Source: Anaerolineae bacterium (lineage in GTDB: Bacteria > Chloroflexota > Anaerolineae > SpSt-600). From it: a stretch of DNA of 64,000 nucleotides. A program made the position numbers and the translations under genes. Positions 1-64,000 of the stretch are shown here, one piece after another. Location of the stretch: the NCBI GenBank assembly GCA_042408195.1, contig JBHOQL010000067.1, positions 11,579 through 75,578 on the forward strand, given 5' to 3'. Every line of letters starts with the position of its first letter. The stretch's first letter is position 1. Below the pieces are notes generated by a model. That model saw nothing but the letters and a program-made list of their open reading frames with translations. It was not told the DNA's origin and ran no database searches.

Positions 1-388
1 TGCCACCGGCATTGAAGCCAGTTCCACAAATTACAGCCACTCCCCACCGGCGAGTGAGCCCAGCTCTCAAAGCGACAACAGTGTCATTCTTTACATAAAC
101 TTGCCGAGCAAGATTAAGACTTTCAACAGCTGGAGTCAGGAGAGCAAAATCCACGGGAAGATCGGCCCCGGCCAGCCCGAAGAAACCACAATCCACAGGT
201 GGGACGATTTTCGCTTGTCTCAGGGCTTCTTCGCAGGCACACCGTATTTCTGTCAGGGCTGCCTCCAACCCCACTACTTGGTGGTTGCCTGGTCCACCGC
301 GCCCAAAGCCAAGGATACGGCCTTCCCCATCGGCTACAAGGGCAAAAGTTTTGGTGGCACCAGCATCTACACCCAGCACAAATTTCAT
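1..388 (-). CDS. BadF/BadG/BcrA/BcrD-type ATPase, N-acetylglucosamine-kinase-like sugar kinase. Only the N-terminal ~129 aa are in the window; the gene continues beyond the window start.
   Basis: Not in the ORF track because it runs off the edge. My translation of the minus strand from an ATG at about 386-388 gives MKFVLGVDAGATKTFALVADGEGRILGFGRGGPGNHQVVGLEAALTEIR... with no stop before position 1. The DxGxT phosphate-1 motif and GGPGN are typical of the BadF/GlcNAc-kinase family. The start lies 5 nt after the GH4 stop, suggesting translational coupling. Confidence 0.55.
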   Translation of the reverse strand, partial: MKFVLGVDAGATKTFALVADGEGRILGFGRGGPGNHQVVGLEAALTEIRCACEEALRQAKIVPPVDCGFFGLAGADLPVDFALLTPAVESLNLARQVYVKNDTVVALRAGLTRRWGVAVICGTGFNAGG

Positions 389-393
389 AGGTT

Positions 394-1659
394 TTACCTA
401 AACTGGGGAAGATAAGCCCGATTAACTTCCTTGATGGTGGCCCAGAGACCTTTGGCCACCGAAAAGGAGGGAACAAGAGGATGTGCAAGTAAAGCCTGGA
501 TGGCTGAACGCTCGTCTCCCTCCACAGCAGCGCGCACGGTCAATTCTTCGTAAGCCTTGACAGCCTGCACAAGTCCTCGGATAGATGGGTGCATGGGGGC
601 TACTGGAAGAGCTTTAGCTCCATTCCGTCCTACAACGGAGGGCAGCTCTACAACACAATCCGGAGGGAGGTCAGGCAAGGCACCGTCGTTACGGGTGTTG
701 AGGATGTGGATCTCACCTGCATCGCGGTGAATGGCACTTATTAGAGCCACGGCAGCAGTGGAATAATAGGCTCCGCCACGCTTCTCCAGCAATTCTGGTT
801 TGCGGTCTAGGGTTGGCTCGGCGTAAAGCCTGAGCAATGCGGTTTCAATTTCTTGTACTACTTCTCCCCTGGTTTTGCCTGCCTGGCGTTGTTCGGCTAC
901 CACCTGGTCGTGGTAGTAATAGTAACGCAGGTAATCGCATGGGATCATGCCCAGCGTTTCCAAGAGTTCGGGAGAGAAAGGCAGTTCGCCTGCCTTGGCT
1001 TTGGCAATGGCTATTTCCATCACTCGGCTGAACACATCCACACCATCCAACGTGACTCCACGAACCCAGCTCAAATGATTCAGACCGACATAATCCAACC
1101 GGATGCGCTCTGGAGACACTCCCAGCAACTGGGCTATCCTATGCTGGAAACTGAAGGGGATGTTGCACAAGCCGATGGTAGGCACTTCAGTGTAGCGGAG
1201 CAAGGCTTCAGTGACAATGCCAGAGGGATTGGTGAAGTTTATAAGCCAGGCGCCTGGGGCCACTTCGGCCACATCGCGGGCGATGTCCAGCATAACGGGG
1301 ATAGTGCGCAATGCGTTGGCGAATCCGCCAGGGCCTGTGGTTTCCTGCCCTGCGACGCCAAACTGCAGGGGGATCTTTTCATCCTGAATTCGGCAAGTCA
1401 TCCCGCCGACCCGGATCTGCACGATGACGTAATCGGCTCCTTCCAGTGCTTTTCGCCGTTGCGTTGTAAGCTCCAATTTTGCCTCAGCTCCGGCTGCACG
1501 CAGCATCCTCTCTGCCAGCCCACCCACTATCCGCAATCTTTCCTCATCAATATCCATGAGGGTGATGGTGTTTAACCCAAGCTCGTGTTGCCGGTTAATC
1601 AGGCCTTCTATAAGTTCGGGAGTGTAGGTGCTTCCCCCGCCGATAACGCAAACCTTCAA
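394..1659 (-). CDS. Glycoside hydrolase family 4 (NAD+/Mn2+-dependent), ChbF/CelF-like 6-phospho-glycosidase
   Basis: 421-aa ORF. The N-terminus MKVCVIGGGSTYTPELIEGL matches the GH4 Rossmann signature (compare E. coli ChbF VVTIGGGSSYTPELLEG). It is co-directional and tightly spaced with neighbouring sugar genes. Confidence 0.85.
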   Translation of the reverse strand: MKVCVIGGGSTYTPELIEGLINRQHELGLNTITLMDIDEERLRIVGGLAERMLRAAGAEAKLELTTQRRKALEGADYVIVQIRVGGMTCRIQDEKIPLQFGVAGQETTGPGGFANALRTIPVMLDIARDVAEVAPGAWLINFTNPSGIVTEALLRYTEVPTIGLCNIPFSFQHRIAQLLGVSPERIRLDYVGLNHLSWVRGVTLDGVDVFSRVMEIAIAKAKAGELPFSPELLETLGMIPCDYLRYYYYHDQVVAEQRQAGKTRGEVVQEIETALLRLYAEPTLDRKPELLEKRGGAYYSTAAVALISAIHRDAGEIHILNTRNDGALPDLPPDCVVELPSVVGRNGAKALPVAPMHPSIRGLVQAVKAYEELTVRAAVEGDERSAIQALLAHPLVPSFSVAKGLWATIKEVNRAYLPQFR

Positions 1660-1671
1660 CCTGGCCTCCCC

Positions 1672-2661
1672 TCAGAGCGAATGTTCCTTAATAAACTCAA
1701 TCACTTCATCAAGCAAAGCAAAAGCTAGGCATGTCACCGTATCCGCAGCGCCATAATATATGGCGATGCGGCCAGTAGCAGCATCAACTAAAGCAGAACA
1801 AGGGAAAACCACGTTAGGGACGTCCCCCACTTGCTCGTAGAGCTCACGAGGGTGCAAGAGGTAATAGTCGGTGCGGTAGCGCACTTTCCAGGGTTGTTCC
1901 AAGTCCAGCAGAGCTGCCCCCATGGAATAAACGAACCCGTTACAGGAAGTCAACACCCCATGGTAGAAGAGCAACCATCCTTCAGTGGTCTCAATGGGAA
2001 CTGGACCAGCACCGATTTTTGTGCTCTGCCACCCGCGAGCGGGCTCCATCACCAGGCGATGCCGTCCCCAGTGGACCATATCAGGGCTCTCGGAATAGTA
2101 AATGTCCCCAAAGGGGGTGTGGCCCCGATCGCTGGGGCGACTGAGCATGGCAAAGCGGCCGTTTATTTTCCTCGGGAAGAGAACGCCGTTGCGGTTATAT
2201 GGCAAAAAGGCGTTCTCCATCTGGTAGAAAGTCTCAAAATCGTAAGTGTAAGCCACACCGATGGTCGGCCACCCGCCGAAGCCATTGCACCAGGTTATGT
2301 AATACCGGTCTTCAATCCAACAGACCCGCGGGTCGTAACCATATTCCCATGGGATGGGCTCAAAGCCTGGGGCAGGCTTGAAGCGGATAGGTTCGTTCTC
2401 TATTTCCCAGTGGATTCCGTCCTTGCTGCGTCCCGCGTGGAGCTGCATCATACGCCGCTTATCGTCGCAGCGAAAGACTCCGCGGAACTCGCCTTTGTAT
2501 GCAACTACAGCCGGATTGAAAATGCTGTTAGACGATGGAATAAGATCCCGAGGAATAATGGGATTGCCGGAATAACGCCAGACGACATCACTGCTCCCCG
2601 GGGGACGTTCTTCCCACGGGATATTGGGTAGGTCTGGGCCGATAGCTTGCGCTCCTGGCAT
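1672..2661 (-). CDS. Glycoside hydrolase family 130 beta-mannoside phosphorylase (DUF377 beta-propeller)
   Basis: 329-aa ORF. Its size and composition fit GH130 phosphorylases (Trp/Tyr/Asp/Arg-rich, motifs such as [10 protein letters not shown] and [15 protein letters not shown]). It is embedded in the sugar-uptake operon. Confidence 0.7.
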
Positions 2662-2667
2662 TGCGCG

Positions 2668-3612
2668 TTACCTCCTTACTACCAGCTTGCACGCTACGAA
2701 ATGGTCTGGTTCCACTTGAATCAGTTCGGGGTTATCCTCAGTACAACATTTTTCTGATCTGGGACACCGGGAATAATACACACAACCGACTTCGCTCTCA
2801 TCTTGTGCTGTACTCAATCTCTCGCTTTCCTTTCCCCACTTCCTGTCCAAGCGTGGAACGGAAGTCATGAGCATACAGGTGTAGGGATGAAGGGGATTGG
2901 AGTAAACTCTCTCTATTGAGCCCATCTCCACTACCCGCCCGCGGTAGAGGATAACTGCCCGGTCGCTTATGTAGTAGCCCAGGGAAAGGTCGTGAGTGAT
3001 GAAGAGGATTGAAAGCCCTCGCTCTTTGAGGTCGGCCAGCAAGTTAAGGACGTCAATGCGTGTGGAAGCATCCAGCATGCTGATTATCTCATCAGCCACC
3101 AAGAACTGAATGTCCAGGAGTAGGGCGCGAGCGATGAGGAAACGCTGGAGCTGTCCTCCGCTGAGCTGGTGCGGGTATTTATTCAGCACATCGGGTGGGT
3201 TCAACCCAACAGACCTTAGGGCCTCGTTTACCCTCTCGGTCCATTCTTTCTTCTCGACTTCCGGATAGAATTCGTCTCGCAATATCCAAAAAATCCGGTC
3301 TGCCTTGAAGATCGGATTGAAAGAGGCATAAGGGTCCTGGAAGACCCCTTGGACCTTCCTATAGTATTCTTTGAGGGCTTTACCCTTCAGAGTGGAAATG
3401 TCCACGCCTTCAAAGCGGATAGTCCCGGAAGTGATGGGTATAAGGCGAAGGATCATTTTTCCAATGGTGCTTTTGCCGCTACCACTTTCACCGATGAGAG
3501 CGACTATTTCTTTCCGGCCAATCTCAAAGCTGACATCCCGAACAGCTGTCAGTTTCTTGAGCCCGAAAACTCCCAAGCGGTAGACCTTGGAGACACGTTC
3601 CAGGGTGAGCAT
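2668..3612 (-). CDS. ABC transporter ATP-binding protein, OppF/DppF-like
   Basis: Walker A GESGSGKST, ABC signature LSGGQLQR and a C-terminal oligopeptide-type extension with Cys residues. The stop overlaps the start of the upstream ATPase gene. Confidence 0.85.
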   Translation of the reverse strand: MLTLERVSKVYRLGVFGLKKLTAVRDVSFEIGRKEIVALIGESGSGKSTIGKMILRLIPITSGTIRFEGVDISTLKGKALKEYYRKVQGVFQDPYASFNPIFKADRIFWILRDEFYPEVEKKEWTERVNEALRSVGLNPPDVLNKYPHQLSGGQLQRFLIARALLLDIQFLVADEIISMLDASTRIDVLNLLADLKERGLSILFITHDLSLGYYISDRAVILYRGRVVEMGSIERVYSNPLHPYTCMLMTSVPRLDRKWGKESERLSTAQDESEVGCVYYSRCPRSEKCCTEDNPELIQVEPDHFVACKLVVRR

Positions 3613-4562
3613 CAGTATTCCCTCCAGCAGGCAACGAAATGACTTGGAGATACTTCCAAGAAAGGAGGTTCCTCAATGCAGCGGTCGAAAGCAACGGGAC
3701 ACCGCTCCCGAAAGCGGCATCCTTCTGGGGGATTCAAAAGCTGAGGTGGTGCCCCGGGAATCCCCCTGAGGCGCTCCTCACTTTCCCGCACACCGACTTT
3801 GGGAAGGGAAGCGATGAGCATTTTGGTGTAAGGGTGACGGGCAGCCTGAAATATCTCTTCCGTTGGGGCTTTCTCCACCAACTGTCCAGCATACATCACC
3901 ATTATTGTATCCGCAATCTGGTAGAGAATGGAAATGTCGTGGGTGATGAAGATAATGCTTTTGACAAACCCCTGCGTGCGGAACTGAACTAACATCTCGC
4001 ACACTGCCCTTTGGGTGGAAACGTCCAGTGCTGAGGTGATTTCGTCGGCAATGAGGAGGGAAGGATTGAGCAGGGTGGAAATGACCATCACTACCCGCTG
4101 CTTCATTCCCCCCGATAACTCAATGGGATACATCCCTAACACTTTGTGGGATAACTGGACCAGATCCAGCCGGTGTTTCAGCTCTGGCAACAGGGATTCG
4201 TAATCCACGCCGCGGGTGGCCAGAAGCTCAGCGATCATCTTTCCGATCTTACGGGTGGGATTGAGGGCGTTCATTGCATACTGAGGGATGAGGGATATAT
4301 GCCTGTAACGGAATTCCCGCATCCTTTCAAAATCCCAAATGGGGACTTCTTGCCCATTCAGGAAAACACGCCCTTCCATGTAAGTCATGGGGGGCCGGAG
4401 GTAGATCAAACTGTGACCGAGGGTGGTCTTCCCACAGCCTGATTCACCGGCCAGCCCCATGATTTCGCCATCGGCGACGGAAAAGGTAGCCCTTTCCAGA
4501 GCGCGTACATACCCGCGGAGGGTCCGATAGTAGACACGAAGGTTCTCAACTCGCAGTGCCAT
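3612..4562 (-). CDS. ABC transporter ATP-binding protein, OppD/DppD-like
   Basis: Walker A GESGCGKTT, signature LSGGMKQR and an OppD-type C-terminal domain. Confidence 0.85.
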   Translation of the reverse strand: MALRVENLRVYYRTLRGYVRALERATFSVADGEIMGLAGESGCGKTTLGHSLIYLRPPMTYMEGRVFLNGQEVPIWDFERMREFRYRHISLIPQYAMNALNPTRKIGKMIAELLATRGVDYESLLPELKHRLDLVQLSHKVLGMYPIELSGGMKQRVVMVISTLLNPSLLIADEITSALDVSTQRAVCEMLVQFRTQGFVKSIIFITHDISILYQIADTIMVMYAGQLVEKAPTEEIFQAARHPYTKMLIASLPKVGVRESEERLRGIPGAPPQLLNPPEGCRFRERCPVAFDRCIEEPPFLEVSPSHFVACWREY

Positions 4563-4566
4563 GAGT

Positions 4567-5433
4567 TCACATCTCCCGCAATTTTGGATTGAAGACCTCG
4601 TCCAGCCCCACGTTCATAACATAGAGGGCACCGACGATCGCCGTGATGGCAGCGCCAGGGGGTATAAGCCACCACCACATCCCCAGTTGCAAGGCCGCCC
4701 AGAGGACAGCATTGTTCATCATCAGCCCTAAGGACATACCGCGGGTTGGGCCGAGACCGACAAAATCGAGGGTTGCTGCATTGAGGATAGCACCTCCAAA
4801 CTGAAGAATGAAAACCAGCAGAAGGTAGGACATCATGTTGGGAGCGATTTCAGTCAACACAATATGAAGGGGGCGCCGACCGGTCATGCGGGCCAGGTCT
4901 ACGAACTCCCGGACCCGTAGGGAGAAGGTCTGAGCGCGAATAGCCCGCGCCGCCCAGGGCCAGGCTGTCAACCCAATGAACACACTTTCAGTCAGGATGC
5001 TACGGACCGTCAAGTAAGCGGCAATGATGATGAGGACAGCAAGAGTTGGGATGGTGAGGATAATGTTCGTTATCATGTTGAGGACTTCGTCCACCCAGCC
5101 GCCCCGATAGCCCGCTACCAGCCCAATGAGCATTCCTATTGCAGTGCCAATGCTTCCCCCTATTAGGCCTACGATAAAGCTGCTGCGCAACCCGTGGACG
5201 AACTGGCTGAAAACATCCTGCCCGAAGGTGGTTGTCCCAAACCAGAATTCCCGCGACGGAGGTGCCGCAGGAGGTCCTACGTAAGCAAGGGGTTGGTGAG
5301 GTGTCAGGTATGGACCGACAATAGCGAAGACGATGAAGAAAGCTATAATGGTCAATCCGATCCGCATCTTGCGGTTTCGCAGGGCGAAGAAGATAAATTC
5401 ACTGCGAACAGTTCTGGTCACTGCTTGCTCCAT
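4567..5433 (-). CDS. ABC transporter permease, OppC/DppC-like
   Basis: 288-aa polytopic ORF with a BPD_transp_1-type composition. It lies between the OppB-like and OppD-like genes. Confidence 0.8.
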   Translation of the reverse strand: MEQAVTRTVRSEFIFFALRNRKMRIGLTIIAFFIVFAIVGPYLTPHQPLAYVGPPAAPPSREFWFGTTTFGQDVFSQFVHGLRSSFIVGLIGGSIGTAIGMLIGLVAGYRGGWVDEVLNMITNIILTIPTLAVLIIIAAYLTVRSILTESVFIGLTAWPWAARAIRAQTFSLRVREFVDLARMTGRRPLHIVLTEIAPNMMSYLLLVFILQFGGAILNAATLDFVGLGPTRGMSLGLMMNNAVLWAALQLGMWWWLIPPGAAITAIVGALYVMNVGLDEVFNPKLREM

Positions 5434-5436
5434 CGC

Positions 5437-6423
5437 TCACTCTCCCGTCATGCCAAGTCTCGTTCGGGGATCCACAATCATGTAGACAAGGTCAATGATG
5501 AAGTTAGCCAGCAATACCCCAATAACTATAAACAGGAAGCAGCCCTGGATTAGAAAATAGTCTTGGTTCTGGACCGCCTGAAGGATAAGGTAACCGATGC
5601 CAGGGTAAGCGAAGACTATCTCCGTGGCCAGGGCTCCGGCGACGATGGTGCCCAATTGAAGGGCTAAACCGGTTATCTGGGGGAGCATAGCGTTGCGGAA
5701 AGCATACCTGCGGATGAGGGATTGTGGTGCGCCAAGGGTTTCAAGGTAGCGGGAGTAGTCCGATTCAAGCTCGTAGATTATCATGTTCCGCATTCCTATC
5801 GCCCAGCCGCCGAACATCACCAGGAACAGGGAAGCAAAGGGGAGGATCCAGTGCCACAGGAGGTCCTTGATAAACAGCCAGGAGAGGTGTGGACGTATTC
5901 CGAAACTGTAGGCTCCGGCTATGGGGAATACGCCAGCCACATGGCCAAGAGCCCACGCTAGCACAATGGCCAGCCACATGTACGGGGTGGCCGTTAAAAT
6001 GTAACCCATGGGGAGTAAGGAGTTGTCCAGCCAACGGGTGCGGGCTGCTATGGCTCCTACCCAGTTCCCAGCAAGCCAACTAAGGATGATGGCCGGCAGG
6101 AGAAGGAAAAGATCATATGGCACTGCTCGCTTTATAATCTGGAGCACAGGCTGTGGATACATCCATGTGCTTATCCCTAAATCTCCATGGAAGAGGGCTC
6201 GCCAGAAGTTCGCATACTGCTGCCAGAGGGGAAGGTCGAGCCCAAAAGCTCGGATGTAATACCCGCGCAAAACTTCAGCGGCATCGGCGCGCAAGGCAAA
6301 ACGCGCTAGCATTATATCCACTGGGTTCCCCGGCATAAAACGGGGGATGAGCCAGTCAATGGTTACCGCAACGAAGAAGGTCAGCAGGTAAATGACAAGC
6401 TTGCGTCTAAGATATCTCCCCAC
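5437..6423 (-). CDS. ABC transporter permease, OppB/DppB-like
   Basis: 328-aa polytopic ORF with an N-terminal TM segment followed by an OppB-type periplasmic loop. It is operon-adjacent to the substrate-binding protein. Confidence 0.8.
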   Translation of the reverse strand: MGRYLRRKLVIYLLTFFVAVTIDWLIPRFMPGNPVDIMLARFALRADAAEVLRGYYIRAFGLDLPLWQQYANFWRALFHGDLGISTWMYPQPVLQIIKRAVPYDLFLLLPAIILSWLAGNWVGAIAARTRWLDNSLLPMGYILTATPYMWLAIVLAWALGHVAGVFPIAGAYSFGIRPHLSWLFIKDLLWHWILPFASLFLVMFGGWAIGMRNMIIYELESDYSRYLETLGAPQSLIRRYAFRNAMLPQITGLALQLGTIVAGALATEIVFAYPGIGYLILQAVQNQDYFLIQGCFLFIVIGVLLANFIIDLVYMIVDPRTRLGMTGE

Positions 6424-6496
6424 ACTCGCCTCCTACAAAACCTTCCAGAGAAAGCGTCGCCCCTCCTTACCCGAGGAGGGGCGACGCGCTATGGCT

Positions 6497-8281
6497 TTAC
6501 TGCCCCGCTGGCTTGAGTTCGGTGAGCATGAGGATGGCAGTCATGTTCCAATAGCCGTTCCAAGTGCAGGGCAGGTACTTTGGAGCGCCCTCCTTGGCGG
6601 ACGGGAAGTTAGTCCAGTAGGTGGTGTTCCACTGGGCCCACAGGCCATTGTACCAAAGCGGGATGGCGGGCATGTCAGTCAACTGGATACGCTGGATCTC
6701 GGCCATGACCTTCTTCATGCCCTCAACGTCCTCGATCGGGGTCTTGTTCAGTTGCACTACCAGGTCAAAGACTTTGGGGTTGTCGTAGCGGCCGAAGTTC
6801 CCGTTCTCCATCTTGGGTGTAATGGGGTTTCGGAAGAGCCAGAAGTAGAAGGTCCACGGCGTATTGCTCATCTGGGAGCCGAAGTTGTTGATAGCCATGT
6901 CAAACTTACCGCCGGTGAGAAGATCCCAGTATCCACCGAAGTCGGGGAAGTCTGGCTGGAGATTAATGCCAACGGCCTGGGCACCCTCGGCAATCACCCT
7001 GATGGATTCCATCCAGTCGGTCCAGCCAAAGGGGACGATTATCTTCAGGCTGATCTTGGAGCCATCAGGAGCCTCCCGGAAGCCGTCGCCATCCACGTCC
7101 TTGTAACCGGCCTGATCCAGAATCTTTTTGGCCTGTTCGGGATTGTAGCTGAAGCCCAGCTCCGCAACCACTTTCTGGTCCACATACTGCTCCCAGACAG
7201 GAAGGAGACCAACAGGATTAGCTTTCTTAACTATATTACCATATACCGTGGTCACGATCTTGTCCACGTCAATGGCGTAGGCCATGGCCTTACGGAAAGC
7301 GGGATCGTCCATGGGCTTCTTGGTGAGGTTCATGAAGAGGAAAGCGGTGTTGGCGGAAAGCATGTAAGGTGGATCGTCATACCAAGTCTGAATGCCGTAA
7401 CCGCCCTCCACCAGGGTGTTGATTCCGGGCAAGAAGTTGTTGCTCAGGTCAATCTCACCCTTGAGCACCAGTCCCAGGGCCACGTTGTTGCTGGGGTTGA
7501 CTATGTCCACGATGTACTTGGGGGCCACGGAGAGGCCCAACAGCTTCTTGGCCCACCAGTTTTCATTCCGCTTCCAAACCATGCGGTCCTCAGAGTGGGT
7601 TTCGTAGATGTAAGCGCCAGTGCCCATGGGAGGCAGGTTGGGGCCGGAAACGTTCTCCTCATTGGAGCGCTTTTCCCAGACGTGCTTAGGTACAATAGCG
7701 ATGGAGTAGAGGGCGTTGCCCCATTCCTGGTGGCGGATTTCCTTGAAGGAGAAGCGGACAGTGTAATCGTCTACCGCTTCTACTTTCTCCAGCCAGTCCC
7801 ACAGAGGCTTATAGTAAACCCCCTCCAGCTTGCCTAGTTCAAAGGTGTAGACGACGTCTTTGGCGGTAAGAGGCTGGCCATCTTGCCACTGGATGCCCTT
7901 GCGGAGTTTAACCTCGTAGGCCTTCTCACTTACAAACTTGCCACTTTCCGCCAGCCAGGGGATGTATTTATTGGTCAGGGGGTCATAGAGGAAGAGGGTC
8001 TCGTAACACAAGCCAATCACTCCCATGGCATAGACGCCAGGCTGAAGCGGGTTCCAGGACGTGGGAGGTCCCCACTGTTTGCCGCTTGTATAGAGGGTTT
8101 CCTTGCGTGGATATATTACCTCTGCAGGGGCTGGGGTGGGCACAACCGTCACCACCTTCTCCACCACGACTGTTACAGGCTTTTCTTTCTCAATCACAAT
8201 CGGGGTGGGGGTAGCGCAAGCGATGAGCAGCATGCTCAGGATTACCAGCATGCTTACTGCGAAGAAAATGGTCCTACGCAT
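6497..8281 (-). CDS. ABC transporter substrate-binding lipoprotein, family 5 (OppA-like), probably oligosaccharide-binding
   Basis: 594 aa. It has a lipoprotein signal (MLVILSMLLIAC followed by a Thr/Pro-rich linker). Its size and composition fit SBP_bac_5. An RBS (GGAGG) is 6 nt upstream. Confidence 0.8.
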   Translation of the reverse strand: MRRTIFFAVSMLVILSMLLIACATPTPIVIEKEKPVTVVVEKVVTVVPTPAPAEVIYPRKETLYTSGKQWGPPTSWNPLQPGVYAMGVIGLCYETLFLYDPLTNKYIPWLAESGKFVSEKAYEVKLRKGIQWQDGQPLTAKDVVYTFELGKLEGVYYKPLWDWLEKVEAVDDYTVRFSFKEIRHQEWGNALYSIAIVPKHVWEKRSNEENVSGPNLPPMGTGAYIYETHSEDRMVWKRNENWWAKKLLGLSVAPKYIVDIVNPSNNVALGLVLKGEIDLSNNFLPGINTLVEGGYGIQTWYDDPPYMLSANTAFLFMNLTKKPMDDPAFRKAMAYAIDVDKIVTTVYGNIVKKANPVGLLPVWEQYVDQKVVAELGFSYNPEQAKKILDQAGYKDVDGDGFREAPDGSKISLKIIVPFGWTDWMESIRVIAEGAQAVGINLQPDFPDFGGYWDLLTGGKFDMAINNFGSQMSNTPWTFYFWLFRNPITPKMENGNFGRYDNPKVFDLVVQLNKTPIEDVEGMKKVMAEIQRIQLTDMPAIPLWYNGLWAQWNTTYWTNFPSAKEGAPKYLPCTWNGYWNMTAILMLTELKPAGQ

Positions 8282-8399
8282 TTTCCGCCTCCTTATATTT
8301 TATACATTGTGTGGGGAGAACCTGCACGGTTGCCACCTTCTGGTCTTCCTTGTGGCTCATCCCCCGCAATTTAAGCTGTTATTTTCATCTGTTATCCTT

Positions 8400-9425
8400 T
8401 TAGAACGCTTGCGCTGCTCCGCAAGAAGTTCTTATCACAAGCTCTGTGGGCAGGATTATCCTCTGCGCCGGCTGGCGCTCTTCGGGGGGTTTCTCCAGCA
8501 GGCTCAAGAGCACTTCCACAGCTATGGTTCCGAGGCGCTCGATCGGCTGGCGAATAGTGGTGAGGGGAGGCTCAATTGATGAAGCCAGGGGTATATCATC
8601 AAAGCCAACGATGGCTACATCATCGGGTACGCGCAGGCCTGCCTGGCGCAGAGCCCTCATGGCTCCGATCGCCATCATATCGCTGGCAACGAAGACTGCC
8701 GTAGGAGAGGCCGGAAGCAGACGTTGCATGCTCAGCATGCCTCCGGCTTCGGTGAAATCGCTCTCAATGATCAGGGATTCATCCACAGGGATGCCGTTTG
8801 CCTCCAGGGCCTGACGGTAACCTTCAAGACGGTCTCGGCTGACGAGCATGTCCAATGGTCCGGTGATAGTAGCTATGCGTCGGTGTCCTAGCCGTATTAG
8901 GTGTTCAACAGCCATGCGAGCCCCACCAACGTTATCGACATCCACGTAACTCACTCGTTCATCCGGGTACCGCCCTACGGAAACGAAGGGGATTCCATCG
9001 CGCAGTAGGCTGGGGATGAGTGGGTCGCTGATGGAAGCAGAGGCAATAATGACTCCGTCCAGGTATCTGCCTCGCAGGATGCGCCTGTACAGTTCTTCAC
9101 GGTCAACGCGCGCGGTGAACAGGGAAAGCATCAATTGGTACTCACGGGCATTGCAGGCTTCGGTAGCACCGCGCAGCAGGAGGGGGAAGAAGGGGTCGGT
9201 AAAGAGCTTGGTCACAGTTTCGGGGATGATTATACCGATGATCTGAGTGCGGCGGGTGGCAAGGCTGCGGGCGGCAGCATTGGGTTGGTAACCAATTTCT
9301 CGTATAACACGCCAGACGCGCTCGCGGACCTCGGGGCGGACATGGGGGTGATTGTTAATGACCCGTGAGACTGTAGAACGTGATACACCTGCCAGTTTTG
9401 CAACTTGTTCCAGAGTTGGAGGCAT
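8400..9425 (-). CDS. LacI-family transcriptional regulator
   Basis: The N-terminal HTH reads MPPTLEQVAKLAGVSRSTVSRVINN and is followed by a periplasmic-binding-protein-like sugar-binding domain. I chose the internal ATG at 9425 (RBS GGAGG 6 nt upstream) rather than the ORF-track start at 9455. Confidence 0.85.
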   Translation of the reverse strand: MPPTLEQVAKLAGVSRSTVSRVINNHPHVRPEVRERVWRVIREIGYQPNAAARSLATRRTQIIGIIIPETVTKLFTDPFFPLLLRGATEACNAREYQLMLSLFTARVDREELYRRILRGRYLDGVIIASASISDPLIPSLLRDGIPFVSVGRYPDERVSYVDVDNVGGARMAVEHLIRLGHRRIATITGPLDMLVSRDRLEGYRQALEANGIPVDESLIIESDFTEAGGMLSMQRLLPASPTAVFVASDMMAIGAMRALRQAGLRVPDDVAIVGFDDIPLASSIEPPLTTIRQPIERLGTIAVEVLLSLLEKPPEERQPAQRIILPTELVIRTSCGAAQAF

Positions 9426-9440
9426 AGGCACCTCCCATTG

Positions 9441-9454
9441 TGGGAGCGCTCTCA
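9441..9454. promoter_or_regulatory. Candidate LacI-type operator O1 (TGGGAGCGCTCTCA, imperfect palindrome) overlapping the lacI-family gene leader
   Basis: Read directly from the sequence. It is a 14-bp palindrome with a central CG, like ideal lac-type operators. It lies immediately upstream of the regulator RBS and start. Confidence 0.45.
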
Positions 9455-9513
9455 TTTCGCGACCTTAAAAATCTGCTTTAGCTCGGTTTTACGCCCGAAA
9501 AATTCCCCCATGT

Positions 9514-9527
9514 TGGGAGCGCTCCCA
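9514..9527. promoter_or_regulatory. Candidate LacI-type operator O2 (TGGGAGCGCTCCCA, perfect palindrome)
   Basis: A perfect 14-bp palindrome, centred about 73 bp from O1 (roughly 7 helical turns). Confidence 0.45.
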
Positions 9528-9999
9528 AAGTCCACTTATATTATATACCACACTTTTGCTTCTGTCAAGACCAATCGTTTACTGAGATCCAGGCGTGAGC
9601 TGGGACAGGGAGAACAATGGCGGCAAAAAGCGTCCAGGTCTCCTCCACAATCCTCTCCCCCCAACAAATCTTTCGGGGTAGCGAAGGTCCGAAAATTCCC
9701 CCTGGGGGATGGTCAGAGACCGGAATGAGCGGGCCCTCCAGAACCACCTGGCCGATTTCGGCAGCCCGCCAGGCGATGGTTGGGTCATCAAAAGAAGGTT
9801 TCATAAATCGGTGTCTATGGATGGGAGGCGTGGGATACCTCCTGACCAAAGATAGGGTTTTACGTCCGAGACTTCGTGCAAACTATCCCAACTTATATCC
9901 GAACTTCAGTTATCAGCAGAATCCTGGATAGGCCAAATTGAGGCTAAATTGCGGCAGGGATAAGAGTGGAGTAAAATTGAACCAAGTGGGGGAAGTTAG

Positions 10000-12228
10000 A
10001 TGGGATTTGGCTCAATTTTCTTCCTCTGGCTTCAACTTACAGTGGCCTGGTGCGTTGTAGCGGCGGATTGGACTGAAGGGCTTGAGGTTCTGCTATGGGT
10101 TACAACCTTGGCCTTCCTCACTGGTTCCCTCCTGGTTTTATCCCGCTGGCCTTCTCGCTTGGCGCATCTGTACAGCCTGGTTACCGGTAGCTTTTTCCTC
10201 TTTGTCTTAACTGCCCTGGTTTTGCCTGGAAATCTGGAGCTGCAGGACAGGTTTGTAAACCTGAGCTGGCGGATAAATTACTGGCTATTGGAGGCTGTGG
10301 CCGGGAAGGCAAGAGGAGATCCACTCGCTTTTGTGTTGTTAATGGGCTTTGTAGTTTGGTGGTCCGTTTACCTCGGAGTCTGGTGGGCTTTCCGGGGACG
10401 CAATGGATGGAAAGCCGTCACGCCCGGAGGAGTTATTATCGCTGTAAATACCTATTACGGTCCTCAAAGCTTAACCATCTACCCTATCGCGTATGCCCTG
10501 GGAGCGCTTTTCTTCATCCTCTGGCTCCGCTTTCAGGAACAGCAAGAGGGCTGGGCTCGTCACAGGGTCGGTTTTTCCCCTTACGCTTACTTTGATTTCT
10601 TCCGCTACGGTTTAATCTTCATTCTGGTGGCCATTACCGTGGCCTGGATTGCGCCGGAGATTAAAGCTCAATCCGGGTTCGCCTTTTTCAAAGAAGGCTG
10701 GGAAAGGGTCCAGAAAGAGTGGAACAGGCTCTTTCCTTCCCTCAGAGGATATAGAAGTCCGAAGGTAGGTCGAGCTTTGTTCGGCAAAGAGTTGAGCCTT
10801 GGGGGACCTATTGCTCTCGGAGATTTGGTTGTAATGGAGGTGGAAGCCTTTCCTCATAATCTGGTCCGTTACTGGAAAGCGGCCACTTACGATTTCTACA
10901 CCGGTAGGGGCTGGCTCAATACTGACGACAAGGCTTTCCCCTTTGAGGCATGGGAGGAAATTCCCCTCTTTCCCTTTGAGATGAGGGAAGCTCTCACTCA
11001 AACTTACCGTTACATAGAGCCTGAAGGAGGGGTTCTCTTTGCAGCTTACCAACCTTTCCTCCTCTCGGAAGCAGCGTTCGCCATAGCCTTTGAAGAGGGG
11101 GGCAAATTGGAACCCTCTATCCTCCTCGCCTCCGAGCCTATAAAGCGGGGGGAGACTGTGAGGGTCGTATCCATGGTGAGCGTGGCTGATGAGGGTAGCC
11201 TGCGCAGAGCCGGAACCGATTACCCTCCCTGGGTCGTTGTTCGCTATCTACAGCTTCCCCCTGAGCTTCCACAGCGGGTCAGGGAATTGGCTGCAGAAAT
11301 AACTTCCCCTTATGATAACCCCTACGATAAGGTTCTGGCCCTCGAGCGTTACCTTAGGGAGAATATAATTTACAATGAGAAGATTCCACCCCCGCCTGAA
11401 GGCAGGGATGCGGTGGATTACTTTCTCTTTGATCTGCGCCAGGGCTACTGCTATTACTATGCTTCGGCAATGGTGGTGATGGCCAGAACCCTAGGAATAC
11501 CAGCTCGCCTGGCAGCAGGTTATACCAGTGGTGAATACCTGATGGCTAAGGAGAGATGGCGGGTGCGGGAAAAACACGCTCATGCCTGGGTAGAAGTGTT
11601 CTTTCCCAATTATGGCTGGGTTGAGTTTGAACCCACTTCCGCACGGCCGCCTATAATAAGGCTGTCCGGCGTCGAGACAAGGCCTGAGTCTGTTGTTGGC
11701 AGGGAGCGTTCCCTTCGCATACCTGAGAACATTGAAATACCCGAAGAAACATCTCCATCGCTTCCGGGACTTCCCACTCTTACTCCAAATACTTCGCAGG
11801 TTGGAAGGTTCAGAAGATTCTGGCCCTTGGTGCCCGGTATAACTGCCCTGGCTGCATTGCTAAAGGTCCTATGGCTGAAACTGGAGCCTCTGGAGCTTCC
11901 TCCGGCCTCCCGGTTTTACCTCCGTCTCCTGAGATTTGGCCAGTTGATGGGGGTAAAGCTAAACCCTTGCCAGACCCCCCAGGAATACGCCGAAAGGTTG
12001 GCCGAGCTCCTGCCGGATAGGACCAACACTTTGAAAAACTTAGTGGGTTTTTATCTTCAAGAGAGGTTTTCCCCGGAACCTCCCGATGAAGAAACTGTAG
12101 CAGAAGTGTGGAGAGCCCTGTTTCCTGTATTACTTCTGTCCTTTCTTAAACGCGCCAGGAGGAAAAGAGGAATAGTCGCTATGGCCGTCCAGGATAGCAC
12201 GGCAGCAAATCCTGCTAATTGGGCATAG
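10000..12228 (+). CDS. Transglutaminase-like membrane protein (N-terminal TM domain, transglutaminase core, C-terminal DUF4129-like region)
   Basis: 742 aa. The N-terminus is hydrophobic. The core QGYCYYYASAMVVMARTLGIPARLAAGY ... HAHAWVEVFFPNYGWVEFEP has the Cys/His/Asp arrangement of transglutaminase-like cysteine proteases. Confidence 0.7.
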   Translation: MGFGSIFFLWLQLTVAWCVVAADWTEGLEVLLWVTTLAFLTGSLLVLSRWPSRLAHLYSLVTGSFFLFVLTALVLPGNLELQDRFVNLSWRINYWLLEAVAGKARGDPLAFVLLMGFVVWWSVYLGVWWAFRGRNGWKAVTPGGVIIAVNTYYGPQSLTIYPIAYALGALFFILWLRFQEQQEGWARHRVGFSPYAYFDFFRYGLIFILVAITVAWIAPEIKAQSGFAFFKEGWERVQKEWNRLFPSLRGYRSPKVGRALFGKELSLGGPIALGDLVVMEVEAFPHNLVRYWKAATYDFYTGRGWLNTDDKAFPFEAWEEIPLFPFEMREALTQTYRYIEPEGGVLFAAYQPFLLSEAAFAIAFEEGGKLEPSILLASEPIKRGETVRVVSMVSVADEGSLRRAGTDYPPWVVVRYLQLPPELPQRVRELAAEITSPYDNPYDKVLALERYLRENIIYNEKIPPPPEGRDAVDYFLFDLRQGYCYYYASAMVVMARTLGIPARLAAGYTSGEYLMAKERWRVREKHAHAWVEVFFPNYGWVEFEPTSARPPIIRLSGVETRPESVVGRERSLRIPENIEIPEETSPSLPGLPTLTPNTSQVGRFRRFWPLVPGITALAALLKVLWLKLEPLELPPASRFYLRLLRFGQLMGVKLNPCQTPQEYAERLAELLPDRTNTLKNLVGFYLQERFSPEPPDEETVAEVWRALFPVLLLSFLKRARRKRGIVAMAVQDSTAANPANWA

Positions 12229-13403
12229 AGCTGATGGGGGAAATCCGGGATAAAGCCTTGCGATACCCAAAGGCCGCTCACTCCTTGGCCGAAGACTCCC
12301 AGGTAATTTCCAGGGATACCGTTCCACCCTTCGCCGTATTCCCCACTCGCCAGAAATGCAGGGAGCAAGAGGCCCAAAGTGCTCCCAAGGCCGCTCGTAG
12401 CCATAACCCCCGATGGGTCTCCAAACTTGAGGGTTTCTTCCCAGAGATAGACTACCGGCGGGAGGAGGAAGCCAGTTGCAAAGCCAGCAAGCCAAGCAGC
12501 CCAGAAAGGTATGAAGAAGCAGGAAGTTCCTCCGACTATGAGTCCAGCTGTCCCCCCTCTTACAGCCATAAGGAAATCACCGCGGCCGGTGGCAAGGAAA
12601 GAATAGAGAGAAGCTCCCAGTATTCCACCCATTGTTGCCAGCACAGTGTTCACCATCCCTGCATTTACGGAGATATCAGGGAGAGTGGAATAGATGGGGT
12701 GGGTGGTAAGAAAGGCCCCAGTGCCGAGTATGGCCAGGGTAAGACCCGCGCCCGCCAAGATAGGAAGGTGAACAGGGGGCATAGCTGGAACGGGGGACGG
12801 CTTTTTGCGGAGGCCCAGAACCGCTATTCCCAGGAAAGAAATGAACGCTCCCGTGAGGTGGGGCGAAGAAGCTCCCACTATGTCAATGAAACCATGACCG
12901 AGGCCTGCGTTTTTCCCCAGATGGTAGAGCCATCCCCCACCCCAAATCCAATTGCCTACGACGGGATGGAGGAGAAAGGATATTACCAGCCCTAACCCCA
13001 TGAGTAGGAAACGGTTCACTCTGCTCCAAAGGTTAGCCAGAGGGAGAAACACGGCCAATGAAACGAGGGAAAGGCCATGGAAGAAGAGGGAAAGGGTTTC
13101 CGAAGAGAGCCTCTCACCCTTCAGGAAGAATCCGTAGAGGCCTATCACCCCCCAGCCTGGACCCCATTGCACATCCAAGGGAGACCATTCCCAGATGAGG
13201 CCTTCAAGTCCTTTCACATGCCGGTGAACGAGACCTATACCTCCAAATTCAAAGGCAAAACCGCTAATAAAATAACCAAGTGTTCCGAGAGCCAGGGAAA
13301 GGAGGAAAACGTAAGCTATATCTCTGGCCTCTTCTGGTTTTCTGCCCCCCAGGGCTACGAGAGCGAACCCAAGGGGAAGGAGCAAACTCAGAAAGCTCAT
13401 CAC
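12057..13403 (-). CDS. Ammonium transporter (Amt/MEP/Rh) family membrane protein, divergent
   Basis: 448 aa and polytopic. Aligned by eye to E. coli AmtB: WGGGWL...GFIDIVGASSPHLTGAFISFLGIAVLGLRKK versus WGGGLL...[28 protein letters not shown], and NTVLATMGGILGA versus NTVVATAAAILGW. Confidence 0.55.
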   Translation of the reverse strand: MMSFLSLLLPLGFALVALGGRKPEEARDIAYVFLLSLALGTLGYFISGFAFEFGGIGLVHRHVKGLEGLIWEWSPLDVQWGPGWGVIGLYGFFLKGERLSSETLSLFFHGLSLVSLAVFLPLANLWSRVNRFLLMGLGLVISFLLHPVVGNWIWGGGWLYHLGKNAGLGHGFIDIVGASSPHLTGAFISFLGIAVLGLRKKPSPVPAMPPVHLPILAGAGLTLAILGTGAFLTTHPIYSTLPDISVNAGMVNTVLATMGGILGASLYSFLATGRGDFLMAVRGGTAGLIVGGTSCFFIPFWAAWLAGFATGFLLPPVVYLWEETLKFGDPSGVMATSGLGSTLGLLLPAFLASGEYGEGWNGIPGNYLGVFGQGVSGLWVSQGFIPDFPHQLYAQLAGFAAVLSWTAIATIPLFLLARLRKDRSNTGNRALHTSATVSSSGGSGENLS

Positions 13404-13444
13404 AGCTCAACCTCCTCCTTGAATTTTCCATTGAGGAGAGTGTT

Positions 13445-13894
13445 ATGAAGTTCATAGCGGATAGCATGCTGGGTTCTCTTGCCAAATGGCTTCGCATCCT
13501 GGGTTATGACACCCTCTACTTTCCCCACGTGGACGATGATGAATTGGCCTACCGTGCAATGGCCGAAGAAAGAGTGCTTCTCACCCGCGACCAGGAACTT
13601 GCCCGCAGGAGGGGAGTCCGAGCTCTTCTGATAAAGAGCACTTCGCTGGAAGAGCAGATCCTTCAGGTATTCAAGGAACTGGGGCTGGAAACGAGGAACT
13701 GTTTCTCCCGCTGCCCTGTGTGCAATGAGCCCCTCAAGCCCGTCGAGAAGGAAAGCGTTCGCGAGAAGGTTCCGCCTTATGTCTTTCAAACTTATGAGCA
13801 GTTCAGCTCTTGTCCTGGCTGCCAGCGCATTTATTGGAGAGGTAGCCATTGGCAAAGGATGAAGGAAATCTTGGATGAGCTCCTCTCGAGTTAG
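13445..13894 (+). CDS. Mut7-C RNase domain protein (DUF82/COG1656, PIN-like)
   Basis: The internal start MKFIADSMLGSLAKWLRILGYDTLYF matches the conserved N-terminus of the Mut7-C family. The C-terminus has a zinc-ribbon-like CPVCN...CPGCQ. An RBS (GAGGAGAG) lies directly upstream of the ATG at 13445. The ORF-track N-terminal extension is probably not translated. Confidence 0.6.
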   Translation: MKFIADSMLGSLAKWLRILGYDTLYFPHVDDDELAYRAMAEERVLLTRDQELARRRGVRALLIKSTSLEEQILQVFKELGLETRNCFSRCPVCNEPLKPVEKESVREKVPPYVFQTYEQFSSCPGCQRIYWRGSHWQRMKEILDELLSS

Positions 13895-14158
13895 CCTTCT
13901 ATCCGAACGGTTTCGGAGGGGAACACGGGGTCTAGCTTTGTCCTCTGACTCGCGAAGGGATTTGGTGTTGGTCTCATAGGAGGCTGGGGTATAGTAGTCC
14001 TTACCCTCGCATGAATCTTCAAAATGCTCTGGTTTTGCGCTCATGGTTCCATTTGACTATTCTTGGTCTACCTTTAAGCATTCAGGCTGCTTATATTTAT
14101 CACGGGCAATCGCTGAAAGCCTTGCTGACGGTGCATCTGCTTGATGTCACAATGTTCT

Positions 14159-14902
14159 TTATTGCTTTGAAAGCAATCCTGGAACAAAGTGAAGCGTAAG
14201 GGCCAGGCCCAGCGCAAAGGCCACGACGAACTGGCCTGGTTCCAGAGGCCCCAGTATTTGGGCTACGTCACCCCGGAGAAAACGAAGGGTGAAATCAAAG
14301 GGCAAGTAGCCGAGAGCGTAAGCGAGGAAAATGGGGCCTGCTTTGACCTTTCGCAGATAAAGGGCGAACAGGAGGATGAAGAGCAAGGCGCTCCATATGG
14401 CTCCAACGGCCTGGACCGGGAAGCGGTATGCTTTTACTCCATAGACATCGGGCAGGAAGAAGGAGAGGAAGCCTCTCCATTCCCGGCCGTAGGCAAACCC
14501 AGCCGTATGGCATGCCCACCACCCCAGAGCTTGGGCGGGTGTAAGGGCTAAAGCAGTGTGGTCCAGAAGCTCCGCCAGATTTAACTTTTGGACTCGGGCG
14601 AAGAGGATTAGTGTTAGTAATCCTCCGAGCAGGGCCGTGGAGAAAGCTATCCCTCCCTTCCAGATCCGCCATGCCTCTTTCAGGTTCTCTGAAAAATAGC
14701 CCCAGTTGCCGACAACGAAGCCAAGTCTGCCCAGCACCAATCCTCCGGCCATGCTCCAGATAAGGGCATCAAAAGCCTTTTCCAATCCCCAGCGTTTTCT
14801 TCCGAGTCCCACGAACAAAGCAGAGCCAACAATAACGCTAAGCATCATAAGTAGAGAGTATGGCAAAACAGGCCATTTCCATATCCAGAAAAGGGGTTTC
14901 AA
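14159..14902 (-). CDS. lgt: Prolipoprotein diacylglyceryl transferase (Lgt) family
   Basis: 247 aa and polytopic. LGRLGFVVGNWGYF...WKGGIAF aligns by eye with the Lgt GGRIGYVLFYNF...WDGGMSF region. Some canonical residues may be substituted. The gene starts 3 nt downstream of the preceding membrane-protein gene. Confidence 0.5.
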   Translation of the reverse strand: MKPLFWIWKWPVLPYSLLMMLSVIVGSALFVGLGRKRWGLEKAFDALIWSMAGGLVLGRLGFVVGNWGYFSENLKEAWRIWKGGIAFSTALLGGLLTLILFARVQKLNLAELLDHTALALTPAQALGWWACHTAGFAYGREWRGFLSFFLPDVYGVKAYRFPVQAVGAIWSALLFILLFALYLRKVKAGPIFLAYALGYLPFDFTLRFLRGDVAQILGPLEPGQFVVAFALGLALTLHFVPGLLSKQ

Positions 14903-14905
14903 TGG

Positions 14906-17551
14906 TTACCTCCTTTCCAGCCGGATAAAGTCCACAGCTGCGGTCAGTGTTCTGGCGTCAGGATTGTACCCGAGGCGTAGGTAAACATCATCCCCTTCCT
15001 TTTCCAGACCTGAACCGGGGGTGCTGCCTTTAACCCCGACGAAGGCATAGCATGGGCCATCTGACGGGCCATTGAGTCCGATGGATTTTAGGACTTCGGG
15101 GGCGTTTGCGGGCCAGAGGCCTCCATAGGCCGCTCCGACCACTATGCTCCCGGGAGCTATCCCTTCCACAAATGAGAGGAAGCTCATCTCTTCTCCAGGT
15201 CCGAAAGCCTTGATCGTTAATATACTACCCTCTTTGGGCTCTAAAACAGCCAGGTTGAGTCCTGCTTTGTTGAGGGAAGCGTTTTCCCCTCCCACTGTGA
15301 TGAAAGCAAAGCCTTGACCGGAATGGATTTCCAGCTCGGCGGGAGAATTCACTCCAGTTGAGCCTATGGCGAATTCAGGAGGAAGAACTTTGCGGGGAGA
15401 AGCTGCATGCGAAAATTGGAGTTCAATCCGATTGAGGCCTTGAGAGAGCAAACCTTCGGGTATAGGAAAGGAAAGTTCATTCCACCATGGATAGAGCTTT
15501 GCTTCTCCCAGGGCGATTCCATTGAGCTTGATTTTGATGGTTTGTTCGGGGGAACCTGGGTAAGTGAATGGCGCAACTTTAACGGTCAGGGTAAAGGAGC
15601 CCCTCGCCATCGGGGGCAAGAAGACCACAGCTCGCTTGGAGATGGCCCATACCGCAGTTGTCCCAGCTATTTCCTCGTTCCTGTCCCATCCCTCACCAAG
15701 GTAGGGTAGGGCCTCTTCGGTGCCTAAATCTATCTCCAGAGAAGAGGCAGCAGGAGGGACTTTCACCTTATAGACCTTTGTGCCATCGCCCTCAAGGTAG
15801 GGCTCGGTGGGCAGGAGCCTCTCCACAAGCTCCAAGGTCTTGGTGTAAGTATCAGAGTAAGGAAGCCTCCCAGGGGTTGGGGGTAAGACCACAAGGTAGC
15901 GGATATTGTAGAGGCGAGCGAGTTCCGGAGCCTGGGCTCGGGCTCTTGCCTCAAGTTCTGGGGAGACTTCTTTGTAAGTTTCGGCTGAAACTATGGCTTG
16001 GAAGAAAGGCAGGCGGAGGAAATAATCAAACTGGAAGGGTGGATTGCGGGATATGTTCCCGGCTAAGAGCTTTTTGCCATGGGCTGTCTGGTAGTATTGA
16101 GCTTGAGTGCTCTCTGCCCCCGCCATTCCAAAGCTGTTGCGCCAGCCGAGTGGTAGTTGCAAGATTGTAAAATCCCCATTTTCCTGTCCCAAAATCAGAA
16201 GAGGAGCAGGTATTCTGGCATCAGTCAAAGGCATGGGTATAGCCAGGTGTTCGGTCAGGATCAGGGTGGCAAGAACACCGCTCACAGCTCTGGAGAAGCT
16301 TGTGGAAAAGCGGTGTGCCATTAGGCTCACAACTCTTTGCGCTCCAAAGGCGATGAGGACCGCAAGACACAGTGTCAGGATAACGCTGAAGCGGTTTGGG
16401 ACACGGTTGGCCCGGAAGATGGGAACGTAATGGAGGAGGGCGAAAGGCATTGGTATGGTTATGGGGATGCCATCCATATCAAAAACGTAACGCTTTTGGA
16501 CCTGCAGGACTGGTCCTAAGCAGAAGGAAGCGAACAGGAGGGCCTGGGCAAGCCAGGTGCTGACTGCTCTGCTGGGGCGTTTGAGAACGGCAATAGTGGC
16601 CAGAACCAGAGACACATAGCCCAGAAAGACCGTATTGACATCGGAGAAGCGAGAAGTGCTCTCCGTGACTGCTCTGAGCTCCCTTTCCCAGCTTGTCCCT
16701 AGCCAAGGATGGAGAGATGTGGGCGTGAGGAAACCCAGGAGGTCGGTGGACAGTTTGAGAGCGTCGCCCCAGCCCTTAAGCTCATATTCTTCCTGGATGA
16801 ATTCCCTTAACACTGGAACCAGCACTGGCCAATAAGTTACCAGGACAACCACGGATAGGATGATCAACCTCAAGATTAAACGGTGATAAAAGAGCTCCCT
16901 GCGGCGCAAGATCAGGTAGAAAGCGGAGAAGATGATTAGGAAAGTGCCGAAAATCATTTCGCAGAGCATAGCCAACGTGGCGAAGAGACCTGCCAGGAAT
17001 GGGTTCTTCCACTCTGGTTCCTCTACAGTTTTAATGAAGAAGAGCACGTAGAAGGGAAGCCATTGAGTACTGACTATATTGTAGTGGCCGAGAGCGGCGT
17101 AAACGTGCCGGTTTGAAGCGAAGGCGTAGAAAATTCCAGCCAAGATGGCAGCCGTGCGGGCGTATTCATTCAAGCCATTGCGCCGCAAGAGGTAAAAAGC
17201 CAGAAGGTAGGCTCCCCATCCGCTTACAATCCAGGCGAAAATGAGCGTGAGGTTGCTCGCCAGAGGAAGGGGCATAAAAAAGGTGAGGGGGAGAGCCAGG
17301 GCACAGTTGAAGAGATTGTAAGTGTAAAGGATGAGCTTTGTCCCCACTGGGAAGAAGATGTAATCGGTGGAAAAAGGGGAGATGTGGAGCTCCAGTAAGG
17401 AACGCTTGAACCACCAAATGTTCCAGACGAAGGTATATTCGTCAAAGGCCCAGAGGTTGCTTCCTGGAACATGAGTGCTCATGTGGAAAGGGAGAGGATA
17501 TGTGAGGAGCAAAGTTAAGAAAAGAAAGAGCACCGGGGTCAGGGCTCTCAT
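14906..17551 (-). CDS. Large polytopic membrane protein (about 881 aa) with a C-terminal extracytoplasmic domain. It may be a GT-C-type glycosyltransferase (YfhO/PMT/ArnT-like), but its function is unknown.
   Basis: At least 12 predicted TM segments in the N-terminal half, followed by a roughly 400-aa soluble domain. I chose the start at the internal ATG at 17551 (MRALTPVLFLFL, RBS GAAGGAG upstream) rather than the ORF-track start at 17686. The gene appears co-transcribed with lgt. Confidence 0.5.
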   Translation of the reverse strand: MRALTPVLFLFLTLLLTYPLPFHMSTHVPGSNLWAFDEYTFVWNIWWFKRSLLELHISPFSTDYIFFPVGTKLILYTYNLFNCALALPLTFFMPLPLASNLTLIFAWIVSGWGAYLLAFYLLRRNGLNEYARTAAILAGIFYAFASNRHVYAALGHYNIVSTQWLPFYVLFFIKTVEEPEWKNPFLAGLFATLAMLCEMIFGTFLIIFSAFYLILRRRELFYHRLILRLIILSVVVLVTYWPVLVPVLREFIQEEYELKGWGDALKLSTDLLGFLTPTSLHPWLGTSWERELRAVTESTSRFSDVNTVFLGYVSLVLATIAVLKRPSRAVSTWLAQALLFASFCLGPVLQVQKRYVFDMDGIPITIPMPFALLHYVPIFRANRVPNRFSVILTLCLAVLIAFGAQRVVSLMAHRFSTSFSRAVSGVLATLILTEHLAIPMPLTDARIPAPLLILGQENGDFTILQLPLGWRNSFGMAGAESTQAQYYQTAHGKKLLAGNISRNPPFQFDYFLRLPFFQAIVSAETYKEVSPELEARARAQAPELARLYNIRYLVVLPPTPGRLPYSDTYTKTLELVERLLPTEPYLEGDGTKVYKVKVPPAASSLEIDLGTEEALPYLGEGWDRNEEIAGTTAVWAISKRAVVFLPPMARGSFTLTVKVAPFTYPGSPEQTIKIKLNGIALGEAKLYPWWNELSFPIPEGLLSQGLNRIELQFSHAASPRKVLPPEFAIGSTGVNSPAELEIHSGQGFAFITVGGENASLNKAGLNLAVLEPKEGSILTIKAFGPGEEMSFLSFVEGIAPGSIVVGAAYGGLWPANAPEVLKSIGLNGPSDGPCYAFVGVKGSTPGSGLEKEGDDVYLRLGYNPDARTLTAAVDFIRLERR

Positions 17552-17822
17552 CGCTTGTTTCTCCTTCGGCTTTTGTGGGGAAATAATACCACAACCTAGT
17601 AGTCTCTCCAAAATAGCCTTTAGCTCAGGTCCGATCTCCGGCTCAGATTGACTTAGAGCCGTTAGGGTGAACAAACCGCGGGGCAAGAAGCCTGACTCTC
17701 AGCCAAAGGGCTTGAGGAGCCTTTGGAAGATCACGAACAAGGGCAAACCGGGGTCATTCGCCTCTTTCGGCAGACTAAGGGCAGGCGACAATGTAGGGAC
17801 ATGGGGCTCATGTCCAGCCTGG

Positions 17823-18683
17823 TCAATAATTTGTAGTCTGGTCAATCAGGCCGCGCTCGCGGGCCAGGAAATCGCACAACTTGAAGGTGGCGAGGGCTGT
17901 TACACCGAAAAGGATTGAAAGGCCGAGCATTATTCCCAGGAGCTCTTCGTTGCTGAAAGAAGCGAGGGTGGAAAAAGTCCTGGAACCTTCTCCGAGCAAG
18001 GAACGGCGGATCAGTTCCAACCAGTAAGTTATGGGCATGATAAAGCCGATGGGGCGGAGCCAGCTTGGCAGAATCTCCAGCGGGAAAATTGCTCCACTGA
18101 AGAGGTAGAGGGCTCCTGCTACGGCTTCCCCTATTAAGAAAAAGTGATGGGCCACCAGGAGGCTAACATTAGCCAGTATGAGACCCATGAAGGCCAGCAT
18201 CACTATCCCCAGGGCCCAGGAAGAGAAGAGGAGAGGCCAATTCACCTGCATTGGGTTAATAGGCAAGTGAAGGAAAAGAACACCAGCCAGCAGGGTCACG
18301 AGCACTGCAAAGGAGCCTGTGAGGAAACGAGCTACCCCTCGGCCGAACCAATAGAGAGGAATGCGAACGGGAGCCACGTAAATATACTTCAAGGTGCGAT
18401 AATGTTCTCGGTCATCTATCACTGCCCAGGAAATTCCAGTCATGACGGAGCCTACATAAATGTAGAAGGCATTGCCTAGGTAAATATAGGGAAATACGGG
18501 TTCTCTGAACCGACCGCCCGTTATTACCCCATACATCACCACCAAAATTGCGGCCGAAGCGAGGGGTTTCACTATTGAGTAAATGGTGAAAAGCAGGGGA
18601 TCGGTCCAGTTGGACTCAATTTGCCATCCGAGCCACGTAGCCACCGCGAAAGAGCGCCAACCAGAAAGTAACCGGTTCTTCAT
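17823..18683 (-). CDS. ABC-2 type transporter permease
   Basis: 286 aa with six TM segments. It is the third gene of an ATPase-permease-permease operon. Confidence 0.7.
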   Translation of the reverse strand: MKNRLLSGWRSFAVATWLGWQIESNWTDPLLFTIYSIVKPLASAAILVVMYGVITGGRFREPVFPYIYLGNAFYIYVGSVMTGISWAVIDDREHYRTLKYIYVAPVRIPLYWFGRGVARFLTGSFAVLVTLLAGVLFLHLPINPMQVNWPLLFSSWALGIVMLAFMGLILANVSLLVAHHFFLIGEAVAGALYLFSGAIFPLEILPSWLRPIGFIMPITYWLELIRRSLLGEGSRTFSTLASFSNEELLGIMLGLSILFGVTALATFKLCDFLARERGLIDQTTNY

Positions 18684-19507
18684 CGTTGAATCTCCAGCAA
18701 CCTCCCCTCGCGTATGGCTTTCCTCTCCATGTAGTCCAGGAGGAGCCGGGCAGCCACAAGGAAGACCACGCTCAGCGCAGCCAAAGCAATTAATTCTATG
18801 TGGACATCCAGAAAGCCAAGGGTTGCTCCGGATGGGAAGAGCAACTGGCGCATGGCATCAAGGCCAAGGGTGAGGGGTATCAGGGAAGCCACTACAGCTA
18901 CCCAGAACCCCAAACTTTTGATGGGGAAGTAGAAACCGGAAAGAAGGTAGATGGGTTCCTGGGCTAAGCTGGCCAGGTGCCAAGCTTCTCGGCTCCAGAG
19001 GAGGAAGAGCGAAGCGTTCATCATTCCAAGTCCATACAGGGCTATAAGGGTGAGGAAGAAGGCGGTTATTAGGAGAGGGAGATTGGCGACAGAATATCGG
19101 ACATTGAACAGAAGACTCCCTACTAAAATGATCGTCCCTGCCCGAAGGGAAGTAGCTAACATCCCACCCAAAGCCATTCCCAGAAGGATCCCCATCTTGG
19201 GGGCAGGGGACATTATGAAGAGGGGGAGATTACCTGTTTCCTTTTCCCAGTAAAGCTGGGTGGACATGCTCCAGAGGACATTCAGCCAGAAGGCTGTCAT
19301 TGCTCCGCCCAGGACCACAAAGCCGATGTAATCTTCAGGGGCCCTGATGGCCCGGTAAATGAAAACGTAGGCCGAAACCGCCAGCATGGGCAGGAAAACG
19401 TCAAAGAAAAACCAAGATTTTTCCCGCTGCTGGCCTATGATCCTCGGATATGCCCGTGCAACCACTGTTTTCAAGAAGAGTTTCCACCCTTTAGCCTTGC
19501 CTTTCAT
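18680..19507 (-). CDS. ABC-2 type transporter permease
   Basis: 275 aa and polytopic. It overlaps the adjacent genes by 4 nt at each end. Confidence 0.7.
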   Translation of the reverse strand: MKGKAKGWKLFLKTVVARAYPRIIGQQREKSWFFFDVFLPMLAVSAYVFIYRAIRAPEDYIGFVVLGGAMTAFWLNVLWSMSTQLYWEKETGNLPLFIMSPAPKMGILLGMALGGMLATSLRAGTIILVGSLLFNVRYSVANLPLLITAFFLTLIALYGLGMMNASLFLLWSREAWHLASLAQEPIYLLSGFYFPIKSLGFWVAVVASLIPLTLGLDAMRQLLFPSGATLGFLDVHIELIALAALSVVFLVAARLLLDYMERKAIREGRLLEIQR

Positions 19508-20505
19508 TCTTTTGCCTCTTTGAAAGGCCGACCCACCAGCTCTACGAACACATCCTCTAAGGTGGGCTCCCTCTTAGTGAGGTGGCGCACCTGGACCGAG
19601 TGCGCCGTCAGAGTATGGATTACCTCTGCCAGGGCCGCCTCTTCGTTCAGGACCAAGGCCAGTTTAGCACCACCATCAGTTTCAGATATAGAAGCGCGGC
19701 GAACTCCAGAAATGGACTCCAGGGCTTCTTGGGTCAAATCATTAGGGTAAGTGATGTCCAGTTCAAAGATGGATTCCCGACGGAGGCGCTGTTTTAAAGC
19801 AGCCGGTGAATCGCAGGCCACAATTCTGCCTTGGTCAATTATAGCTACCCGGTCACATAATTCATCGGCTTCCTGCATGTAATGGGTGGTGAGCAGTATG
19901 GTTCGGTCCGGGTGTTCTTCCAGCCATTCTTTTATAAACTGCCGGATCTGGCGGGCGGCGTTCACGTCAAGGCCCAAAGTTGGCTCATCCAGAAATAGGA
20001 TTTCGGGGTCCGTAAGGAACCCCCGGGCAACGTTCATCTTCTGGCGCATTCCGGTGGAAAGCTGGGATAATTTAGTGTGCATCCAGTCAGCGAGGCCCAT
20101 CCGGCGTAGGAGCTCCTCAATTCGGCGGTTGGCTTCGGAAGTAGGAATACCGTAGAACTGAGCGAACATCCAGAGGTTTTCCCTGACGGTGAGCAATCCA
20201 TAGCCGGAGGTTTCTCCACCGGACACCATGTTGATTATCGGGCGAACTTTGTGAGCTTCTCGAACCACATCAAAGCCTGCAACCCATGCTCTTCCGGAAC
20301 TTGGTGCCAGCAGGGTGGTAAGGATTTTTATGAGGGTAGTTTTACCTGCACCATTGGGACCCAGAAGGCCGAAAAGCTCGCCCTTAGCTATCTCTAGGTT
20401 GACATCTCTCAGGGCTATGACCTCCTTCCGGGGTTTACGGCGGCCCCCCTGTACAGTGTATATTCGCCAGAGGTTCTCAGTCTTTATAGCCCAGTCGTAA
20501 GTCAT
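19504..20505 (-). CDS. ABC transporter ATP-binding protein, DrrA-like (ABC-2 exporter ATPase)
   Basis: Walker A GPNGAGKTT, signature LSTGMRQK, Walker B ILFLDEP and a C-terminal DrrA-type domain. Confidence 0.85.
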   Translation of the reverse strand: MTYDWAIKTENLWRIYTVQGGRRKPRKEVIALRDVNLEIAKGELFGLLGPNGAGKTTLIKILTTLLAPSSGRAWVAGFDVVREAHKVRPIINMVSGGETSGYGLLTVRENLWMFAQFYGIPTSEANRRIEELLRRMGLADWMHTKLSQLSTGMRQKMNVARGFLTDPEILFLDEPTLGLDVNAARQIRQFIKEWLEEHPDRTILLTTHYMQEADELCDRVAIIDQGRIVACDSPAALKQRLRRESIFELDITYPNDLTQEALESISGVRRASISETDGGAKLALVLNEEAALAEVIHTLTAHSVQVRHLTKREPTLEDVFVELVGRPFKEAKE

Positions 20506-20602
20506 GGCCCCATCCTGTTTTGGTCGTCGGGAAAATTATATTGTAACAACTTTACTGCAGCAAGTCCGGTTTCTTTAGTGCGTGGGGAATTCTCCCTTCG
20601 TG

Positions 20603-20611
20603 TGGTATAAT
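20603..20611 (+). promoter_or_regulatory. Candidate extended -10 promoter element (TGGTATAAT) for the regulator gene
   Basis: Seen in the divergent 128-bp intergenic region, about 22 nt upstream of the ATG at 20634. Purine-rich RBS-like sequence follows it. Confidence 0.35.
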
Positions 20612-20633
20612 AAAGGCAAGGGGTGAGATAATA

Positions 20634-23600
20634 ATGGAAAGAGTGCTGCTCAGGGTAAAGCTACTGCCCCCGCGTCTAACTAAACGAGTGCTGGTCCGCC
20701 CGCGCCTGATTCAGCAGCTTCTCGAGGCTCTAAATTACCGTTTGACCATCCTACAAGCAGGGGCTGGTTACGGCAAGAGCACAGCTCTGGCAACTTTGGC
20801 CGAACAGGGGATACCTATCGTCTGGTATCAGCTGGAGCGGGAAGACAGCGACCCAGCCCTTTTTCTTTTCTACCTCATCCACGGCTTTCGCTCCCTATTT
20901 CCCGATGGTTTCGAGCTTGCTTTGGCTTTCATCGAGGAGCATTCCGATCAGTTCCGTCCAACCCTGGTTCTAGATATATTGCTGGACGAATTAGCCAAAC
21001 GGATCACCTCTCCCCACTTCTTCGTCCTGGATGATGCTCACTTCCTGAGAGAATCCCCGGAGACCTTGCGGCTTCTGGACCGCTTCATCGCCCATTCACC
21101 ACCGGATCTACATACAATCCTTTCCACCCGCTACGCTCTCAATCTGCCTACTCTGATCCGTTGGAAAGCCCACGGAGAGGTTTTGGAGATCCGGCAGGAA
21201 GATTTAGCTTTTACCCCTGAGGAAATAAAAGCCCTTTTCCTTCGGAAATATCGGCTATTCCTTAGCCCGTCTGAGATCGCTTTGCTGGCTGAGCGGACCG
21301 AAGGGTGGCCCATTGCTCTTCAACTTGTCTGGAAGGCTCTGCAGAGCCGTATCACTCCGAACCTCTCCCGGGCCCTTGAGCAGGTAACTGGCCCTACTGA
21401 AAGTCTCTTCCTTTACCTGGCCCGTGAAGTTCTGGAGCAGCTAGAGCCGAGAGTACGGGATTTCCTCCTGAAGACGGCGGTTTTGCAGGAGTTATCGCCC
21501 TCCATTTGCGATTGCCTCTGCGAAACTACCGATAGCGTTTCCATCATCAATTATCTCATGGAAAATGGCCTTTTCATTGTGGACCTCGGGGAAGGCCTTT
21601 TCCGTTACCATCACTTGTTCAGGGAGTTCCTCTACCATCAACTCTCGCCCCAGGAGGCCAGAGAGGCTCATTTGCGGGCTGCCAAGTGTTTTACGAAGAT
21701 GGGTGATGAAGCCAAAGCTGTTCACCATTTCCTGGCTGCGCAGGCCTGGGAAGAGGCTGCCGCAATAATTGATAACTTGGGCCGGGATATGGTGCAGGCA
21801 GGCAGGCTTGAGACTCTTTCCCAGTGGCTTGGTATGATTCCGCCAGAAGTGCTGGCAGCTCATCCAGCGTTGTTAATCTACCTTGGGGACATAGCCCGCC
21901 TTCGGAGCCGTTTCCATGAAGCCCTTGGCTGGTATCAGCAGGCTGAAGAACGCTACCGTCTTAGAGGCGATAATCGGGGGGTTGGCCAGGCTCTGAGGGG
22001 AAAGGCCCGTGTCTATCTGGACACTGTGGATCCGGTCCAGGCGGAGCGATACCTCCAGGAGGCCCTTCGCCTTGCCGATGGGCAGGAGGACAGGGAGAGC
22101 TTTGCTCGCTTGCTGGAGCTCCTGGCAGAAAACCAGCTCAATCTGGGTCGTCCCGAGGAAGCAGAGCGATTGCGTGCACAGGCCCGTACTCTCCGAGAAG
22201 AGGGGCCGGGAGAGGCCGAATTGGCTGTCCGTGTGCTCCTGCGCACCGGCCGGCTCAACGAAGCTCGTCGCCTCTTGGAAGAGCAGGCAGAGAGGGAGCG
22301 TCGGGAACCTGTGCTCAGGCCCCGGGCCCACCGGGAAACCTTGCTCATCCTCTCCCTTGTGCTGGCTTTCCAGGGGGAGGCCGAAGCAGCTTACTATTGC
22401 GCTGTAGATGGCACAAAGCGGGGGCAGCTCCTCAATTCCCCCTTCGTTACTGCAGTGGGTTACATGAGACAGGGGCATTCCTGGCTCATAAGAGACGACC
22501 CAGATGGATATTCTCAGGCATGTCGTTGCTATCAGGAAGCCATAGCCATAAGTGAGGACCTTGCCGTCCCGCGCTTAAAGGTGGAAGCCTTCTGGGGACT
22601 TTGTCGAGCTCATGGCTTCAATGGGGAGTTGGATGCTGCTCTAGAAGCGGCTCACAAGGGGATAGAAATTGCCCAGCGGGCTGGAGATGAATGGATAACC
22701 GCACTGATCAGGGTCTCCATGGGGGCAGGGTATGTCCTGGCCGGTGAGTACAACTTAGCTGTAGATTGGCTTTCCCGAGCTCTAAATTCCTTTAGGGAAT
22801 GCAGTGACCCATACGGGGAGGCTGTTGCCAGGTTATGGCTCTGTCTAACGTGGTGGCGTAAGAAAGACCAGGCCCGGTTGAGGCGGGATTCTGAGGAGCT
22901 TCTCAGTTTGGTTCACAGCCACGGCTACGATTACCTTTTCACCAGAAGGACGCTCTTGGGACCTCCTGATCCCCGCATGGCGGTCCCAATACTGCTTTAT
23001 GCCCGTGACTCTGGCCTTCATCCCGCATGTGTGGATCGTCTCCTCAAGTCCTTGGGACTGGAGAAGACGGAAGTCCACCCGGGTTACCAGCTTAGGGTAC
23101 AAACCCTTGGGCCGTTCAGGGTTTGGCGGGGAACAAAGGAAATTTCTCCATCGGAATGGCGCCGTGAGAAAGCTCGGAGGCTCTTTCAAGTCTTAATAAC
23201 TTACCGGCGCACTATGCTAGATCGGGACCAGATTCTGGAAATGCTCTGGCCCGACCTGGACCCCGAAACAGCCAAACGGGATTTCAAAGTAGCTCTCAGC
23301 ACCCTGTGCAAAGTCCTGGAGCCTGAGCGTCAGGAAGGGATGCCTTCGGCTTACATAATTCGGGATCGTTCCCGGTACGGACTCAGACCAGGGGCCGACA
23401 TTTGGCTGGATGTGGAAGAGATGGAAAAAGAGATAACCAGTGGGGACAAGCTCCTAAACTTAGAGCCCGATAAAGCCCTGGAGCACTATAAGCGTGCGCT
23501 TGTCCTTTACGGTGGGGACTACCTGGAAGATTGCCTTTACGAATCTTGGTGCAGCGAGGAAAGGGAGAGAATTCTGATCCTCTACCTTCGCACAGCTGAG

Positions 23601-23858
23601 AGAGTAGCAGAGCTTCTGGCCCGTAAGGAAGTATGGGATGAGGTTCTTAACGTTTGCCGGGCCATTTTAGCTCGGGATCCTTGCTGGGAGCAAGCTTACC
23701 GCTGGATGATGCTGGCCTATGCCCGCACTGGCCGTAGGGCTCAGGCCTTGAAAACCTATAGGAAATGCGTGGAGCGGCTCCGCAAAGAGCTCCAAGTAGA
23801 CCCCTCCCCTGCCACCGTTCAGCTATACGAAGAAATCCGCAACGCCCGCCTTCAGTAA
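20634..23858 (+). CDS. Large transcriptional regulator. It has an N-terminal STAND/MalT-like P-loop ATPase, central TPR-like helical repeats, and a C-terminal OmpR-type winged helix plus BTAD (SARP/DnrI/AfsR-family activator domain).
   Basis: 1074 aa. The P-loop is QAGAGYGKST. The C-terminus LRVQTLGPFRVWRGTKEISPSEWRREKARRLFQVLITYRR...DQILEMLWPD has the SARP DNA-binding signature, followed by a BTAD helical region (...AYARTGRRAQALKTYRKCVERLRKELQVDPSPAT). Confidence 0.8.
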   Translation: MERVLLRVKLLPPRLTKRVLVRPRLIQQLLEALNYRLTILQAGAGYGKSTALATLAEQGIPIVWYQLEREDSDPALFLFYLIHGFRSLFPDGFELALAFIEEHSDQFRPTLVLDILLDELAKRITSPHFFVLDDAHFLRESPETLRLLDRFIAHSPPDLHTILSTRYALNLPTLIRWKAHGEVLEIRQEDLAFTPEEIKALFLRKYRLFLSPSEIALLAERTEGWPIALQLVWKALQSRITPNLSRALEQVTGPTESLFLYLAREVLEQLEPRVRDFLLKTAVLQELSPSICDCLCETTDSVSIINYLMENGLFIVDLGEGLFRYHHLFREFLYHQLSPQEAREAHLRAAKCFTKMGDEAKAVHHFLAAQAWEEAAAIIDNLGRDMVQAGRLETLSQWLGMIPPEVLAAHPALLIYLGDIARLRSRFHEALGWYQQAEERYRLRGDNRGVGQALRGKARVYLDTVDPVQAERYLQEALRLADGQEDRESFARLLELLAENQLNLGRPEEAERLRAQARTLREEGPGEAELAVRVLLRTGRLNEARRLLEEQAERERREPVLRPRAHRETLLILSLVLAFQGEAEAAYYCAVDGTKRGQLLNSPFVTAVGYMRQGHSWLIRDDPDGYSQACRCYQEAIAISEDLAVPRLKVEAFWGLCRAHGFNGELDAALEAAHKGIEIAQRAGDEWITALIRVSMGAGYVLAGEYNLAVDWLSRALNSFRECSDPYGEAVARLWLCLTWWRKKDQARLRRDSEELLSLVHSHGYDYLFTRRTLLGPPDPRMAVPILLYARDSGLHPACVDRLLKSLGLEKTEVHPGYQLRVQTLGPFRVWRGTKEISPSEWRREKARRLFQVLITYRRTMLDRDQILEMLWPDLDPETAKRDFKVALSTLCKVLEPERQEGMPSAYIIRDRSRYGLRPGADIWLDVEEMEKEITSGDKLLNLEPDKALEHYKRALVLYGGDYLEDCLYESWCSEERERILILYLRTAERVAELLARKEVWDEVLNVCRAILARDPCWEQAYRWMMLAYARTGRRAQALKTYRKCVERLRKELQVDPSPATVQLYEEIRNARLQ

Positions 23859-23895
23859 CTACTTTGTAACTCTTTTGTAACCGTTTGGTTATAAA
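23855..23895 (+). promoter_or_regulatory. Candidate SARP-box promoter: three GTAAC-containing heptamers at 11-bp periodicity (23855, 23866, 23877), with the last repeat 8 bp upstream of a TATAAA -10 at 23890-23895
   Basis: Read from the sequence cAGTAACtacTTTGTAACtctTTTGTAACcgtttggtTATAAAat. The geometry (11-bp repeat phasing, 8-bp gap to the -10) is the established arrangement for SARP-activated promoters. A regulator with a SARP domain is encoded immediately upstream. Confidence 0.45.
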
Positions 23896-23929
23896 ATTTT
23901 TTCTGCTTACAAAGCAGAGGAGGTTAACC

Positions 23930-24694
23930 ATGCGGCTCAAGGACAGAGTCGCTCTCATCACAGGTGGAGCTGTGGGCATAGGCCAAGCTACAGCTTTCCG
24001 TTTCGCCGAAGAAGGTGCCATAGTTATAATCTGTGATGTGAACGAAGAAGCGGGCCGCCAGACTGCCGCTCAGCTTGGAGACGAAACCCGTTTCTACAAA
24101 GTAAACGTGGTTGACAGGAAAGCGGTCCAGGCCTGGGTGGACGATGTGGCTGCTCGCTTCGGCAGGATTGATATCCTCGTAAACAATGCCGGCATCCTGC
24201 GGGACGCCCTGCTGGTGAAGTACAAAGACGGCCAGGTAGTGGGTCAGATGTCTGAGGAAGATTTTGACCTGGTCATCGCTGTCAATCTCAAGGGAGTTTT
24301 CAACTGCACCCAGGCCGTCGTGCCCTACATGATACGGCAGGGCGGTGGAGTAATCCTCAATGCTTCCTCCGTTGTGGGAATAGATGGCAACTTCGGCCAG
24401 ACCAACTACGTGGCTTCAAAAGCTGGCGTCATCGGAATGACTAAAGTGTGGGCCAGGGAACTGGCAAGGTACAATATCCGGGTCAACGCTGTTGCCCCTG
24501 GTTTCATCCTAACCGATATGGTCCGCCAGATGCCGGAGAAAATCCTTGAGCAGATGAAAGCTCGCATCCCCTTGGGCCGCCTGGGGGATCCGAGAGATGT
24601 AGCCAACGCTTACCTCTTCCTGGCCTCTGATGAAGCCTCTTATATTACGGGAACCGTGCTTCGTGTAGATGGTGGCATCGTGGTGGGTACCTAA
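23930..24694 (+). CDS. Short-chain dehydrogenase/reductase, FabG-like 3-oxoacyl reductase
   Basis: The Rossmann motif is ITGGAVGIGQA. The catalytic motifs are NNAG and S...YVASK. I chose the internal ATG at 23930 with RBS GAGGAGG upstream. Confidence 0.85.
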   Translation: MRLKDRVALITGGAVGIGQATAFRFAEEGAIVIICDVNEEAGRQTAAQLGDETRFYKVNVVDRKAVQAWVDDVAARFGRIDILVNNAGILRDALLVKYKDGQVVGQMSEEDFDLVIAVNLKGVFNCTQAVVPYMIRQGGGVILNASSVVGIDGNFGQTNYVASKAGVIGMTKVWARELARYNIRVNAVAPGFILTDMVRQMPEKILEQMKARIPLGRLGDPRDVANAYLFLASDEASYITGTVLRVDGGIVVGT

Positions 24695-24705
24695 GGAGGC
24701 AGAGC

Positions 24706-26232
24706 ATGATCGTTGGAGATTGGCTTGGACGTCGGGAGCTTCTGACCCCAAACAAAGTGGCTCTTATAGACACCCTCAACGGCAACCGCCCCATAACTTA
24801 CAGGGAATGGAGCCACATGGTCAACCGAACGGCTCGCTTCCTCCAAGAACGTCTCGGAGTGCGTAAGGGAGATCGGGTGGCCATACTGGCTCAGAACTGT
24901 GTGGAATATTTGGACCTGTGGTTCGCTTTGGGCCGCATTGGCGGTGTCATGCAGGCCCTGAACTGGCGCCTAACCCCTTACGAACTGGAGGGTCTCCTCA
25001 ACGATGGCAGACCAGTAGCTTTGGTTTACGGAAGCGAGTTCACCTCCCAAGTCAACGCTCTGCGGGGCAAAATTCCTAACCTACATTATTATGTAGCCCT
25101 AGGAGAAAAAGCTTCTCCGAATGATATCTCCTTCTCTGAGCGCGAATCTTTTCCCGACCACTCCCTTCCGGAAATAGACCTGGATTGGGAGGACCCATGG
25201 GTCATCTGCTATACCGGTGGCACAACCGGCTTGCCGAAAGGAGCCATATTGACCCATCGCTCTATCACTGCTAACGCCGTCAACACAGTTATCTCTTGGG
25301 GTCTCACCCCCGATGATGTGGCTATTCTCAACGCCCCTCTTTTCCATACCGGAGGCCTTAATGTATTCACTGCCCCCTTGGTTTACATCGGAGGCACTAG
25401 TATCGTTTGTAAGGGGTTTGATCCGGACCAGGTCTTCGATCTCATTAGAGATGCAGGGGTGACAGTGTTTTTCGGCGTTCCGACTATGTTTATCATGCTT
25501 CAGCAGCATCCTCGCTGGGAAGAGGCTGATTTTTCCCGCCTGAAGATTGTGATAAGCGGCGGAGCGCCCTGCCCAATGTCTGTGTTTGAAAAGTTCTTTG
25601 AGAAAGGCATCAATTTCAAAACGGGCTATGGTCTCACTGAAGCGGGTCCCAATACCTTCTGGCTTCCTCCGGAAGATGCGCGTCGCAAGCCTGGCTCTGT
25701 CGGTTTCCCCTTGTTCCACATCGATGTGAAGATAGTGCGAGAAGATGGGACTGAGTGTGGTCCGGAGGAGGTTGGAGAACTCATTATCCGTGGGCCCCAT
25801 GTCTGCGCCGGCTACTGGAACAACCCCGAAGCCACAGCTCAAACTTTTCGAGATGGATGGCTTCACACCGGCGACCTGGCCAAACGCGATGCCGAAGGCT
25901 ACTATTACATCGTTGGGCGGATAAAGGATATGTTCATCTCGGGAGGGGAAAACGTTTATCCCGCTGAAATTGAGAGCGTCCTCCACTCCCATCCGGCCGT
26001 AGTTGAGGCAGCGGTCATAGGAGTGCCCGACCCAAAGTGGGGAGAAGTAGGCCGAGCCATTGTAGCCCTTCGCCCCGGCGCTTCCGTGACCGAGGAAGAA
26101 CTCATAGCATTCTGTCGAGAGCGATTGGCAAGTTACAAAATTCCCAAATCCTTCATTTTCGTGGAAGCTCTACCCAAAACAGGGGCAGGCAAAGTGGACA
26201 AAGAACGTCTGAGGAAGGAATACGGCTCGTAG
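24706..26232 (+). CDS. AMP-dependent synthetase/ligase (acyl- or aryl-CoA ligase), paralog 1
   Basis: 508 aa. The ANL P-loop is YTGGTTGLPKG. The hinge and A8 region is GDLAKRDAEGYYYIVGRIKDMFISGGENVYP. It carries a C-terminal lysine motif. Confidence 0.85.
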   Translation: MIVGDWLGRRELLTPNKVALIDTLNGNRPITYREWSHMVNRTARFLQERLGVRKGDRVAILAQNCVEYLDLWFALGRIGGVMQALNWRLTPYELEGLLNDGRPVALVYGSEFTSQVNALRGKIPNLHYYVALGEKASPNDISFSERESFPDHSLPEIDLDWEDPWVICYTGGTTGLPKGAILTHRSITANAVNTVISWGLTPDDVAILNAPLFHTGGLNVFTAPLVYIGGTSIVCKGFDPDQVFDLIRDAGVTVFFGVPTMFIMLQQHPRWEEADFSRLKIVISGGAPCPMSVFEKFFEKGINFKTGYGLTEAGPNTFWLPPEDARRKPGSVGFPLFHIDVKIVREDGTECGPEEVGELIIRGPHVCAGYWNNPEATAQTFRDGWLHTGDLAKRDAEGYYYIVGRIKDMFISGGENVYPAEIESVLHSHPAVVEAAVIGVPDPKWGEVGRAIVALRPGASVTEEELIAFCRERLASYKIPKSFIFVEALPKTGAGKVDKERLRKEYGS

Positions 26233-26256
26233 AAGAGTCAGGACGAGGAGGTCAAT

Positions 26257-27060
26257 ATGCCGAAAATGAAAGTGAATGATATAGAGATTGCTTATGAGGT
26301 GACCGGTTCCGGTCATCCGTTGGTTCTCATCACTGGCGTCGGATATGGACGCTGGTTCTGGCACAAAATCGTGCCTGAACTTTCCAAGCATTTTCAGGTG
26401 GTAACTTTTGATAACCGCGGAGCCGGTGAAAGCGATAAACCCCCCGGTCCTTACACCACAAAAATGATGGCGGCTGATACCGCCGGTCTCCTTGATGGCC
26501 TCGGTATCCGCAGAGCCTATGTAATGGGTCACTCTTTGGGTGGATTCATTGCGCAAGAGCTAACTCTTGCCAGACCTGACCTTGTTGAGAAATTGATTCT
26601 GGCTTCCACAACTTACGGTGGCCCCAACGTTATACCCATTACCCCAGAGGCCCTTGAAGTCCTCACTAAGAGGGATGGTGATCCTGTAGAACTGGTCCAC
26701 AGAGGAATCAAAGTGGCCTGTGCGCCAGGCTTCGCCGAGCGCCATCCGGAAGTGGTCAAAGAGCTTCTGGAGTACCGACTGACCAACCCTGTGCCTCCAG
26801 CTCAGTATCAAGCTCAGGTTATGGCCGGAGCTACCCACAACGCTGAGGACCGCATCTCTCAGATAACCTGTCCCGTGCTCGTGCTCTTTGGCGAGTACGA
26901 CAAGGTAGTCCCTCCCGGGAACGCGGAACTCTTGGCCCGGAAGCTCCCCAACGCTCGGGTCAAAATCCTCCCCAACGTGGGTCACATTTTCCCCATAGAA
27001 GACCCCCAAGCCACTGTGGAAGCGATGCTGGAATTTCTGAAGCCTGAGGAGGCTAAGTGA
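26257..27060 (+). CDS. Alpha/beta-hydrolase fold protein, paralog 1
   Basis: 267 aa. The nucleophile elbow is GHSLGG, with an HGxP-like oxyanion region and a C-terminal His (NVGHIFPIE). Confidence 0.8.
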   Translation: MPKMKVNDIEIAYEVTGSGHPLVLITGVGYGRWFWHKIVPELSKHFQVVTFDNRGAGESDKPPGPYTTKMMAADTAGLLDGLGIRRAYVMGHSLGGFIAQELTLARPDLVEKLILASTTYGGPNVIPITPEALEVLTKRDGDPVELVHRGIKVACAPGFAERHPEVVKELLEYRLTNPVPPAQYQAQVMAGATHNAEDRISQITCPVLVLFGEYDKVVPPGNAELLARKLPNARVKILPNVGHIFPIEDPQATVEAMLEFLKPEEAK

Positions 27061-28052
27061 TGCGTCACGCTCGCATTCTTGCCACTGGCAGTTATGTGCC
27101 CCCAAGGCTAATTACGAACGATGAGATAGACGAAATCCTTGGGGAGAAAACCAGCGATTGGCTCATAGAGAACGTAGGCATTCGACAGCGTCATTGGATG
27201 ACGCCCGAGCAGACCACTTCTGATTTGGTGGTGGAAGCCTCCAAGATAGCACTGGAACGAGCTGGCCTCCGGCCTGAAGACTTGGATCTCATCATCGTGT
27301 CTACCGACACTCCCGATTACCTTTCTCCTCCTACCTCGGCAGTAGTCCAGTACAAGCTGGGGGCAGTCAATGCTGGTTGCTGGGATGTGAACAGTGCCTG
27401 CGCAGGGTGGGTGACAGCCTTGGACCAGGGAGCCCGCTACATTATGACTGAGCCGACAATCCGATACGTCCTAGTGGCCGGTGGCTACGGTATGAGCCGC
27501 TTCCTGGACCTCAAGGACAAGAAAACCGCCAACCTCTTTGCCGATGGTGCGGGGGCGGTAGTGTTGGGTCCCAGTGAGGGACCCGGATTCTTGGCAAGCC
27601 AATTCCTGGCCAAAGGTGAATACTACGATGCTCTGGGCATCTACACCGGTGGCGCTTTTCGGCCCTGTACCCCGGAGAACCTGGAAAAATACGGTCCACC
27701 GCGAGTCCAATTCGTCAAGAAATTCCCCCGCACCTTCAACACGGAATACTGGCCTTGGCTGATTCAGAAAGCTCTGGAAAAGGCAGGGCTTACAGTAGAA
27801 GATGTGGATCTTTTCCTCTTCACACAGCTCAACTTGCGCACTATTGAACTGATGATGCAAATCCTCGGTCAATCTATGGAGAAAACCCATTGGGTCATGG
27901 ACAAGTGGGGCTATACAGGCTCACCCTGTGTGGCGATGGCACTGGATGATTTAATCAACCAGGGACGTGGGCCAAAACCAGGCGATATAATCGTCTTCTG
28001 CACCAGCGGCGGGGGCATAACGATGGCTGCCTCTGTCTGGCGGTGGGTATGA
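27057..28052 (+). CDS. FabH-like (KAS III / thiolase-fold) condensing-enzyme homolog with a non-canonical active site
   Basis: 331 aa. It aligns by eye along its length with E. coli FabH, and the Cys nucleophile is retained (VNSACAGW versus AAACAGF). At the positions of FabH His244 and Asn274 the residues appear to be Thr (FTQLNLR versus PHQANLR) and Tyr (KWGYTGSP versus RHGNTSAA). Confidence 0.75.
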   Translation: MMRHARILATGSYVPPRLITNDEIDEILGEKTSDWLIENVGIRQRHWMTPEQTTSDLVVEASKIALERAGLRPEDLDLIIVSTDTPDYLSPPTSAVVQYKLGAVNAGCWDVNSACAGWVTALDQGARYIMTEPTIRYVLVAGGYGMSRFLDLKDKKTANLFADGAGAVVLGPSEGPGFLASQFLAKGEYYDALGIYTGGAFRPCTPENLEKYGPPRVQFVKKFPRTFNTEYWPWLIQKALEKAGLTVEDVDLFLFTQLNLRTIELMMQILGQSMEKTHWVMDKWGYTGSPCVAMALDDLINQGRGPKPGDIIVFCTSGGGITMAASVWRWV

Positions 28053-28065
28053 GGAGGAGATCCAT

Positions 28066-29616
28066 ATGTATGTCGGCGATTACCTTGGCCGAAGAGCTAT
28101 CTACAGTCCTGAAAAGGTAGCCGTAGTAGATTACGGCAAGCAACCGCCTTGGCGCCTCACTTACCGCCAAATGAATGAGCGTGCTAATCGTTTCGCCAAC
28201 TGGTTGCGGAACGTAGCCGGAATTCGCAAGGGCGATCGAGTCGCCATTCTGGCTCGGGATGGGGTAGAGCATCTGGATTGCTTCTTTGCCTGCTCCAAAC
28301 TGGGAGCTATCCACACTGCCCTGAACTGGCGCCTCCACTGGCGGGAGCTTGTAGAGATAATCCGCAAAACTACCCCTACTGTCCTTATCTACTCCGACGA
28401 CTTCAAGGATAACGTTTTCCAACTCAGGGAGGCGATAAAAGGTACGGATTACGCTATTCTCTACTACCTCCACATAGAAGGCGAAGGTGTGGAGGGGAGC
28501 CTTCACTTTGAAACCATATTGCAGAGCAGCCCTTCAGACCCTGTCACTTGCGAAGAGGTGGAAGCCGAAGATATTGTGGCCCTTATTTTCACCGGAGGCA
28601 CCACTGGTTTCCCCAAGGCTGCCCAAGTTTCCCACCGGATGATAGCCTGGAACACTCTTAACACTGTCATCCATGACTTAACCCATAACGATGTTTACTT
28701 GAATGTATTTCCAATGTTCCACACCGGAGGCCTTTTCGTTTACACCCTTCCCCAAATAATCATGGGCGGCACCACGATCTTGATCCGTCAGTTTGACCCG
28801 GCTCTTGTGCTCCGGCTAATAGAGCAAGAAAAGGTCACAGTTTTTGCTGCCGTGCCCACCATGTATCAGATGATGACCCAAGCCCCCAACTGGGAGGAAG
28901 CTGATCTCTCTTCCCTCAGGTTCTGCACCAGCGGTGGAGCCCCTCTACCGGTCCCGCTTATAGAGAAATACACCCGTGAGAAAGGAGTACGTTTCAAGCA
29001 AGGCTTCGGTATGACAGAATTCGGGCCGGGCATTTTTGCCCTAGCTCCGGAGGATGCCGTCCGTAAGGCCGGTTCCATTGGTCGTCCCAACTTCTTCATA
29101 GACGCCCGCATCGTTGACGACGAGAACCGCCCTCTGGGTCCCAACCAGATAGGGGAGTTAGTGCTCAGAGGCCCTTCCATTTGCTCTGGCTACTTCGGTG
29201 ACCCTGAAGCCACAGCCGGGATGCTGGATGAAGAGGGTTGGTTCCACACTGGCGACTTAGCCTACTACGATGAGGAGTGGTATTTCTACATTGTGGACCG
29301 TAAAAAGGATATGTTCATCTCTGGAGGGGAAAATGTCTACCCCGTGGAGATAGAGAAAGCCCTTTACGAGCACCCTGCCGTGCACATGTGCGCCGTCATC
29401 GGTGTGCCGGATCCCAAATGGGGGGAGGTCGGACTAGCCTGCGTTGTCCTGAAGCCTGGGATGACGGCTACCGAGGAAGAGCTCATAGCTTTTCTGAAAG
29501 AGCGCTTGGCCAGCTACAAAGTCCCTAAGCGTGTAGTCTTCATGGAGAGCTTGCCCATTTCTGCGGCAGGCAAAATCCTGAAGAGAGAACTGCGCAAGCA
29601 GTTCGTGGGAGGATAA
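28066..29616 (+). CDS. AMP-dependent synthetase/ligase, paralog 2
   Basis: 516 aa. The P-loop is FTGGTTGFPKA. DLAYYDEEWYFYIVDRKKDMFISGGENVYP is shared with the other two paralogs. Confidence 0.85.
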   Translation: MYVGDYLGRRAIYSPEKVAVVDYGKQPPWRLTYRQMNERANRFANWLRNVAGIRKGDRVAILARDGVEHLDCFFACSKLGAIHTALNWRLHWRELVEIIRKTTPTVLIYSDDFKDNVFQLREAIKGTDYAILYYLHIEGEGVEGSLHFETILQSSPSDPVTCEEVEAEDIVALIFTGGTTGFPKAAQVSHRMIAWNTLNTVIHDLTHNDVYLNVFPMFHTGGLFVYTLPQIIMGGTTILIRQFDPALVLRLIEQEKVTVFAAVPTMYQMMTQAPNWEEADLSSLRFCTSGGAPLPVPLIEKYTREKGVRFKQGFGMTEFGPGIFALAPEDAVRKAGSIGRPNFFIDARIVDDENRPLGPNQIGELVLRGPSICSGYFGDPEATAGMLDEEGWFHTGDLAYYDEEWYFYIVDRKKDMFISGGENVYPVEIEKALYEHPAVHMCAVIGVPDPKWGEVGLACVVLKPGMTATEEELIAFLKERLASYKVPKRVVFMESLPISAAGKILKRELRKQFVGG

Positions 29617-29627
29617 GGGGGTGCATT

Positions 29628-30689
29628 ATGGCTGAAATCTACCACCTTGAAGGAATTACTTCCAGGATGATTCAGACTCCGCGGCTCAGAATGCATGTGC
29701 TTACCGCTGGGCTGGAGGAAGGCATTCCGGTTGTGTTCATCCACGGCAATGGCTCGTCCTCCACCTTCTGGGAGGAAACAATGCTGGCTCTACCGCCCGC
29801 TTTCCGAGGCATAGCTCCTGATATGAGGGGTTATGGCGAGACAGAGCCGTTGCCAATAGATGCCACGCTGGGCCTGAGCGACATGGTGGAGGACCTTCGC
29901 TCTCTGGTGGAAACAATTGGCCTGAAGAAATTCCACCTCGTCGGCCATTCCATGGGTGGCGGTATTGCGATGAAATATGCCATCGCTTATCCTGACGATC
30001 TTCTCTCCATAACGCTGGTGGATACAATGTCTCCATATGGCTACAGCGGAAGCAAAGATTTGAATGGAACGCCTTGCTACGAGGATGGTGCTCCCGCAGG
30101 GGCGGGGAGCGTCAACCCCGAATTCATCCGTCTCCTCAGGGAAAAGGATAGAGGAACCGATAACCCAATGTCTCCCCGCAACGTGCTGCGCCACTTCTAC
30201 TTCAAGCCTCCGTTCGTCCCCAAGCGAGAAGAAGACCTTCTCACGGCCATGCTTTCCATGCAAGTGGGCGAAGATTGGTACCCTGGCGATTTTGTTCCCT
30301 CCCCCAATTGGCCCGGAGTCGCCCCTGGAAAGCGCGGCGTAATAAATGCTATCAGCCGAAAGTATTTTGATGCCAGCGGCATTGTTGACATTCAGCCCAA
30401 ACCGCCAATCCTCTGGATCCGCGGGGCTGATGATCTGGTGGTTTCCAACAGCGCCATGTGGGATGTTGCAACTTTAGGGGCTTTGGGATTCGTCCCGGGA
30501 TGGCCTGGCCCCGAGCATTGTCCTCCCCAGCCAATGCTGGACCAGATACGTGCTGTGTTGGAGCGATACAAGGCCAACGGTGGCTATTACCGGGAGGAAG
30601 TCATCCCTGATTGTGGCCACACTCCGTTCATAGAGAAACCCGAAGAGTTTAACGCCCTCTTTCACGAGTTCCTGCTGAAGGGAGGATAG
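29628..30689 (+). CDS. Alpha/beta-hydrolase fold protein, paralog 2 (larger, 353 aa, with an extended cap)
   Basis: The HGNGSS oxyanion region and the nucleophile elbow GHSMGG are present. A C-terminal His sits in CGHTPF. Confidence 0.75.
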   Translation: MAEIYHLEGITSRMIQTPRLRMHVLTAGLEEGIPVVFIHGNGSSSTFWEETMLALPPAFRGIAPDMRGYGETEPLPIDATLGLSDMVEDLRSLVETIGLKKFHLVGHSMGGGIAMKYAIAYPDDLLSITLVDTMSPYGYSGSKDLNGTPCYEDGAPAGAGSVNPEFIRLLREKDRGTDNPMSPRNVLRHFYFKPPFVPKREEDLLTAMLSMQVGEDWYPGDFVPSPNWPGVAPGKRGVINAISRKYFDASGIVDIQPKPPILWIRGADDLVVSNSAMWDVATLGALGFVPGWPGPEHCPPQPMLDQIRAVLERYKANGGYYREEVIPDCGHTPFIEKPEEFNALFHEFLLKGG

Positions 30690-30692
30690 CAT

Positions 30693-32216
30693 ATGTACAC
30701 CTTTGACTGGTTAGCCAAAAGGGCGGAGCTCTCGCCCAACAAGATTGCCCTCATAGATGTCGCTACAGGGCGCGAGTGGACCTATGCCCAATTTAACGAG
30801 CGCGCTAGCCGCTTTGCCGAATTCCTCAGGGACGAGTGGAAAATAAAAGAAGGCGAACGGGTGGCTATCTTAGCCTACAACTCCTCCGATTACTTTGAAG
30901 TCCTCTACGGCTGTGCCAAGGTGGGGGTGATATTGGTCTGCCTCAACTGGCGGCTGGCCCTCCCGGAACTAGAGGTGATAGTCAACGATGCTTCACCCCG
31001 CGCCCTCATTTACGATCCCGATTTCACCGAGGCTGCCCATTACCTCAAGGAGCGCACTACGGCTACCCTTCTTATGACTCTGGGAGAAAAAGCTCCTAAA
31101 GGTGAATGGGCGTACGAGAAAGCCCTCGCCGAGGCAAGTGGTCAGCCCATCGTCATGCCTCCGCGAGCTTTGAGCGATGTCTGGCATCTCCTTTACACTG
31201 CCGGCACCACAGGGCGCCCAAAAGGCGTAATCCAGACCTTCGGGATGGTCTTCTACAATGCCGTAAACATTGGAATTGCCATCGATCTGACCTCAGAGGA
31301 CGTGACCCTGAACGTCCTCCCCACTTTCCACACCGGTGGCCTTAACCTCTACGCAAACCCGACTTTCCACGTAGGTGGCACTGCTATAATCCAAAAGTCC
31401 TTTGACCCTGGAGAGACCCTGCGCCTTCTCTCCGAAAAGGCCACAGCCTTTTTCGGAGTGCCTGCAATGTATCTGTTTATGAGCCAACACCCGGATTTTG
31501 ACAAATACGACCTTTCTCGAGTCCGCTCCTGGGCCTGTGGCGGTGCTCCGATGCCTGTTCACCTCCTTCGCTGGTATGCCGAGCGGGGCATTATCATCCA
31601 ACAGGGCTTCGGCATGACCGAGACTGGTCCCACTGTCTTCCTAATTGACAAAGAGCACGCGATCTCCAAAGCGGGCTCCGTGGGCAAGCCCCAGATGCAT
31701 GTGGCGGTGCGCATCGTGGACCGGGAAGGACGAGATGTTCCACCCGGAGAAGTCGGAGAGCTGTGGATAAAGGGGCCCGGTGTTACCCCAGGCTACTGGC
31801 AGCAGCCGGAAATAACTGCTGAGTCCTTCACTGATGGATGGCTTCACTCCGGTGACCTGGCCAGAGTGGACGAGGATGGATACTACTACATTGTGGACCG
31901 CCTGAAGGACATGTACATCTCTGGCGGGGAAAACGTTTACCCAGCTGAGGTTGAGAATGTCCTCTACCAAATGGAACAGATAGCGGAAGTGGCGGTTATA
32001 GGCGTGCCGGATCCCAAATGGGGCGAGGTGGGTAAAGCCATCGTGGTTGTGAAGCCCGGCTACACCCTGACTGAGGAGGAAGTGATTCGCTTCTGCGAGG
32101 GAAAGATCGCTCGCTACAAAATCCCGAAACATGTGGTCTTCGTGGACAGGCTCCCTCGCAATCCTGCTGGCAAAGTTCTTAAGACGGAACTTCGTAAGAG
32201 GTTTGGTGGGGCATGA
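30693..32216 (+). CDS. AMP-dependent synthetase/ligase, paralog 3
   Basis: 507 aa. The P-loop is YTAGTTGRPKG, with GDLARVDEDGYYYIVDRLKDMYISGGENVYP. Confidence 0.85.
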   Translation: MYTFDWLAKRAELSPNKIALIDVATGREWTYAQFNERASRFAEFLRDEWKIKEGERVAILAYNSSDYFEVLYGCAKVGVILVCLNWRLALPELEVIVNDASPRALIYDPDFTEAAHYLKERTTATLLMTLGEKAPKGEWAYEKALAEASGQPIVMPPRALSDVWHLLYTAGTTGRPKGVIQTFGMVFYNAVNIGIAIDLTSEDVTLNVLPTFHTGGLNLYANPTFHVGGTAIIQKSFDPGETLRLLSEKATAFFGVPAMYLFMSQHPDFDKYDLSRVRSWACGGAPMPVHLLRWYAERGIIIQQGFGMTETGPTVFLIDKEHAISKAGSVGKPQMHVAVRIVDREGRDVPPGEVGELWIKGPGVTPGYWQQPEITAESFTDGWLHSGDLARVDEDGYYYIVDRLKDMYISGGENVYPAEVENVLYQMEQIAEVAVIGVPDPKWGEVGKAIVVVKPGYTLTEEEVIRFCEGKIARYKIPKHVVFVDRLPRNPAGKVLKTELRKRFGGA

Positions 32217-33088
32217 AATTGGAAATAGGCCAGAAGGCTTCCTTCAAACGCCGGCTTACTCAGGAGGATTTCACCCGTTTCGCCCTTTTGAGCGGGGATA
32301 ATAATCCTATTCACACCGACCCGGAATTCTCTGCTCGGACCCGGTTCGGAAGACCAGTGGCTCATGGAGCCTTTCTCTTCGGGCTCATCTCTTCAGCCAC
32401 GAACAACCTCTTGCCAGGCCCTGGTTTACTTCTATATCAGGAACTCATGTTCCCAACCCCCTCCTATGCCGGAGAGGAAATAACGGTGCAGGTGGAAATC
32501 ACTGCTGTAAACCGCGAAAAGAACCAAGCTGAACTTTCAACTCTCATCATTCGGCCTAATGGAGAGCTCGGATGCCAGGGCCTGGCCCTCGTCCACTTCG
32601 GACTAGCGAATGGGTGGCCTCAAGTGGACAGGGAAATCCCGCCGCCATTGCCCAGCGAGGGCTCCATTCTTAAAGGATTCCGGCTGGGGGAGAGCGCTTA
32701 TCTCCAGAGAACTTTTACACTCGAAGATGTGCGGACGTACATTGAACTAACCGGTGATGCCAACCCCGTCTACACCGATGCTGAACTGGCCTCTGAGTTG
32801 GGATTGGACTCCCCCGTGCTTCCGCCGCCCCTTGTGGGGGCGCTATTCTCCTGCCTTCTCGGTGTACATCTGCCAGGCTGGGGCACGAATTACCTTAAGC
32901 AGCGCTTTATCTTCCTGGAGCCTGCTCACCCAGGCGAAGAACTCACAGCCAGGGTGGAGATCGTGCGCTTGCGTCCAGAGAAAGAACTCATAAACCTCCG
33001 CACCATCTGCCAGAAAACAGACGGAAAAACCATCGCCGATGGCGAAGCACTGGTGCTGGTGCGGGATGTAAAGGCAAGGGAAACCTAA
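32213..33088 (+). CDS. MaoC-like double-hotdog (R)-specific enoyl-CoA hydratase/dehydratase
   Basis: The N-terminal hotdog has the catalytic signature GDNNPIHTD...RPVAHG. The second hotdog has a degenerate GDANPVYTD (His replaced by Tyr), as in structural-cap hotdogs. Confidence 0.75.
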   Translation: MKLEIGQKASFKRRLTQEDFTRFALLSGDNNPIHTDPEFSARTRFGRPVAHGAFLFGLISSATNNLLPGPGLLLYQELMFPTPSYAGEEITVQVEITAVNREKNQAELSTLIIRPNGELGCQGLALVHFGLANGWPQVDREIPPPLPSEGSILKGFRLGESAYLQRTFTLEDVRTYIELTGDANPVYTDAELASELGLDSPVLPPPLVGALFSCLLGVHLPGWGTNYLKQRFIFLEPAHPGEELTARVEIVRLRPEKELINLRTICQKTDGKTIADGEALVLVRDVKARET

Positions 33089-33897
33089 TGCCGAAGGTAG
33101 AGGTTAACGGCATCCAACTTTACTATGAACTGCACGGCCCGAAAGAGGCCGAAGTCTTGGTGCTCTCCAATGGAATCATCATGAGCACTGCCGGATGGGT
33201 CTTCCAGACCCGCGAGCTGTCCAAGCATTACCGGCTGCTGCTCTACGATTGCCGGGGAATGTGGCAATCGGACCATCCTCCAGGCCCTTACTCCATGGAG
33301 CAGCATGCCGATGACCTGGCTGGCCTGCTGGATGCCCTCGGAATCGAGAAAGCCCATATCGGTGGCATCTCCTATGGGGGTGAAATAAGCATGACTTTCG
33401 CCCTCCGCTATCCGGAGCGAACTCTGAGCCTGATTGTGGCCGATTCCGTTAGCTACGTGGATCAATGGCTGCGAACCATAGTGGAAGGCTGGATCGCAAT
33501 AGCCCGCGCTAAGGATCCCAAAGCCTTCTTCTGCGCCACCGTTCCCTGGAACTTTTCCCCCCGCTTCATCCAGGAACACCCCGACCTTATGGCCCAAGCC
33601 CTTGAACGCTATGCCCTGCTGGACTACGATGCTTTCATAAGGCTTTGCGAATGCTTCCTCCGCCTGGACCTAACTGAAAAGCTAAAGGATATAACTGCTC
33701 CCACGTGCGTGATGGTTGGCGAGCATGATCTCCTTAAGGGAAGAAGGTATGCAGAGGAGATCGCTCGCCGGATTCCCGGGGCTGAACTTTACATAATACC
33801 AGGTGCTGGGCATGCTACCTGCTGGGAAAACTTTGAAGTTTTCAACGCCATCGTCCTCGGTTTCCTTGCCCGGCACCGCCAAACTAAACAAAACTGA
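33088..33897 (+). CDS. Alpha/beta-hydrolase fold protein, paralog 3
   Basis: 269 aa. The nucleophile elbow is GISYGG and a C-terminal His sits in GAGHATCWE. It is clearly paralogous to the 26257-27060 product (shared N-terminal MPKxxVNxIx and PGPY motifs). Confidence 0.8.
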   Translation: MPKVEVNGIQLYYELHGPKEAEVLVLSNGIIMSTAGWVFQTRELSKHYRLLLYDCRGMWQSDHPPGPYSMEQHADDLAGLLDALGIEKAHIGGISYGGEISMTFALRYPERTLSLIVADSVSYVDQWLRTIVEGWIAIARAKDPKAFFCATVPWNFSPRFIQEHPDLMAQALERYALLDYDAFIRLCECFLRLDLTEKLKDITAPTCVMVGEHDLLKGRRYAEEIARRIPGAELYIIPGAGHATCWENFEVFNAIVLGFLARHRQTKQN

Positions 33898-33908
33898 GGA
33901 GGAGTACC

Positions 33909-35255
33909 ATGCGTAACAAAAACTTGGTGGGGCTTGCTGTAGCTCTCATCGCAGGGCTGTCGCTGGTGCTGGCCTCGTGCAAGCCGGCTCCAACTCCTAC
34001 GCCTACTCCTGTCCCGCCAACCCCGACTCCTACACCTGCGCCTGCCCCCAGCCCCACGCCGACAGCTCCCCAGTATCCGTTCGCCGGGAAGCCCCTGAAG
34101 ATAGGTCTCCTGACCGATAACTCTGGGCCGCTGGCCATTTACGGGCCAATGTTGGAGAGGGGCTTTGAGCTCGGCCTGGAATACGCCACCAACGGCACAA
34201 TGGAAGTAGCCGGAAGGCCCATCAAAGTGATCATCAAAGATACTTCCAGCGACCCCGAGAAAGGCGTCAGTCAAGCACGTGAGCTTATTGAGGCCGAAGG
34301 GGTAGAAATACTGGTAGGGCCTCCCAGTTCTGGCGTCGCCATGGCCGTTCAGAAGATCGCTGAAGAATACAAAGTTATCTTAATTGTCGAACCGGCCGCC
34401 GCTACCGACATAACCGGCAAGAACTTCAACCCTTACACCTTCCGCACCAGCCGGACTTCTTACCAGGATGCTATTGTAATGGGCCAAGGCTTGCTGCAAT
34501 TGGGCAAAACCTTCGTCCAAATCGCTCCGGACTACGCTTTTGGCTGGGCTTCGGCCTGCGGCTTCTATGCTGTGATAAAGGCTGGCGGGGGTACTTTCCC
34601 CGTCAACGATACACCTCAGGGCTGCGGTGCCATCTTCATCCCCTTTGACACAACTGACTTCACCCCTTACCTCCAGCAGGTTCTGGACTCCGGGGCGGAA
34701 GTGCTCATCATAACTTGGGCTGGCGCGGGCTTCGTACCTCTCTTTAAGCAAATGCAGGAGCTGGGTGTCTTTGACAAAATGGTCGTCGGGACTGGCATCG
34801 GCGACAACCAGACCCTGGCGGCAGGCTACGCCAATGCCGTCGGCTCCACTGGAATTATTGTCTACCATTACACCCTCCCCAAGAACCCCGTCAATGACTG
34901 GTTGGTCAAGCGCCACAAGGAGAAATACGGGACTCCGCCAGACCTCTTCACCGCCGGTGGTATGGCTGCTGCCATCATGGTTGTGGAAGGGCTGAAGCGC
35001 ACGAACGGCGATGCCAGTGCAGATGCGCTCATCAAGGTCTACGAGGATAACTTCTCTTTTGATGGTCCCAACGGCAAATACATAATCCGGCCGTACGACC
35101 ACGTCTGTCTCTACCCGCTCTACTATGTCCGCTTGACCAACGTCACCGACCCCGAGTTCAGGTTCGTGGAACTGATCAAGGAGTTCGCTCCTGAAGAGGC
35201 AGCGCCGCCGTGCCTGCTGCCGGACCAGTACAAGGATCGCTGCCCCAAGGAGTAA
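33909..35255 (+). CDS. ABC transporter substrate-binding lipoprotein, LivJ/branched-chain-amino-acid-binding family (periplasmic-binding-protein type I)
   Basis: 448 aa. It has a lipoprotein signal (LVLASC) followed by a Pro/Thr-rich linker (PTPTPTPVPPTPTPTPAPAPSPTPT), then a Leu/Ile/Val-BP-like fold. Confidence 0.75.
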   Translation: MRNKNLVGLAVALIAGLSLVLASCKPAPTPTPTPVPPTPTPTPAPAPSPTPTAPQYPFAGKPLKIGLLTDNSGPLAIYGPMLERGFELGLEYATNGTMEVAGRPIKVIIKDTSSDPEKGVSQARELIEAEGVEILVGPPSSGVAMAVQKIAEEYKVILIVEPAAATDITGKNFNPYTFRTSRTSYQDAIVMGQGLLQLGKTFVQIAPDYAFGWASACGFYAVIKAGGGTFPVNDTPQGCGAIFIPFDTTDFTPYLQQVLDSGAEVLIITWAGAGFVPLFKQMQELGVFDKMVVGTGIGDNQTLAAGYANAVGSTGIIVYHYTLPKNPVNDWLVKRHKEKYGTPPDLFTAGGMAAAIMVVEGLKRTNGDASADALIKVYEDNFSFDGPNGKYIIRPYDHVCLYPLYYVRLTNVTDPEFRFVELIKEFAPEEAAPPCLLPDQYKDRCPKE

Positions 35256-35315
35256 CCCAGCGAAACCCGCGGGGGAGGAGGGGACTCCTCCCCCGCCACC
35301 TTCGGAGGACCGCAT

Positions 35316-36071
35316 ATGGAACCACAGGTCGTCCTGGAAACTAGGAACCTGCGTAAAGAGTTTGACGGCCTTGTAGCTGTTGACAATGTTTCCCTGAAGG
35401 TTAGGGAAGGACAGCTGCACGCCATAATCGGCCCCAATGGTGCTGGCAAAACCACTCTGTTCAACTTGATAAGCGGTGTATTTCCTCCTACTTCGGGGCG
35501 GATATTCCTCCGCGGAGAGGATATAACTGGCCTCCCACCTTACCAAATAGCTCGCAAAGGTATAGGTCGTTCCTTTCAGATAATCAACCTTTTCCCAAAC
35601 CTAACGGTGCTGGAAAGCGTAAGTTTGGCGGTGCAGGCCCGCGGTCCCCACAGTTTACATTTCTGGCGCCCCTACCACCTATATCGGGAATACGAAGAAA
35701 AGGCTGTGGAAATAATCCGCAAAGTGGGGCTTGCTGGCCGCGAGTATTTCCTGACGCGTGTCCTACCCCACGGAGACCAACGAAAACTGGAAATTGCTCT
35801 CCTCCTGGCAATGGAGCCCGACATTCTCCTTCTGGACGAGCCCACGGCTGGAATGGCCTCCGCGGAGGTCCCTATCATTATGGACCTCATATCCCGCTTG
35901 CGGAATGAAGGAAGGCACACTATCCTGCTGGTGGAGCACAAGATGGATGTAGTGATGAGCCTGTCCGATATTATCACCGTTATGCACCAAGGCAGGATAC
36001 TGGCAGAAGGGACACCCGAAGAAATAAAAGCAAACGAGGAAGTCCAGCGGGCCTATCTTGGTGAACTTTGA
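35316..36071 (+). CDS. ABC transporter ATP-binding protein, LivG-like
   Basis: Walker A GPNGAGKTT, signature and Walker B LLLDEPTAGM are present, with a LivG-type C-terminus. Confidence 0.85.
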   Translation: MEPQVVLETRNLRKEFDGLVAVDNVSLKVREGQLHAIIGPNGAGKTTLFNLISGVFPPTSGRIFLRGEDITGLPPYQIARKGIGRSFQIINLFPNLTVLESVSLAVQARGPHSLHFWRPYHLYREYEEKAVEIIRKVGLAGREYFLTRVLPHGDQRKLEIALLLAMEPDILLLDEPTAGMASAEVPIIMDLISRLRNEGRHTILLVEHKMDVVMSLSDIITVMHQGRILAEGTPEEIKANEEVQRAYLGEL

Positions 36072-36789
36072 GGAGGTAAAATTGGAGCCCATCTTGGAAG
36101 TGCGTGACATTCATACATTTATCGGCCAGTTTCACATCCTTCAGGGCGTATCCTTGACCGTTCCAGCAGGGAGCGTGACGGCTCTTCTTGGGCGCAACGG
36201 TGCGGGCAAAACCACCACTCTTAAATCCATCCTCGGCCTGACCCCCCCTCGAAGTGGCAAAATAATCTTCGCTGGGGAAGAAATCCAAGGACGCCGGCCC
36301 TACGAAATCGCTTCAATGGGCATAGGCTATGTCCCCGAGCACAGAGCCATATTCACCCAGCTCACCGTGGAGGAGAATCTCCGCATCGCCGAACGCCGTA
36401 AGGGCGATCTGAAGCGCAGAGCCGATTTCATCTTCACCCTCTTTCCCGACCTCAAGCGGCTGTATAAACTTCCAGCTGGAAATCTTTCCGGTGGACAACA
36501 GCAGATGCTGGCTATCGCGAGGGCCCTCGTCCCAGATAATCGCTTGTTACTGATAGATGAGCCCAGCGAAGGTCTGGCGCCCATCCTAGTACGCGAACTT
36601 ATGGAAGCTATCCGGCAGCTCTCTGCTGAAGTCACAATTCTCTTGGTGGACCAGAATTTCCAGATGACCAGCTCCCTGGCCAGCCATTACACCCTAATTG
36701 ACGATGGCCACACCGTCCGCAGCGGGCTGATGTCCGATTTACTCAAAGAGCCTGAGACTATCCGCCGCTACCTGGGCGCTGTGGTATAG
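36058..36789 (+). CDS. ABC transporter ATP-binding protein, LivF-like
   Basis: Walker A GRNGAGKTT, signature LSGGQQQM and Walker B LLIDEPSEGL are present. Confidence 0.85.
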   Translation: MVNFEEVKLEPILEVRDIHTFIGQFHILQGVSLTVPAGSVTALLGRNGAGKTTTLKSILGLTPPRSGKIIFAGEEIQGRRPYEIASMGIGYVPEHRAIFTQLTVEENLRIAERRKGDLKRRADFIFTLFPDLKRLYKLPAGNLSGGQQQMLAIARALVPDNRLLLIDEPSEGLAPILVRELMEAIRQLSAEVTILLVDQNFQMTSSLASHYTLIDDGHTVRSGLMSDLLKEPETIRRYLGAVV

Positions 36790-36800
36790 GAGGGATTATA

Positions 36801-38294
36801 ATGAAAGCTTACCGCGAAACCATCGTTTCTATCCTCATAGTTTTAAGCATAATTTTGCTTACCTACTGGCTCTTTGGACCTTCAAAAGCGACCGCCACTC
36901 TTCTGTCTGGCCTCACTTTGGCCTCCCTTTATTTCCTTCTGGGTGCAGGTCTCTCCCTAATTTTCGGGCTCATGGATGTGCTGAACTTTGCTCATGGGAT
37001 AATCTTTATGATAGGGGCCTACATAGGCTACACCATCTACGGGAATCCCCGTCTCATCCTCAACACCTTGCCTCTCTTCCTGAACTTGGGGGCTGGTATA
37101 ATTACAGGTATTTTCATCAAGCAATTGCTGAACCGGCAGGGAATTGGAGGAGTAAATGGGCGACTTTTCACCTTTGTCGCAGCTTTCGTAGGCATCGCCG
37201 TTCTAATCTGGGGAGTTAAGGGATTCCCTCTGCGTCCTCTGGTCGCCTTTGAACCCACAACCCCAGGAGGGGCTGTCCCTACTGCTCTCGCTCAAGAACC
37301 GATATCCCGCATGGCAGCGCGCCTTGGATGGATGGCTCTCTCCGGAGTGCTGCTCGGTTTAGCATTGAGGTTCCGGGGGAGAGGGGAAATAAGGTCTAAG
37401 GACTTCGTCCGTTACATTTCTTATGTGCTGGGCCTCACCGCAGCTGCCTTTTCCGTCCTTTTCATTCGCAACATAGCGGAACGGTTCCTTCTAGGACTTT
37501 CCACTGATATTCGCTTTATATTAGCCATGCTTGCCGGTGCTGCTGCCGGGGCTCTAATTGGCGCACTGATTGAAACTTCTTTCATCCGGCCTTTCTACGG
37601 CCGCCCTATCACCCAGATAGTCCTCACCTTAGGGTTAATGTTTGCGGGGGGAGAGCTGGTCAAAGCTATATGGGGAAAAGAAGGCCGTGCTCCAATGCCC
37701 GCCCTTTCCCTGTTTGCCCAAAGCTGCCGTTCCCCTAACCTAATAGCTTGGCTGAGAGAGCATTGCTCTTCTATAGACGTGCTTGGGAGAGCTTTCCCCA
37801 CTTACAGGATTTTCATAATTTTCATTGGCGTGTTAATCCTGATCAGCATTACGCTGCTTTTGCGGTACACCCGTCTCGGGTTGATCGTGCGGGCTGGTGT
37901 TCAGGACAGGGAGATGGTGGAAGCTCTGGGGATCAATGTTCGGCGCGTTTTCACTACGGTCTTCGCCATCGGTTCGGCATTGGCAGCGTTCGGAGGCGTA
38001 GTAGCTGCTCCTTTTGTAGGTGTCTATCCCGATATGGGGGGTATATTCCAGCTGCAAGCTTTCATTGCTGTGGTCATCGGAGGGATGGGGAGTTACACCG
38101 GAACCGCTGTCGGCTCCCTTATCCTGGGGTTAGCCAGGGCGTTCGGTGATACTCTGGTAACCACAGGGATTGCCCTTCCGGGCATGGCCTATGTCTGGCG
38201 AGCTTCTCCGGCCATTGCCCGCGCCTCAATTGTCCTGATAATGGCCATAGTGCTCTTAGTGCGACCTGCCGGCATATTCGGAAAGAAGGGGTAA
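36801..38294 (+). CDS. ABC transporter permease, LivH-like (unusually long, 497 aa)
   Basis: Polytopic with a BPD_transp_2-type composition. It is about 200 aa longer than typical LivH, with extra TM and loop segments in the middle. Confidence 0.7.
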   Translation: MKAYRETIVSILIVLSIILLTYWLFGPSKATATLLSGLTLASLYFLLGAGLSLIFGLMDVLNFAHGIIFMIGAYIGYTIYGNPRLILNTLPLFLNLGAGIITGIFIKQLLNRQGIGGVNGRLFTFVAAFVGIAVLIWGVKGFPLRPLVAFEPTTPGGAVPTALAQEPISRMAARLGWMALSGVLLGLALRFRGRGEIRSKDFVRYISYVLGLTAAAFSVLFIRNIAERFLLGLSTDIRFILAMLAGAAAGALIGALIETSFIRPFYGRPITQIVLTLGLMFAGGELVKAIWGKEGRAPMPALSLFAQSCRSPNLIAWLREHCSSIDVLGRAFPTYRIFIIFIGVLILISITLLLRYTRLGLIVRAGVQDREMVEALGINVRRVFTTVFAIGSALAAFGGVVAAPFVGVYPDMGGIFQLQAFIAVVIGGMGSYTGTAVGSLILGLARAFGDTLVTTGIALPGMAYVWRASPAIARASIVLIMAIVLLVRPAGIFGKKG

Positions 38295-38298
38295 TGCC

Positions 38299-39399
38299 AT
38301 GAGGGAACTCACCCTTAATCTCTTTAAAACCCTGAAAACCTGGCGCTGGAATTTGCTGCTGCTGGCTTTGCTCATCGTTTTCCCTTTCGTTGGAGGATTG
38401 CTCTTAGGCGACCCGGCTGCTGTGGACCCGCACCTAAGGGGGGTTAACCGGATTTTAGCCCTGGCGGAGACGGGATATGCTAAGTTCTGGCAAGGCATGA
38501 TAATCCAAATGCTTATACTGGGTGTCTTCGCCATGAGTTACGATTTGCTCTTGGGCTATACAGGCATACTCTCGTTCGGCCACGCAATGTTCTACGGGAC
38601 TGGGGGTTACGTACTCGGTCTGTTGGTCAAACATGCCCACTGGTCTATATGGGAAGCGATAGGGGCCGTCATCCTCGTAGCGTTGCTCCAGAGCCTCGTT
38701 ATCGGCGCTCTTTCCCTACGGGTGCGAGGTGTTTACTTGGCAATGGTGACTCTGGCCTTTGCTGAATTTTTCTACATCTTGGCCGAAGCCACAGATTTCC
38801 GCCATTACACCGGAGCCGACGATGGCTTGCATGGGATTTACCCGCCGCCGATCTTGAGTCCAACCACCCACCGCACTAACTTCTACTTTTTCACCCTGGC
38901 TTTCTTCATAGTGATGTATCTGGCTGCGCACCGCCTGGTGAACTCACCCACCGGTAAAGTTATGGTAGCTATTCGCGAAAACGAGGCACGCACTGCAATG
39001 CTAGGTTACAACACATTTATTTACAAACTAATAGCCCTTACAGCGTCAGGGACGATGGCTGCGCTGGCCGGTTCCTTCAATGCTCTCTTCAACTTAGGCA
39101 TCACCCCTTCAGTCCTGAGTGTGAGCACCACCATAGAAGTGATAGCAATGACGATAGTTGGTGGGGTGGGAACGCTCATAGGGCCGGTATTAGGGGCGGC
39201 AATTGTGCACCTTCTCGGCTATTGGCTGAACCGGTTCTTCGGCCCGGCCTGGCTGCTTGCTTTTGGAGTTGCCTTCGTGCTTATCGTAATATTCCTTCCT
39301 TACGGAATTGTGGGCACGTGGAGGGCTCGCAGTTTCCAGTGGAAACAAACCTGGCGACGTTATATACAACAGGTCACTTCTCGCTTATCTCTCAAATAA
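38299..39399 (+). CDS. ABC transporter permease, LivM-like
   Basis: 366 aa and polytopic. It is the last gene of the operon and is followed by a terminator. Confidence 0.8.
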   Translation: MRELTLNLFKTLKTWRWNLLLLALLIVFPFVGGLLLGDPAAVDPHLRGVNRILALAETGYAKFWQGMIIQMLILGVFAMSYDLLLGYTGILSFGHAMFYGTGGYVLGLLVKHAHWSIWEAIGAVILVALLQSLVIGALSLRVRGVYLAMVTLAFAEFFYILAEATDFRHYTGADDGLHGIYPPPILSPTTHRTNFYFFTLAFFIVMYLAAHRLVNSPTGKVMVAIRENEARTAMLGYNTFIYKLIALTASGTMAALAGSFNALFNLGITPSVLSVSTTIEVIAMTIVGGVGTLIGPVLGAAIVHLLGYWLNRFFGPAWLLAFGVAFVLIVIFLPYGIVGTWRARSFQWKQTWRRYIQQVTSRLSLK

Positions 39400-39421
39400 C
39401 TGCACTGCTATCAGCTCAAGA

Positions 39422-39457
39422 AGCCAGGAGTTAAAGGCTCCTGGCTTCGTTGTTTTT
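39422..39457 (+). terminator. Rho-independent terminator (9-bp GC-rich stem AGCCAGGAG/CTCCTGGCT, 7-nt loop, U-rich tail)
   Basis: Read from the sequence AGCCAGGAGTTAAAGGCTCCTGGCTTCGTTGTTTTT, about 22 nt after the livM-like stop. Confidence 0.55.
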
Positions 39458-39502
39458 GCTACTCACACCGCCTGGAAGCCTGGTAAAAGGACAGAGAAAA
39501 AT

Positions 39503-39530
39503 TTGCCTATTTTCCCGGGTTAAGTATAAT
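39503..39530 (+). promoter_or_regulatory. Candidate sigma-70-type promoter of the nuo operon (TTGCCT, 16-nt spacer, TATAAT)
   Basis: A -35-like TTGCCT at 39503-39508 and a consensus -10 TATAAT at 39525-39530. The RBS AAAAGGAGGGG precedes the nuoA TTG start at 39571. Confidence 0.4.
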
Positions 39531-39570
39531 ATGAGAGGTTTTTCACGAACTGAAAAGGAGGGGACAAACC

Positions 39571-39927
39571 TTGCTTAACCAGTATCTTTTCGTGGGCATT
39601 CTGATGCTGATGGCTCTAGCGGTTCCCCTGATAGGCATAGGTTTCGCCTGGCTTATACGCCCCAAGAGACCAAACCCCATAAAGCAATCCATATACGAGT
39701 GTGGCCTTGAAACCATCGGCGAAACATGGGTGCAGTTTAAAGTCCAATACTACATCTATGCTCTTATCTTCGCCATCTTCGACGTAGAAATAGCCTTCCT
39801 TCTGCCCTGGGCTGTGGCCTACAACAAACTTGGGCTTGTAGCCCTTTTGGATGTCTTCATCTTCCTTGGTATCCTCTTGGTAGCTCTGGCCTATGCCTGG
39901 CGCAAAGGGGCATTGGTTTGGAGGTGA
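39571..39927 (+). CDS. nuoA: NADH-quinone oxidoreductase subunit A
   Basis: 118 aa with three TM segments. YECGLE and the LPWA motif are typical of NuoA/ND3. The start is probably TTG. Confidence 0.85.
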
Positions 39928-39931
39928 AATT

Positions 39932-40444
39932 ATGGCTGAGGAAATCACGGTTCCCCCTGAACTCCGGCGCAACGTCCTTATTACTACGGTGGATAAGATT
40001 TACAACTGGGCTAGAAGGTCATCTCTCTGGCCCTTAACTTTTGGTCTGGCCTGCTGTGCCATAGAAATGATAGCTGCTTCCGCCTCGCGGTACGATATAG
40101 CCCGCTTCGGAGCGGAAGTCTTTCGGGCAACTCCCCGCCAAGCCGATCTCATGATTGTGGCCGGGACGGTAACTCACAAAATGGCCCCTCAGGTCCTGAG
40201 ACTCTACCACCAGATGCCCGAGCCTAAATACGTTATAGCGATGGGTAGTTGTGCCATATCTGGCGGAATCTTTAATTCCTATGCCGTTCTCCAAGGTGTG
40301 GACGAAATCATCCCCGTGGACGTTTACGTCCCTGGTTGCCCTCCCAGGCCTGAAGCCCTGCTGGACGCCCTTATCAAGCTCCAGAAGAAGATTGACCGTC
40401 AGTCCATCCTTACGGTTCCCTGGTACAGGAGGGAGAAAGCATGA
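39932..40444 (+). CDS. nuoB: NADH-quinone oxidoreductase subunit B
   Basis: GLACCAIEM and the CPPRPEAL cysteine motifs for the N2 cluster are present. I chose the internal ATG at 39932 with RBS GGAGGTG. Confidence 0.9.
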
Positions 40445-40947
40445 TGGAGGAACTCTTCCAACTTCTCAAGGAGAAGTTCCCCGAAGCCGTTTTGGAAATA
40501 CCCGAAGAGGCCAAAGATCCAACCGTTGTCATCCGTAAGGAGCATATCCGAGAAGTCGCCTATTTCCTCAGGGATGAGATCGGTTTCAACTACCTCTCCT
40601 TTATGGCCGGCGTTGACTTTCCCGAAAGGTTTGAGGTAGTTTATTACCTTTACTCAATGGGACGAGAACCCATCATCAGCAACCTTGGCCCGTTAGCTCT
40701 CAAGGTCTACGTTGAAGACAAAGCTAATCCCTCTCTTCCAACCGTAAGCGATATCTGGCCCAGTGCCTTTCAGCAAGAGCAAGAAATCTACGATTTATTC
40801 GGCATTGTCTTTGAAGGCCACCCGGATCTCAGGAGGATATTCATGTGGGAAGGCTTCCCGGGCTGGCCGCTGCGGAAGGATTTTGAGAACCGACTTTTCA
40901 CTTTCAAGGAGCTGGAGCCCACCAGACCAAAAGCTCCCCAATGGTAA
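40441..40947 (+). CDS. nuoC: NADH-quinone oxidoreductase subunit C
   Basis: 168 aa with 30-kDa-subunit-like composition. It is positioned between nuoB and nuoD. Confidence 0.8.
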
Positions 40948-40962
40948 CGGAGGAAAAGACTC

Positions 40963-42072
40963 ATGGCGGTTGCCCTTAAAACTCAGGAAATTATCCTCAA
41001 CATGGGGCCTCAACACCCCAGCACTCACGGGGTGTTCCGCATGGTCCTGACCCTGGAAGGGGAAACCATCGTGGACTTGAAGCCTGTCTACGGCTACCTC
41101 CACCGAGGGATTGAGAAGCTGAGCGAAGGCCGCTCCTACCTCCAGGCTGTCCCGATGACTGACCGCCTCGACTACATGTGTGCTATGACCAACGAGTTCG
41201 CCTATGCGGTGGCCGTGGAGAAGCTGGCCGGGATCAAACCCCCGGAGAGGGCCGAATACATAAGAGTCATCATGGCCGAATTTACTCGAATCCTGAACCA
41301 CATGATGGCTATCGGCTTTCTCTTCAACGACCTTGGCGCATATTTCACCCCTGTCCTTTACGGCTTCAGGGCCAGGGAACATATATTGGATCTCTTTGAA
41401 TGGGTTTCGGGCTCGCGAATGATGCCAAACTACATCCGCCCCGGTGGAGTAGCTGGTGACCTCCCTGACGGCTTCATCCCGCAGGCCAAAAAGTTAGTGA
41501 GCCACCTCTGGAAGTTCGCCGATGAGCTGGATACTTTCCTGTCTGAAAATGAAATCTTCCTCCAGCGCGCAAGAGGGGTAGGAGTACTCCCTCCCGATGT
41601 GGCCATAGCTTATGGAGTTACGGGTCCTGTCCTTAGGGCCTCGGGGGTCAAGTACGATGTCCGTCGAGCTGAGCCTTACTCCGTATACGACCGCTTTGAT
41701 TTCGAAATCCCCACCCTTCCAAATGGCGATGTCTACGACCGGTATATGGTAAGGCTTCTGGAGTGGAAGCAGAGCCTGCGCATCTTGGAGCAGGCCCTTG
41801 ACCAAATTCCCGAGGGTCCTGTTTCAGAGAAAGTCCCCAGGAGATTGCGCCCACCCAAAGGAGAGGTATACGGCCGGATTGAGGCCCCTAAAGGCGAGCT
41901 CGGGTTTTACTTAGTGAGCGACGGTTCCGATAAGCCCTACCGTTTCAAGGTCCGCCCTACCTCCTTTGTAAACCTGGGGGTCATGAGGGAAATAACTGTG
42001 GGCCATAAGGTGGCCGACGTGGTCATAATCCTGGGTAGCATTGACATAACCATGGGAGAGGTGGACCGATGA
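40963..42072 (+). CDS. nuoD: NADH-quinone oxidoreductase subunit D
   Basis: N-terminal [22 protein letters not shown] is the 49-kDa-subunit signature. Confidence 0.9.
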
Positions 42073-43202
42073 TAGACTTGGAAAACATCTTCCCTTACCT
42101 GGGAGAACTCATAACCCGCTGGCTCAAAGGTTTTCTCCCTGCTTGGCTTGCTGACGTGATAATGATGGTGGTAGTGGGCTTGCTCATCATACTTCTGATG
42201 GTGGTAGTGGTCATGGCCATGACCCTGCTGGAGCGAAAGATTCTGGGGAGGCTCCAGGACAGACTTGGCCCCAACAGGGTAGGTCCCTACGGCCTAATCC
42301 AGCCTATCGCTGATGTGCTCAAACTCTTGATAAAAGAGGATATAGTCCCAGAAAAGGCTGACAAGCTTCTCCACTTCTTGGCGCCAGTCATAATAGTCGT
42401 GCCAGCTTTCATGGTCTGGGCTGTGATGCCTTTCGGCAAGAAGCTCGTAGCTGCTGATCTCAACATAGCTGTACTCTACGTCATCGCCTTGGGTTCCGTT
42501 ACTTCTATAGCCATCCTTATGGCTGGATGGGGTTCGGGTAACAAATATGCCTTACTGGGGGGATTCAGGGCAGTGGCCCAACTTTTCAGCTACGAAGTTC
42601 CAATGGCTCTGGCTGTCTTAAGCGTCGTAATGGCTGCGGGCTCTATGTCTCTTCAGAAAATCGTGGAAGCGCAGAGTCCTCTGCCTTTCCTCTTTCTCCA
42701 GCCTGTGGCTTTCTTTATTTACTTTATCTGTGGCATTGCCGAGACCAACCGGAGCCCCTTTGACCTACCGGAGGCTGAGTCAGAAATAATTGCCGGCTAC
42801 CACATCGAATATTCGGGAGTTAAGTGGGCTATGTTCTTCTTGGCCGAATATACCAACACTTTCGCCGTCTCGGCCATGGTGGTCACCCTCTTTCTCGGTG
42901 GATGGAGGGGACCGGTGCTTCCCTCTTATGTTTGGTTCTTCATCAAGGTAGCGATAGTAGTCTACGTTTTCTTCTGGCTCAGGGCTACCTTCCCCCGCCT
43001 CAGGATAGACCAGCTCCTCAATTTCTCTTGGAAGTTCTTGGTCCCTCTGGCTCTGGCTAACCTTCTGGTGACCGGCCTTGCGGTCAAGCTGGGGATCGGC
43101 TACTGGGGCAAGGTGATAGTATTCTGGGCTGGAAACCTTCTGGCCGGCGGACTGGCTTTATACCTTCTCGGCCGTTTTACCCCCAAGAGGGCTTTAGCCT
43201 AA
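42069..43202 (+). CDS. nuoH: NADH-quinone oxidoreductase subunit H
   Basis: [33 protein letters not shown] is the conserved ND1 N-terminus. Confidence 0.9.
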
Positions 43203-43218
43203 AGGCGAGGGATGGAAA

Positions 43219-43743
43219 ATGTTCGGATTGGGGCTTCTCAAAGGGCTTTACACGACTTTTAAACACGGCGTTTTGACTTTCTTCAAGGGTTACAAGCACC
43301 CGTTCCCAAAACGCTATTTCACCAAAGGGCCTGTTCCCAGACTGGAACCGGAAGGGGTTGGCCTTTTCACGCTTCAGTATCCTGAAGAAAGGTACGCCAT
43401 GTTCCCCCGCTTCAGGGGAGTTCTCATGCACCTAAGGGATCCGGAGACAGGCCAGCCCAGGTGTACTGCTTGTGGGGCTTGTGCTCTGGCTTGCCCTCAC
43501 GGGGTTATTGAGGTTATAGCGGAAGGGAAGGGCAAGGAGAGGAAACTTGTGGATTACAAATACAACCTTGGTAGGTGCATTTTCTGTCGGCTTTGCGTGG
43601 AATCTTGCCCTTATGGTGCTATTGAAATGAGCCATGAGTACGAGCTAGCTGTTTACGAGAATAAGATGGTGCTAAACCTTGAGGATTTGCTCAAAATTGG
43701 TGACCGAAGCGGGATAACTGAAGCAGGATGGGCCTGGAAATAA
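43219..43743 (+). CDS. nuoI: NADH-quinone oxidoreductase subunit I (2x[4Fe-4S])
   Basis: Two CxxCxxCxxxCP motifs are present (CTACGACALACP and CIFCRLCVESCP). Confidence 0.9.
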   Translation: MFGLGLLKGLYTTFKHGVLTFFKGYKHPFPKRYFTKGPVPRLEPEGVGLFTLQYPEERYAMFPRFRGVLMHLRDPETGQPRCTACGACALACPHGVIEVIAEGKGKERKLVDYKYNLGRCIFCRLCVESCPYGAIEMSHEYELAVYENKMVLNLEDLLKIGDRSGITEAGWAWK

Positions 43744-43759
43744 CTTTGGGGGTAGCATT

Positions 43760-44248
43760 ATGGGGATGCAAATAGCCTTTTTCCTTTTCAGCCTGATCGC
43801 AGTAATCGGGGCTTTGTTGGTGGTGACCACCAGGAGACTATTCCACAGTGCTCTTGCTTTGGTCCTTTCCTTTGTGGGAGTAGCTGGCCTCTACATCCTC
43901 CTGGAAGCTGAATTCTTGGCAGCCATCCAGATACTCATCTATGTGGGGGCCATTGCCCTCCTAATCCTATTCGCCATAATGCTGACGAGGCACCTCATGG
44001 ATCCTAAGGCCAGGGCTTTCAACGAGCAATGGTGGATCGCAGCCCTGGTGGCAGGTCTCTTATTTGTGGTCCTCTTGGCCATGATATGGAGGGTTCCGTG
44101 GCCTGTTAAGGAAGTGACTGCCCCTCATAACGTCATAGAAAACCTTGGTGCCTCTTTTGTGGGGGAGTATCTTGTCCCCTTCGAGGTAGTTTCCATCTTA
44201 CTGATGGCCGCCCTTATAGGGGCCATAATTATCGCCCGGGAGAGGTAA
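43760..44248 (+). CDS. nuoJ: NADH-quinone oxidoreductase subunit J
   Basis: 162 aa with five TM segments. Its position fits ND6. Confidence 0.8.
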   Translation: MGMQIAFFLFSLIAVIGALLVVTTRRLFHSALALVLSFVGVAGLYILLEAEFLAAIQILIYVGAIALLILFAIMLTRHLMDPKARAFNEQWWIAALVAGLLFVVLLAMIWRVPWPVKEVTAPHNVIENLGASFVGEYLVPFEVVSILLMAALIGAIIIARER

Positions 44249-44251
44249 GAA

Positions 44252-44560
44252 ATGATTCCTCTGAGCTGGTATTTAATTGTAGCAGCTGCCCTTTTCTGCA
44301 TTGGACTCTATGGAGTGCTGGCCCGCCGCAATGCTATTGGGATCCTGATGGGCGTGGAGCTAATGCTTAACGCTGTTAACCTAAACTTGGTGGCCTTTTG
44401 GCGTTATATTAACCCTACTGACCTTTCTGGCCTTGCATTTGCCATCTTTGTCATTGCCGTAGCAGCAGCCGAGGCAGCTGTCGGCTTGGCCATAATTATC
44501 TCCATTTACCGTACCCGTGATACGGTGAACGTAGAAGAAGTTGATCTGCTGCGAGGTTAA
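44252..44560 (+). CDS. nuoK: NADH-quinone oxidoreductase subunit K
   Basis: 102 aa with three TM segments. The conserved Glu residues are in TM helices ([12 protein letters not shown]). Confidence 0.85.
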
Positions 44561-44722
44561 GGTGGAAAGAGGAGAAGTACTCGGTAGGCTCAGGGAGTTT
44601 CTGGAGCGGGGGGAAGGGATAATTTTTGCTTATCCCTTGAGGTGTTCAGCTTTGCCTGTGAGGATTTGGGCGATTTTGAGGCCTTTTTGCAATTTATGAG
44701 CACTCTTTTAAGGAGGCAGTGA

Positions 44723-46777
44723 ATGGAGGGGATTTTCTTCCTCAAACTGGTTTGGCTGATACCCCTTATACCTCTGGCTTCTTTCTGGATTATCGTCCTC
44801 TTCGCTAACCCCAGTAAAAGGCTCAGTCATTCCGTGGCCATAGGTGGCATTGCTCTGGCATGGCTCCTTTCCTGGGGCGCCCTTTACGAGGGGATAAAGC
44901 ATCACGTGGGGGCCGGTGAAAAGGCTTTCCACTTGAGCTGGAATTGGTTTCCCACCGGCCTAAGCTGGTTCAAAATGGGGGTTATAGTGGACCCCCTGAC
45001 CCTGGCTATGCTTTTCATGGTTCCTTTTGTTTGTCTCCTCATCTTCATTTACTCCGTCGGTTACATGCACGGTGACCCCCGCTACTCTCGTTACTTTGCC
45101 TATATTTCCCTCTTCGCCTGTGGGATGTTGGGCATGATCCTGGCTGATAACCTTCTCATGCTGATGGTTTTTTGGGAGGTCATGGGTCTCTGTTCTTACC
45201 TTTTAATAGGCTTTTGGTTTGAAAAACCCTCGGCGATGCGGGCTGGTCTAAAGGCTTTCATCACTACCCGCATTGGTGACGTAATGATGCTCTTGGGAAT
45301 TGTCTACCTTTATTCCCGCACTGGCTCCCTGACCTACACCGAGATTTTCAAGCCGGAAGTTTTGGAAGAGCTAGCCCATTCCACGGTGGCACTACCACTG
45401 CTAGGTGAGCTCCCTGTGGCCACGGTGATAGCGATGCTACTCTTCGGCGGGGCGGTGGGCAAAAGCGCCCAGTTCCCGCTCCACGTGTGGTTGCCTGATG
45501 CAATGGAAGGCCCCACCCCTGTCAGTGCCCTGATCCACGCTGCCACCATGGTGGCAGCAGGTGTCTACCTCGTGGCTCGCTCTTTCCCACTTTTCTCCGT
45601 TGTAGAGCACGGGCCTCAGCTCGGTCTTGTGGCCTTTATCGGTGCCTTCACTGCTTTCTTCGCTTCCACCATAGCCATCGCCCAGAACGATATAAAGCGA
45701 GTGCTGGCTTATTCCACCATAAGCCAGCTTGGTTACATGATTGCGGCTCTGGGGGTGGGAGCTTATGTGGCTGCTGTCTTTCACCTTATAACTCACGCCT
45801 TCTTCAAGGCTTTACTTTTCCTGGGTTCCGGTTCCGTCATCATTGGCACTCACCACGAAATGGACATGATGAAGATGGGCGGACTTCGCAAGCGGATGCC
45901 CATCACTTTTTGGACTTTCCTGATGGGAACACTGGCACTGGCTGGCATCCCGCCCTGGGCTGGATTTTGGAGCAAGGATGAAATTATCGGCCACGCTTTC
46001 CACCATGCCTCCGAGACAGGATTCCTCTCTTGGCCTGGCTTTGTCTGGATTATGGGCACGTTGGCGGCTTTCCTGACAGCTTTCTACATGGGTCGCCAGG
46101 TTTTCCTGACCTTCGCTGGGGAACCTCGCAGCCATCACGCTGAGAAGGCCCATGAAACTCCGTGGGTGATGACTGTACCCCTCATAATTCTTGCCTTCTT
46201 CTCCACTTTCTTGGGCTTCATAGGGGTACCTCACGATTTCCCAGTCCTTGGTCCGCTTCTCAACAATCCATTTCACCACCTTGTCGGAAAGGAATTCCCG
46301 GCTGTTCCCCTTAACTTCGGAGTGATGGGCCTTTCAGTACTCATGGGCTTTTCCGGCCTCGCTCTCTCTTGGGTTGTCTACGGCCGCAAGCCTCTCAAGG
46401 CTGGCCAGCCCGATCCCCTTTCCATCTCTCTCGGACCGATCTACACCGTCCTCAAGAACAAGTACTACATTGACGAGTTCTATCAGGCTACTGTCATCCG
46501 CTTCGCTCTGTGGCTCTCTGAGACCCTCTTCAAGTTTGACGATCGCTGGATCATTGACCCAATAGTGGATGGGGTCGGCAAGCTGGGCAGGAGGCTTTCA
46601 GAACTGGGAGGCATATTTGATCTCAAGGTTGTGGATGGGATCGTGAACGGTTTGGGGAAAGTCACCTCAGCTTTCGGAGGCCTGCTCCGTCTCACTCAGA
46701 CGGGTAAAGCCCAGAATTACCTTCTGGTGGCGGTCCTTACGGTGCTGATGCTTCTCGGGATATACATGGTGATATAA
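44723..46777 (+). CDS. nuoL: NADH-quinone oxidoreductase subunit L
   Basis: 684 aa antiporter-like subunit with the long C-terminal helix region. Motifs include WLPDAMEGPTPVSALIHAATMV. Confidence 0.9.
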   Translation: MEGIFFLKLVWLIPLIPLASFWIIVLFANPSKRLSHSVAIGGIALAWLLSWGALYEGIKHHVGAGEKAFHLSWNWFPTGLSWFKMGVIVDPLTLAMLFMVPFVCLLIFIYSVGYMHGDPRYSRYFAYISLFACGMLGMILADNLLMLMVFWEVMGLCSYLLIGFWFEKPSAMRAGLKAFITTRIGDVMMLLGIVYLYSRTGSLTYTEIFKPEVLEELAHSTVALPLLGELPVATVIAMLLFGGAVGKSAQFPLHVWLPDAMEGPTPVSALIHAATMVAAGVYLVARSFPLFSVVEHGPQLGLVAFIGAFTAFFASTIAIAQNDIKRVLAYSTISQLGYMIAALGVGAYVAAVFHLITHAFFKALLFLGSGSVIIGTHHEMDMMKMGGLRKRMPITFWTFLMGTLALAGIPPWAGFWSKDEIIGHAFHHASETGFLSWPGFVWIMGTLAAFLTAFYMGRQVFLTFAGEPRSHHAEKAHETPWVMTVPLIILAFFSTFLGFIGVPHDFPVLGPLLNNPFHHLVGKEFPAVPLNFGVMGLSVLMGFSGLALSWVVYGRKPLKAGQPDPLSISLGPIYTVLKNKYYIDEFYQATVIRFALWLSETLFKFDDRWIIDPIVDGVGKLGRRLSELGGIFDLKVVDGIVNGLGKVTSAFGGLLRLTQTGKAQNYLLVAVLTVLMLLGIYMVI

Positions 46778-46809
46778 AGCCGAAATCCCTGAAAAAGGAG
46801 GCTTGAGAA

Positions 46810-48321
46810 ATGGGGTTTCCTATACTCTCAGCCATAACCTTTACCCCGGCGATCGGAGCGTTGATCCTCCTTTTCTTCCCGAAGGAAAAAGTAAAGCTCA
46901 TCAGGTGGTTTGCTATAGGTGTAAGTCTTATACCCTTAGCTCTTTCAATCTACCTCTGGCTTGCCTACAATCAAGCCGAAGGTGGAATCCAGTTCGTAGA
47001 GCGCCGCCTCTGGATACCTGCCATCAACGTCTGGTACCACGTAGGCGTCGACGGGATAAGTGTGCCCATGGTCTTCCTAACCTCCCTCCTTTCAACCCTG
47101 GGCTACTTCTATTCGGCCTACACCATCCACGAGCGAGTTAAGGAATACTACTTCCTGTTCCTCCTGCTTCAGACCGGAATGTACGGGGTCTTTGTGGCGC
47201 TGGACTTTGTCCTCTTCTATGTGTTCTGGGAGGTCGGCCTTGTCCCGATGTATCTTCTCATCGGGGTGTGGGGTGGAAAGCACCGCGAGTATGCGGCTAT
47301 AAAATTCTTCCTCTACACTTTAGCTGGAAGCGTCTTCATGCTTCTGGCCATCCTCGGGATTTATTTCACCACTGGAAGCTTTGACATCCTAAAGGCAGCT
47401 GAAGTGCACCCCTTCGCCGATAACTTCACGCTGGCCAGCCTGGCCTTCTGGGCTTTCTTTATCGCCTTTGCCATAAAGGTCCCAAGCTTCCCCTTCCACA
47501 CCTGGTTGCCCGATGCACACACTGAGGCCCCCACTGCCGGCAGCGTTATCCTGGCCGGCATCTTGCTGAAGCTGGGCTGCTACGGCCTCCTCCGGATAGT
47601 CCTGCCCATATTTCCTGAACCCTTCAGGTTCTACGCTCCTATTGTAGCTGTTCTCGGGCTCATAAGTATAGTTTATGGCGCCTTCGTATGTATGGCTCAG
47701 TGGGACCTCAAGCGCCTCATCGCTTATTCATCGGTGGCCCACATGGGTTACGTTGTTCTGGGGATCGCAGCGGCGGCCGCCAGCCTCAATTTCAACCATC
47801 CCGCCTATAGGGAAAGCTCAGCCATAGCCCTTAATGGTGCCACAATGCAGATGTTCAACCACGGCATCATAACAGGTGGCTTGTTCTTCCTGGTAGGCAT
47901 GATTTACGAACGGGCTCATACCAGAGACCTCAAAGTTTTCGGAGGCCTCGGAGCAAAACTCCCCTATTACTATGCTGTGGTGATGATCACCGGATTGGCC
48001 TCCCTTGGCCTACCTGGTCTTGCTGCGTTCTGGGGCGAGTTCTTGGTGTTCAGGGGCGCTTTCCACATAATCCCGTACATTGCCGCTTTCGGCGTCTTAG
48101 GCGTGGTGGCCACGGCTGGATACATCCTGTGGAAAGTGGTGCAGTTCATGTTCCTGGGACCTTTCAACGAGGAGAAATGGGGGCACCTCACCGATATGGA
48201 GACTTTTGAGAAAATAACCATGTGGCCGCTGTTGCTTTTCATGGTAGGTTTCGGCCTCTATCCCGCACCTTTGCTCAACATAATCAATACTGCTACAACT
48301 GCCCTCATGAGCAAACTGTGA
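46810..48321 (+). CDS. nuoM: NADH-quinone oxidoreductase subunit M
   Basis: 503 aa. HTWLPDAHTEAPTAGSVILAGILLKLG is an ND4 signature. Confidence 0.9.
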   Translation: MGFPILSAITFTPAIGALILLFFPKEKVKLIRWFAIGVSLIPLALSIYLWLAYNQAEGGIQFVERRLWIPAINVWYHVGVDGISVPMVFLTSLLSTLGYFYSAYTIHERVKEYYFLFLLLQTGMYGVFVALDFVLFYVFWEVGLVPMYLLIGVWGGKHREYAAIKFFLYTLAGSVFMLLAILGIYFTTGSFDILKAAEVHPFADNFTLASLAFWAFFIAFAIKVPSFPFHTWLPDAHTEAPTAGSVILAGILLKLGCYGLLRIVLPIFPEPFRFYAPIVAVLGLISIVYGAFVCMAQWDLKRLIAYSSVAHMGYVVLGIAAAAASLNFNHPAYRESSAIALNGATMQMFNHGIITGGLFFLVGMIYERAHTRDLKVFGGLGAKLPYYYAVVMITGLASLGLPGLAAFWGEFLVFRGAFHIIPYIAAFGVLGVVATAGYILWKVVQFMFLGPFNEEKWGHLTDMETFEKITMWPLLLFMVGFGLYPAPLLNIINTATTALMSKL

Positions 48322-48334
48322 AAGGAGGTCAGCC

Positions 48335-49807
48335 TTGAGCGCTGTGGACATTCTTTCCGCCTTTGCTCCGGAGATAGTCCTCTTCTTGGGAGGGCTGGTC
48401 CTTCTGGCTCTGGATATGGTTTGGAAGAGGATGAGGGGGGAGAGAGAGGCCACAATATTGGGCTTGGCACTGGCTTTCGTAATCCTATCCTTCATTTTTC
48501 TACTGGCCTTTGGCAAGGTCTTGGCTTCACCCGTGCTGGGGGTCCTAGCCTCCGACAGGTTTGCCCTCTTCTTCAAGGGGTTTGCCCTGGTAGGGACAGG
48601 GCTCGTCATCTTGTCTTCCTACCGGTACCTTGAAGGTTACACCCCTTACCGCGGAGAATTTTACGCCTTTCTCCTCCTGGTTGCTTTGGCCATAATGCTG
48701 GTCGTAGGGGCTGTGAACCTGCTAATGCTTTACCTGACTTTTGAATTCCTCAGCCTTACCTCTTACATACTGGTAGGCTACCTGAGGGAGGAGGGCAAGT
48801 CAAGCGAGGCTGCCATAAAGTATTTCCTCTACGGAATTACCGCTTCCGCCATGATGCTATACGGCATGTCGCTCCTCTACGGGGTTACCGGAACACTAGA
48901 TTTAACCAGGATAGGGCCAGCCCTAAGCAGAAGCGGAGTCGGCGGCTGGCTAGCTTTCCCTGCCATCGTGCTTCTCCTGGCAGGCTTCGGGTTCAAGATT
49001 GCCCTTGTTCCCTTCCACCAATGGTCTCCTGATACATACGAGGGCGCTCCCACTCCAGTGACTGCTTTCCTCTCGGTAGGGCCCAAGGCTGCCGGGCTGG
49101 CAGTGCTCATGAGGGTTTTCATAACAGCTCTTCCGGGATTCCAGCCGGAGTGGGCTGGAGTGTTGGCCGGCATTTCCATGGTAACCATGACTTTGGGGAA
49201 CTTGGTGGCTCTCCGCCAGGAGAACATCAAAAGGATGCTGGCTTACTCCAGCATCGCTCATGCCGGTTACATCATCATGGGCGTCGTGTGCATGGTGAGT
49301 GGAGTGACCAGTAACTTCACCGGCCTTAACGGGGTCCTTATCTACTTGATGGCTTACCTCTTTACCAACCTGGGGGCTTTCGCCGTGGTCATAGCGGTGG
49401 AAAGGGCTATCGGTTCCAACCGTATTTACGATTACGCCGGCCTCGTGAAGCGAGAACCCTTCCTGACCGGAGCCATGATCGTATTCCTCCTTTCCCTGAT
49501 CGGTATACCTGGGACTGGAGGATTTGTGGGGAAATTCTTCGTCTTTGGAGCAGCCATCCAGTTACAGTTCTACGTTCTGGCTTTAGTGGGGATAATAAAC
49601 AGCGTTATCTCGGCTTTCTACTATCTCAACGTAGTCAGGCATATGTTCTTCCTGCCCGGAGATGAAAGGCCGATCCAGGTTAGCCCCTCTCTCAAGTGGG
49701 TTGTATTGGTGAGCCTGATAATGGTCTTCGTAATTGGCCTTTATCCTCATCCCTTTATCTCCATAGGCACCGAAGCCGTCCAGGTGCTGGGTTCTACTTT
49801 GTTCTAA
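48335..49807 (+). CDS. nuoN: NADH-quinone oxidoreductase subunit N
   Basis: 490 aa with ND2-like composition. It is the last gene of the operon. Confidence 0.85.
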   Translation: MSAVDILSAFAPEIVLFLGGLVLLALDMVWKRMRGEREATILGLALAFVILSFIFLLAFGKVLASPVLGVLASDRFALFFKGFALVGTGLVILSSYRYLEGYTPYRGEFYAFLLLVALAIMLVVGAVNLLMLYLTFEFLSLTSYILVGYLREEGKSSEAAIKYFLYGITASAMMLYGMSLLYGVTGTLDLTRIGPALSRSGVGGWLAFPAIVLLLAGFGFKIALVPFHQWSPDTYEGAPTPVTAFLSVGPKAAGLAVLMRVFITALPGFQPEWAGVLAGISMVTMTLGNLVALRQENIKRMLAYSSIAHAGYIIMGVVCMVSGVTSNFTGLNGVLIYLMAYLFTNLGAFAVVIAVERAIGSNRIYDYAGLVKREPFLTGAMIVFLLSLIGIPGTGGFVGKFFVFGAAIQLQFYVLALVGIINSVISAFYYLNVVRHMFFLPGDERPIQVSPSLKWVVLVSLIMVFVIGLYPHPFISIGTEAVQVLGSTLF

Positions 49808-50366
49808 AAACCTGGCTGGTGGGCCCTTTCAATTCCAAAGGGATGCCGGCCACCATTAGGATAACCCGGTCTGCCCGGGCCGCCAACCACTGATTAACCT
49901 CTCCCAGCGCATCACGGTAAATCCTTCCGGAGGGATAAGGGGGCACTACCCCCATCCCTACTTCATTGGAAACGACGATGAGGACGGTTTTATGGGCTTT
50001 GCATAGATTCAGCACCGATTCCAGTTCCTCAACAGCCTGTGCCGTTAGGCGGTCTACCGTCGCCGATTCACCTTTCTCCATCATCAAGTTGGAAACCAGC
50101 AGAGTTAAACAATCCAGGATTGCCACTTTTGCCTCACTGATTACCTGCTCCAGGGCTTGCCCAATGCACGAGGTTACTTCCAGAGTACGCCAGTGGATTG
50201 GTCGGGTAGCCCGGTGGCGGGCTATACGCTCTGCCATCTCCTCATCTCCTGCTGTTGCCGTTGCGATGTAAACGACGGGTTCGCCTATTTCTTCGGCCAG
50301 TTTCTGAGCATATTTGCTCTTACCGCTGCGGACTCCCCCCAGGATAAGGATTACTTCTGATCCCAT
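49794..50366 (-). CDS. cobU: Adenosylcobinamide kinase / adenosylcobinamide-phosphate guanylyltransferase
   Basis: N-terminal P-loop ILILGGVRSGKS (compare S. enterica CobU ILVTGGARSGKS). 190 aa. Confidence 0.85.
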   Translation of the reverse strand: MGSEVILILGGVRSGKSKYAQKLAEEIGEPVVYIATATAGDEEMAERIARHRATRPIHWRTLEVTSCIGQALEQVISEAKVAILDCLTLLVSNLMMEKGESATVDRLTAQAVEELESVLNLCKAHKTVLIVVSNEVGMGVVPPYPSGRIYRDALGEVNQWLAARADRVILMVAGIPLELKGPTSQVFRTK

Positions 50367-51127
50367 CGCTCTATCCCCTCTAGCAAGGATAAAACCAAAT
50401 TAAGGGAAGGAAAGAAGTCTTCCGCTGAGAAGACCTCCAGCGTGATGACTCCCTCAAACTCCTGACGGACGACTTCGGCCAGGGAGGCACGGAGTGAATC
50501 GATGGGGGCCCAGAGGAGAGAAGCATGGTCGCGTTGGTTTACCCCATGGAGGTGAAGAACCCTTGCCCGTTTCAGATGGGTTTGGAGGATCGGGAGAGGG
50601 TCTGCGCCTGCCATCCAAAGGTGTCCTACGTCCAAGCACAAGCTCACGGGTATCTGATCCAGAATCGGGCTGACGTGTTCCAAGGGGCAGTTTTCCAGGT
50701 TTTCCACGGCCAGAACTTCTGGATTCCCAGTTTCCTCGGAGAGGAGTTTCAGGGCTTCGGTGCTCATCCTTTCCCAGGAGCTCTGATCCCCGGTTCTGCA
50801 TGGAGTGAGGTGGATAATGTAGGCCCATGGTTCCAAAGGGCGTGTGCGCTCGATCACCTGCCTGGCCTTTTCAACCGATTGAATCCACTTCCGACCTCGC
50901 GCTCCCAGTTCCAAGTCGGTGGGTAAGTGAACTGTGTAGGTCATTCCATAAACTCGAGCGATTCTCCGCAGTTCGCTTATCGTGTGAGCGTCGGGAAGGT
51001 TGCTGGCATCGGCCACCTCGAAGAGCACGAGTTCTACGTCTTCAACGATTCCCGCAAGCCGCTGCACGTTAGGAAGGATATCAGCTGGGTAGATGTAAGA
51101 AGTGGAGCCCAATCGGAATTTCACCAT
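50351..51127 (-). CDS. Xylose-isomerase-like TIM-barrel (AP endonuclease 2 superfamily) protein. It is a candidate CbiR-type cobamide-remodelling phosphoribosyl hydrolase.
   Basis: About 258 aa from the internal start MVKFRLGS. The ORF-track start at 51178 is an alternative. E...D.GH-type metal-site motifs are present (ENLENCPLEH, LDVGHLWMAG). It lies between cobS and cobU, and its start overlaps the cobS stop. Confidence 0.45.
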   Translation of the reverse strand: MVKFRLGSTSYIYPADILPNVQRLAGIVEDVELVLFEVADASNLPDAHTISELRRIARVYGMTYTVHLPTDLELGARGRKWIQSVEKARQVIERTRPLEPWAYIIHLTPCRTGDQSSWERMSTEALKLLSEETGNPEVLAVENLENCPLEHVSPILDQIPVSLCLDVGHLWMAGADPLPILQTHLKRARVLHLHGVNQRDHASLLWAPIDSLRASLAEVVRQEFEGVITLEVFSAEDFFPSLNLVLSLLEGIERWDQK

Positions 51128-51867
51128 ATTCTCTTTGCTGCCATAAGCAGAACGATTGCTGTTTCCACCAGCTCGCACAGAGCTCCGTAAACATCACCAG
51201 TGAACCCTGGGATGCGTTGCATCACCCATCGGGCGAATAGGACGGTAAAAAGCAAGGTGAGGGCAGAGGAAACCGCTGTTTCCATCGGATATACAAGGAA
51301 AAGAGGTATAAGCCACATCGTGGCCCCGGCCAAGCTGTGCCTGTCAGAGGCTCCTTTTATTGCCCTACCGATGCCGTTGACGCGAGCGGAGGGGTAGCAG
51401 ACCATCGCGTAAACCATCGCCCACCGGCCCAGGGTTGGGGCCAGAAGCAGGGCACTCTTGCCATCACTGGACAGGAAAGAGGCAAGGGAGGCGAATTTGA
51501 CCAGAAGCAGCGTTATTGCCCCGATCACCCCGAAAGCGCCCGTGTGGACATCTCGCAGGATTTCAAGCCTCGCCTCTGGTGTTTTGGCGGCAAGGAGTGC
51601 ATCACAGCAATCTACAAAGCCATCCAGATGGAGGGCTCCGGTTAGAGCTATCCAAAAGGCAAGGACGAGAGAAGCTTTTACTAAAGGGGCGAAAATCCAG
51701 CCGAGCAGCCAGTCGGTTCCAGCCAGTAACAGCCCTATAACTATCCCAGCGGCAGGGAAGGCCCACGAGGCTTTCCCCACTTCTGCAAGGCTAACTTCCC
51801 CCAGAGGAAGGGGTAGGCGGGTCAAGAAGTGCAATGCGACCAGAAGCGAGCGCAATTTCTGCAGCAT
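51121..51867 (-). CDS. cobS: Adenosylcobinamide-GDP ribazoletransferase (cobalamin synthase)
   Basis: 248 aa and polytopic. The N-terminus LTRLPLP and HLDGFVDCCDAL are CobS signatures. Confidence 0.85.
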   Translation of the reverse strand: MLQKLRSLLVALHFLTRLPLPLGEVSLAEVGKASWAFPAAGIVIGLLLAGTDWLLGWIFAPLVKASLVLAFWIALTGALHLDGFVDCCDALLAAKTPEARLEILRDVHTGAFGVIGAITLLLVKFASLASFLSSDGKSALLLAPTLGRWAMVYAMVCYPSARVNGIGRAIKGASDRHSLAGATMWLIPLFLVYPMETAVSSALTLLFTVLFARWVMQRIPGFTGDVYGALCELVETAIVLLMAAKRIW

Positions 51868-52925
51868 TATCTGGTCCTTTCCGAGACCCCGGCCTCAGCG
51901 AAGGTGGCCATTTCGTTCAAAATCTTGCAAGCAGCTTCCACCAGGTGCATAGCCAAGGCGGCTCCAGTCCCTTCTCCCAGCCGCATGTTCAGGTTCAGAA
52001 GGGGTTTTAAGCCTAAGTGTCGGAGCATAGCGCTGTGGCCTGGTTCTGCGGAGTTGTGCCCGGCGATGCAGTAAGCTGTCACGGTGGGAGCGATGGTCGA
52101 TGCGATGATGGCTCCGGCCGTGGAGATAAACCCATCCAGCACCACGGGGATACGGTTCGCTGCTGCTCCTAGCACTATCCCTGCGATCACGCCAATTTCA
52201 AACCCTCCTACTTTGGCCAGCAGGTCTATTCCGTCCTTGGGGTCGGGATTATTGACCTTCAGCGCCCGTTCTACTACCGCGATTTTGCGGGCCAAGCCTT
52301 CGGTGTCCAAGCCAGTGCCTCGGCCTGTGACTTCCGCCGGTGGCAGGCCGGTGACAGCTGAAGCGATTGCTGCCGCTGGAGTTGTGTTGGCGATACCCAT
52401 ATCCCCTGGCGCTACTAAGTCCAAACCCAGGGCTTTTTCCTCTTCAACGAGGGCTATCCCTGTTTCCAGCGCCTGGATAGCTTGCTCGCGGCTCATAGCG
52501 GGACCCAGAGCTATGTTACCGGTGCCATAGCCGAGCTTTCGGATCTTCAACCCTGGGTGAGGTTCCAGATCGGCAGCGACGCCTGCATCCACCACTACCA
52601 CCCGTGCACCTACGTGCCTGGCTAGGACGTTTATTGCAGCTCCTCCTCGCAGGAAGTTGTAAACCATTTGAGCGGTGACTTCCTGGGGATAAGCGCTTAC
52701 TCCTTCGGCTGCTACTCCGTGGTCTCCGGCCACAACTATTACAGCCTTGTGGCGGATTACTGGCCGAGGATTGCCTGTGATTCCGGCAACTTTCACCGAG
52801 AGTTCCTCTAACTCGCCCAGGCTTCCTTGGGGCTTGGTCAACTGGTCCTGGCGCTTCCTTGCCTCCTCCATGGCCGAAAGGGAAAGAGGACCGATTTTAG
52901 CGATGGTTTCCTGCAGGTATTTCAC
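51867..52925 (-). CDS. cobT: Nicotinate-nucleotide--dimethylbenzimidazole phosphoribosyltransferase
   Basis: The core reads LTKPQGSLGELEEL...VVAGDHGVAAEGVSAYPQEVT...VVVVDAGV. I chose a GTG start at 52925 with RBS GGAGG 5 nt upstream. The longer ORF-track version would overlap the upstream gene by 85 nt. Confidence 0.8.
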   Translation of the reverse strand: MKYLQETIAKIGPLSLSAMEEARKRQDQLTKPQGSLGELEELSVKVAGITGNPRPVIRHKAVIVVAGDHGVAAEGVSAYPQEVTAQMVYNFLRGGAAINVLARHVGARVVVVDAGVAADLEPHPGLKIRKLGYGTGNIALGPAMSREQAIQALETGIALVEEEKALGLDLVAPGDMGIANTTPAAAIASAVTGLPPAEVTGRGTGLDTEGLARKIAVVERALKVNNPDPKDGIDLLAKVGGFEIGVIAGIVLGAAANRIPVVLDGFISTAGAIIASTIAPTVTAYCIAGHNSAEPGHSAMLRHLGLKPLLNLNMRLGEGTGAALAMHLVEAACKILNEMATFAEAGVSERTR

Positions 52926-52927
52926 GG

Positions 52928-53860
52928 CTACCTCCTTTCGGTGAGAATTGAAATTCCGCAAATCCGGCAATGGTGGGAATTGGGAAGCATCCCGGCCCCG
53001 CAGTTTGGGCATGCGACCTGTCCAGGAACGGGGGTTGGAATCTCTCCCACTACTTCCCTGTAAATTCGATAGTAATATGGCTGATCAGCACTGATGAATT
53101 GGAAGGAAGCTGTCCGATCGGCCTCGGTTACCAGGCTTGCAACTTTTTCCCGAAGTCTAGCGAATCCTGACCCCACTTCTATAGGGCGTTTATCCTGCCA
53201 GCAGATTTTCGGAGGCAATTTGTTCTCAAAAGCCTTTCGCAGAATCCATTTCCCAAAGCGAACTCCGTTCTCTTCCCGGACTTTGAACTCAGGTGGGATG
53301 GCAAGAGCCGTCTCTACCACCCTTTGGTCCAGAAATGGCTGGCTAACTTTTATCCCGAACCAAGAACCGAGTTCGTTGGCCGAAAAAACCATCCGTTCTG
53401 AGAGCCAAGGGATATAAGTTGTCAGGTCCAGATCGAACATGTAGGAATATCCAGCGAAAAGCTCATCGGCACCATCGCCTGTCATAATGCTCTCAAACCC
53501 TCGCTCTTTAGCTTCAGTGAAGGCAAAGTAAAGGGCAAGGTCATTGGGCAAAGCAGGGTCGAAACTCCTCCTGATGCGTATGACTTCAGGGATGGCGGCC
53601 AGTGCTTCTTCTACTGATACTTCTCGCACTATCAAATCAAACCCAAAAGTTTCAGCCATGAGCCTGGCGTAAGGCAGGTCGCTGCCAGTTCCCTCCAGGG
53701 ATACGTGGATGGTGGAAATCGGGGATGCGATGGAAGCCAAAATGCTGCTGTCCAGGCCGCCGGAGAACAACAGTGCCTGGGCAGGGTGCTTTTTCACAGC
53801 CCCTTTAATGGTGGAGTGCAGCTCGTGGAGCATGGTTTCCATACACAAATCGTCAAGCAT
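52928..53860 (-). CDS. Asparagine-synthetase-like PP-loop ATP pyrophosphatase lacking the N-terminal glutaminase domain, with a C-terminal zinc ribbon
   Basis: The PP-loop is SGGLDSS and the AsnB-type motif is TGDGADELFAGY. The C-terminal CPNCG...HHCRICG is a likely Zn ribbon. 310 aa. Confidence 0.6.
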   Translation of the reverse strand: MLDDLCMETMLHELHSTIKGAVKKHPAQALLFSGGLDSSILASIASPISTIHVSLEGTGSDLPYARLMAETFGFDLIVREVSVEEALAAIPEVIRIRRSFDPALPNDLALYFAFTEAKERGFESIMTGDGADELFAGYSYMFDLDLTTYIPWLSERMVFSANELGSWFGIKVSQPFLDQRVVETALAIPPEFKVREENGVRFGKWILRKAFENKLPPKICWQDKRPIEVGSGFARLREKVASLVTEADRTASFQFISADQPYYYRIYREVVGEIPTPVPGQVACPNCGAGMLPNSHHCRICGISILTERR

Positions 53861-54635
53861 ATAGGTCAGGAAGGACCACAGGGCGGAGATTATCGGGCCT
53901 TGGGAGCACTACCAAGCTGCTGCCGTAGGCTTCTCGGAGCCTCTCTTGGCTTATAACCTCTTCCGGTAATCCCGTGGCCAGAATCCTCCCATTGGCCAGA
54001 AGAATAATTCTGTCGGAAAAGGAGGAAGCGAGGTTCAGATCGTGGAAGACAGCCAGGACAGCAAGCCCTTCCTCTTTTGCCAGTTTGCGGATGAGCCCCA
54101 AGACTGAGGCTTGATGGTGTATATCCAAATGGGCAGTAGGTTCGTCCAGAAGCAATATTCTGGGTTCCTGGGCTAGTGCCCTGGCCAAGATCACCATCTG
54201 GCGTTCCCCTCCCGACAATTCTCCTACCATGTTGTCCTTCAAATGCGATATCTTTACCCACTGCATGGCTTTCTGCACTGCTCTGATGTCTCTATCTCGG
54301 GCGATTCCGGGAAAGTTCAGATATGGCGTGCGGCCCAGGAAAATGCTCTCCCAAACGGAAAAGGTTGGGGGTATGTAAGCATCCTGCGGTACAAAGGCGA
54401 TTACTCGGGCAAGGTCTCTCCTCTTCCATTTCTGCAAGGGATGGCCCACGATTTCAATTTCTCCCCCTTGTAGCGGCAGGATGCCAGCTATGAGCTTGAT
54501 AAGGGTGGACTTGCCAGCACCGTTGGGACCTATGAGGCTTACTACCTCCCCCTCGGCTACACTAAGGCTTATCCCTTTGAGCACTGGCTTGCCATCGTAG
54601 CTGAACTGCACTCCCCTTACTACCAGTGGCAACAT
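53853..54635 (-). CDS. ABC transporter ATP-binding protein, BtuD/FecE-like (corrinoid or iron-chelate uptake)
   Basis: Walker A GPNGAGKST, signature LSGGERQM and Walker B LLLDEPTAHLD are present. I chose the internal ATG at 54635 (RBS GGAGGAA). The ORF-track N-terminal extension is unlikely to be real. Confidence 0.8.
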   Translation of the reverse strand: MLPLVVRGVQFSYDGKPVLKGISLSVAEGEVVSLIGPNGAGKSTLIKLIAGILPLQGGEIEIVGHPLQKWKRRDLARVIAFVPQDAYIPPTFSVWESIFLGRTPYLNFPGIARDRDIRAVQKAMQWVKISHLKDNMVGELSGGERQMVILARALAQEPRILLLDEPTAHLDIHHQASVLGLIRKLAKEEGLAVLAVFHDLNLASSFSDRIILLANGRILATGLPEEVISQERLREAYGSSLVVLPRPDNLRPVVLPDLYA

Positions 54636-54649
54636 GAAATTTCCTCCGA

Positions 54650-55690
54650 TTAAAATGGGAAAATCTCTTTCTTGTGGCGGCGAAGAAGGTAGAGGAAGAA
54701 GGGGGCTCCTAAGAAAGCGGTAACCACACCGATAGGCAGTTCCCTCGGAGCGAAAATCAGGCGTATGAACCCATCGGCCAGGATGAGGCATATAGCACCG
54801 AGAAGCCCGCTCATGGGCAAGAGGAAGCGGTAATCAGACCCCCACACAATTCGCACTATGTGGGGTATTATGAGCCCCACAAAACCTATTACTCCGCTCA
54901 CAGAAACAGCGGCGGCAGTGGCCAGGGACGCAGCAGCTATAACGATAAGCTTGACTTTTTCCACTTCCACACCCAGAGCCGTAGCTTGGTCCTCATCAAG
55001 CTGAAGGACGTTGAGGATATAAGAGTAATAGGCGATGACTCCGAAAGCCACAGCCATGTAAGGGATTACGGTCTTTATCTTGGGCCAGTCGGCCAGAGCC
55101 AAGCTGCCCATCAACCAGCCCAGCAGGTTGATAGTGTGAAAAGCTTCCCGAGCAGTGAACATAAAGAATGTAGTGGCCGATGAAAGCAGGGCCCCCACTG
55201 CTACCCCTGCCAAGATCAAAGTTGTCACTGGGGCTTTTCCTCCCACTCTGGCTAAGGAATAGATAGCAGCAGTGGCCAGCAGAGCTCCTCCGAAAGCAGC
55301 CAGCGATATGGCGTTCAGACCGCCCCAGGAAAAGCGCCAGATAAAATAAAGGGCCAGCGCAGCCCCGAAAGATGCGCCTGATGACACACCAAGAAGGTAA
55401 GGGTCGGCCAGAGGGTTGCGGAAAATAGCCTGATAAACAGCTCCAGCTACTGCCAAGGTCATTCCCACCATTCCCCCGAGCACAACCCGGGGGATGCGGA
55501 TCTGGAAAATTATCGTTTCCCAAGTGGCTGGTTCCCCGTTTGCTCCCAGCAGTATCCTTGCTACTGCCGAGAGGGGAATGCCAGCTGCTCCCCAGGTTAT
55601 GGCTATCAAACCGATCACTACCAAAAGGGAGGCGGCGACGGCTAGGGAAAGCCACCGCCGCCTCCTGAGGTTGAGTTTAACGGAAAGCAT
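54650..55690 (-). CDS. FecCD-family ABC permease, BtuC-like
   Basis: 346 aa with about 9-10 TM segments and FecCD-type composition. Confidence 0.8.
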   Translation of the reverse strand: MLSVKLNLRRRRWLSLAVAASLLVVIGLIAITWGAAGIPLSAVARILLGANGEPATWETIIFQIRIPRVVLGGMVGMTLAVAGAVYQAIFRNPLADPYLLGVSSGASFGAALALYFIWRFSWGGLNAISLAAFGGALLATAAIYSLARVGGKAPVTTLILAGVAVGALLSSATTFFMFTAREAFHTINLLGWLMGSLALADWPKIKTVIPYMAVAFGVIAYYSYILNVLQLDEDQATALGVEVEKVKLIVIAAASLATAAAVSVSGVIGFVGLIIPHIVRIVWGSDYRFLLPMSGLLGAICLILADGFIRLIFAPRELPIGVVTAFLGAPFFLYLLRRHKKEIFPF

Positions 55691-56651
55691 CGGGATGCAA
55701 CGCTTTAGCTATTAATTCCAAGGCATAAACAACCCTGGGGCCTGGCCTCGAGACGATATCCGTCTGCTCCTGGGTAAGCTCGATGATGCGCCCCTCTTTT
55801 ACAGCCGTGATTTTATCCCAGCCAGGGCGTTTAGCCACGGTCTCAGCCGATTCACCATAGGGATGGTCGGCTAGGATGATCACTTCCGGATCTGCGGCAA
55901 TTACGGCTTCGTTAGAAAGCTGTAGGTAAGGCTGTCCCGTAGCGATATTTTCACCCCCGGCTCTCACGATGATGTCATGGACGAAGGATCCGGGCCCGAC
56001 GGTCCAGAGGTCACTGGAAAGCTCCCAGAAGACTCTTGGTTTTTTCCTGCCTTCCACAGCCTTGGCTATGGACTCCATCTTCTCCTGCATCTCAGCCACG
56101 AGAGTCTTGGCCTCTTTTTCTTTGCCAGTTATCTTGCCCACAAGTTCTATGCTTTCAAGGACCTGGGGCAGATCGTGGGCATCAACTACCACAACTGTAA
56201 GGCCAAGCTTTTCCAGTTCTGGAAGGACCTGGGCTATGTGGATGCTGGCGACGAGCACAAGGTCAGGGTTCAAAGCCATGAGCTTTTCTATGCTGACGTC
56301 AGCGAAACCACCGACTTTGGGCTTAGCCTGGGCTTCGGGAGGATAATTGCAGAACTCTGTCACTCCAGCCACCCTGTCTGCAAGGCCGAGGGCGTAAAGG
56401 ATTTCGGTTATGGATGGTGCCAAGGACACAATGGCTTTAGGCTCAGCTTTGATGGTGACCTGGCGGCCTGCAGGATCCGTCACAGTCATGGGATAAGGAG
56501 ATGGAGTTGGGGTAGGGGGCGGCGCGGGGGTGAAAGTTGGAGTTGGGGGAACGGGTGTCGGGGTAGGAGTTGGAGCGGGCTTACACCCTGCTCCAATCAA
56601 AAGCACGGCGATGGTCAGCAGTGTTATGGTGATAAAAGTCAACCGTTTCAT
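55677..56651 (-). CDS. Periplasmic binding lipoprotein, cluster A / BtuF-like (corrinoid or siderophore)
   Basis: I chose the internal start MKRLTFITITLLTIAVLLIGAGC (lipobox) with RBS GGAGGTG. A Pro/Thr-rich linker is followed by a BtuF-like fold (LAPSITEILYALGLADRVAGVTEFCNYP). Confidence 0.7.
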   Translation of the reverse strand: MKRLTFITITLLTIAVLLIGAGCKPAPTPTPTPVPPTPTFTPAPPPTPTPSPYPMTVTDPAGRQVTIKAEPKAIVSLAPSITEILYALGLADRVAGVTEFCNYPPEAQAKPKVGGFADVSIEKLMALNPDLVLVASIHIAQVLPELEKLGLTVVVVDAHDLPQVLESIELVGKITGKEKEAKTLVAEMQEKMESIAKAVEGRKKPRVFWELSSDLWTVGPGSFVHDIIVRAGGENIATGQPYLQLSNEAVIAADPEVIILADHPYGESAETVAKRPGWDKITAVKEGRIIELTQEQTDIVSRPGPRVVYALELIAKALHPDAFR

Positions 56652-56685
56652 AGCACACCTCCGCACAGGATTGATCAAACAAAAA

Positions 56686-56707
56686 GCCCCCCTGCTAGCC
56701 GGGGGGC
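56686..56707 (-). terminator. Rho-independent terminator serving as the riboswitch expression platform (GCCCCCCGGCTAGCAGGGGGGC followed by UUUUU on the minus strand)
   Basis: Read from the minus strand: a 7-bp G/C stem, an 8-nt loop, then T5. It lies about 35 nt upstream of the btuF-like start codon and downstream of the B12 aptamer. Confidence 0.55.
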
Positions 56708-56829
56708 ATAAATGAAAACCCCTTGCCTGCATAGCAGACAAGGGGGAACTCACCGTTCCATTCCCCTGTGCTCGCAGGTTCCTGGAACCGGGTCCCGGAA
56801 ACGTTCTCTTACAAGAAAGTTAACGGGCC

Positions 56830-57010
56830 CCTTGCGGCGAGGCAGGTATCCTGGCTCTCCCGTCCTTAAGGGTGCGGCCTTATAGCCCCGGCCCTTCTTG
56901 CACCCTGGACAGGATTACAGTTGCGGCACAGCGCCGGCCTTTCCAACCCTTAGGGGCTTCGGGCTGGATCACCGGACTTCCCCTTTTAAGGCCTGCCTTT
57001 CGGTCAGGCT
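56830..57010 (-). promoter_or_regulatory. Cobalamin (adenosylcobalamin/B12) riboswitch aptamer
   Basis: The minus strand contains the AAAAGGGGAAGTCCGGTGA region, the GCTGTGCCGCAACTGTAA element and the B12 box GCCAGGATACCTGCC in the canonical order. The boundaries are approximate (about +/-15 nt). Confidence 0.8.
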
Positions 57011-57084
57011 CACCCCGCCGCCTATTTAACTGGTAAAGTACAAACCTATTATAGCGCGGAAGCACAGTCAAGGCAAATTGGGCC

Positions 57085-58170
57085 CTAAGGCATCATGGGG
57101 ACTTGGGTGAGGAGTTTACCTCTTATGCGTTCAAAAATTTCATCCAAGTCCCGACCGGTTATAGTCAGGCCATGGTTTTTCAGCCCAACCACGGCCCTGG
57201 AAGGGTCCTCGGCTTGTTTGAGGGCATTGACTACTTCCATAGCCAGCTCCCTCGTCCCGCAGGGGTAATTCTGGCGAGTGGGAACTACTCCTTCCATCCA
57301 GGCGTGAGCGTGGACAATTGCTCCCACTTCAGGGAAGTTGGAATAGATAAGGTAGTGCTCAATGGCATCAACTGACGCCCGAACTGTGGGGTCGTAATCG
57401 GGGGGCACGCTCACCAAGATAGTGTTTTTCTCGGGATTGAACCCTTTTATGAGGACGATGTCCTTCCCAATCTTGGAAAGTTTTGCTTTGTTAACCCCCC
57501 TCGCTGTCATCCAGAACGTGGTTTCCCCAAGCTCCGGAATGTTCTCGCGAGCGCTCAAATTGCCGTAGCTAAGGCCCGTTATCCCGTATAGCAAGTAAAC
57601 ATGCCGCAGGTCTCTTTCTGATAAAAGTTCATGGATGGGGAACGGGGCAGGCAGTATGCCCATCTTGTCCATTTCCCGGCCGTAGTGGATAAGTTTCTCT
57701 GTGATGGGTGTGCCGTTCCAGTAAGCCGCAGGTAAGTCGGGTGTGATTTCGTTCTCTATCACCAGGACGGAGCAGGCTAAAGGCATAAGATGCTGGTAAA
57801 CCTCTTCGGGGTTCCAGGGGACTTTGTAGAAGCCTGCTTCCAGAGTTGTAAAGTAAATATCTACCTCTTCTCCCCTGACATGGGCATAAAGGACCAGGTT
57901 TGAAAGGCTGCGGACCAGCACTGTGTAAGCAGCCCGATGGGCATTTTCGGGAAGCTCTTCCACCACTACTAGGCTAGCCACAAACACTCCCTTCGATTTG
58001 CGGCGGTAAGGTCGGGGTTCGTTAGGATCAGTGAGGTTGAGGATCAAGCTGACTTCCGGGTCATTTTCGTGGGAGAGGGTGTGTCCTTTCGATTGCAACA
58101 AAGCCACTATCTTTTCCGCCAATGCATCTCTGACCGGATGCTTATCCAAAGCTACTACCGCGAATTTCAT
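57085..58170 (-). CDS. Class II aldolase/adducin-domain protein with an N-terminal domain of about 150 aa and unknown function
   Basis: The C-terminal half has aldolase-II motifs (GITGLSYGNLSAR, EVGAIVHAHAW, LKNHGLTITG). The N-terminal half was not recognised. Confidence 0.6.
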   Translation of the reverse strand: MKFAVVALDKHPVRDALAEKIVALLQSKGHTLSHENDPEVSLILNLTDPNEPRPYRRKSKGVFVASLVVVEELPENAHRAAYTVLVRSLSNLVLYAHVRGEEVDIYFTTLEAGFYKVPWNPEEVYQHLMPLACSVLVIENEITPDLPAAYWNGTPITEKLIHYGREMDKMGILPAPFPIHELLSERDLRHVYLLYGITGLSYGNLSARENIPELGETTFWMTARGVNKAKLSKIGKDIVLIKGFNPEKNTILVSVPPDYDPTVRASVDAIEHYLIYSNFPEVGAIVHAHAWMEGVVPTRQNYPCGTRELAMEVVNALKQAEDPSRAVVGLKNHGLTITGRDLDEIFERIRGKLLTQVPMMP

Positions 58171-58268
58171 CTCCTCTCCTCCCGTAGTTTTCGGTTTTAC
58201 GAAAAAAACACTTGAGAGCCCCCTACAGTTTCTGGTATAATTGAACCAAATTTGAAGGAGGCGTCGGC

Positions 58269-59522
58269 ATGCGGCGGTTCAACACACGCTTTCTGGAATA
58301 TATCACCCCTGAGGACCTCAAGAAGGAGCTGGAGAAGATCGGAGTTGACCGAGAAGGCCTGCAGGCGATGCTCCTCAAAGGGTTCTTCAGAGCAATAAAG
58401 CTCGAAGGAGTTAATTACGATGCCGCCCACATTCTCAAGCAGGAAATGTTGAGGTTGGGGGGAGAGGCGGCTATCTCGGCTGCGGTGTATTTTGGTGCTG
58501 CTGTTCCTACCGATGTTATCCTTATGGGGACAGTAGCCCAGCTGGGGAGTCTGATTTCTTACTTGAAACAGTTCCCCGACGCTACCCTCAGGACCATTGG
58601 AGAGGAATTAGAGCAAGCCCTTAAGAATTACCGGGGCGAGAACCTCAAACCAATGCAGATTGGCAACAGGACCTTCGTCTGGGGAGAGCGGACTTACATA
58701 ATGGGGATAATCAATGTTACACCGGATTCTTTCTCGGGGGATGGTCTGGCGGGAGATGTGGAAGCTGCTGTAGCTCAGGCCGTTCGCTTCGTAGAGGAGG
58801 GAGCTGATATCTTGGACATAGGGGGAGAGTCAACCCGTCCCGGCTCTCAACCCATTTCAGAAGAGGAGGAGCTGAGTCGGGTTATGCCGGTCCTCAAACG
58901 TCTGGTCAAAGAGGTTGATGTGCCCATTTCCATTGATACCTACAAGGCTAAAGTGGCTCGGGAAGCTCTGGAGGTCGGAGCGAGCATGGTCAACGACGTC
59001 TGGGGATTGAGGATGGATCCTGATATGGCCAAGGTTGTAGCTGAGTACAAGGTTCCGGTGGTGATAATGCACAATCGCTCCCAGCCCAAAAATGCTGTGC
59101 AGGAAGAGCGTCTCGGGGGCCGGTACGTTGGGATAGAATACCGTGACCTAATGGCTGATATTATCCAGGAGCTTGAATACAGTATTAACCTGGCCCTCGA
59201 GGCTGGAGTGGAGTTCGACAAAATCATTGTGGACCCAGGAATAGGCTTTGGGAAGACGGTAGAGCAGAACCTGGAGATCCTGCGTCGCCTAGGCGAACTT
59301 AAAGTGCTGGGTAGGCCAATCCTTCTGGGGACCTCCAGGAAATCGGTTATAGGGTATGTGCTTAACCTTCCCCCCAACGAAAGGGTGGAGGGAACTGCTG
59401 CCACAGTAGCCCTTGGTATAGCCGCCGGAGCTGACATCGTGAGGGTGCACGACGTAAAGGAGATGGTTCGTGTTGCCAGGATGACCGATGCAATTGTGAG
59501 GGGAGCTTTTCGTGAAACTTAA
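58269..59522 (+). CDS. folP: Dihydropteroate synthase with an N-terminal extension of about 130 aa
   Basis: The core begins YIMGIINVTPDSFSGDG, the DHPS signature, followed by DILDIGGESTRPG. It is 417 aa versus about 280 aa for typical FolP. Confidence 0.8.
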   Translation: MRRFNTRFLEYITPEDLKKELEKIGVDREGLQAMLLKGFFRAIKLEGVNYDAAHILKQEMLRLGGEAAISAAVYFGAAVPTDVILMGTVAQLGSLISYLKQFPDATLRTIGEELEQALKNYRGENLKPMQIGNRTFVWGERTYIMGIINVTPDSFSGDGLAGDVEAAVAQAVRFVEEGADILDIGGESTRPGSQPISEEEELSRVMPVLKRLVKEVDVPISIDTYKAKVAREALEVGASMVNDVWGLRMDPDMAKVVAEYKVPVVIMHNRSQPKNAVQEERLGGRYVGIEYRDLMADIIQELEYSINLALEAGVEFDKIIVDPGIGFGKTVEQNLEILRRLGELKVLGRPILLGTSRKSVIGYVLNLPPNERVEGTAATVALGIAAGADIVRVHDVKEMVRVARMTDAIVRGAFRET

Positions 59523-60885
59523 GGGAGCTTTAGCGGCTCTCGCGGTTGGGTTTTTAATTGTGCTCCTTCCTGTGAAATGGTCCGCTGCTCTGCTGGCAGC
59601 AGGAACTCTAACTATCGTTAGCCTCTTGTATCCGGCCTCGATTTTTCCGTTCCTTGCCCTCAGCATACCTCTGGGGTCAATTAGGGAGTTCCCCGTAGGT
59701 CCTGCTAAAGTCGGCTTAACGGAGGCGATAGTAGTGTTGGCGGTGGCAGTTTGGCTGGCGAGAAAGCTTGCACTAAAGGAGAGCTGGCGCGACGCTGGGC
59801 CTCTTTTTCTTCCTCTGCTTGTTTTACTCGGCGTGATGTCCGTTTCGGTCCTCCAGGCTATTTCCCTTGAATATTCCCTTAAGGAACTTCTCAAGTGGGG
59901 TGAAGTTTTACTGGTCTACCTTATCCTCAGTACGATTATCGGAAAGAGGGAAATCCCGCTCGTGGTGGGTGGGCTTCTCCTTGCAGGCTTTCTGGAAGGG
60001 CTTCTGGGGTTATATCAGTTCGTGACTCGCTCAGGCCCTGAACATTTCGTAGTAATGGGCAGGTTTGTACGGGCTTACGGGCATTTCATGCAGCCCAATC
60101 CTTTCGGTGGATACATGGGGCTTGTGATGCCCCTAGCCGTCGCTCTTGGCGTTGGACTCCTTCTTGACGGGAAAATTTCCCGGCGATGGCGTTTGGCTGT
60201 AGGTATCAGTTGCCTTGCTGTAGGGGGAGTGACTGGAACGGCTCTGGTCATGAGCTGGTCGAGGGGGGCGTGGCTGGGGGCGGCGGTGGCAGTGGCAGTT
60301 CTGGCCGTGCTTATGGACAAGAGGCTCTCTATCGCTCTGGGCCTTTTGCTCTTGGTCCTGGTCCTATTGGTTGAACTCCCTCTTGAAATTTTTCTGGTGA
60401 GGTTTCAGGATCTATCCCTTGCGCCTGTTTCGGAGGATATAAGGACCGTTGAAATCACCGATGAGAACTACGCTCTTATAGAGAGGCTTGCCCACTGGGA
60501 TGCAGCCCTGAGGATGTGGAACGACCACTTCTGGCTCGGGGTAGGAATAGGGAATTACGAGCCTGTCTACCATGCTTATGCCCTCCCCCGCTGGCCTGAA
60601 CCCCTGGGCCATGCCCACAATTACTACCTGAACATTGCCGCTGAGACCGGTTTCATCGGCCTAACAACTTACTTGCTCTTCTGGGGTTGGGCTTTCTACC
60701 GGACCCTTAGGGCTTTTCGCTCGGCTTCCGGATGGGAAAGAGCACTACTTACTGGGATAATGGGGAGCTTTACCCACCTTTCGGTCCACAATTTCTTTGA
60801 CAACCTCTACGTTCACGGAATGTATCTCCACGTAGCTATCCTTTTGGGCATCGTTTCCCTGCTTAGTCCTCGCAGTGAATACTGA
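59512..60885 (+). CDS. O-antigen ligase/polymerase family (Wzy_C domain) membrane protein
   Basis: 457 aa and polytopic. A Wzy_C-like periplasmic loop region around GHAHNYYLNIAAETGFIGL is present. Confidence 0.65.
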   Translation: MKLKGALAALAVGFLIVLLPVKWSAALLAAGTLTIVSLLYPASIFPFLALSIPLGSIREFPVGPAKVGLTEAIVVLAVAVWLARKLALKESWRDAGPLFLPLLVLLGVMSVSVLQAISLEYSLKELLKWGEVLLVYLILSTIIGKREIPLVVGGLLLAGFLEGLLGLYQFVTRSGPEHFVVMGRFVRAYGHFMQPNPFGGYMGLVMPLAVALGVGLLLDGKISRRWRLAVGISCLAVGGVTGTALVMSWSRGAWLGAAVAVAVLAVLMDKRLSIALGLLLLVLVLLVELPLEIFLVRFQDLSLAPVSEDIRTVEITDENYALIERLAHWDAALRMWNDHFWLGVGIGNYEPVYHAYALPRWPEPLGHAHNYYLNIAAETGFIGLTTYLLFWGWAFYRTLRAFRSASGWERALLTGIMGSFTHLSVHNFFDNLYVHGMYLHVAILLGIVSLLSPRSEY

Positions 60886-60952
60886 AAGCCCTTTTCGTCA
60901 AGCCTTTGCTCCGGTATAGAAATTGGTTTATAATTAACCCAAGGAGCTTTCC

Positions 60953-62323
60953 ATGACGAAAGAAAAGGTCGCTTACGTTTGCCAAAATTGTGGAGCTTCT
61001 TTTCCCAAGTGGATGGGAAGGTGTCCCCAATGCGGGGAGTGGAATACTTTAGAAGAAAGAGCTTTAGAAGTCCGCAAAGCATATCCCCGCACCCTTGTTA
61101 CGCCTACCTCGGAACCCGTCCCCATAACGGCTGTCCCATCGGAAGATGTAGCGAGGATTGAAATACCCGTAGGGGAACTGAACCGAGTGTTGGGGGGAGG
61201 CATAGTTCCGGGCTCTGTCATCCTGATAGCGGGCGAACCGGGAATAGGCAAATCCACTTTGCTCCTGCAATTGGCTTCTCTGTTGGCCCGTGGAAGCGCC
61301 CGGCCGGTCCTCTATGTCTCTGGGGAAGAATCTATCCGCCAGATAAAGATGAGAGCTGCTCGCCTCGGAGTGGAGGAAGATAACCTCTACGTTCTGGCTG
61401 AGACTTCTTTGGAACAAATCCTGAACCATGTTGAGCGTATGGAACCTTTCACCGTGGTAGTGGATTCCATCCAGGCCATCTACTCTGAAGTATTGGAGTC
61501 AACGCCGGGAAGCATTGTGCAGGTCAGGGAGTGCGCCTATGCGCTCCTAAAGCTGGCCAAAGCCACTGGAATCCCCATCTTCTTGGTGGGTCACGTAACC
61601 AAAGCGGGAGATATAGCAGGGCCCAAGGTATTGGAGCATGCAGTTGACGCTGTCCTATACCTTGAGGGCGACCCATTCCACGCTTATAGAATCCTGCGGA
61701 GTGTAAAGAACCGTTTCGGTGCCACTTCGGAGGTTGGGGTCTTTGAGATGGAGGAGCAGGGCCTGAGAGAAGTGCCAAATCCCTCGGAGATTTTCTTGGC
61801 CGAAAGGGTGCCCAATGCTTCAGGCTCGGCCATTGCGGTGACGATGGAGGGCTCGAGGCCTCTCCTGGTGGAAATCCAAGCTCTCACTTCTCCCACGAGC
61901 TTTGCCATTCCTCGCCGCACGGCCAATGGCATTGACCTCAGCCGGCTCCTCCTGTTGATAGCTGTCCTGACCAAGAGGGTTGGGCTGCACCTTTCCGATC
62001 AGGACGTATTCGTGAATGTGGTGGGGGGGATAAAGATAAAAGAGCCCGCAGTGGATCTGGCGGTGGCCATAGCGATCGCTTCGGGTTTCAGGAATATTCC
62101 AGTGGCAGCGGATCTGGCGATCGTGGGGGAAATAGGGCTCGTTGGGGAGCTGAGAGGGGTGAGACAGATGTCCCAGCGCTTGGCTGAAGCTGCCAGGCTC
62201 GGATTCAAAAAGTGCCTTGTCCCTGCTGGTTCAGTGAAATCAGGCCAGAGGACCTTTGACGGAATGGAGGTTGTGCCAGTTCGCTCTCTGGAAGAAGCTC
62301 TTGATGTAGCTCTTGTGCGGTGA
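60953..62323 (+). CDS. radA: DNA repair protein RadA/Sms
   Basis: The N-terminal zinc finger reads CQNCGASFPKWMGRCPQCGEW. The RecA-like Walker A is GEPGIGKST, the KNRFG motif is present and there is a C-terminal Lon-like domain. Confidence 0.9.
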   Translation: MTKEKVAYVCQNCGASFPKWMGRCPQCGEWNTLEERALEVRKAYPRTLVTPTSEPVPITAVPSEDVARIEIPVGELNRVLGGGIVPGSVILIAGEPGIGKSTLLLQLASLLARGSARPVLYVSGEESIRQIKMRAARLGVEEDNLYVLAETSLEQILNHVERMEPFTVVVDSIQAIYSEVLESTPGSIVQVRECAYALLKLAKATGIPIFLVGHVTKAGDIAGPKVLEHAVDAVLYLEGDPFHAYRILRSVKNRFGATSEVGVFEMEEQGLREVPNPSEIFLAERVPNASGSAIAVTMEGSRPLLVEIQALTSPTSFAIPRRTANGIDLSRLLLLIAVLTKRVGLHLSDQDVFVNVVGGIKIKEPAVDLAVAIAIASGFRNIPVAADLAIVGEIGLVGELRGVRQMSQRLAEAARLGFKKCLVPAGSVKSGQRTFDGMEVVPVRSLEEALDVALVR

Positions 62324-62330
62324 GGATCCT

Positions 62331-62816
62331 ATGCTGCCGCTTGCCCATCTTGGTTTAAGCCTTGCTTCTTTCGGTTTCCTCCGCAGGAAGGGTCTCTTCA
62401 GGGAGATAGAATACAAAAAGGTGGCTTTGGCAGCTTTACTGCCCGACCTCATCGATAAACCGCTGGCCGTTTTTGTCTTTCCGGAATTGAAATCGGCCAT
62501 GCTTTTCTCCCACACCTTGCTCTTCCATCTGGCTGTTTGGCTACTGGTATTTCTGAAGGGGTGGCGACATTTGCCGTACGCTCTAGCCTTCACAGGCCAT
62601 CTCCTTTTGGACAGGATATGGGATTTTCCTCAGACTTTCTTCTTCCCCTTCAAGGGTTGGAGGTTTCACCGCTGGCGCGATGTAGGCTCTCCTGCGGCTT
62701 TCGGAAGGGCCTACTTTGAAGTTGTGGGAGAACACCCGGAGCTTGTGGTTGGAGAACTCGTGGGGCTGATTGCCCTGCTCTGGTTTTGTCGGGAGAAGGT
62801 GCAGGGTAAAATATGA
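62331..62816 (+). CDS. Membrane-bound metal-dependent hydrolase-like protein (DUF457/YdjM-like)
   Basis: The N-terminus MLPLAHLGLSLA and LLPDLIDKPL are typical of DUF457. I chose the internal ATG at 62331. Confidence 0.5.
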   Translation: MLPLAHLGLSLASFGFLRRKGLFREIEYKKVALAALLPDLIDKPLAVFVFPELKSAMLFSHTLLFHLAVWLLVFLKGWRHLPYALAFTGHLLLDRIWDFPQTFFFPFKGWRFHRWRDVGSPAAFGRAYFEVVGEHPELVVGELVGLIALLWFCREKVQGKI

Positions 62817-63355
62817 GAGTGATTGCTGGAGAGGCAGGCGGGATAAAATTGCTTTCCGTTCCGGGGAGGAAAACCCGCCCTATAACGGACAGGGTTAAAG
62901 CGGCGCTATTTGACATATTAGGCAACAAAGTGGAGGGGGCTTCGTTCCTTGACCTTTTCGCCGGAACGGGAAGTGTAGGCATAGAGGCTCTGAGCAGGGG
63001 GGCATCTAGAGCGACTTTCGTGGAAAAGGATCCGGCCGTCATACGGGTTTTGCAGGAAAATCTCCGTCGCACCGGTCTTGAAGCCAGGGCAGAAATTGTA
63101 CAGGGTGATGTCTTCAAGTTCTTGGAGCGTGAGACAGGCAGATTGTATGACATAATCTACCTGGCCCCACCGCAATACCTTGGCCTTTGGGCGAAAACTT
63201 TGCTTATCTTGGACAAAACCCGACCGCTCGCACCCAACGGCTTAGTAATAGCCCAGATTTTTCCCAAAGAATACGAGGAATTGCCCCTTGGAAACCTGAA
63301 GCTGCGGGAAAAACGCCGCTACGGCAGCACTCTTCTCTGTTTTTACAGTCTCTGA
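62813..63355 (+). CDS. rsmD: 16S rRNA (guanine966-N2)-methyltransferase
   Basis: The N-terminus MRVIAGEAGGIKLLSVPGRKTRPITDRVKAALFDILG with LDLFAGTGSVGIEALSRGA is the RsmD signature. The DPPY-like motif reads LAPPQY. Confidence 0.8.
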   Translation: MRVIAGEAGGIKLLSVPGRKTRPITDRVKAALFDILGNKVEGASFLDLFAGTGSVGIEALSRGASRATFVEKDPAVIRVLQENLRRTGLEARAEIVQGDVFKFLERETGRLYDIIYLAPPQYLGLWAKTLLILDKTRPLAPNGLVIAQIFPKEYEELPLGNLKLREKRRYGSTLLCFYSL

Positions 63356-63369
63356 GGAGGTGATGGGCT

Positions 63370-63648
63370 ATGGAGATGGCTCGGCTTAAAGCCAAAGTCC
63401 ACGGAATAGTGCAGGGGGTGAATTTCCGCTACTATACCCGGCTCAAGGCTCAGGAGTTGGGGGTAAAGGGTTGGGTTCGCAATAATCCCGATGGCACCGT
63501 GGAGGTGGACGCAGAGGGGGAGAAAGAAGCTCTGAACAAGCTCCTGGAGTTCCTGCATCGTGGTCCGCCCAGCGCTGTAGTTACGAAAGTGGAGGCGGAG
63601 TGGTTGCCCTTCAAGGGCCTCTACGATAGCTTCAAGGTGCGCTTCTAA
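63370..63648 (+). CDS. acyP: Acylphosphatase
   Basis: 92 aa. VHGIVQGVNFRYYTRLKAQELGVKGWVRNNPDGTVEV matches the acylphosphatase signatures. Confidence 0.85.
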   Translation: MEMARLKAKVHGIVQGVNFRYYTRLKAQELGVKGWVRNNPDGTVEVDAEGEKEALNKLLEFLHRGPPSAVVTKVEAEWLPFKGLYDSFKVRF

Positions 63649-64000
63649 TGAGGCAAAACATAGAACGCATCGCCTGGCTTGTCCTCATAATCTCTTTCAT
63701 CATCTTCTGCCTTTTGGCAGTAGGGATACCCCTTTCCATCCGCTGGTATATCATTAACGCCACTGTAGCCCATAATGCCTCAGTCACAGTGATAGGGAGT
63801 GCTGTTTTCGTCAGAGAATCCCCTTACGCTGAACCCCTTGGAGTGGCCGAAAGCAGGACAATAAGGGAGGGGAATTCGGTAGAAACACCCGATGATTCTT
63901 CCAGAGCGGTCATCACTTTCTTTGACGGAAGCATAGCTGTGGTCTACGGAAAGGCCAAGGTGGAAGTGGCGAAGATGCGCTCCCCTCGCTTTTCGCTGAG
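63648..64000 (+). CDS. Partial ORF: membrane protein of unknown function. The N-terminal ~117 aa are in the window and it continues past the window end.
   Basis: The ATG overlaps the acyP stop (TAATG). The translation MRQNIERIAWLVLIISFIIFCLLAVGIPL... has a TM helix. There is no stop before 64000. Confidence 0.35.
   Translation, partial: MRQNIERIAWLVLIISFIIFCLLAVGIPLSIRWYIINATVAHNASVTVIGSAVFVRESPYAEPLGVAESRTIREGNSVETPDDSSRAVITFFDGSIAVVYGKAKVEVAKMRSPRFSL

Follow-up and report, generated by a model that had tools for sequence, protein, structure and literature searches.

A probable CbiR-type cobamide phosphodiesterase encoded between cobS and cobU in a riboswitch-headed corrinoid uptake operon of Chloroflexota

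The gene cbiR, at 50351..51127 on the minus strand of the window (the whole stretch of DNA analyzed here, 64 kb long), very probably encodes a CbiR-type cobamide phosphodiesterase, a metal-dependent member of the AP endonuclease 2 superfamily with a (beta/alpha)8-barrel fold and a predicted role in cobamide remodelling. A preliminary description of this DNA had put CbiR forward as a candidate, and the curated family model, a family HMM, a tree, a conserved set of His, Asp, and Glu residues, and the flanking genes all speak for that identity. The hydrolytic activity, substrate range, and direction of flux are predicted from homology, and because just one CbiR member has ever been characterized, members of this clade might act on another substrate or in another physiological direction.

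The minus-strand ORF that holds cbiR runs from 51178 to 50351 and offers two start options, ATG 51127 (258 aa), which was the earlier choice, and the very next codon GTG 51124 (257 aa); the 3 nt between them are immaterial. The GTG is the likelier start because an NCBI protein is identical to the 257-aa product, and because the N-termini of the 3 homologues read, M-x-F/L-R-L/I-G-S, are that of the 257-aa version. On the upstream side, the cobS stop codon TGA (51123-51121) overlaps the start of cbiR by 4 nt if the GTG is used (GTGA) and by 7 nt if the ATG is used, the junction sequence being ATATGGTGA. On the downstream side, the cobU ATG at 50366 lies 16 nt within the 3' end of cbiR. These overlaps fit translational coupling on both sides. 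The preliminary picture of an ORF of about 260 aa, coupled to its neighbors and flanked by cobT, cobS, and cobU, stands; cobT and cobS are upstream of it and cobU is downstream.

The NCBIfam equivalog model for CbiR, NF041277, scores the cbiR product at 250.6 bits against a cut-off of 105 (E = 1.5 × 10−74), in an alignment of protein residues 4-245 with model positions 1-247 of 249. The runner-up NCBIfam model, for myo-inosose-2 dehydratase (iolE), gives 22.9 bits, where its cut-off is 290. The Pfam match is AP_endonuc_2 (PF01261, xylose isomerase-like TIM barrel) with 49.9 bits against a cut-off of 31.1 (E = 4.7 × 10−13), which bears out the AP endonuclease 2 or xylose isomerase-like fold ascribed to the protein before. 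The domain match together with the CobU, CobS, and CobT neighbors is far beyond chance.

The best relative of the cbiR product is 77% identical, and NCBI gives the name CbiR to homologues from Anaerolineae and Thermoflexus MAGs that are about 59-65% identical to it. The characterized CbiR of Akkermansia muciniphila is not among the 120 homologues listed, nor among the 80 loci that were retained when genomes were scanned; the bridge to it is made by the NF041277 model and by 2 Smithella proteins, from AS17jrsBPGN_1 and AS4AglBPMA_11, which are 49-51% identical to the cbiR product (E about 1 × 10−78) and which Mok et al. 2020 (PMC7733943) list as CbiR homologues in their Table S1. In that table, the AS17jrsBPGN_1 protein is given as 33% identical to A. 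muciniphila CbiR (E = 1 × 10−32) and as adjoining cobamide genes, and the Chloroflexi homologues are given as 28-35% identical, an inclusion criterion of that study being a BLAST E-value below 1 × 10−14 to A. muciniphila CbiR.

Set beside A. muciniphila CbiR (Amuc_1679, WP_081429195.1; PMC7733943), the cbiR product belongs to the same curated family, superfamily, and fold, and it has the conserved His/Asp/Glu set of the family. It differs in its host phylum, which here is Chloroflexota (resembling Anaerolineae/Thermoflexales, going by the nearest relatives), and in an identity that is probably about 30-35%, judging by the Table S1 values of other Chloroflexi. It also differs in its surroundings: the Akkermansia locus has cobD, cobQ, and cbiB, while the locus in the window is without them and has instead a riboswitch, btuFCD, and an asparagine-synthetase-like gene. 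According to Mok et al. (PMC7733943), 76% of CbiR homologues are in Chlorobi, Chloroflexi, and Proteobacteria, 80% adjoin cobamide genes, and 25% are next to transporters. The gene in the window is an ordinary member of a family whose existence, occurrence in Chloroflexi, and cobT/S/U context were already published in 2020 (PMC7733943).

The biochemistry reported for A. muciniphila CbiR is the conversion of AdoCbl to AdoCbi-P and alpha-ribazole, with inhibition by EDTA and a tolerance of many different lower ligands. The enzyme works in E. coli grown aerobically, and in vitro it is oxygen-sensitive and DTT-dependent (PMC7733943). It is a phosphodiesterase, and the alpha-ribazole that it releases has a free 3'-OH (PMC7733943).

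Around cbiR is a compact unit controlled by a cobalamin riboswitch, in the order btuF-btuC-btuD, the asparagine-synthetase-like gene, cobT, cobS, cbiR, and cobU, with every feature on the minus strand. The unit is larger than first described, through the addition of the riboswitch, btuFCD, and the asparagine-synthetase-like gene. At its head, the cobalamin riboswitch aptamer at 56824..57032 is a full-length match to Rfam RF00174, with 60.4 bits against a gathering threshold of 31.5 (E = 1.8 × 10−12), and just upstream of it lies a promoter-like site, TTGCCT-17-TATAAT, at 57048..57076, recognized by its match to the consensus alone. The stretch from the aptamer to btuF contains 2 terminator-like hairpins with T-runs, at 56745-56719 and 56707-56686 (56686..56745), found by a consensus scan that gives no more such sites than in shuffled sequence; they are probably the riboswitch expression platform. 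A cobalamin or AdoCbl riboswitch also precedes btuF in 5 related cbiR loci.

The transporter genes come next. The btuF-like substrate-binding protein is encoded at 55677..56651 (Pfam Peripla_BP_2, 148.8 bits), with a likely start at ATG 56651 (MKRLTF...) after GGAGG; an alternative longer ORF from 56753 would enter the expression platform. The btuC-like permease at 54650..55690 matches Pfam FecCD with 306.9 bits, and its top NCBIfam match is BtuC NF007081 at 288 bits, under the cut-off of 461. The ABC ATPase of the putative corrinoid importer, btuD-like, is at 53853..54635 (Pfam ABC_tran, 129 bits), likewise with a likely start, ATG 54635, after GGAGG; in NCBIfam it is best matched by models for heme and for corrinoid ABC ATPases, neither of which reaches its curated cut-off. 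The asparagine-synthetase-like gene follows at 52928..53860 (Pfam Asn_synthase, 149.3 bits).

Nicotinate-nucleotide:base phosphoribosyltransferase, for lower-ligand activation, is encoded by cobT at 51867..52925 (Pfam DBI_PRT, 481 bits; TIGR03160, 480 bits), the likely start being GTG 52925 with the Shine-Dalgarno sequence AAGGAGGT before it, for a product of 352 aa to be compared with 352-353 aa in homologues. Adenosylcobinamide-GDP ribazoletransferase is encoded by cobS at 51121..51867 (Pfam CobS, 180.2 bits; TIGR00317, 138 bits against a cut-off of 110). After cbiR, cobU at 49794..50366 encodes adenosylcobinamide kinase / adenosylcobinamide-phosphate guanylyltransferase (Pfam CobU, 203.7 bits; NF004469, 200.9 bits against a cut-off of 161).

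This arrangement is not peculiar to the window: of 80 related genomes, most have cobT-cobS-cbiR-cobU in that order. Across these 80 species genomes, cobS is directly upstream of cbiR in 62 of 71 testable loci and cobU directly downstream in 66 of 75, at least 1 of cobS, cobU, and cobT is in the cbiR locus in 77 of the 80, and the position of cbiR between cobS and cobU is kept across phyla. Fusions of CbiR family members with CobU, CbiJ, or ABC ATPases also occur.

By homology to the A. muciniphila enzyme, the cbiR product would cut the bond between the nucleotide-loop phosphate and the ribose of the lower-ligand nucleoside, turning an imported adenosylated cobamide into adenosylcobinamide-phosphate and a free alpha-riboside. 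The operon may then be laid out as a pathway in which corrinoid would be imported by BtuFCD, the unwanted lower ligand would be taken off by CbiR, AdoCbi-P would become AdoCbi-GDP by the guanylyltransferase activity of CobU, CobT would provide the alpha-riboside phosphate of the preferred base, and CobS would join the two. With CbiR-type remodelling, an importer of its neighbors' corrinoids can convert them to the cobamide that it needs, and for this reason the gene helps to predict B12 ecology in communities rich in Chloroflexi.

A useful comparison is with CbiZ, the adenosylcobinamide amidohydrolase and the other enzyme dedicated to remodelling, which serves the same purpose of removing the lower ligand from imported cobamide and is often associated with transporters. 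CbiZ is of a protein family unrelated to CbiR and cleaves an amide bond, so that the aminopropanol linker is lost too and rebuilding requires CbiB and CobD. The product of CbiR cleavage is Cbi-P, for which CobU, CobT, and CobS (with CobC) suffice, and this matches the gene content of the operon.

When cofactor is sufficient, the 5' cobalamin riboswitch would shut down uptake and remodelling together, which would at the same time curb wasteful hydrolysis of completed cobamide. Such joint control offers an answer to a question posed as open by Mok et al. (PMC7733943), namely how cells with CbiR spare their own product.

According to the preliminary description, the operon would be a self-contained lower-ligand remodelling cassette if the protein is a CbiR. 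That is right as to cobT, cobS, and cobU beside cbiR, but slightly overstated, since the window is without a cobC phosphatase or an adenosyltransferase and the cassette is therefore unable to finish the pathway alone. No homologue of cobC, cobA, cbiB, or cobD was found by tblastn over the whole 64-kb window, and none of these families appeared when about 50 of the larger ORFs were scanned with Pfam; the same Pfam scans and tblastn searches, the latter also with a Dph6-like query, found no further B12 genes outside the operon.

With cobC missing from the window, one may ask if the main role of the cbiR product is to fill that very step, as a phosphomonoesterase on cobamide-5'-phosphate or alpha-ribazole-5'-phosphate, alone or beside the phosphodiesterase. 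Tblastn with 3 CobC queries, which come from distant phyla, has no match in the window or in about 84 cbiR loci (some of them same-contig duplicates). Each of the cobUTS loci without cbiR, a control of 3 loci only, has a His_Phos_1 gene, and another locus, which has a CbiR-like gene, is without one. Endonuclease IV, the nearest characterized relative, also has 3'-phosphatase activity, and that counts for such a replacement. Against it is the regiochemistry, because CobC must cleave a 5'-phosphate ester whereas CbiR and endonuclease IV act at P-O3'. Moreover, cobC may be encoded elsewhere in the genome, the characterized CbiR is a phosphodiesterase whose alpha-ribazole product has a free 3'-OH, and the E. 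coli remodelling host in the work of Mok et al. had its own cobC (PMC7733943). We consider it unlikely that replacing CobC is the main role and continue with cobamide phosphodiesterase as the preferred assignment.

The relationship to other enzymes of the superfamily was examined with a family HMM that did not include the window protein. It scores the cbiR product at 327 bits and the 2 Smithella proteins at 324 and 315 bits, while E. coli Nfo, UlaE, Hyi, YcjR, and XylA all score at or below 12.7 bits. Hence the HMM comparison that had been suggested for the candidate comes out for CbiR by the family model as by the curated one. A neighbor-joining tree, which is a simple distance method and here has an outgroup of 5 E. 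coli enzymes only, has a CbiR-like clade that excludes those 5 in 91 of 100 bootstraps, with endonuclease IV as its sister; placement among the sugar isomerases or epimerases, which the preliminary description had named as the outcome speaking against CbiR, did not occur.

The AF2 model of the cbiR product has a pLDDT of 95.2 and is a (beta/alpha)8 barrel with 8 strand-helix units, whose top Foldseek matches are all in the AP endonuclease 2 / xylose isomerase-like superfamily. The family-invariant residues are N19, H66, P68, H105, E141, C163, D165, H168, H191, H200, and E230. Among these, H66, H105, E141, D165, H168, H191, H200, and E230, whose invariance was taken across 40 diverse family members, are located in the model at or just past the C-terminal ends of strands 3-8. 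In the order given, they align with Nfo H69, H109, E145, D179, H182, H216, H231, and E261, which make up all but one of the 9 metal ligands in endonuclease IV; the ninth, Nfo D229, aligns with R198, and a conserved Asp, D199, is one position off. The idea that the invariant Cys163 explains the oxygen sensitivity reported for CbiR was considered and dropped, as E. coli Nfo has a Cys there and one Smithella homologue has a Thr.

The nearest solved structure is MJ1311 of Methanocaldococcus jannaschii (PDB ID: 3wqo, 'D-tagatose 3-epimerase-like protein'), with a TM score of 0.83-0.84 and Foldseek E = 1.6 × 10−12. By sequence, too, MJ1311 matches the CbiR family profile best (E = 2.4 × 10−14), and all of the conserved His/Asp/Glu positions are retained in its HMMER alignment. 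It differs in being archaeal, at 19-20% identity, deposited as uncharacterized, and without the Cys before the Asp. Another structural relative is endonuclease IV (E. coli Nfo; PDB ID: 1qum and related), a TIM barrel at TM 0.75-0.78 with the 8 trinuclear-metal ligands noted above at aligned positions. Endonuclease IV and CbiR are both phosphodiesterases, and the products of CbiR, a free 3'-OH alpha-ribazole and a phosphorylated fragment, match the P-O3' cleavage of endonuclease IV. The two differ in that identity is about 21-22%, and in substrate, DNA for Nfo and presumably cobamide for the cbiR product. No solved CbiR structure was found in the PDB, and the very confident model with its putative endonuclease-IV-like metal site suggests a mechanism that could be tested.

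Several observations point away from B12 and would make the cbiR product an isomerase or epimerase of sugars or sugar phosphates: its Pfam domain is a generic xylose isomerase-like TIM barrel, many homologues are named 'sugar phosphate isomerase/epimerase' (JGI and older NCBI annotation), and Foldseek finds D-tagatose and D-psicose 3-epimerases at TM 0.65-0.72. We reject this reading as very improbable on the curated-model scores, the family HMM, and the tree. All models for sugar isomerases and epimerases fall far short of their cut-offs, iolE with its 22.9 of 290 bits being the best, and E. coli XylA, UlaE, YcjR, and Hyi score at or below 6.3 bits on the family HMM and are outside the CbiR clade. 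Epimerases typically have 4 ligands only (Glu, Asp, His, and Glu), but the CbiR family keeps residues that align with the extended endonuclease-IV-type set in 8 of its 9 positions, and cbiR overlaps both cobS and cobU in a position conserved across phyla.

That the product is a DNA repair nuclease like endonuclease IV, in the operon by chance, has the sister position in the tree, the 8 of 9 ligands, and the Foldseek scores in its favor, but is rejected as extremely improbable, because there is no endonuclease IV model among the NCBIfam matches at E ≤ 0.01, the match of family to Nfo is weak (hhalign probability 87% at 21% identity; Nfo at 12.7 bits on the family HMM; BLASTP of the cbiR product to E. 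coli Nfo at 22% identity, E = 2 × 10−4), and the gene is joined by start/stop overlaps and conserved synteny to a riboswitch-controlled cobamide operon, in a family with fusions to CobU and CbiJ. A CbiR-type cobamide phosphodiesterase accordingly remains the assignment of choice.

The most interesting by-product of the analysis of cbiR is the asparagine-synthetase-like gene, which belongs to the same transcription unit. Only the synthetase / PP-loop domain is present in its product, the glutaminase domain being absent; near the C-terminus are 2 CxxC pairs that are zinc-ribbon-like, and the protein matches no specific NCBIfam model at its cut-off. The family to which it belongs consists of glutaminase-less proteins of about 300 aa, predicted to be ATP-dependent amidoligases, and is located in corrinoid salvage or transport loci in 9 of 9 cases examined (the window and 8 others, from Chloroflexota, Omnitrophota, Nitrospirota, Elusimicrobiota, and 2 metagenome contigs). 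In 8 of the 8 other loci, a gene for a Dph6-like ammonia ligase comes directly after it; in the window, tblastn over the whole stretch found no Dph6-like gene. A search for literature linking asparagine synthase or diphthine-ammonia ligase to cobamides or corrinoids found nothing relevant. We tentatively raise the possibility, doubtful as it is, that the family carries out an undescribed step of corrinoid salvage alongside CbiR-type remodelling, in which case the operon may do more than swap ligands. The step might be re-amidation of deamidated or incompletely amidated imported corrinoids, or else activation of the f-carboxylate for CbiB, and the associated amidoligase family is in either case a lead to a possible new salvage enzyme.

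The minus-strand ORF between cobS and cobU spans 51178 to 50351. The preliminary description began the gene at ATG 51127, giving a product of 258 aa; the adjoining GTG 51124 gives 257 aa, and because that version is an exact match to NCBI protein P0001 and agrees with the N-terminal pattern M-x-F/L-R-L/I-G-S of the 3 homologs compared, GTG 51124 is the likelier cbiR start. The cobS/cbiR junction reads ...ATATGGTGAAATTC..., so the cobS stop (TGA, 51123-51121) overlaps the cbiR start, and at the other end the cobU ATG at 50366 lies 16 nt within the cbiR 3' end. In Pfam the protein belongs to AP_endonuc_2, the family of xylose-isomerase-like TIM barrels (49.9 bits), and its neighbors are very high-scoring members of CobU, CobS, and CobT/DBI_PRT. 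Hence the account of a TIM-barrel gene of about 260 aa coupled between cobS and cobU holds in ORF, junctions, and Pfam family, and the flanking by cobT, cobS, and cobU is borne out by the Pfam and NCBIfam matches.

In its operon, cbiR is gene 7 of 8 in a tightly packed minus-strand unit, where neighboring genes overlap or lie no more than about 15 nt apart. A promoter-like site (57076-57048, a consensus match only) is followed on that strand by a full-length cobalamin riboswitch aptamer (57032-56824, 60.4 bits) and two terminator-like hairpins (56745-56686, from a consensus scan only). The genes are then btuF, btuC, btuD from ATG 54635, an asparagine-synthetase-like gene, cobT from GTG 52925 after AAGGAGGT, and cobS, cbiR, and cobU in that order. 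The longest btuF ORF (55677-56753), read from GTG 56753, would extend across both hairpins of the riboswitch expression platform; ATG 56651, which is preceded by GGAGG and opens a signal-peptide-like MKRLTFITITLL..., is likely the true start. The cobU 3' end converges on nuoN with a 14-nt ORF overlap (49794-49807).

The NCBIfam equivalog NF041277, named CbiR, cobamide-remodelling phosphodiesterase, matches the protein end to end at 250.6 bits (cut-off 105), and the runner-up family, iolE, reaches 22.9 bits (cut-off 290). A search of a large protein database gives 1214 relatives at E <= 1e-5. Exhaustive comparison with 1.84 billion cluster representatives yields 684 clusters at E <= 1e-10, of which 239 reach E <= 1e-30. 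Among the matches listed, those that are about 59-65% identical belong to Anaerolineae and Thermoflexus MAGs; NCBI names several of them CbiR, and some weaker ones (about 51-52% identity) carry the JGI label adenosylcobalamin phosphodiesterase.

Mok et al. 2020 (PMC7733943) first described the family, with Amuc_1679 of Akkermansia muciniphila as the prototype. Purified Amuc_1679 converts AdoCbl to AdoCbi-P and alpha-ribazole, accepts benzimidazolyl, purinyl, and phenolyl cobamides, is inhibited by EDTA, and in vitro requires DTT and anoxia, yet is active in aerobically grown E. coli, which it enables to remodel a cobamide that E. coli cannot otherwise use (PMC7733943). We make the link to the A. 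muciniphila enzyme by way of Table S1 of that paper, where the CbiR homologs include proteins of Smithella sp. isolates AS17jrsBPGN_1 and AS4AglBPMA_11, the former 33% identical to A. muciniphila CbiR (E = 1e-32) and adjoining cobamide genes. Contigs of both Smithella MAGs are among the loci found here (L077 and L068, respectively), and their proteins are 49% and 51% identical to the window protein. With a family HMM built without the window protein, the window protein scores 327 bits and the Smithella proteins 324 and 315 bits. The E. coli members of the superfamily score 12.7 (Nfo, endonuclease IV, 22% identical to the window protein), 6.3 (UlaE), 6.1 (Hyi), 1.6 (YcjR), and -2.0 bits (XylA); in comparison with the window protein, BLASTP has no match for UlaE or YcjR, and Hyi and XylA give short matches at chance level. 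In a neighbor-joining tree, a CbiR-like clade separate from these 5 E. coli enzymes is recovered with 91/100 bootstrap support, with Nfo as its sister, and the window protein groups beside Anaerolineae and Thermoflexus sequences, so there is no placement among sugar isomerases or epimerases.

A CbiR structure was looked for in the PDB and none was found. The AlphaFold2 model, made from a 61-sequence alignment, is a (beta/alpha)8 barrel with a mean pLDDT of 95.2 and a pTM of 0.92. Foldseek against the PDB places MJ1311 (3wqo) at the top with a TM score of 0.83-0.84, with endonuclease IV structures at 0.75-0.78 and ketose 3-epimerases at 0.65-0.72. Across 40 diverse family members, N19, H66, P68, H105, E141, C163, D165, H168, H191, H200, and E230 are invariant, and by DSSP of the model the His, Asp, and Glu positions among them sit at or just past the C-terminal ends of strands 3-8. 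HHalign of the CbiR family against E. coli Nfo (probability 87%, E = 4e-6) pairs H105 with Nfo H109, E141 with E145, D165 with D179, H168 with H182, H191 with H216, H200 with H231, and E230 with E261, and sets R198, adjacent to D199, against D229; H66 pairs with H69 in a HMMER alignment to M. tuberculosis endonuclease IV. These nine Nfo positions are the metal-site ligands of endonuclease IV, and by the two alignments 8 of 9 are therefore kept, with the ninth, an Asp, shifted by one residue. A multinuclear metal center in CbiR would then activate water for attack on the phosphodiester. Endonuclease IV cleaves P-O3'. CbiR is reported to yield cobinamide-phosphate and an alpha-ribazole whose 3'-OH is free (PMC7733943). 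These products correspond to the same regiochemistry.

A scan of one genome per species finds a CbiR relative encoded in 573 genomes. Synteny was counted in the best 80 of these 573, a set made up largely of Anaerolineae/Thermoflexales and also containing some Smithellaceae, Latescibacterota, and Poribacteria. In this set, the gene immediately upstream of cbiR is cobS in 62 of the 71 loci where this could be tested, and the gene immediately downstream is cobU in 66 of 75; both neighbors are in place in 53 of 66. One or more of cobS, cobU, and cobT occur in 77 of the 80 loci, and btuF or btuC in 43 of the 80. An Rfam scan of 9 related loci places a cobalamin/AdoCbl riboswitch just 5' of btuF in 5. 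Among the cluster representatives, CbiR domains also appear fused to CobU (P0126, 453 aa), to CbiJ precorrin-6x reductase (P0222, 505 aa), and to ABC-transporter ATPases (P0265 and P0270, 690 and 694 aa), which supports, at the level of domain architecture, a tie of the family to nucleotide-loop assembly and uptake. The same context and phylum distribution are given for the family in PMC7733943, with 80% of homologs adjoining cobamide genes, 25% adjoining transporters, and 76% in Chlorobi, Chloroflexi, and Proteobacteria.

As judged from homology and gene order, BtuFCD would import corrinoids, CbiR would strip the lower-ligand nucleoside to leave AdoCbi-P, the guanylyltransferase activity of CobU would activate that product, CobT would activate the preferred base, and CobS would couple the two activated parts. 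The riboswitch would put uptake and remodeling under a single cofactor-responsive control, a plausible answer to the question raised in PMC7733943 of how a cell spares its own product from hydrolysis. CbiR cleavage leaves the aminopropanol-phosphate linker, making cbiB and cobD dispensable, and their absence from the operon fits such linker-sparing cleavage. The preliminary description went further and proposed, provided the protein is a CbiR, a self-contained remodeling cassette; the flanking of cbiR by cobT, cobS, and cobU stands, but "self-contained" is too strong, because none of cobC, cobA, cbiB, and cobD turns up when the entire window is searched by tblastn or when about 50 of its larger ORFs are scanned with Pfam.

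That CbiR itself substitutes for CobC seems to us very improbable. By tblastn, no CobC (His_Phos_1) homolog is found in the window or in any cbiR-containing locus (L005-L084), and all 3 cobU-cobT-cobS loci lacking cbiR (L086, L087, L089) carry one; but the comparison is tiny at 3 cbiR-less loci, the CobC queries are distant, cobC may be encoded elsewhere, and the regiochemistry of CbiR cleavage speaks against the role. The anticorrelation may be a habit of the lineages concerned or may hint that the functions overlap. A sugar isomerase or epimerase and a DNA repair nuclease are both ruled against by the scores, the tree, and the context.

The reading as a CbiR-type enzyme, first put forward as a candidate, is thus supported by the NF041277 match, the family HMM score, the tree, and the gene context: the window protein is a typical member of the family described in 2020, with its activity predicted. 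The finding is correct but ordinary; the phylum and gene context are already named in PMC7733943, and a curated model recognizes the gene.

The nearest solved structure, MJ1311, was deposited as "D-tagatose 3-epimerase-like / uncharacterized protein". Against the CbiR family profile it gives E = 2.4e-14 with all conserved His, Asp, and Glu kept, and it might be an archaeal CbiR-like phosphodiesterase instead of an epimerase.

Within the riboswitch-controlled operon, the asparagine-synthetase-like gene (52928-53860, minus strand) lies between btuD and cobT. Its product has the synthetase (PP-loop) domain alone, lacks a glutaminase domain, and carries two CxxC pairs close to the C-terminal end. 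It belongs to a widespread family of similar PP-loop proteins of about 300 aa that also lack the glutaminase domain and for which the AsnB synthetase domain is the top PDB hit. We examined 9 loci, the window plus 3 from Chloroflexota, 1 each from Omnitrophota, Nitrospirota, and Elusimicrobiota, and 2 metagenome contigs; family members include L001 464-1363, L002 4071-5009, L086 7001-7936, L087 7001-7957, L088 7001-7921, L089 7001-7927, and L090 7001-7966. All 9 place the gene amid corrinoid salvage or transport genes, and in all 8 outside the window a Dph6-like (PF01902) ammonia ligase follows directly. The pair usually adjoins cbiB, present in 7 of these 8, and cobD, and once, in L090, it stands between btuF and btuC inside a btuF-btuC-btuD transporter operon. 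We found no literature linking either family with cobamides. The asparagine-synthetase-like gene may represent an undescribed corrinoid amidation or repair step, and the pair merits separate study.

Immediately 5' of the promoter-like site lies a gene (57085-58170, minus strand) for a 361-aa protein that has a class II aldolase/adducin domain and a long N-terminal region, about 190 aa, without a Pfam match; this gene appears to be a transcription unit separate from the cbiR operon. A Complex I (nuo) operon occupies 39893-49807 on the plus strand, with subunits B, C, D, and H confirmed by Pfam and the membrane-subunit ORFs J to N downstream named from sequence only; the window ORFs scanned include no genes of the E/F/G type (NADH-oxidising module). 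Also on the plus strand, 20634-33897 holds a cluster with a large BTAD/TPR regulator, an SDR, a KAS III-like gene, a MaoC dehydratase, 3 AMP-binding (acyl-CoA ligase-like) genes, and 3 alpha/beta hydrolases, a possible pathway for lipids, aromatic acids, or a small secondary metabolite.

What the first reader, a model, noticed from the sequence alone, without database searches (positions are those of the whole stretch)
52928..53860. Glutaminase-less asparagine-synthetase-like PP-loop enzyme with a C-terminal Zn ribbon inside the cobamide operon
The gene is tightly embedded between btuD-like and cobT (overlap and a 2-nt gap). It encodes an AsnB C-terminal-domain homolog (SGGLDSS PP-loop, DGADELFAGY) without the Ntn glutaminase domain, plus a CxxC...CxxC ribbon. 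Enzymes of this type adenylate a carboxylate and form an amide or related bond. No canonical cobamide salvage step uses this fold. The CbiA/CobB and CbiP/CobQ amidations and the CbiB amide ligation are done by unrelated proteins. One speculative role is a non-orthologous replacement for an amide-forming step, for example attaching the aminopropanol linker, or activating an unusual lower ligand.
Basis: partly seen in the sequence, partly recalled or inferred. Interest (0 to 1): 0.6.

Follow-up and report, generated by a model that had tools for sequence, protein, structure and literature searches.

The report
B12-linked asparagine-synthetase-like enzyme family
The gene is real and belongs to a large, unstudied family of ATP-using amide-forming enzymes that travels with vitamin B12 uptake and salvage genes in bacteria and archaea and also occurs in B12-using fungi and oomycetes, which points to an unrecognised step in handling imported B12.

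Summary
Window 52928-53860 (-) encodes a 310-aa protein made only of the synthetase domain of asparagine synthetase B, with an intact PP-loop, no glutaminase domain and a conserved C-terminal CxxC...CxxC ribbon. It sits in a riboswitch-controlled operon: btuF-btuC-btuD-asnX-cobT-cobS-cbiR-cobU.

The B12 link holds across genomes. In 60 of 77 related loci, and 17 of 17 with at least 8 kb on both sides, cobamide salvage or transport genes lie within 10 kb. The commonest partner is the uncharacterised DUF71-B12 PP-loop protein, immediately downstream in 33 loci.

Family members are fused to CobY-like domains (Thermoprotei) and to the B12-processing protein MMACHC (oomycetes). Stand-alone copies occur in the early-diverging fungal lineages reported to use B12. 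None of the 120 best hits came from Dikarya, Mucorales, animals or plants.

Best inference: the enzyme adenylates a corrinoid side-chain carboxylate and amidates it with free ammonia, repairing or completing imported corrinoids. The corrinoid link is strong. The specific reaction is inferred, not shown. I found no description of this family in the searched literature.

The parts
52928..53860 (-). asnX: a 310-aa AsnB synthetase-domain protein without a glutaminase domain and with a C-terminal Zn ribbon. The start may be 53842 (Met7).
   Evidence: ORF. PF00733 E 2.9e-43. AF2 model pLDDT 95.3. Best PDB fold matches are AsnB 1ct9 at TM 0.72 and human ASNS. Alignments to homologues start at Met7.
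53744..53764 (-). PP-loop SGGLDSS (residues 33-39), the ATP pyrophosphatase signature.
   Evidence: Read from sequence. S33, G35, D37 and S39 are invariant across three domains.
53540..53563 (-). Family signature FDPALPND (residues 100-107). It aligns to the AsnB YDVTTIRAS loop, and Pro105 sits where AsnB and the archaeal and eukaryotic AsnX members have Arg.
   Evidence: HMM alignment to 1ct9. Motif census FD[PL]A[LIM]PND in 66 of 74 ORFs. FDPMELRN in eukaryotic and archaeal members.
53447..53482 (-). TGDGADELFAGY (residues 127-138). Invariant Asp129 occupies the position of AsnB catalytic Glu348.
   Evidence: Alignment to 1ct9. Invariant.
53189..53251 (-). Segment carrying Lys204 and Lys224, the counterparts of AsnB Lys429 and Lys449 (the role of these lysines in ATP/adenylate binding is from memory of the AsnB literature).
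   Evidence: Alignment to 1ct9. Both lysines are invariant across domains.
52955..53011 (-). C-terminal Zn ribbon CPNCGAGMLPNSHHCRICG (C284, C287, C298, C301).
56824..57032 (-). Cobalamin riboswitch aptamer at the head of the operon.
   Evidence: RF00174, 60.4 bits against a gathering score of 31.5, E 5.7e-13.
55677..56753 (-). btuF-like corrinoid/siderophore-type periplasmic binding protein.
   Evidence: PF01497 E 2.2e-43. 68% identical to the first gene of the L082 operon.
54650..55690 (-). btuC-like permease.
   Evidence: PF01032 E 1.8e-91. Best NCBIfam match is the BtuC permease model, below its cutoff.
53853..54635 (-). btuD-like ABC ATPase. The listed ORF runs to 54791, but homology starts at Met53.
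   Evidence: PF00005 E 2.4e-37. tblastn with L082 BtuD covers 54635-53868.
51867..52925 (-). cobT, nicotinate-nucleotide:dimethylbenzimidazole phosphoribosyltransferase.
   Evidence: TIGR03160, 480 bits against a cutoff of 319.
51121..51867 (-). cobS, adenosylcobinamide-GDP ribazoletransferase.
   Evidence: TIGR00317, 138 bits against a cutoff of 110.
50351..51127 (-). cbiR, cobamide-remodelling phosphodiesterase.
   Evidence: NF041277, 250 bits against a cutoff of 105.
49794..50366 (-). cobU, adenosylcobinamide kinase / guanylyltransferase.
   Evidence: NF004469, 201 bits against a cutoff of 161.

Best explanation
asnX belongs to a distinct, uncharacterised subfamily of glutaminase-less AsnB-type PP-loop adenylating enzymes dedicated to cobamide (B12) handling. 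It is expressed from a B12-riboswitch operon together with the importer BtuFCD and the loop-rebuilding enzymes CobT, CobS, CbiR and CobU.

Proposed mechanism (inferred, not shown). The enzyme binds an imported corrinoid that carries a free side-chain carboxylate, either a deamidated or an incompletely amidated corrin. It adenylates that carboxylate with ATP, releasing PPi. Free ammonia then attacks the acyl-AMP to restore the carboxamide and release AMP. The result is repair or completion of scavenged corrinoids before they are used or remodelled.

In most bacteria a second ammonia-ligase-type PP-loop enzyme, DUF71-B12, is encoded next to it. That enzyme may serve other side chains. The Zn ribbon is a conserved structural, lid or docking module of unknown role.

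What is shown: the fold, the conserved ATP-site residues, the absence of the glutaminase domain, the loss of AsnB's aspartate-site residues, and the genomic, regulatory, fusion and phyletic links to B12.

What is inferred: the identity of the substrate carboxylate and ammonia as the nucleophile.
For: Fold and catalytic apparatus:
- PF00733 E 2.9e-43.
- A profile of the family matches E. coli AsnB residues 209-504.
- The AF2 model has pLDDT 95.3, and its best Foldseek hit is AsnB at TM 0.72.
- The PP-loop, Asp129 (the AsnB Glu348 position), Lys204 and Lys224 (AsnB Lys429 and Lys449) are invariant from bacteria to fungi.

Not an asparagine synthetase:
- No GATase domain, and scores are far below the NCBIfam cutoffs.
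- AsnB D384 and C385 have no counterpart, and R387 aligns to Ser160.

B12 link:
- Gene context. At least 525 related loci exist in species-representative genomes. 60 of 77 analysed loci carry B12 salvage genes within 10 kb, as do 17 of 17 with at least 8 kb on both sides. Counts over the 77: DUF71-B12 46, BtuF 39, BtuD 38, BtuC 37, CobT 34, CobS 32, CobU 31, CobD 30, CbiB 27, CobO 24.
- Regulation. Cobalamin riboswitches lie upstream in the window, directly before asnX in L048, and upstream on the same strand in 6 of 8 further loci.
- Fusions. CobY-like::AsnX sits in a cobT-cobS-cobY::asnX operon in Thermoprotei. MMACHC::AsnX is found across oomycetes. AsnX::PF04071 also occurs.
- Phyletic pattern in eukaryotes. 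The family is present in chytrids, Blastocladiomycota, Mortierellomycotina, Umbelopsis, Kickxellomycotina, Basidiobolus, a dictyostelid and oomycetes. It is absent from Dikarya, Mucorales, animals and plants among the best 120 hits of two searches. This mirrors the B12-using fungal lineages of PMC8085122.

Why side-chain amidation in particular:
- In loci such as L016 and L053 every canonical salvage step already has its enzyme (CbiZ, CbiB, CobD, CobU, CobT, CobS, CobC, CobO), yet AsnX and DUF71 are still present.
- As far as I know, eukaryotes that only use cobalamin do not rebuild the nucleotide loop.
- Both AsnX and its partner belong to carboxylate-ammonia ligase families (AsnB; Dph6/DUF71, PMC3541065).
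- The window keeps asnX although DUF71-cbiB-cobD are absent, in contrast to the colinear L082 operon.
Against: There is no biochemical or genetic evidence for any substrate.

The bacterial subfamily, including the window protein, has Pro where AsnB and the archaeal and eukaryotic AsnX members have the Arg that the AsnB literature implicates in acyl-adenylate formation (role from memory). Chemistry could therefore differ within the family.

Tight clustering with cbiB, cobD and, in archaea, the PF04071 Cys-rich protein equally fits a role at the aminopropanol (f side-chain) step.

The abundance of corrinoid carboxylic acids in nature was not established here.

Whole-genome presence or absence of cbiP, cbiA, cbiB or DUF71 could not be tested.

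Archaeal loci from Methanophagales and Aenigmatarchaeota show no B12 genes nearby (L052, L067, L076).
Confidence: 0.42

Rival explanations
1. Aminopropanol-arm chemistry. AsnX, perhaps with DUF71-B12, adenylates the f-propionate of cobyric acid and helps attach aminopropanol phosphate. It would act as a soluble ATP-using partner of membrane-bound CbiB, or as an alternative to it. This is a refined form of the first reader's idea.
For: CobD is immediately upstream in 14 loci, and the orders cbiB-cobD-asnX and asnX-DUF71-cbiB-cobD are typical. In archaeal loci asnX is followed by a PF04071 Cys-rich protein and then cbiB, and an AsnX::PF04071 fusion exists. The fusion to CobY, which acts on the CbiB product, also fits.
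Against: CbiB itself is present in the same loci, so AsnX is not a replacement. Only 6 of the 17 full-context loci have CbiB nearby, against 16 of 17 for DUF71 and BtuD. The window operon has asnX but no cbiB or cobD anywhere in 64 kb. Oomycetes, chytrids and Mortierella carry AsnX although such organisms are not known to build the nucleotide loop.
Confidence: 0.17
2. ATP-driven remodelling. AsnX and DUF71-B12 together perform a CbiZ-like removal or exchange of the nucleotide loop of unwanted cobamides, for example by activating the f-amide. This extends the 2012 DUF71-B12 hypothesis.
For: DUF71-B12 was predicted to stand in for bacterial CbiZ (PMC3541065). AsnX and DUF71 are adjacent in 33 loci, or 39 counting the fusion and the loci with a radical SAM gene in between. 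They are encoded next to importers and CbiB/CobD.
Against: CbiZ sits in the same loci as AsnX and DUF71 in L009, L016, L046 and L053. CbiR co-occurs in the window, L010 and L082. No PP-loop enzyme is known to cleave amides. The eukaryotic members lack the rest of the loop machinery, as far as I know.
Confidence: 0.1
3. Lower-ligand or nucleotide chemistry. AsnX activates or modifies a lower-ligand precursor or an alpha-ribazole-type intermediate that is handed to CobT or CobS.
For: A 2-nt gap separates asnX from cobT in the window. The Thermoprotei operon is cobT-cobS-cobY::asnX. Radical SAM genes lie in some loci.
Against: Across loci the nearest neighbours are DUF71, the importer genes and CobD, not CobT. 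No known lower ligand requires carboxylate amidation. The family is present in eukaryotes, where it is fused to MMACHC.
Confidence: 0.06
4. Non-catalytic or accessory role. AsnX would be an ATP-dependent corrinoid escort, release factor or sensor attached to the importer or to MMACHC, and would not form an amide.
For: It is adjacent to BtuFCD, TonB-dependent receptors and ECF transporters. It is fused to MMACHC, a corrinoid-trafficking protein. The bacterial subfamily has lost the Arg of the AsnB TTIR loop.
Against: The PP-loop, Asp129, Asp132/Glu133, Lys204 and Lys224 are strictly conserved across three domains. That pattern is typical of an active adenylating enzyme.
Confidence: 0.08
5. Ordinary ammonia-dependent asparagine synthetase or another housekeeping amidotransferase that lies in the operon by chance.
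For: Sources annotate homologues as asparagine synthase (glutamine-hydrolysing). AsnB is the closest solved structure.
Against: It scores far below the AsnB equivalog cutoffs. AsnB D384 and R387 are not conserved. B12 context is found in 17 of 17 full-context loci, together with riboswitches, B12-specific fusions and the eukaryotic phyletic pattern.
Confidence: 0.03

Closest known systems
Asparagine synthetase B (E. coli AsnB, PDB 1ct9; human ASNS), C-terminal synthetase domain
   Same: Same fold (TM 0.72, about 27% identity). Shares the PP-loop SGGxDS, the GxGxDE segment, and Lys429/Lys449 equivalents. It is expected to form an acyl-adenylate and then an amide.
   Different: No N-terminal Ntn glutaminase domain. 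Glu348 is replaced by Asp. The residues that I recall as AsnB's aspartate site (D384, R387) are absent. The TTIR-loop Arg is Pro in the bacterial subfamily. There is an added C-terminal Zn ribbon. Scores are far below the AsnB family cutoffs. The genomic context is B12 salvage, not amino-acid metabolism.
DUF71-B12 subgroup of the Dph6 / diphthine-ammonia ligase family (PF01902; de Crecy-Lagard et al. 2012, PMC3541065)
   Same: It is also a PP-loop ATP pyrophosphatase of the carboxylate-ammonia ligase type, also predicted from context alone to act in B12 salvage, and also uncharacterised. It is encoded immediately next to asnX in most bacterial loci.
   Different: It is a different family (PF01902, not PF00733), and the window has none. 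The 2012 paper did not report the AsnX family as a partner. It mentioned AsnB only as a fusion partner of DUF71 in a few archaea.
CbiP/CobQ and CbiA/CobB, the canonical corrin side-chain amidotransferases
   Same: Under the best explanation, AsnX would perform the same net reaction: ATP-dependent conversion of corrin carboxylates to carboxamides.
   Different: These enzymes have unrelated folds and chemistry (CobQ/CobB-type ATPase plus a triad glutaminase, ADP-forming, glutamine-dependent; from established knowledge). AsnX would be AMP-forming and ammonia-dependent, and it is encoded with importers rather than with ring-synthesis genes.
Beta-lactam synthetase and carbapenam synthetase (PDB 1jgt, 1q15), TsnB9, lasso-peptide cyclases: AsnB-family enzymes recruited to non-asparagine substrates
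   Same: They set the precedent that the AsnB synthetase domain adenylates other carboxylates and forms amide or lactam bonds. They are the next-best structural matches.
   Different: They retain a degenerate N-terminal domain, have Tyr at the Glu348 position (from memory), lack the Zn ribbon, and are encoded in natural-product clusters.
MMACHC (CblC), the eukaryotic B12-processing protein
   Same: It is fused N-terminally to AsnX throughout oomycetes. This suggests that both act on newly acquired cobalamin.
   Different: Unrelated fold and chemistry (reductive decyanation and dealkylation). It is not present in the window.

Membership tests
Glutamine-hydrolysing asparagine synthetase (AsnB, TIGR01536 / NF006949) | N-terminal class II (Ntn) glutamine amidotransferase domain with Cys1 | tested here: not met
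   The protein starts at the position of AsnB residue ~208. No GATase Pfam hit. In contrast, P0240-type relatives do have GATase_7.
Glutamine-hydrolysing asparagine synthetase (AsnB, TIGR01536 / NF006949) | Score above the curated equivalog cutoff | tested here: not met
   117.5 bits against a cutoff of 499 (NF006949), and 117.4 bits against 267.1 (TIGR01536).
Glutamine-hydrolysing asparagine synthetase (AsnB, TIGR01536 / NF006949) | Aspartate-site and acyl-adenylate residues (Glu348, Asp384, Arg387, the Arg of the TTIR loop; roles recalled from the AsnB literature) | tested here: not met
   Glu348 aligns to Asp129. D384 and C385 fall in an insertion with no counterpart. R387 aligns to Ser160. 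The TTIR Arg aligns to Pro105.
PP-loop ATP pyrophosphatase superfamily / Pfam PF00733 Asn_synthase domain | SGGxDS PP-loop in a Rossmann-like fold, with a Pfam score above gathering | tested here: met
   SGGLDSS at residues 33-39. PF00733 scores 149 bits against a gathering score of 21. The AF2 model superposes on the AsnB, beta-LS and CarA synthetase domains.
PP-loop ATP pyrophosphatase superfamily / Pfam PF00733 Asn_synthase domain | ATP-to-AMP+PPi adenylation activity | not testable with these tools
   Requires an enzyme assay. Only conservation of Lys204, Lys224, Asp129, Asp132 and Glu133 could be shown.
AsnX (the B12-associated subfamily defined here) | About 300-390 aa synthetase domain only, with FD[PL]A[LIM]PND or FDPM[EQ]xRN, TGDG[ASG]DE, GK.[IL]LR.AF, W..K.P[IL]E.G[SA]G and a C-terminal CxxC...CxxCG | tested here: met
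   All motifs are present in the window protein. They are conserved. The protein is the first row of the family alignments (A1, A2), and its closest relatives are 61-69% identical over 88-96% of its length.
AsnX (the B12-associated subfamily defined here) | Encoded with cobamide uptake or salvage genes, or under a cobalamin riboswitch | tested here: met
   The window operon is btuFCD-asnX-cobT-cobS-cbiR-cobU behind RF00174.
Beta-lactam synthetase / carbapenam synthetase | Retained degenerate N-terminal domain and the Tyr/Glu/Lys catalytic set | tested here: not met
   No N-terminal domain. Asp sits at the Tyr348/Glu348 position. Matches are weaker than to AsnB (E 7e-16 against 1e-35). The catalytic set is recalled from memory.
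Lasso-peptide / macrolactam cyclases (NF033535, NF033561) | Score above the NCBIfam cutoff | tested here: not met
   43.5 bits against 525, and 53.5 bits against 300.
CbiB/CobD (PF03186), CbiP/CobQ, CbiA/CobB | Sequence membership | tested here: not met
   No Pfam or NCBIfam match to any of these.

The most novel reading that the evidence does not exclude
AsnX catalyses a previously unrecognised, near-universal step of B12 handling: ATP- and ammonia-dependent re-amidation (repair or completion) of corrinoid side chains on newly imported cofactor. The step would be conserved from anaerobic bacteria and archaea to B12-using fungi, oomycetes and amoebae. In oomycetes it would be physically coupled to MMACHC. 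In most bacteria it would work in tandem with the long-orphan DUF71-B12 enzyme.
Probability: 0.4. Interest if true: 0.85.

Novelty: new variant of a known kind. Interest (0 to 1): 0.74.

Why it matters
B12 salvage and remodelling are considered well mapped, yet this family appears in B12 operons of many phyla and has no assigned step.

The evidence that it acts on corrinoids is of four independent kinds: gene clustering, riboswitch control, fusions to CobY and to MMACHC, and a phyletic pattern in eukaryotes that follows B12 use.

It also supplies a partner for DUF71-B12, an orphan predicted in 2012. It adds an accessory gene that was not among those analysed in the fungal B12 survey (PMC8085122), and it occurs in oomycetes as well.

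If it repairs deamidated corrinoids, that would change three things: how the environmental pool of B12 analogues is viewed, how B12 auxotrophy is predicted from genomes, and how databases annotate proteins now labelled "asparagine synthase (glutamine-hydrolysing)".

The hypothesis is directly testable with commercial cyanocobalamin hydrolysates.

Tried and rejected
- I considered that the window swapped DUF71-cbiB-cobD for cbiR, as alternative remodelling routes. This is rejected: the colinear Anaerolineae operon L082 has both sets, and so does L010.
- I considered AsnX/DUF71 as a plain CbiZ substitute. This is weakened by CbiZ lying in the same loci.
- Literature searches found no paper describing this family. 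They covered asparagine synthase/synthetase with cobamide, corrinoid, cobalamin riboswitch and CbiR, DUF71 with cobamide, and MMACHC with asparagine synthetase. The Pelobacter genome paper was irrelevant. The Haloferax and Danchin papers only cite the 2012 DUF71 study.
- The afdb50 fold library was unavailable, so UniProt-named structural neighbours could not be listed.
- My first btuD query used a wrong frame and gave no hits. This was corrected through clustering and L082.
- A first cobT coordinate (52927) was out of frame, and 52925 is correct.
- Model coordinates are not exposed, so pocket size and the position of the ribbon relative to the active site could not be measured.
Full report
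**Observation**

The ORF at window 52928-53860 on the minus strand encodes 310 aa. Its only Pfam match is Asn_synthase PF00733, E 2.9e-43. NCBIfam models for AsnB match only their C-terminal halves (model positions 208-501 of 554) and fall far below cutoff: 117 bits against 499 and 267. The Ntn glutaminase domain is therefore absent.

The PP-loop SGGLDSS (residues 33-39; window 53744-53764) and TGDGADELFAGY (residues 127-138) are present. So is a C-terminal CPNC...CRIC ribbon (C284, C287, C298, C301).

From the sequence, the ATG at 53860 overlaps the btuD stop by 8 nt. The TAG stop at 52928-52930 is followed by two bases and then the cobT GTG at 52923-52925, with a GGAGG ribosome-binding site inside the last asnX codons. 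Homologues align from Met7, so 53842 may be the real start.

**Operon**

All genes are on the minus strand:
- a cobalamin riboswitch, RF00174, at 56824-57032, 60 bits
- btuF (55677-56753)
- btuC (54650-55690)
- btuD (53853-54635)
- asnX
- cobT (51867-52925; TIGR03160, 480 bits)
- cobS (51121-51867)
- cbiR (50351-51127; NF041277, 250 bits against a cutoff of 105)
- cobU (49794-50366)

This is an import-and-remodel operon. CbiR removes the lower-ligand nucleotide (PMC7733943, found). CobU, CobT and CobS rebuild it.

**Structure and active site**

A 71-sequence alignment gave an AF2 model with mean pLDDT 95.3 and pTM 0.91. Its best PDB matches are the synthetase domains of E. coli AsnB (TM 0.72) and human ASNS, then beta-lactam synthetase, carbapenam synthetase and TsnB9. 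More distant PP-loop enzymes (TtuA, LarE) follow.

The profile-to-1ct9 alignment gives these correspondences:
- Asp129 sits at AsnB Glu348.
- Asp132 and Glu133 sit at Asp351 and Glu352.
- Tyr138 sits at Tyr357.
- Lys204 sits at Lys429, and Lys224 at Lys449.

The ATP/adenylate apparatus is therefore conserved. By contrast, AsnB D384 and C385 fall in an insertion absent from AsnX, R387 aligns with Ser160, and the Arg of the TTIR loop aligns with Pro105. The roles of these AsnB residues are from my memory of the AsnB literature. The protein looks like an active adenylating enzyme whose substrate is not aspartate.

**Family and genomic context**

The protein database holds many ~300-aa relatives at 46-69% identity from Anaerolineae, Omnitrophota, Nitrospirota, Elusimicrobiota and Latescibacterota. 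Sources label them "asparagine synthase-related" or "asparagine synthase (glutamine-hydrolysing)".

The 80 best came from Chloroflexota, Omnitrophota, Planctomycetota, Nitrospirota, Desulfobacterota and several archaeal groups.

I called ORFs in these loci, clustered them by BLASTP and named the clusters with Pfam. Of the 77 loci with an intact AsnX ORF, 60 carry at least one B12 gene within 10 kb:

| Gene | Loci (of 77) |
|---|---|
| DUF71-B12 (PF01902, E[NK]GE[YF]H motif) | 46 |
| BtuF | 39 |
| BtuD | 38 |
| BtuC | 37 |
| CobT | 34 |
| CobS | 32 |
| CobU | 31 |
| CobD | 30 |
| CbiB | 27 |
| CobO | 24 |
| CobC | 12 |

All 17 loci with at least 8 kb on both sides have such genes, with DUF71 and BtuD each in 16 of 17.

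DUF71-B12 is the gene immediately downstream in 33 loci. In one more locus it is fused to BtuF, and in five a radical SAM/SPASM gene lies between. The gene immediately upstream is CobD in 14 loci and a TonB-dependent receptor in 13.

A close relative, L082 from Anaerolineae, has btuF-btuC-btuD-asnX-DUF71-cbiB-cobD-cobT-cobS-cbiR-cobU. The window is colinear with it at 58-86% identity per protein but lacks the DUF71-cbiB-cobD segment, and none of those three genes is found anywhere in the 64 kb. In L083 the same asnX-DUF71-cbiB-cobD block follows an ECF-type transporter.

**Regulation**

Cobalamin riboswitches precede asnX directly in L048, a contig with no other B12 gene. They lie upstream on the same strand in six of eight further loci tested.

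**Against the CbiB-replacement and CbiZ-substitute ideas**

CbiB and CobD are neighbours of asnX rather than missing. A Pfam census of 70 unlabelled ORFs lying between B12 genes found CbiZ in four loci that also carry AsnX and DUF71, namely L009, L016, L046 and L053. In such loci every canonical salvage and remodelling step already has its enzyme, so AsnX and DUF71 must add something else.

**Fusions**

A search of 1.84 billion representatives found 421 clusters at E <= 1e-30. The family boundary is near 180 bits. Below it come GATase-bearing AsnBs without the ribbon.

Three fusion types were found among family members:
- Thermoprotei proteins carry an N-terminal CobY-like nucleotidyltransferase. 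The best NCBIfam matches are TIGR00454 and NF045495, adenosylcobinamide-phosphate guanylyltransferase, both below cutoff. The gene sits in an overlapping cobT-cobS-cobY::asnX operon near an ECF transporter.
- Some proteins carry a C-terminal PF04071 Cys-rich domain. The same domain is a separate gene between asnX and cbiB in ANME and Bathyarchaeia loci.
- Oomycete proteins carry an N-terminal MMACHC (CblC) domain. Pfam PF16690 gives E 4.5e-5. A phmmer search of the PDB returns only MMACHC chains at E 4e-4, with the motif HPTYGPWFGLRAAVVF aligning with human HPRFGGWFAIRGVVLL.

**Eukaryotes**

The MMACHC::AsnX fusion occurs in Aphanomyces, Saprolegnia, Achlya, Thraustotheca, Pythium, Globisporangium, Phytophthora and Lagenidium.

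Stand-alone AsnX of 330-420 aa occurs in these groups:
- Chytridiomycota
- Blastocladiomycota (Allomyces)
- Mortierellomycotina
- Umbelopsis
- Kickxellomycotina
- Basidiobolus
- the dictyostelid Acytostelium
- an ochrophyte alga
- oomycetes, as a second copy

No Dikarya, Mucorales, animal or plant protein is among the best 120 hits of either search. This mirrors the report that non-Dikarya fungi use cobalamin, with loss in Mucorinae and Dikarya (PMC8085122). That paper does not mention this protein.

A 12-sequence alignment across the three domains keeps the PP-loop, FDPMELRN/FDPALPND, TGDGADELFAGYS, GK.ILR.AF and W..K.PIE.GSG. The ribbon cysteines are kept in at least 90% of the sequences.

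**Interpretation**

Four independent kinds of evidence tie the family to corrinoids: clustering, riboswitches, fusions and phyletic pattern. I put that link at about 0.85.

The specific reaction is inferred from four points:
- AsnX and its usual partner both belong to carboxylate-ammonia ligase families (AsnB; Dph6/DUF71, PMC3541065).
- AsnX persists where CbiB, CobD and DUF71 are absent, as in the window.
- AsnX coexists with CbiZ and CbiR.
- AsnX occurs, fused to MMACHC, in eukaryotes that, as far as I know, only use cobalamin.

The simplest reaction consistent with all four is ATP- and ammonia-dependent amidation of a corrin side-chain carboxylate, that is, repair or completion of imported corrinoids. 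I give this about 0.4.

The rivals, in order:
- A role at the aminopropanol arm together with CbiB and CobD. This is favoured by the cbiB/cobD/PF04071 adjacency and the CobY fusion, and disfavoured by the window itself and by the eukaryotes.
- ATP-driven loop removal with DUF71, which is disfavoured by co-occurring CbiZ and CbiR.
- Lower-ligand chemistry.
- A non-catalytic escort role.
- Ordinary asparagine synthesis, which is essentially excluded.

**Prior knowledge and novelty**

The DUF71-B12 partner was predicted from context in 2012 and remains uncharacterised in the searched literature. That paper mentions AsnB only as a GATase-bearing fusion partner of DUF71 in a few archaea. Six literature searches found no description of the AsnX family.

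I file the protein as a new variant of a known kind: an AsnB-type adenylating amide synthetase recruited to B12 handling. It probably marks an undescribed step.

**Limits**

No biochemistry was possible. Whole-genome profiles could not be run. The afdb50 library was unavailable.

Noticed in passing
window 50351-51127 (-): A clear CbiR homologue (cobamide-remodelling phosphodiesterase; NF041277, 250 bits against a cutoff of 105) lies between cobS and cobU in a Chloroflexota-like operon. L010 and L082 carry one as well.
   Followed up: partly
window 56824-57032 (-): A cobalamin riboswitch (RF00174, 60 bits) heads the btuF...cobU operon.
   Followed up: yes
window 52923-53860 compared with L082:10001-14107: The window operon is colinear with an Anaerolineae operon (58-86% aa identity per gene) but cleanly lacks the DUF71-B12, cbiB and cobD genes between asnX and cobT. 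None of the three is found elsewhere in the 64 kb.
   Followed up: yes
L009:3502-4257, L016:7203-7934, L046:17800-18528 (-), L053:16692-17420 (-): CbiZ (PF01955, E about 1e-50) lies in the same loci as DUF71-B12. This contradicts the strict bacterial anticorrelation between the two reported in 2012 (PMC3541065).
   Followed up: partly
L009, L012, L016, L017, L021, L025, L045 (e.g. L009:1461-2855; L021:9765-10547): Two radical SAM genes recur between asnX/DUF71 and btuF in Omnitrophota, Planctomycetia and Nitrospirota loci. One is a 464-aa SPASM-type protein and the other a ~260-aa protein. Their role is unknown.
   Followed up: no
L012:4962-6398: A DUF71-B12::BtuF fusion protein (478 aa) sits immediately downstream of asnX.
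   Followed up: no
L047 (two adjacent AsnX ORFs upstream of DUF71-btuF-btuC-btuD): asnX is duplicated in tandem in an Omnitrophota locus. This could reflect different site specificities.
   Followed up: no
L050, L059, L061 (ORF just downstream of asnX); protein P0372: In ANME and Bathyarchaeia loci a ~120-aa PF04071 Cys-rich protein follows asnX and precedes cbiB. The same domain is fused to AsnX in P0372. From memory, a similar Cys-rich region in Methanosarcina CobD has been linked to threonine kinase activity.
   Followed up: partly
proteins P0399-P0404 compared with P0209, P0283-P0289: Oomycetes carry two AsnX genes: a stand-alone copy of ~350 aa and the MMACHC-fused copy of 600-720 aa.
   Followed up: no
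window 57085-58170 (-): A 361-aa ORF has a class II aldolase/adducin domain only in its C-terminal half (PF00596, residues 194-290) and an unassigned ~190-aa N-terminal region. It lies just upstream of the riboswitch.
   Followed up: no
protein P0252 ([Myrmecia] bisecta, 1867 aa): A green-algal gene model begins with an AsnX-like domain and continues into a long low-complexity C2-domain protein. This may be a gene-model merge.
   Followed up: no
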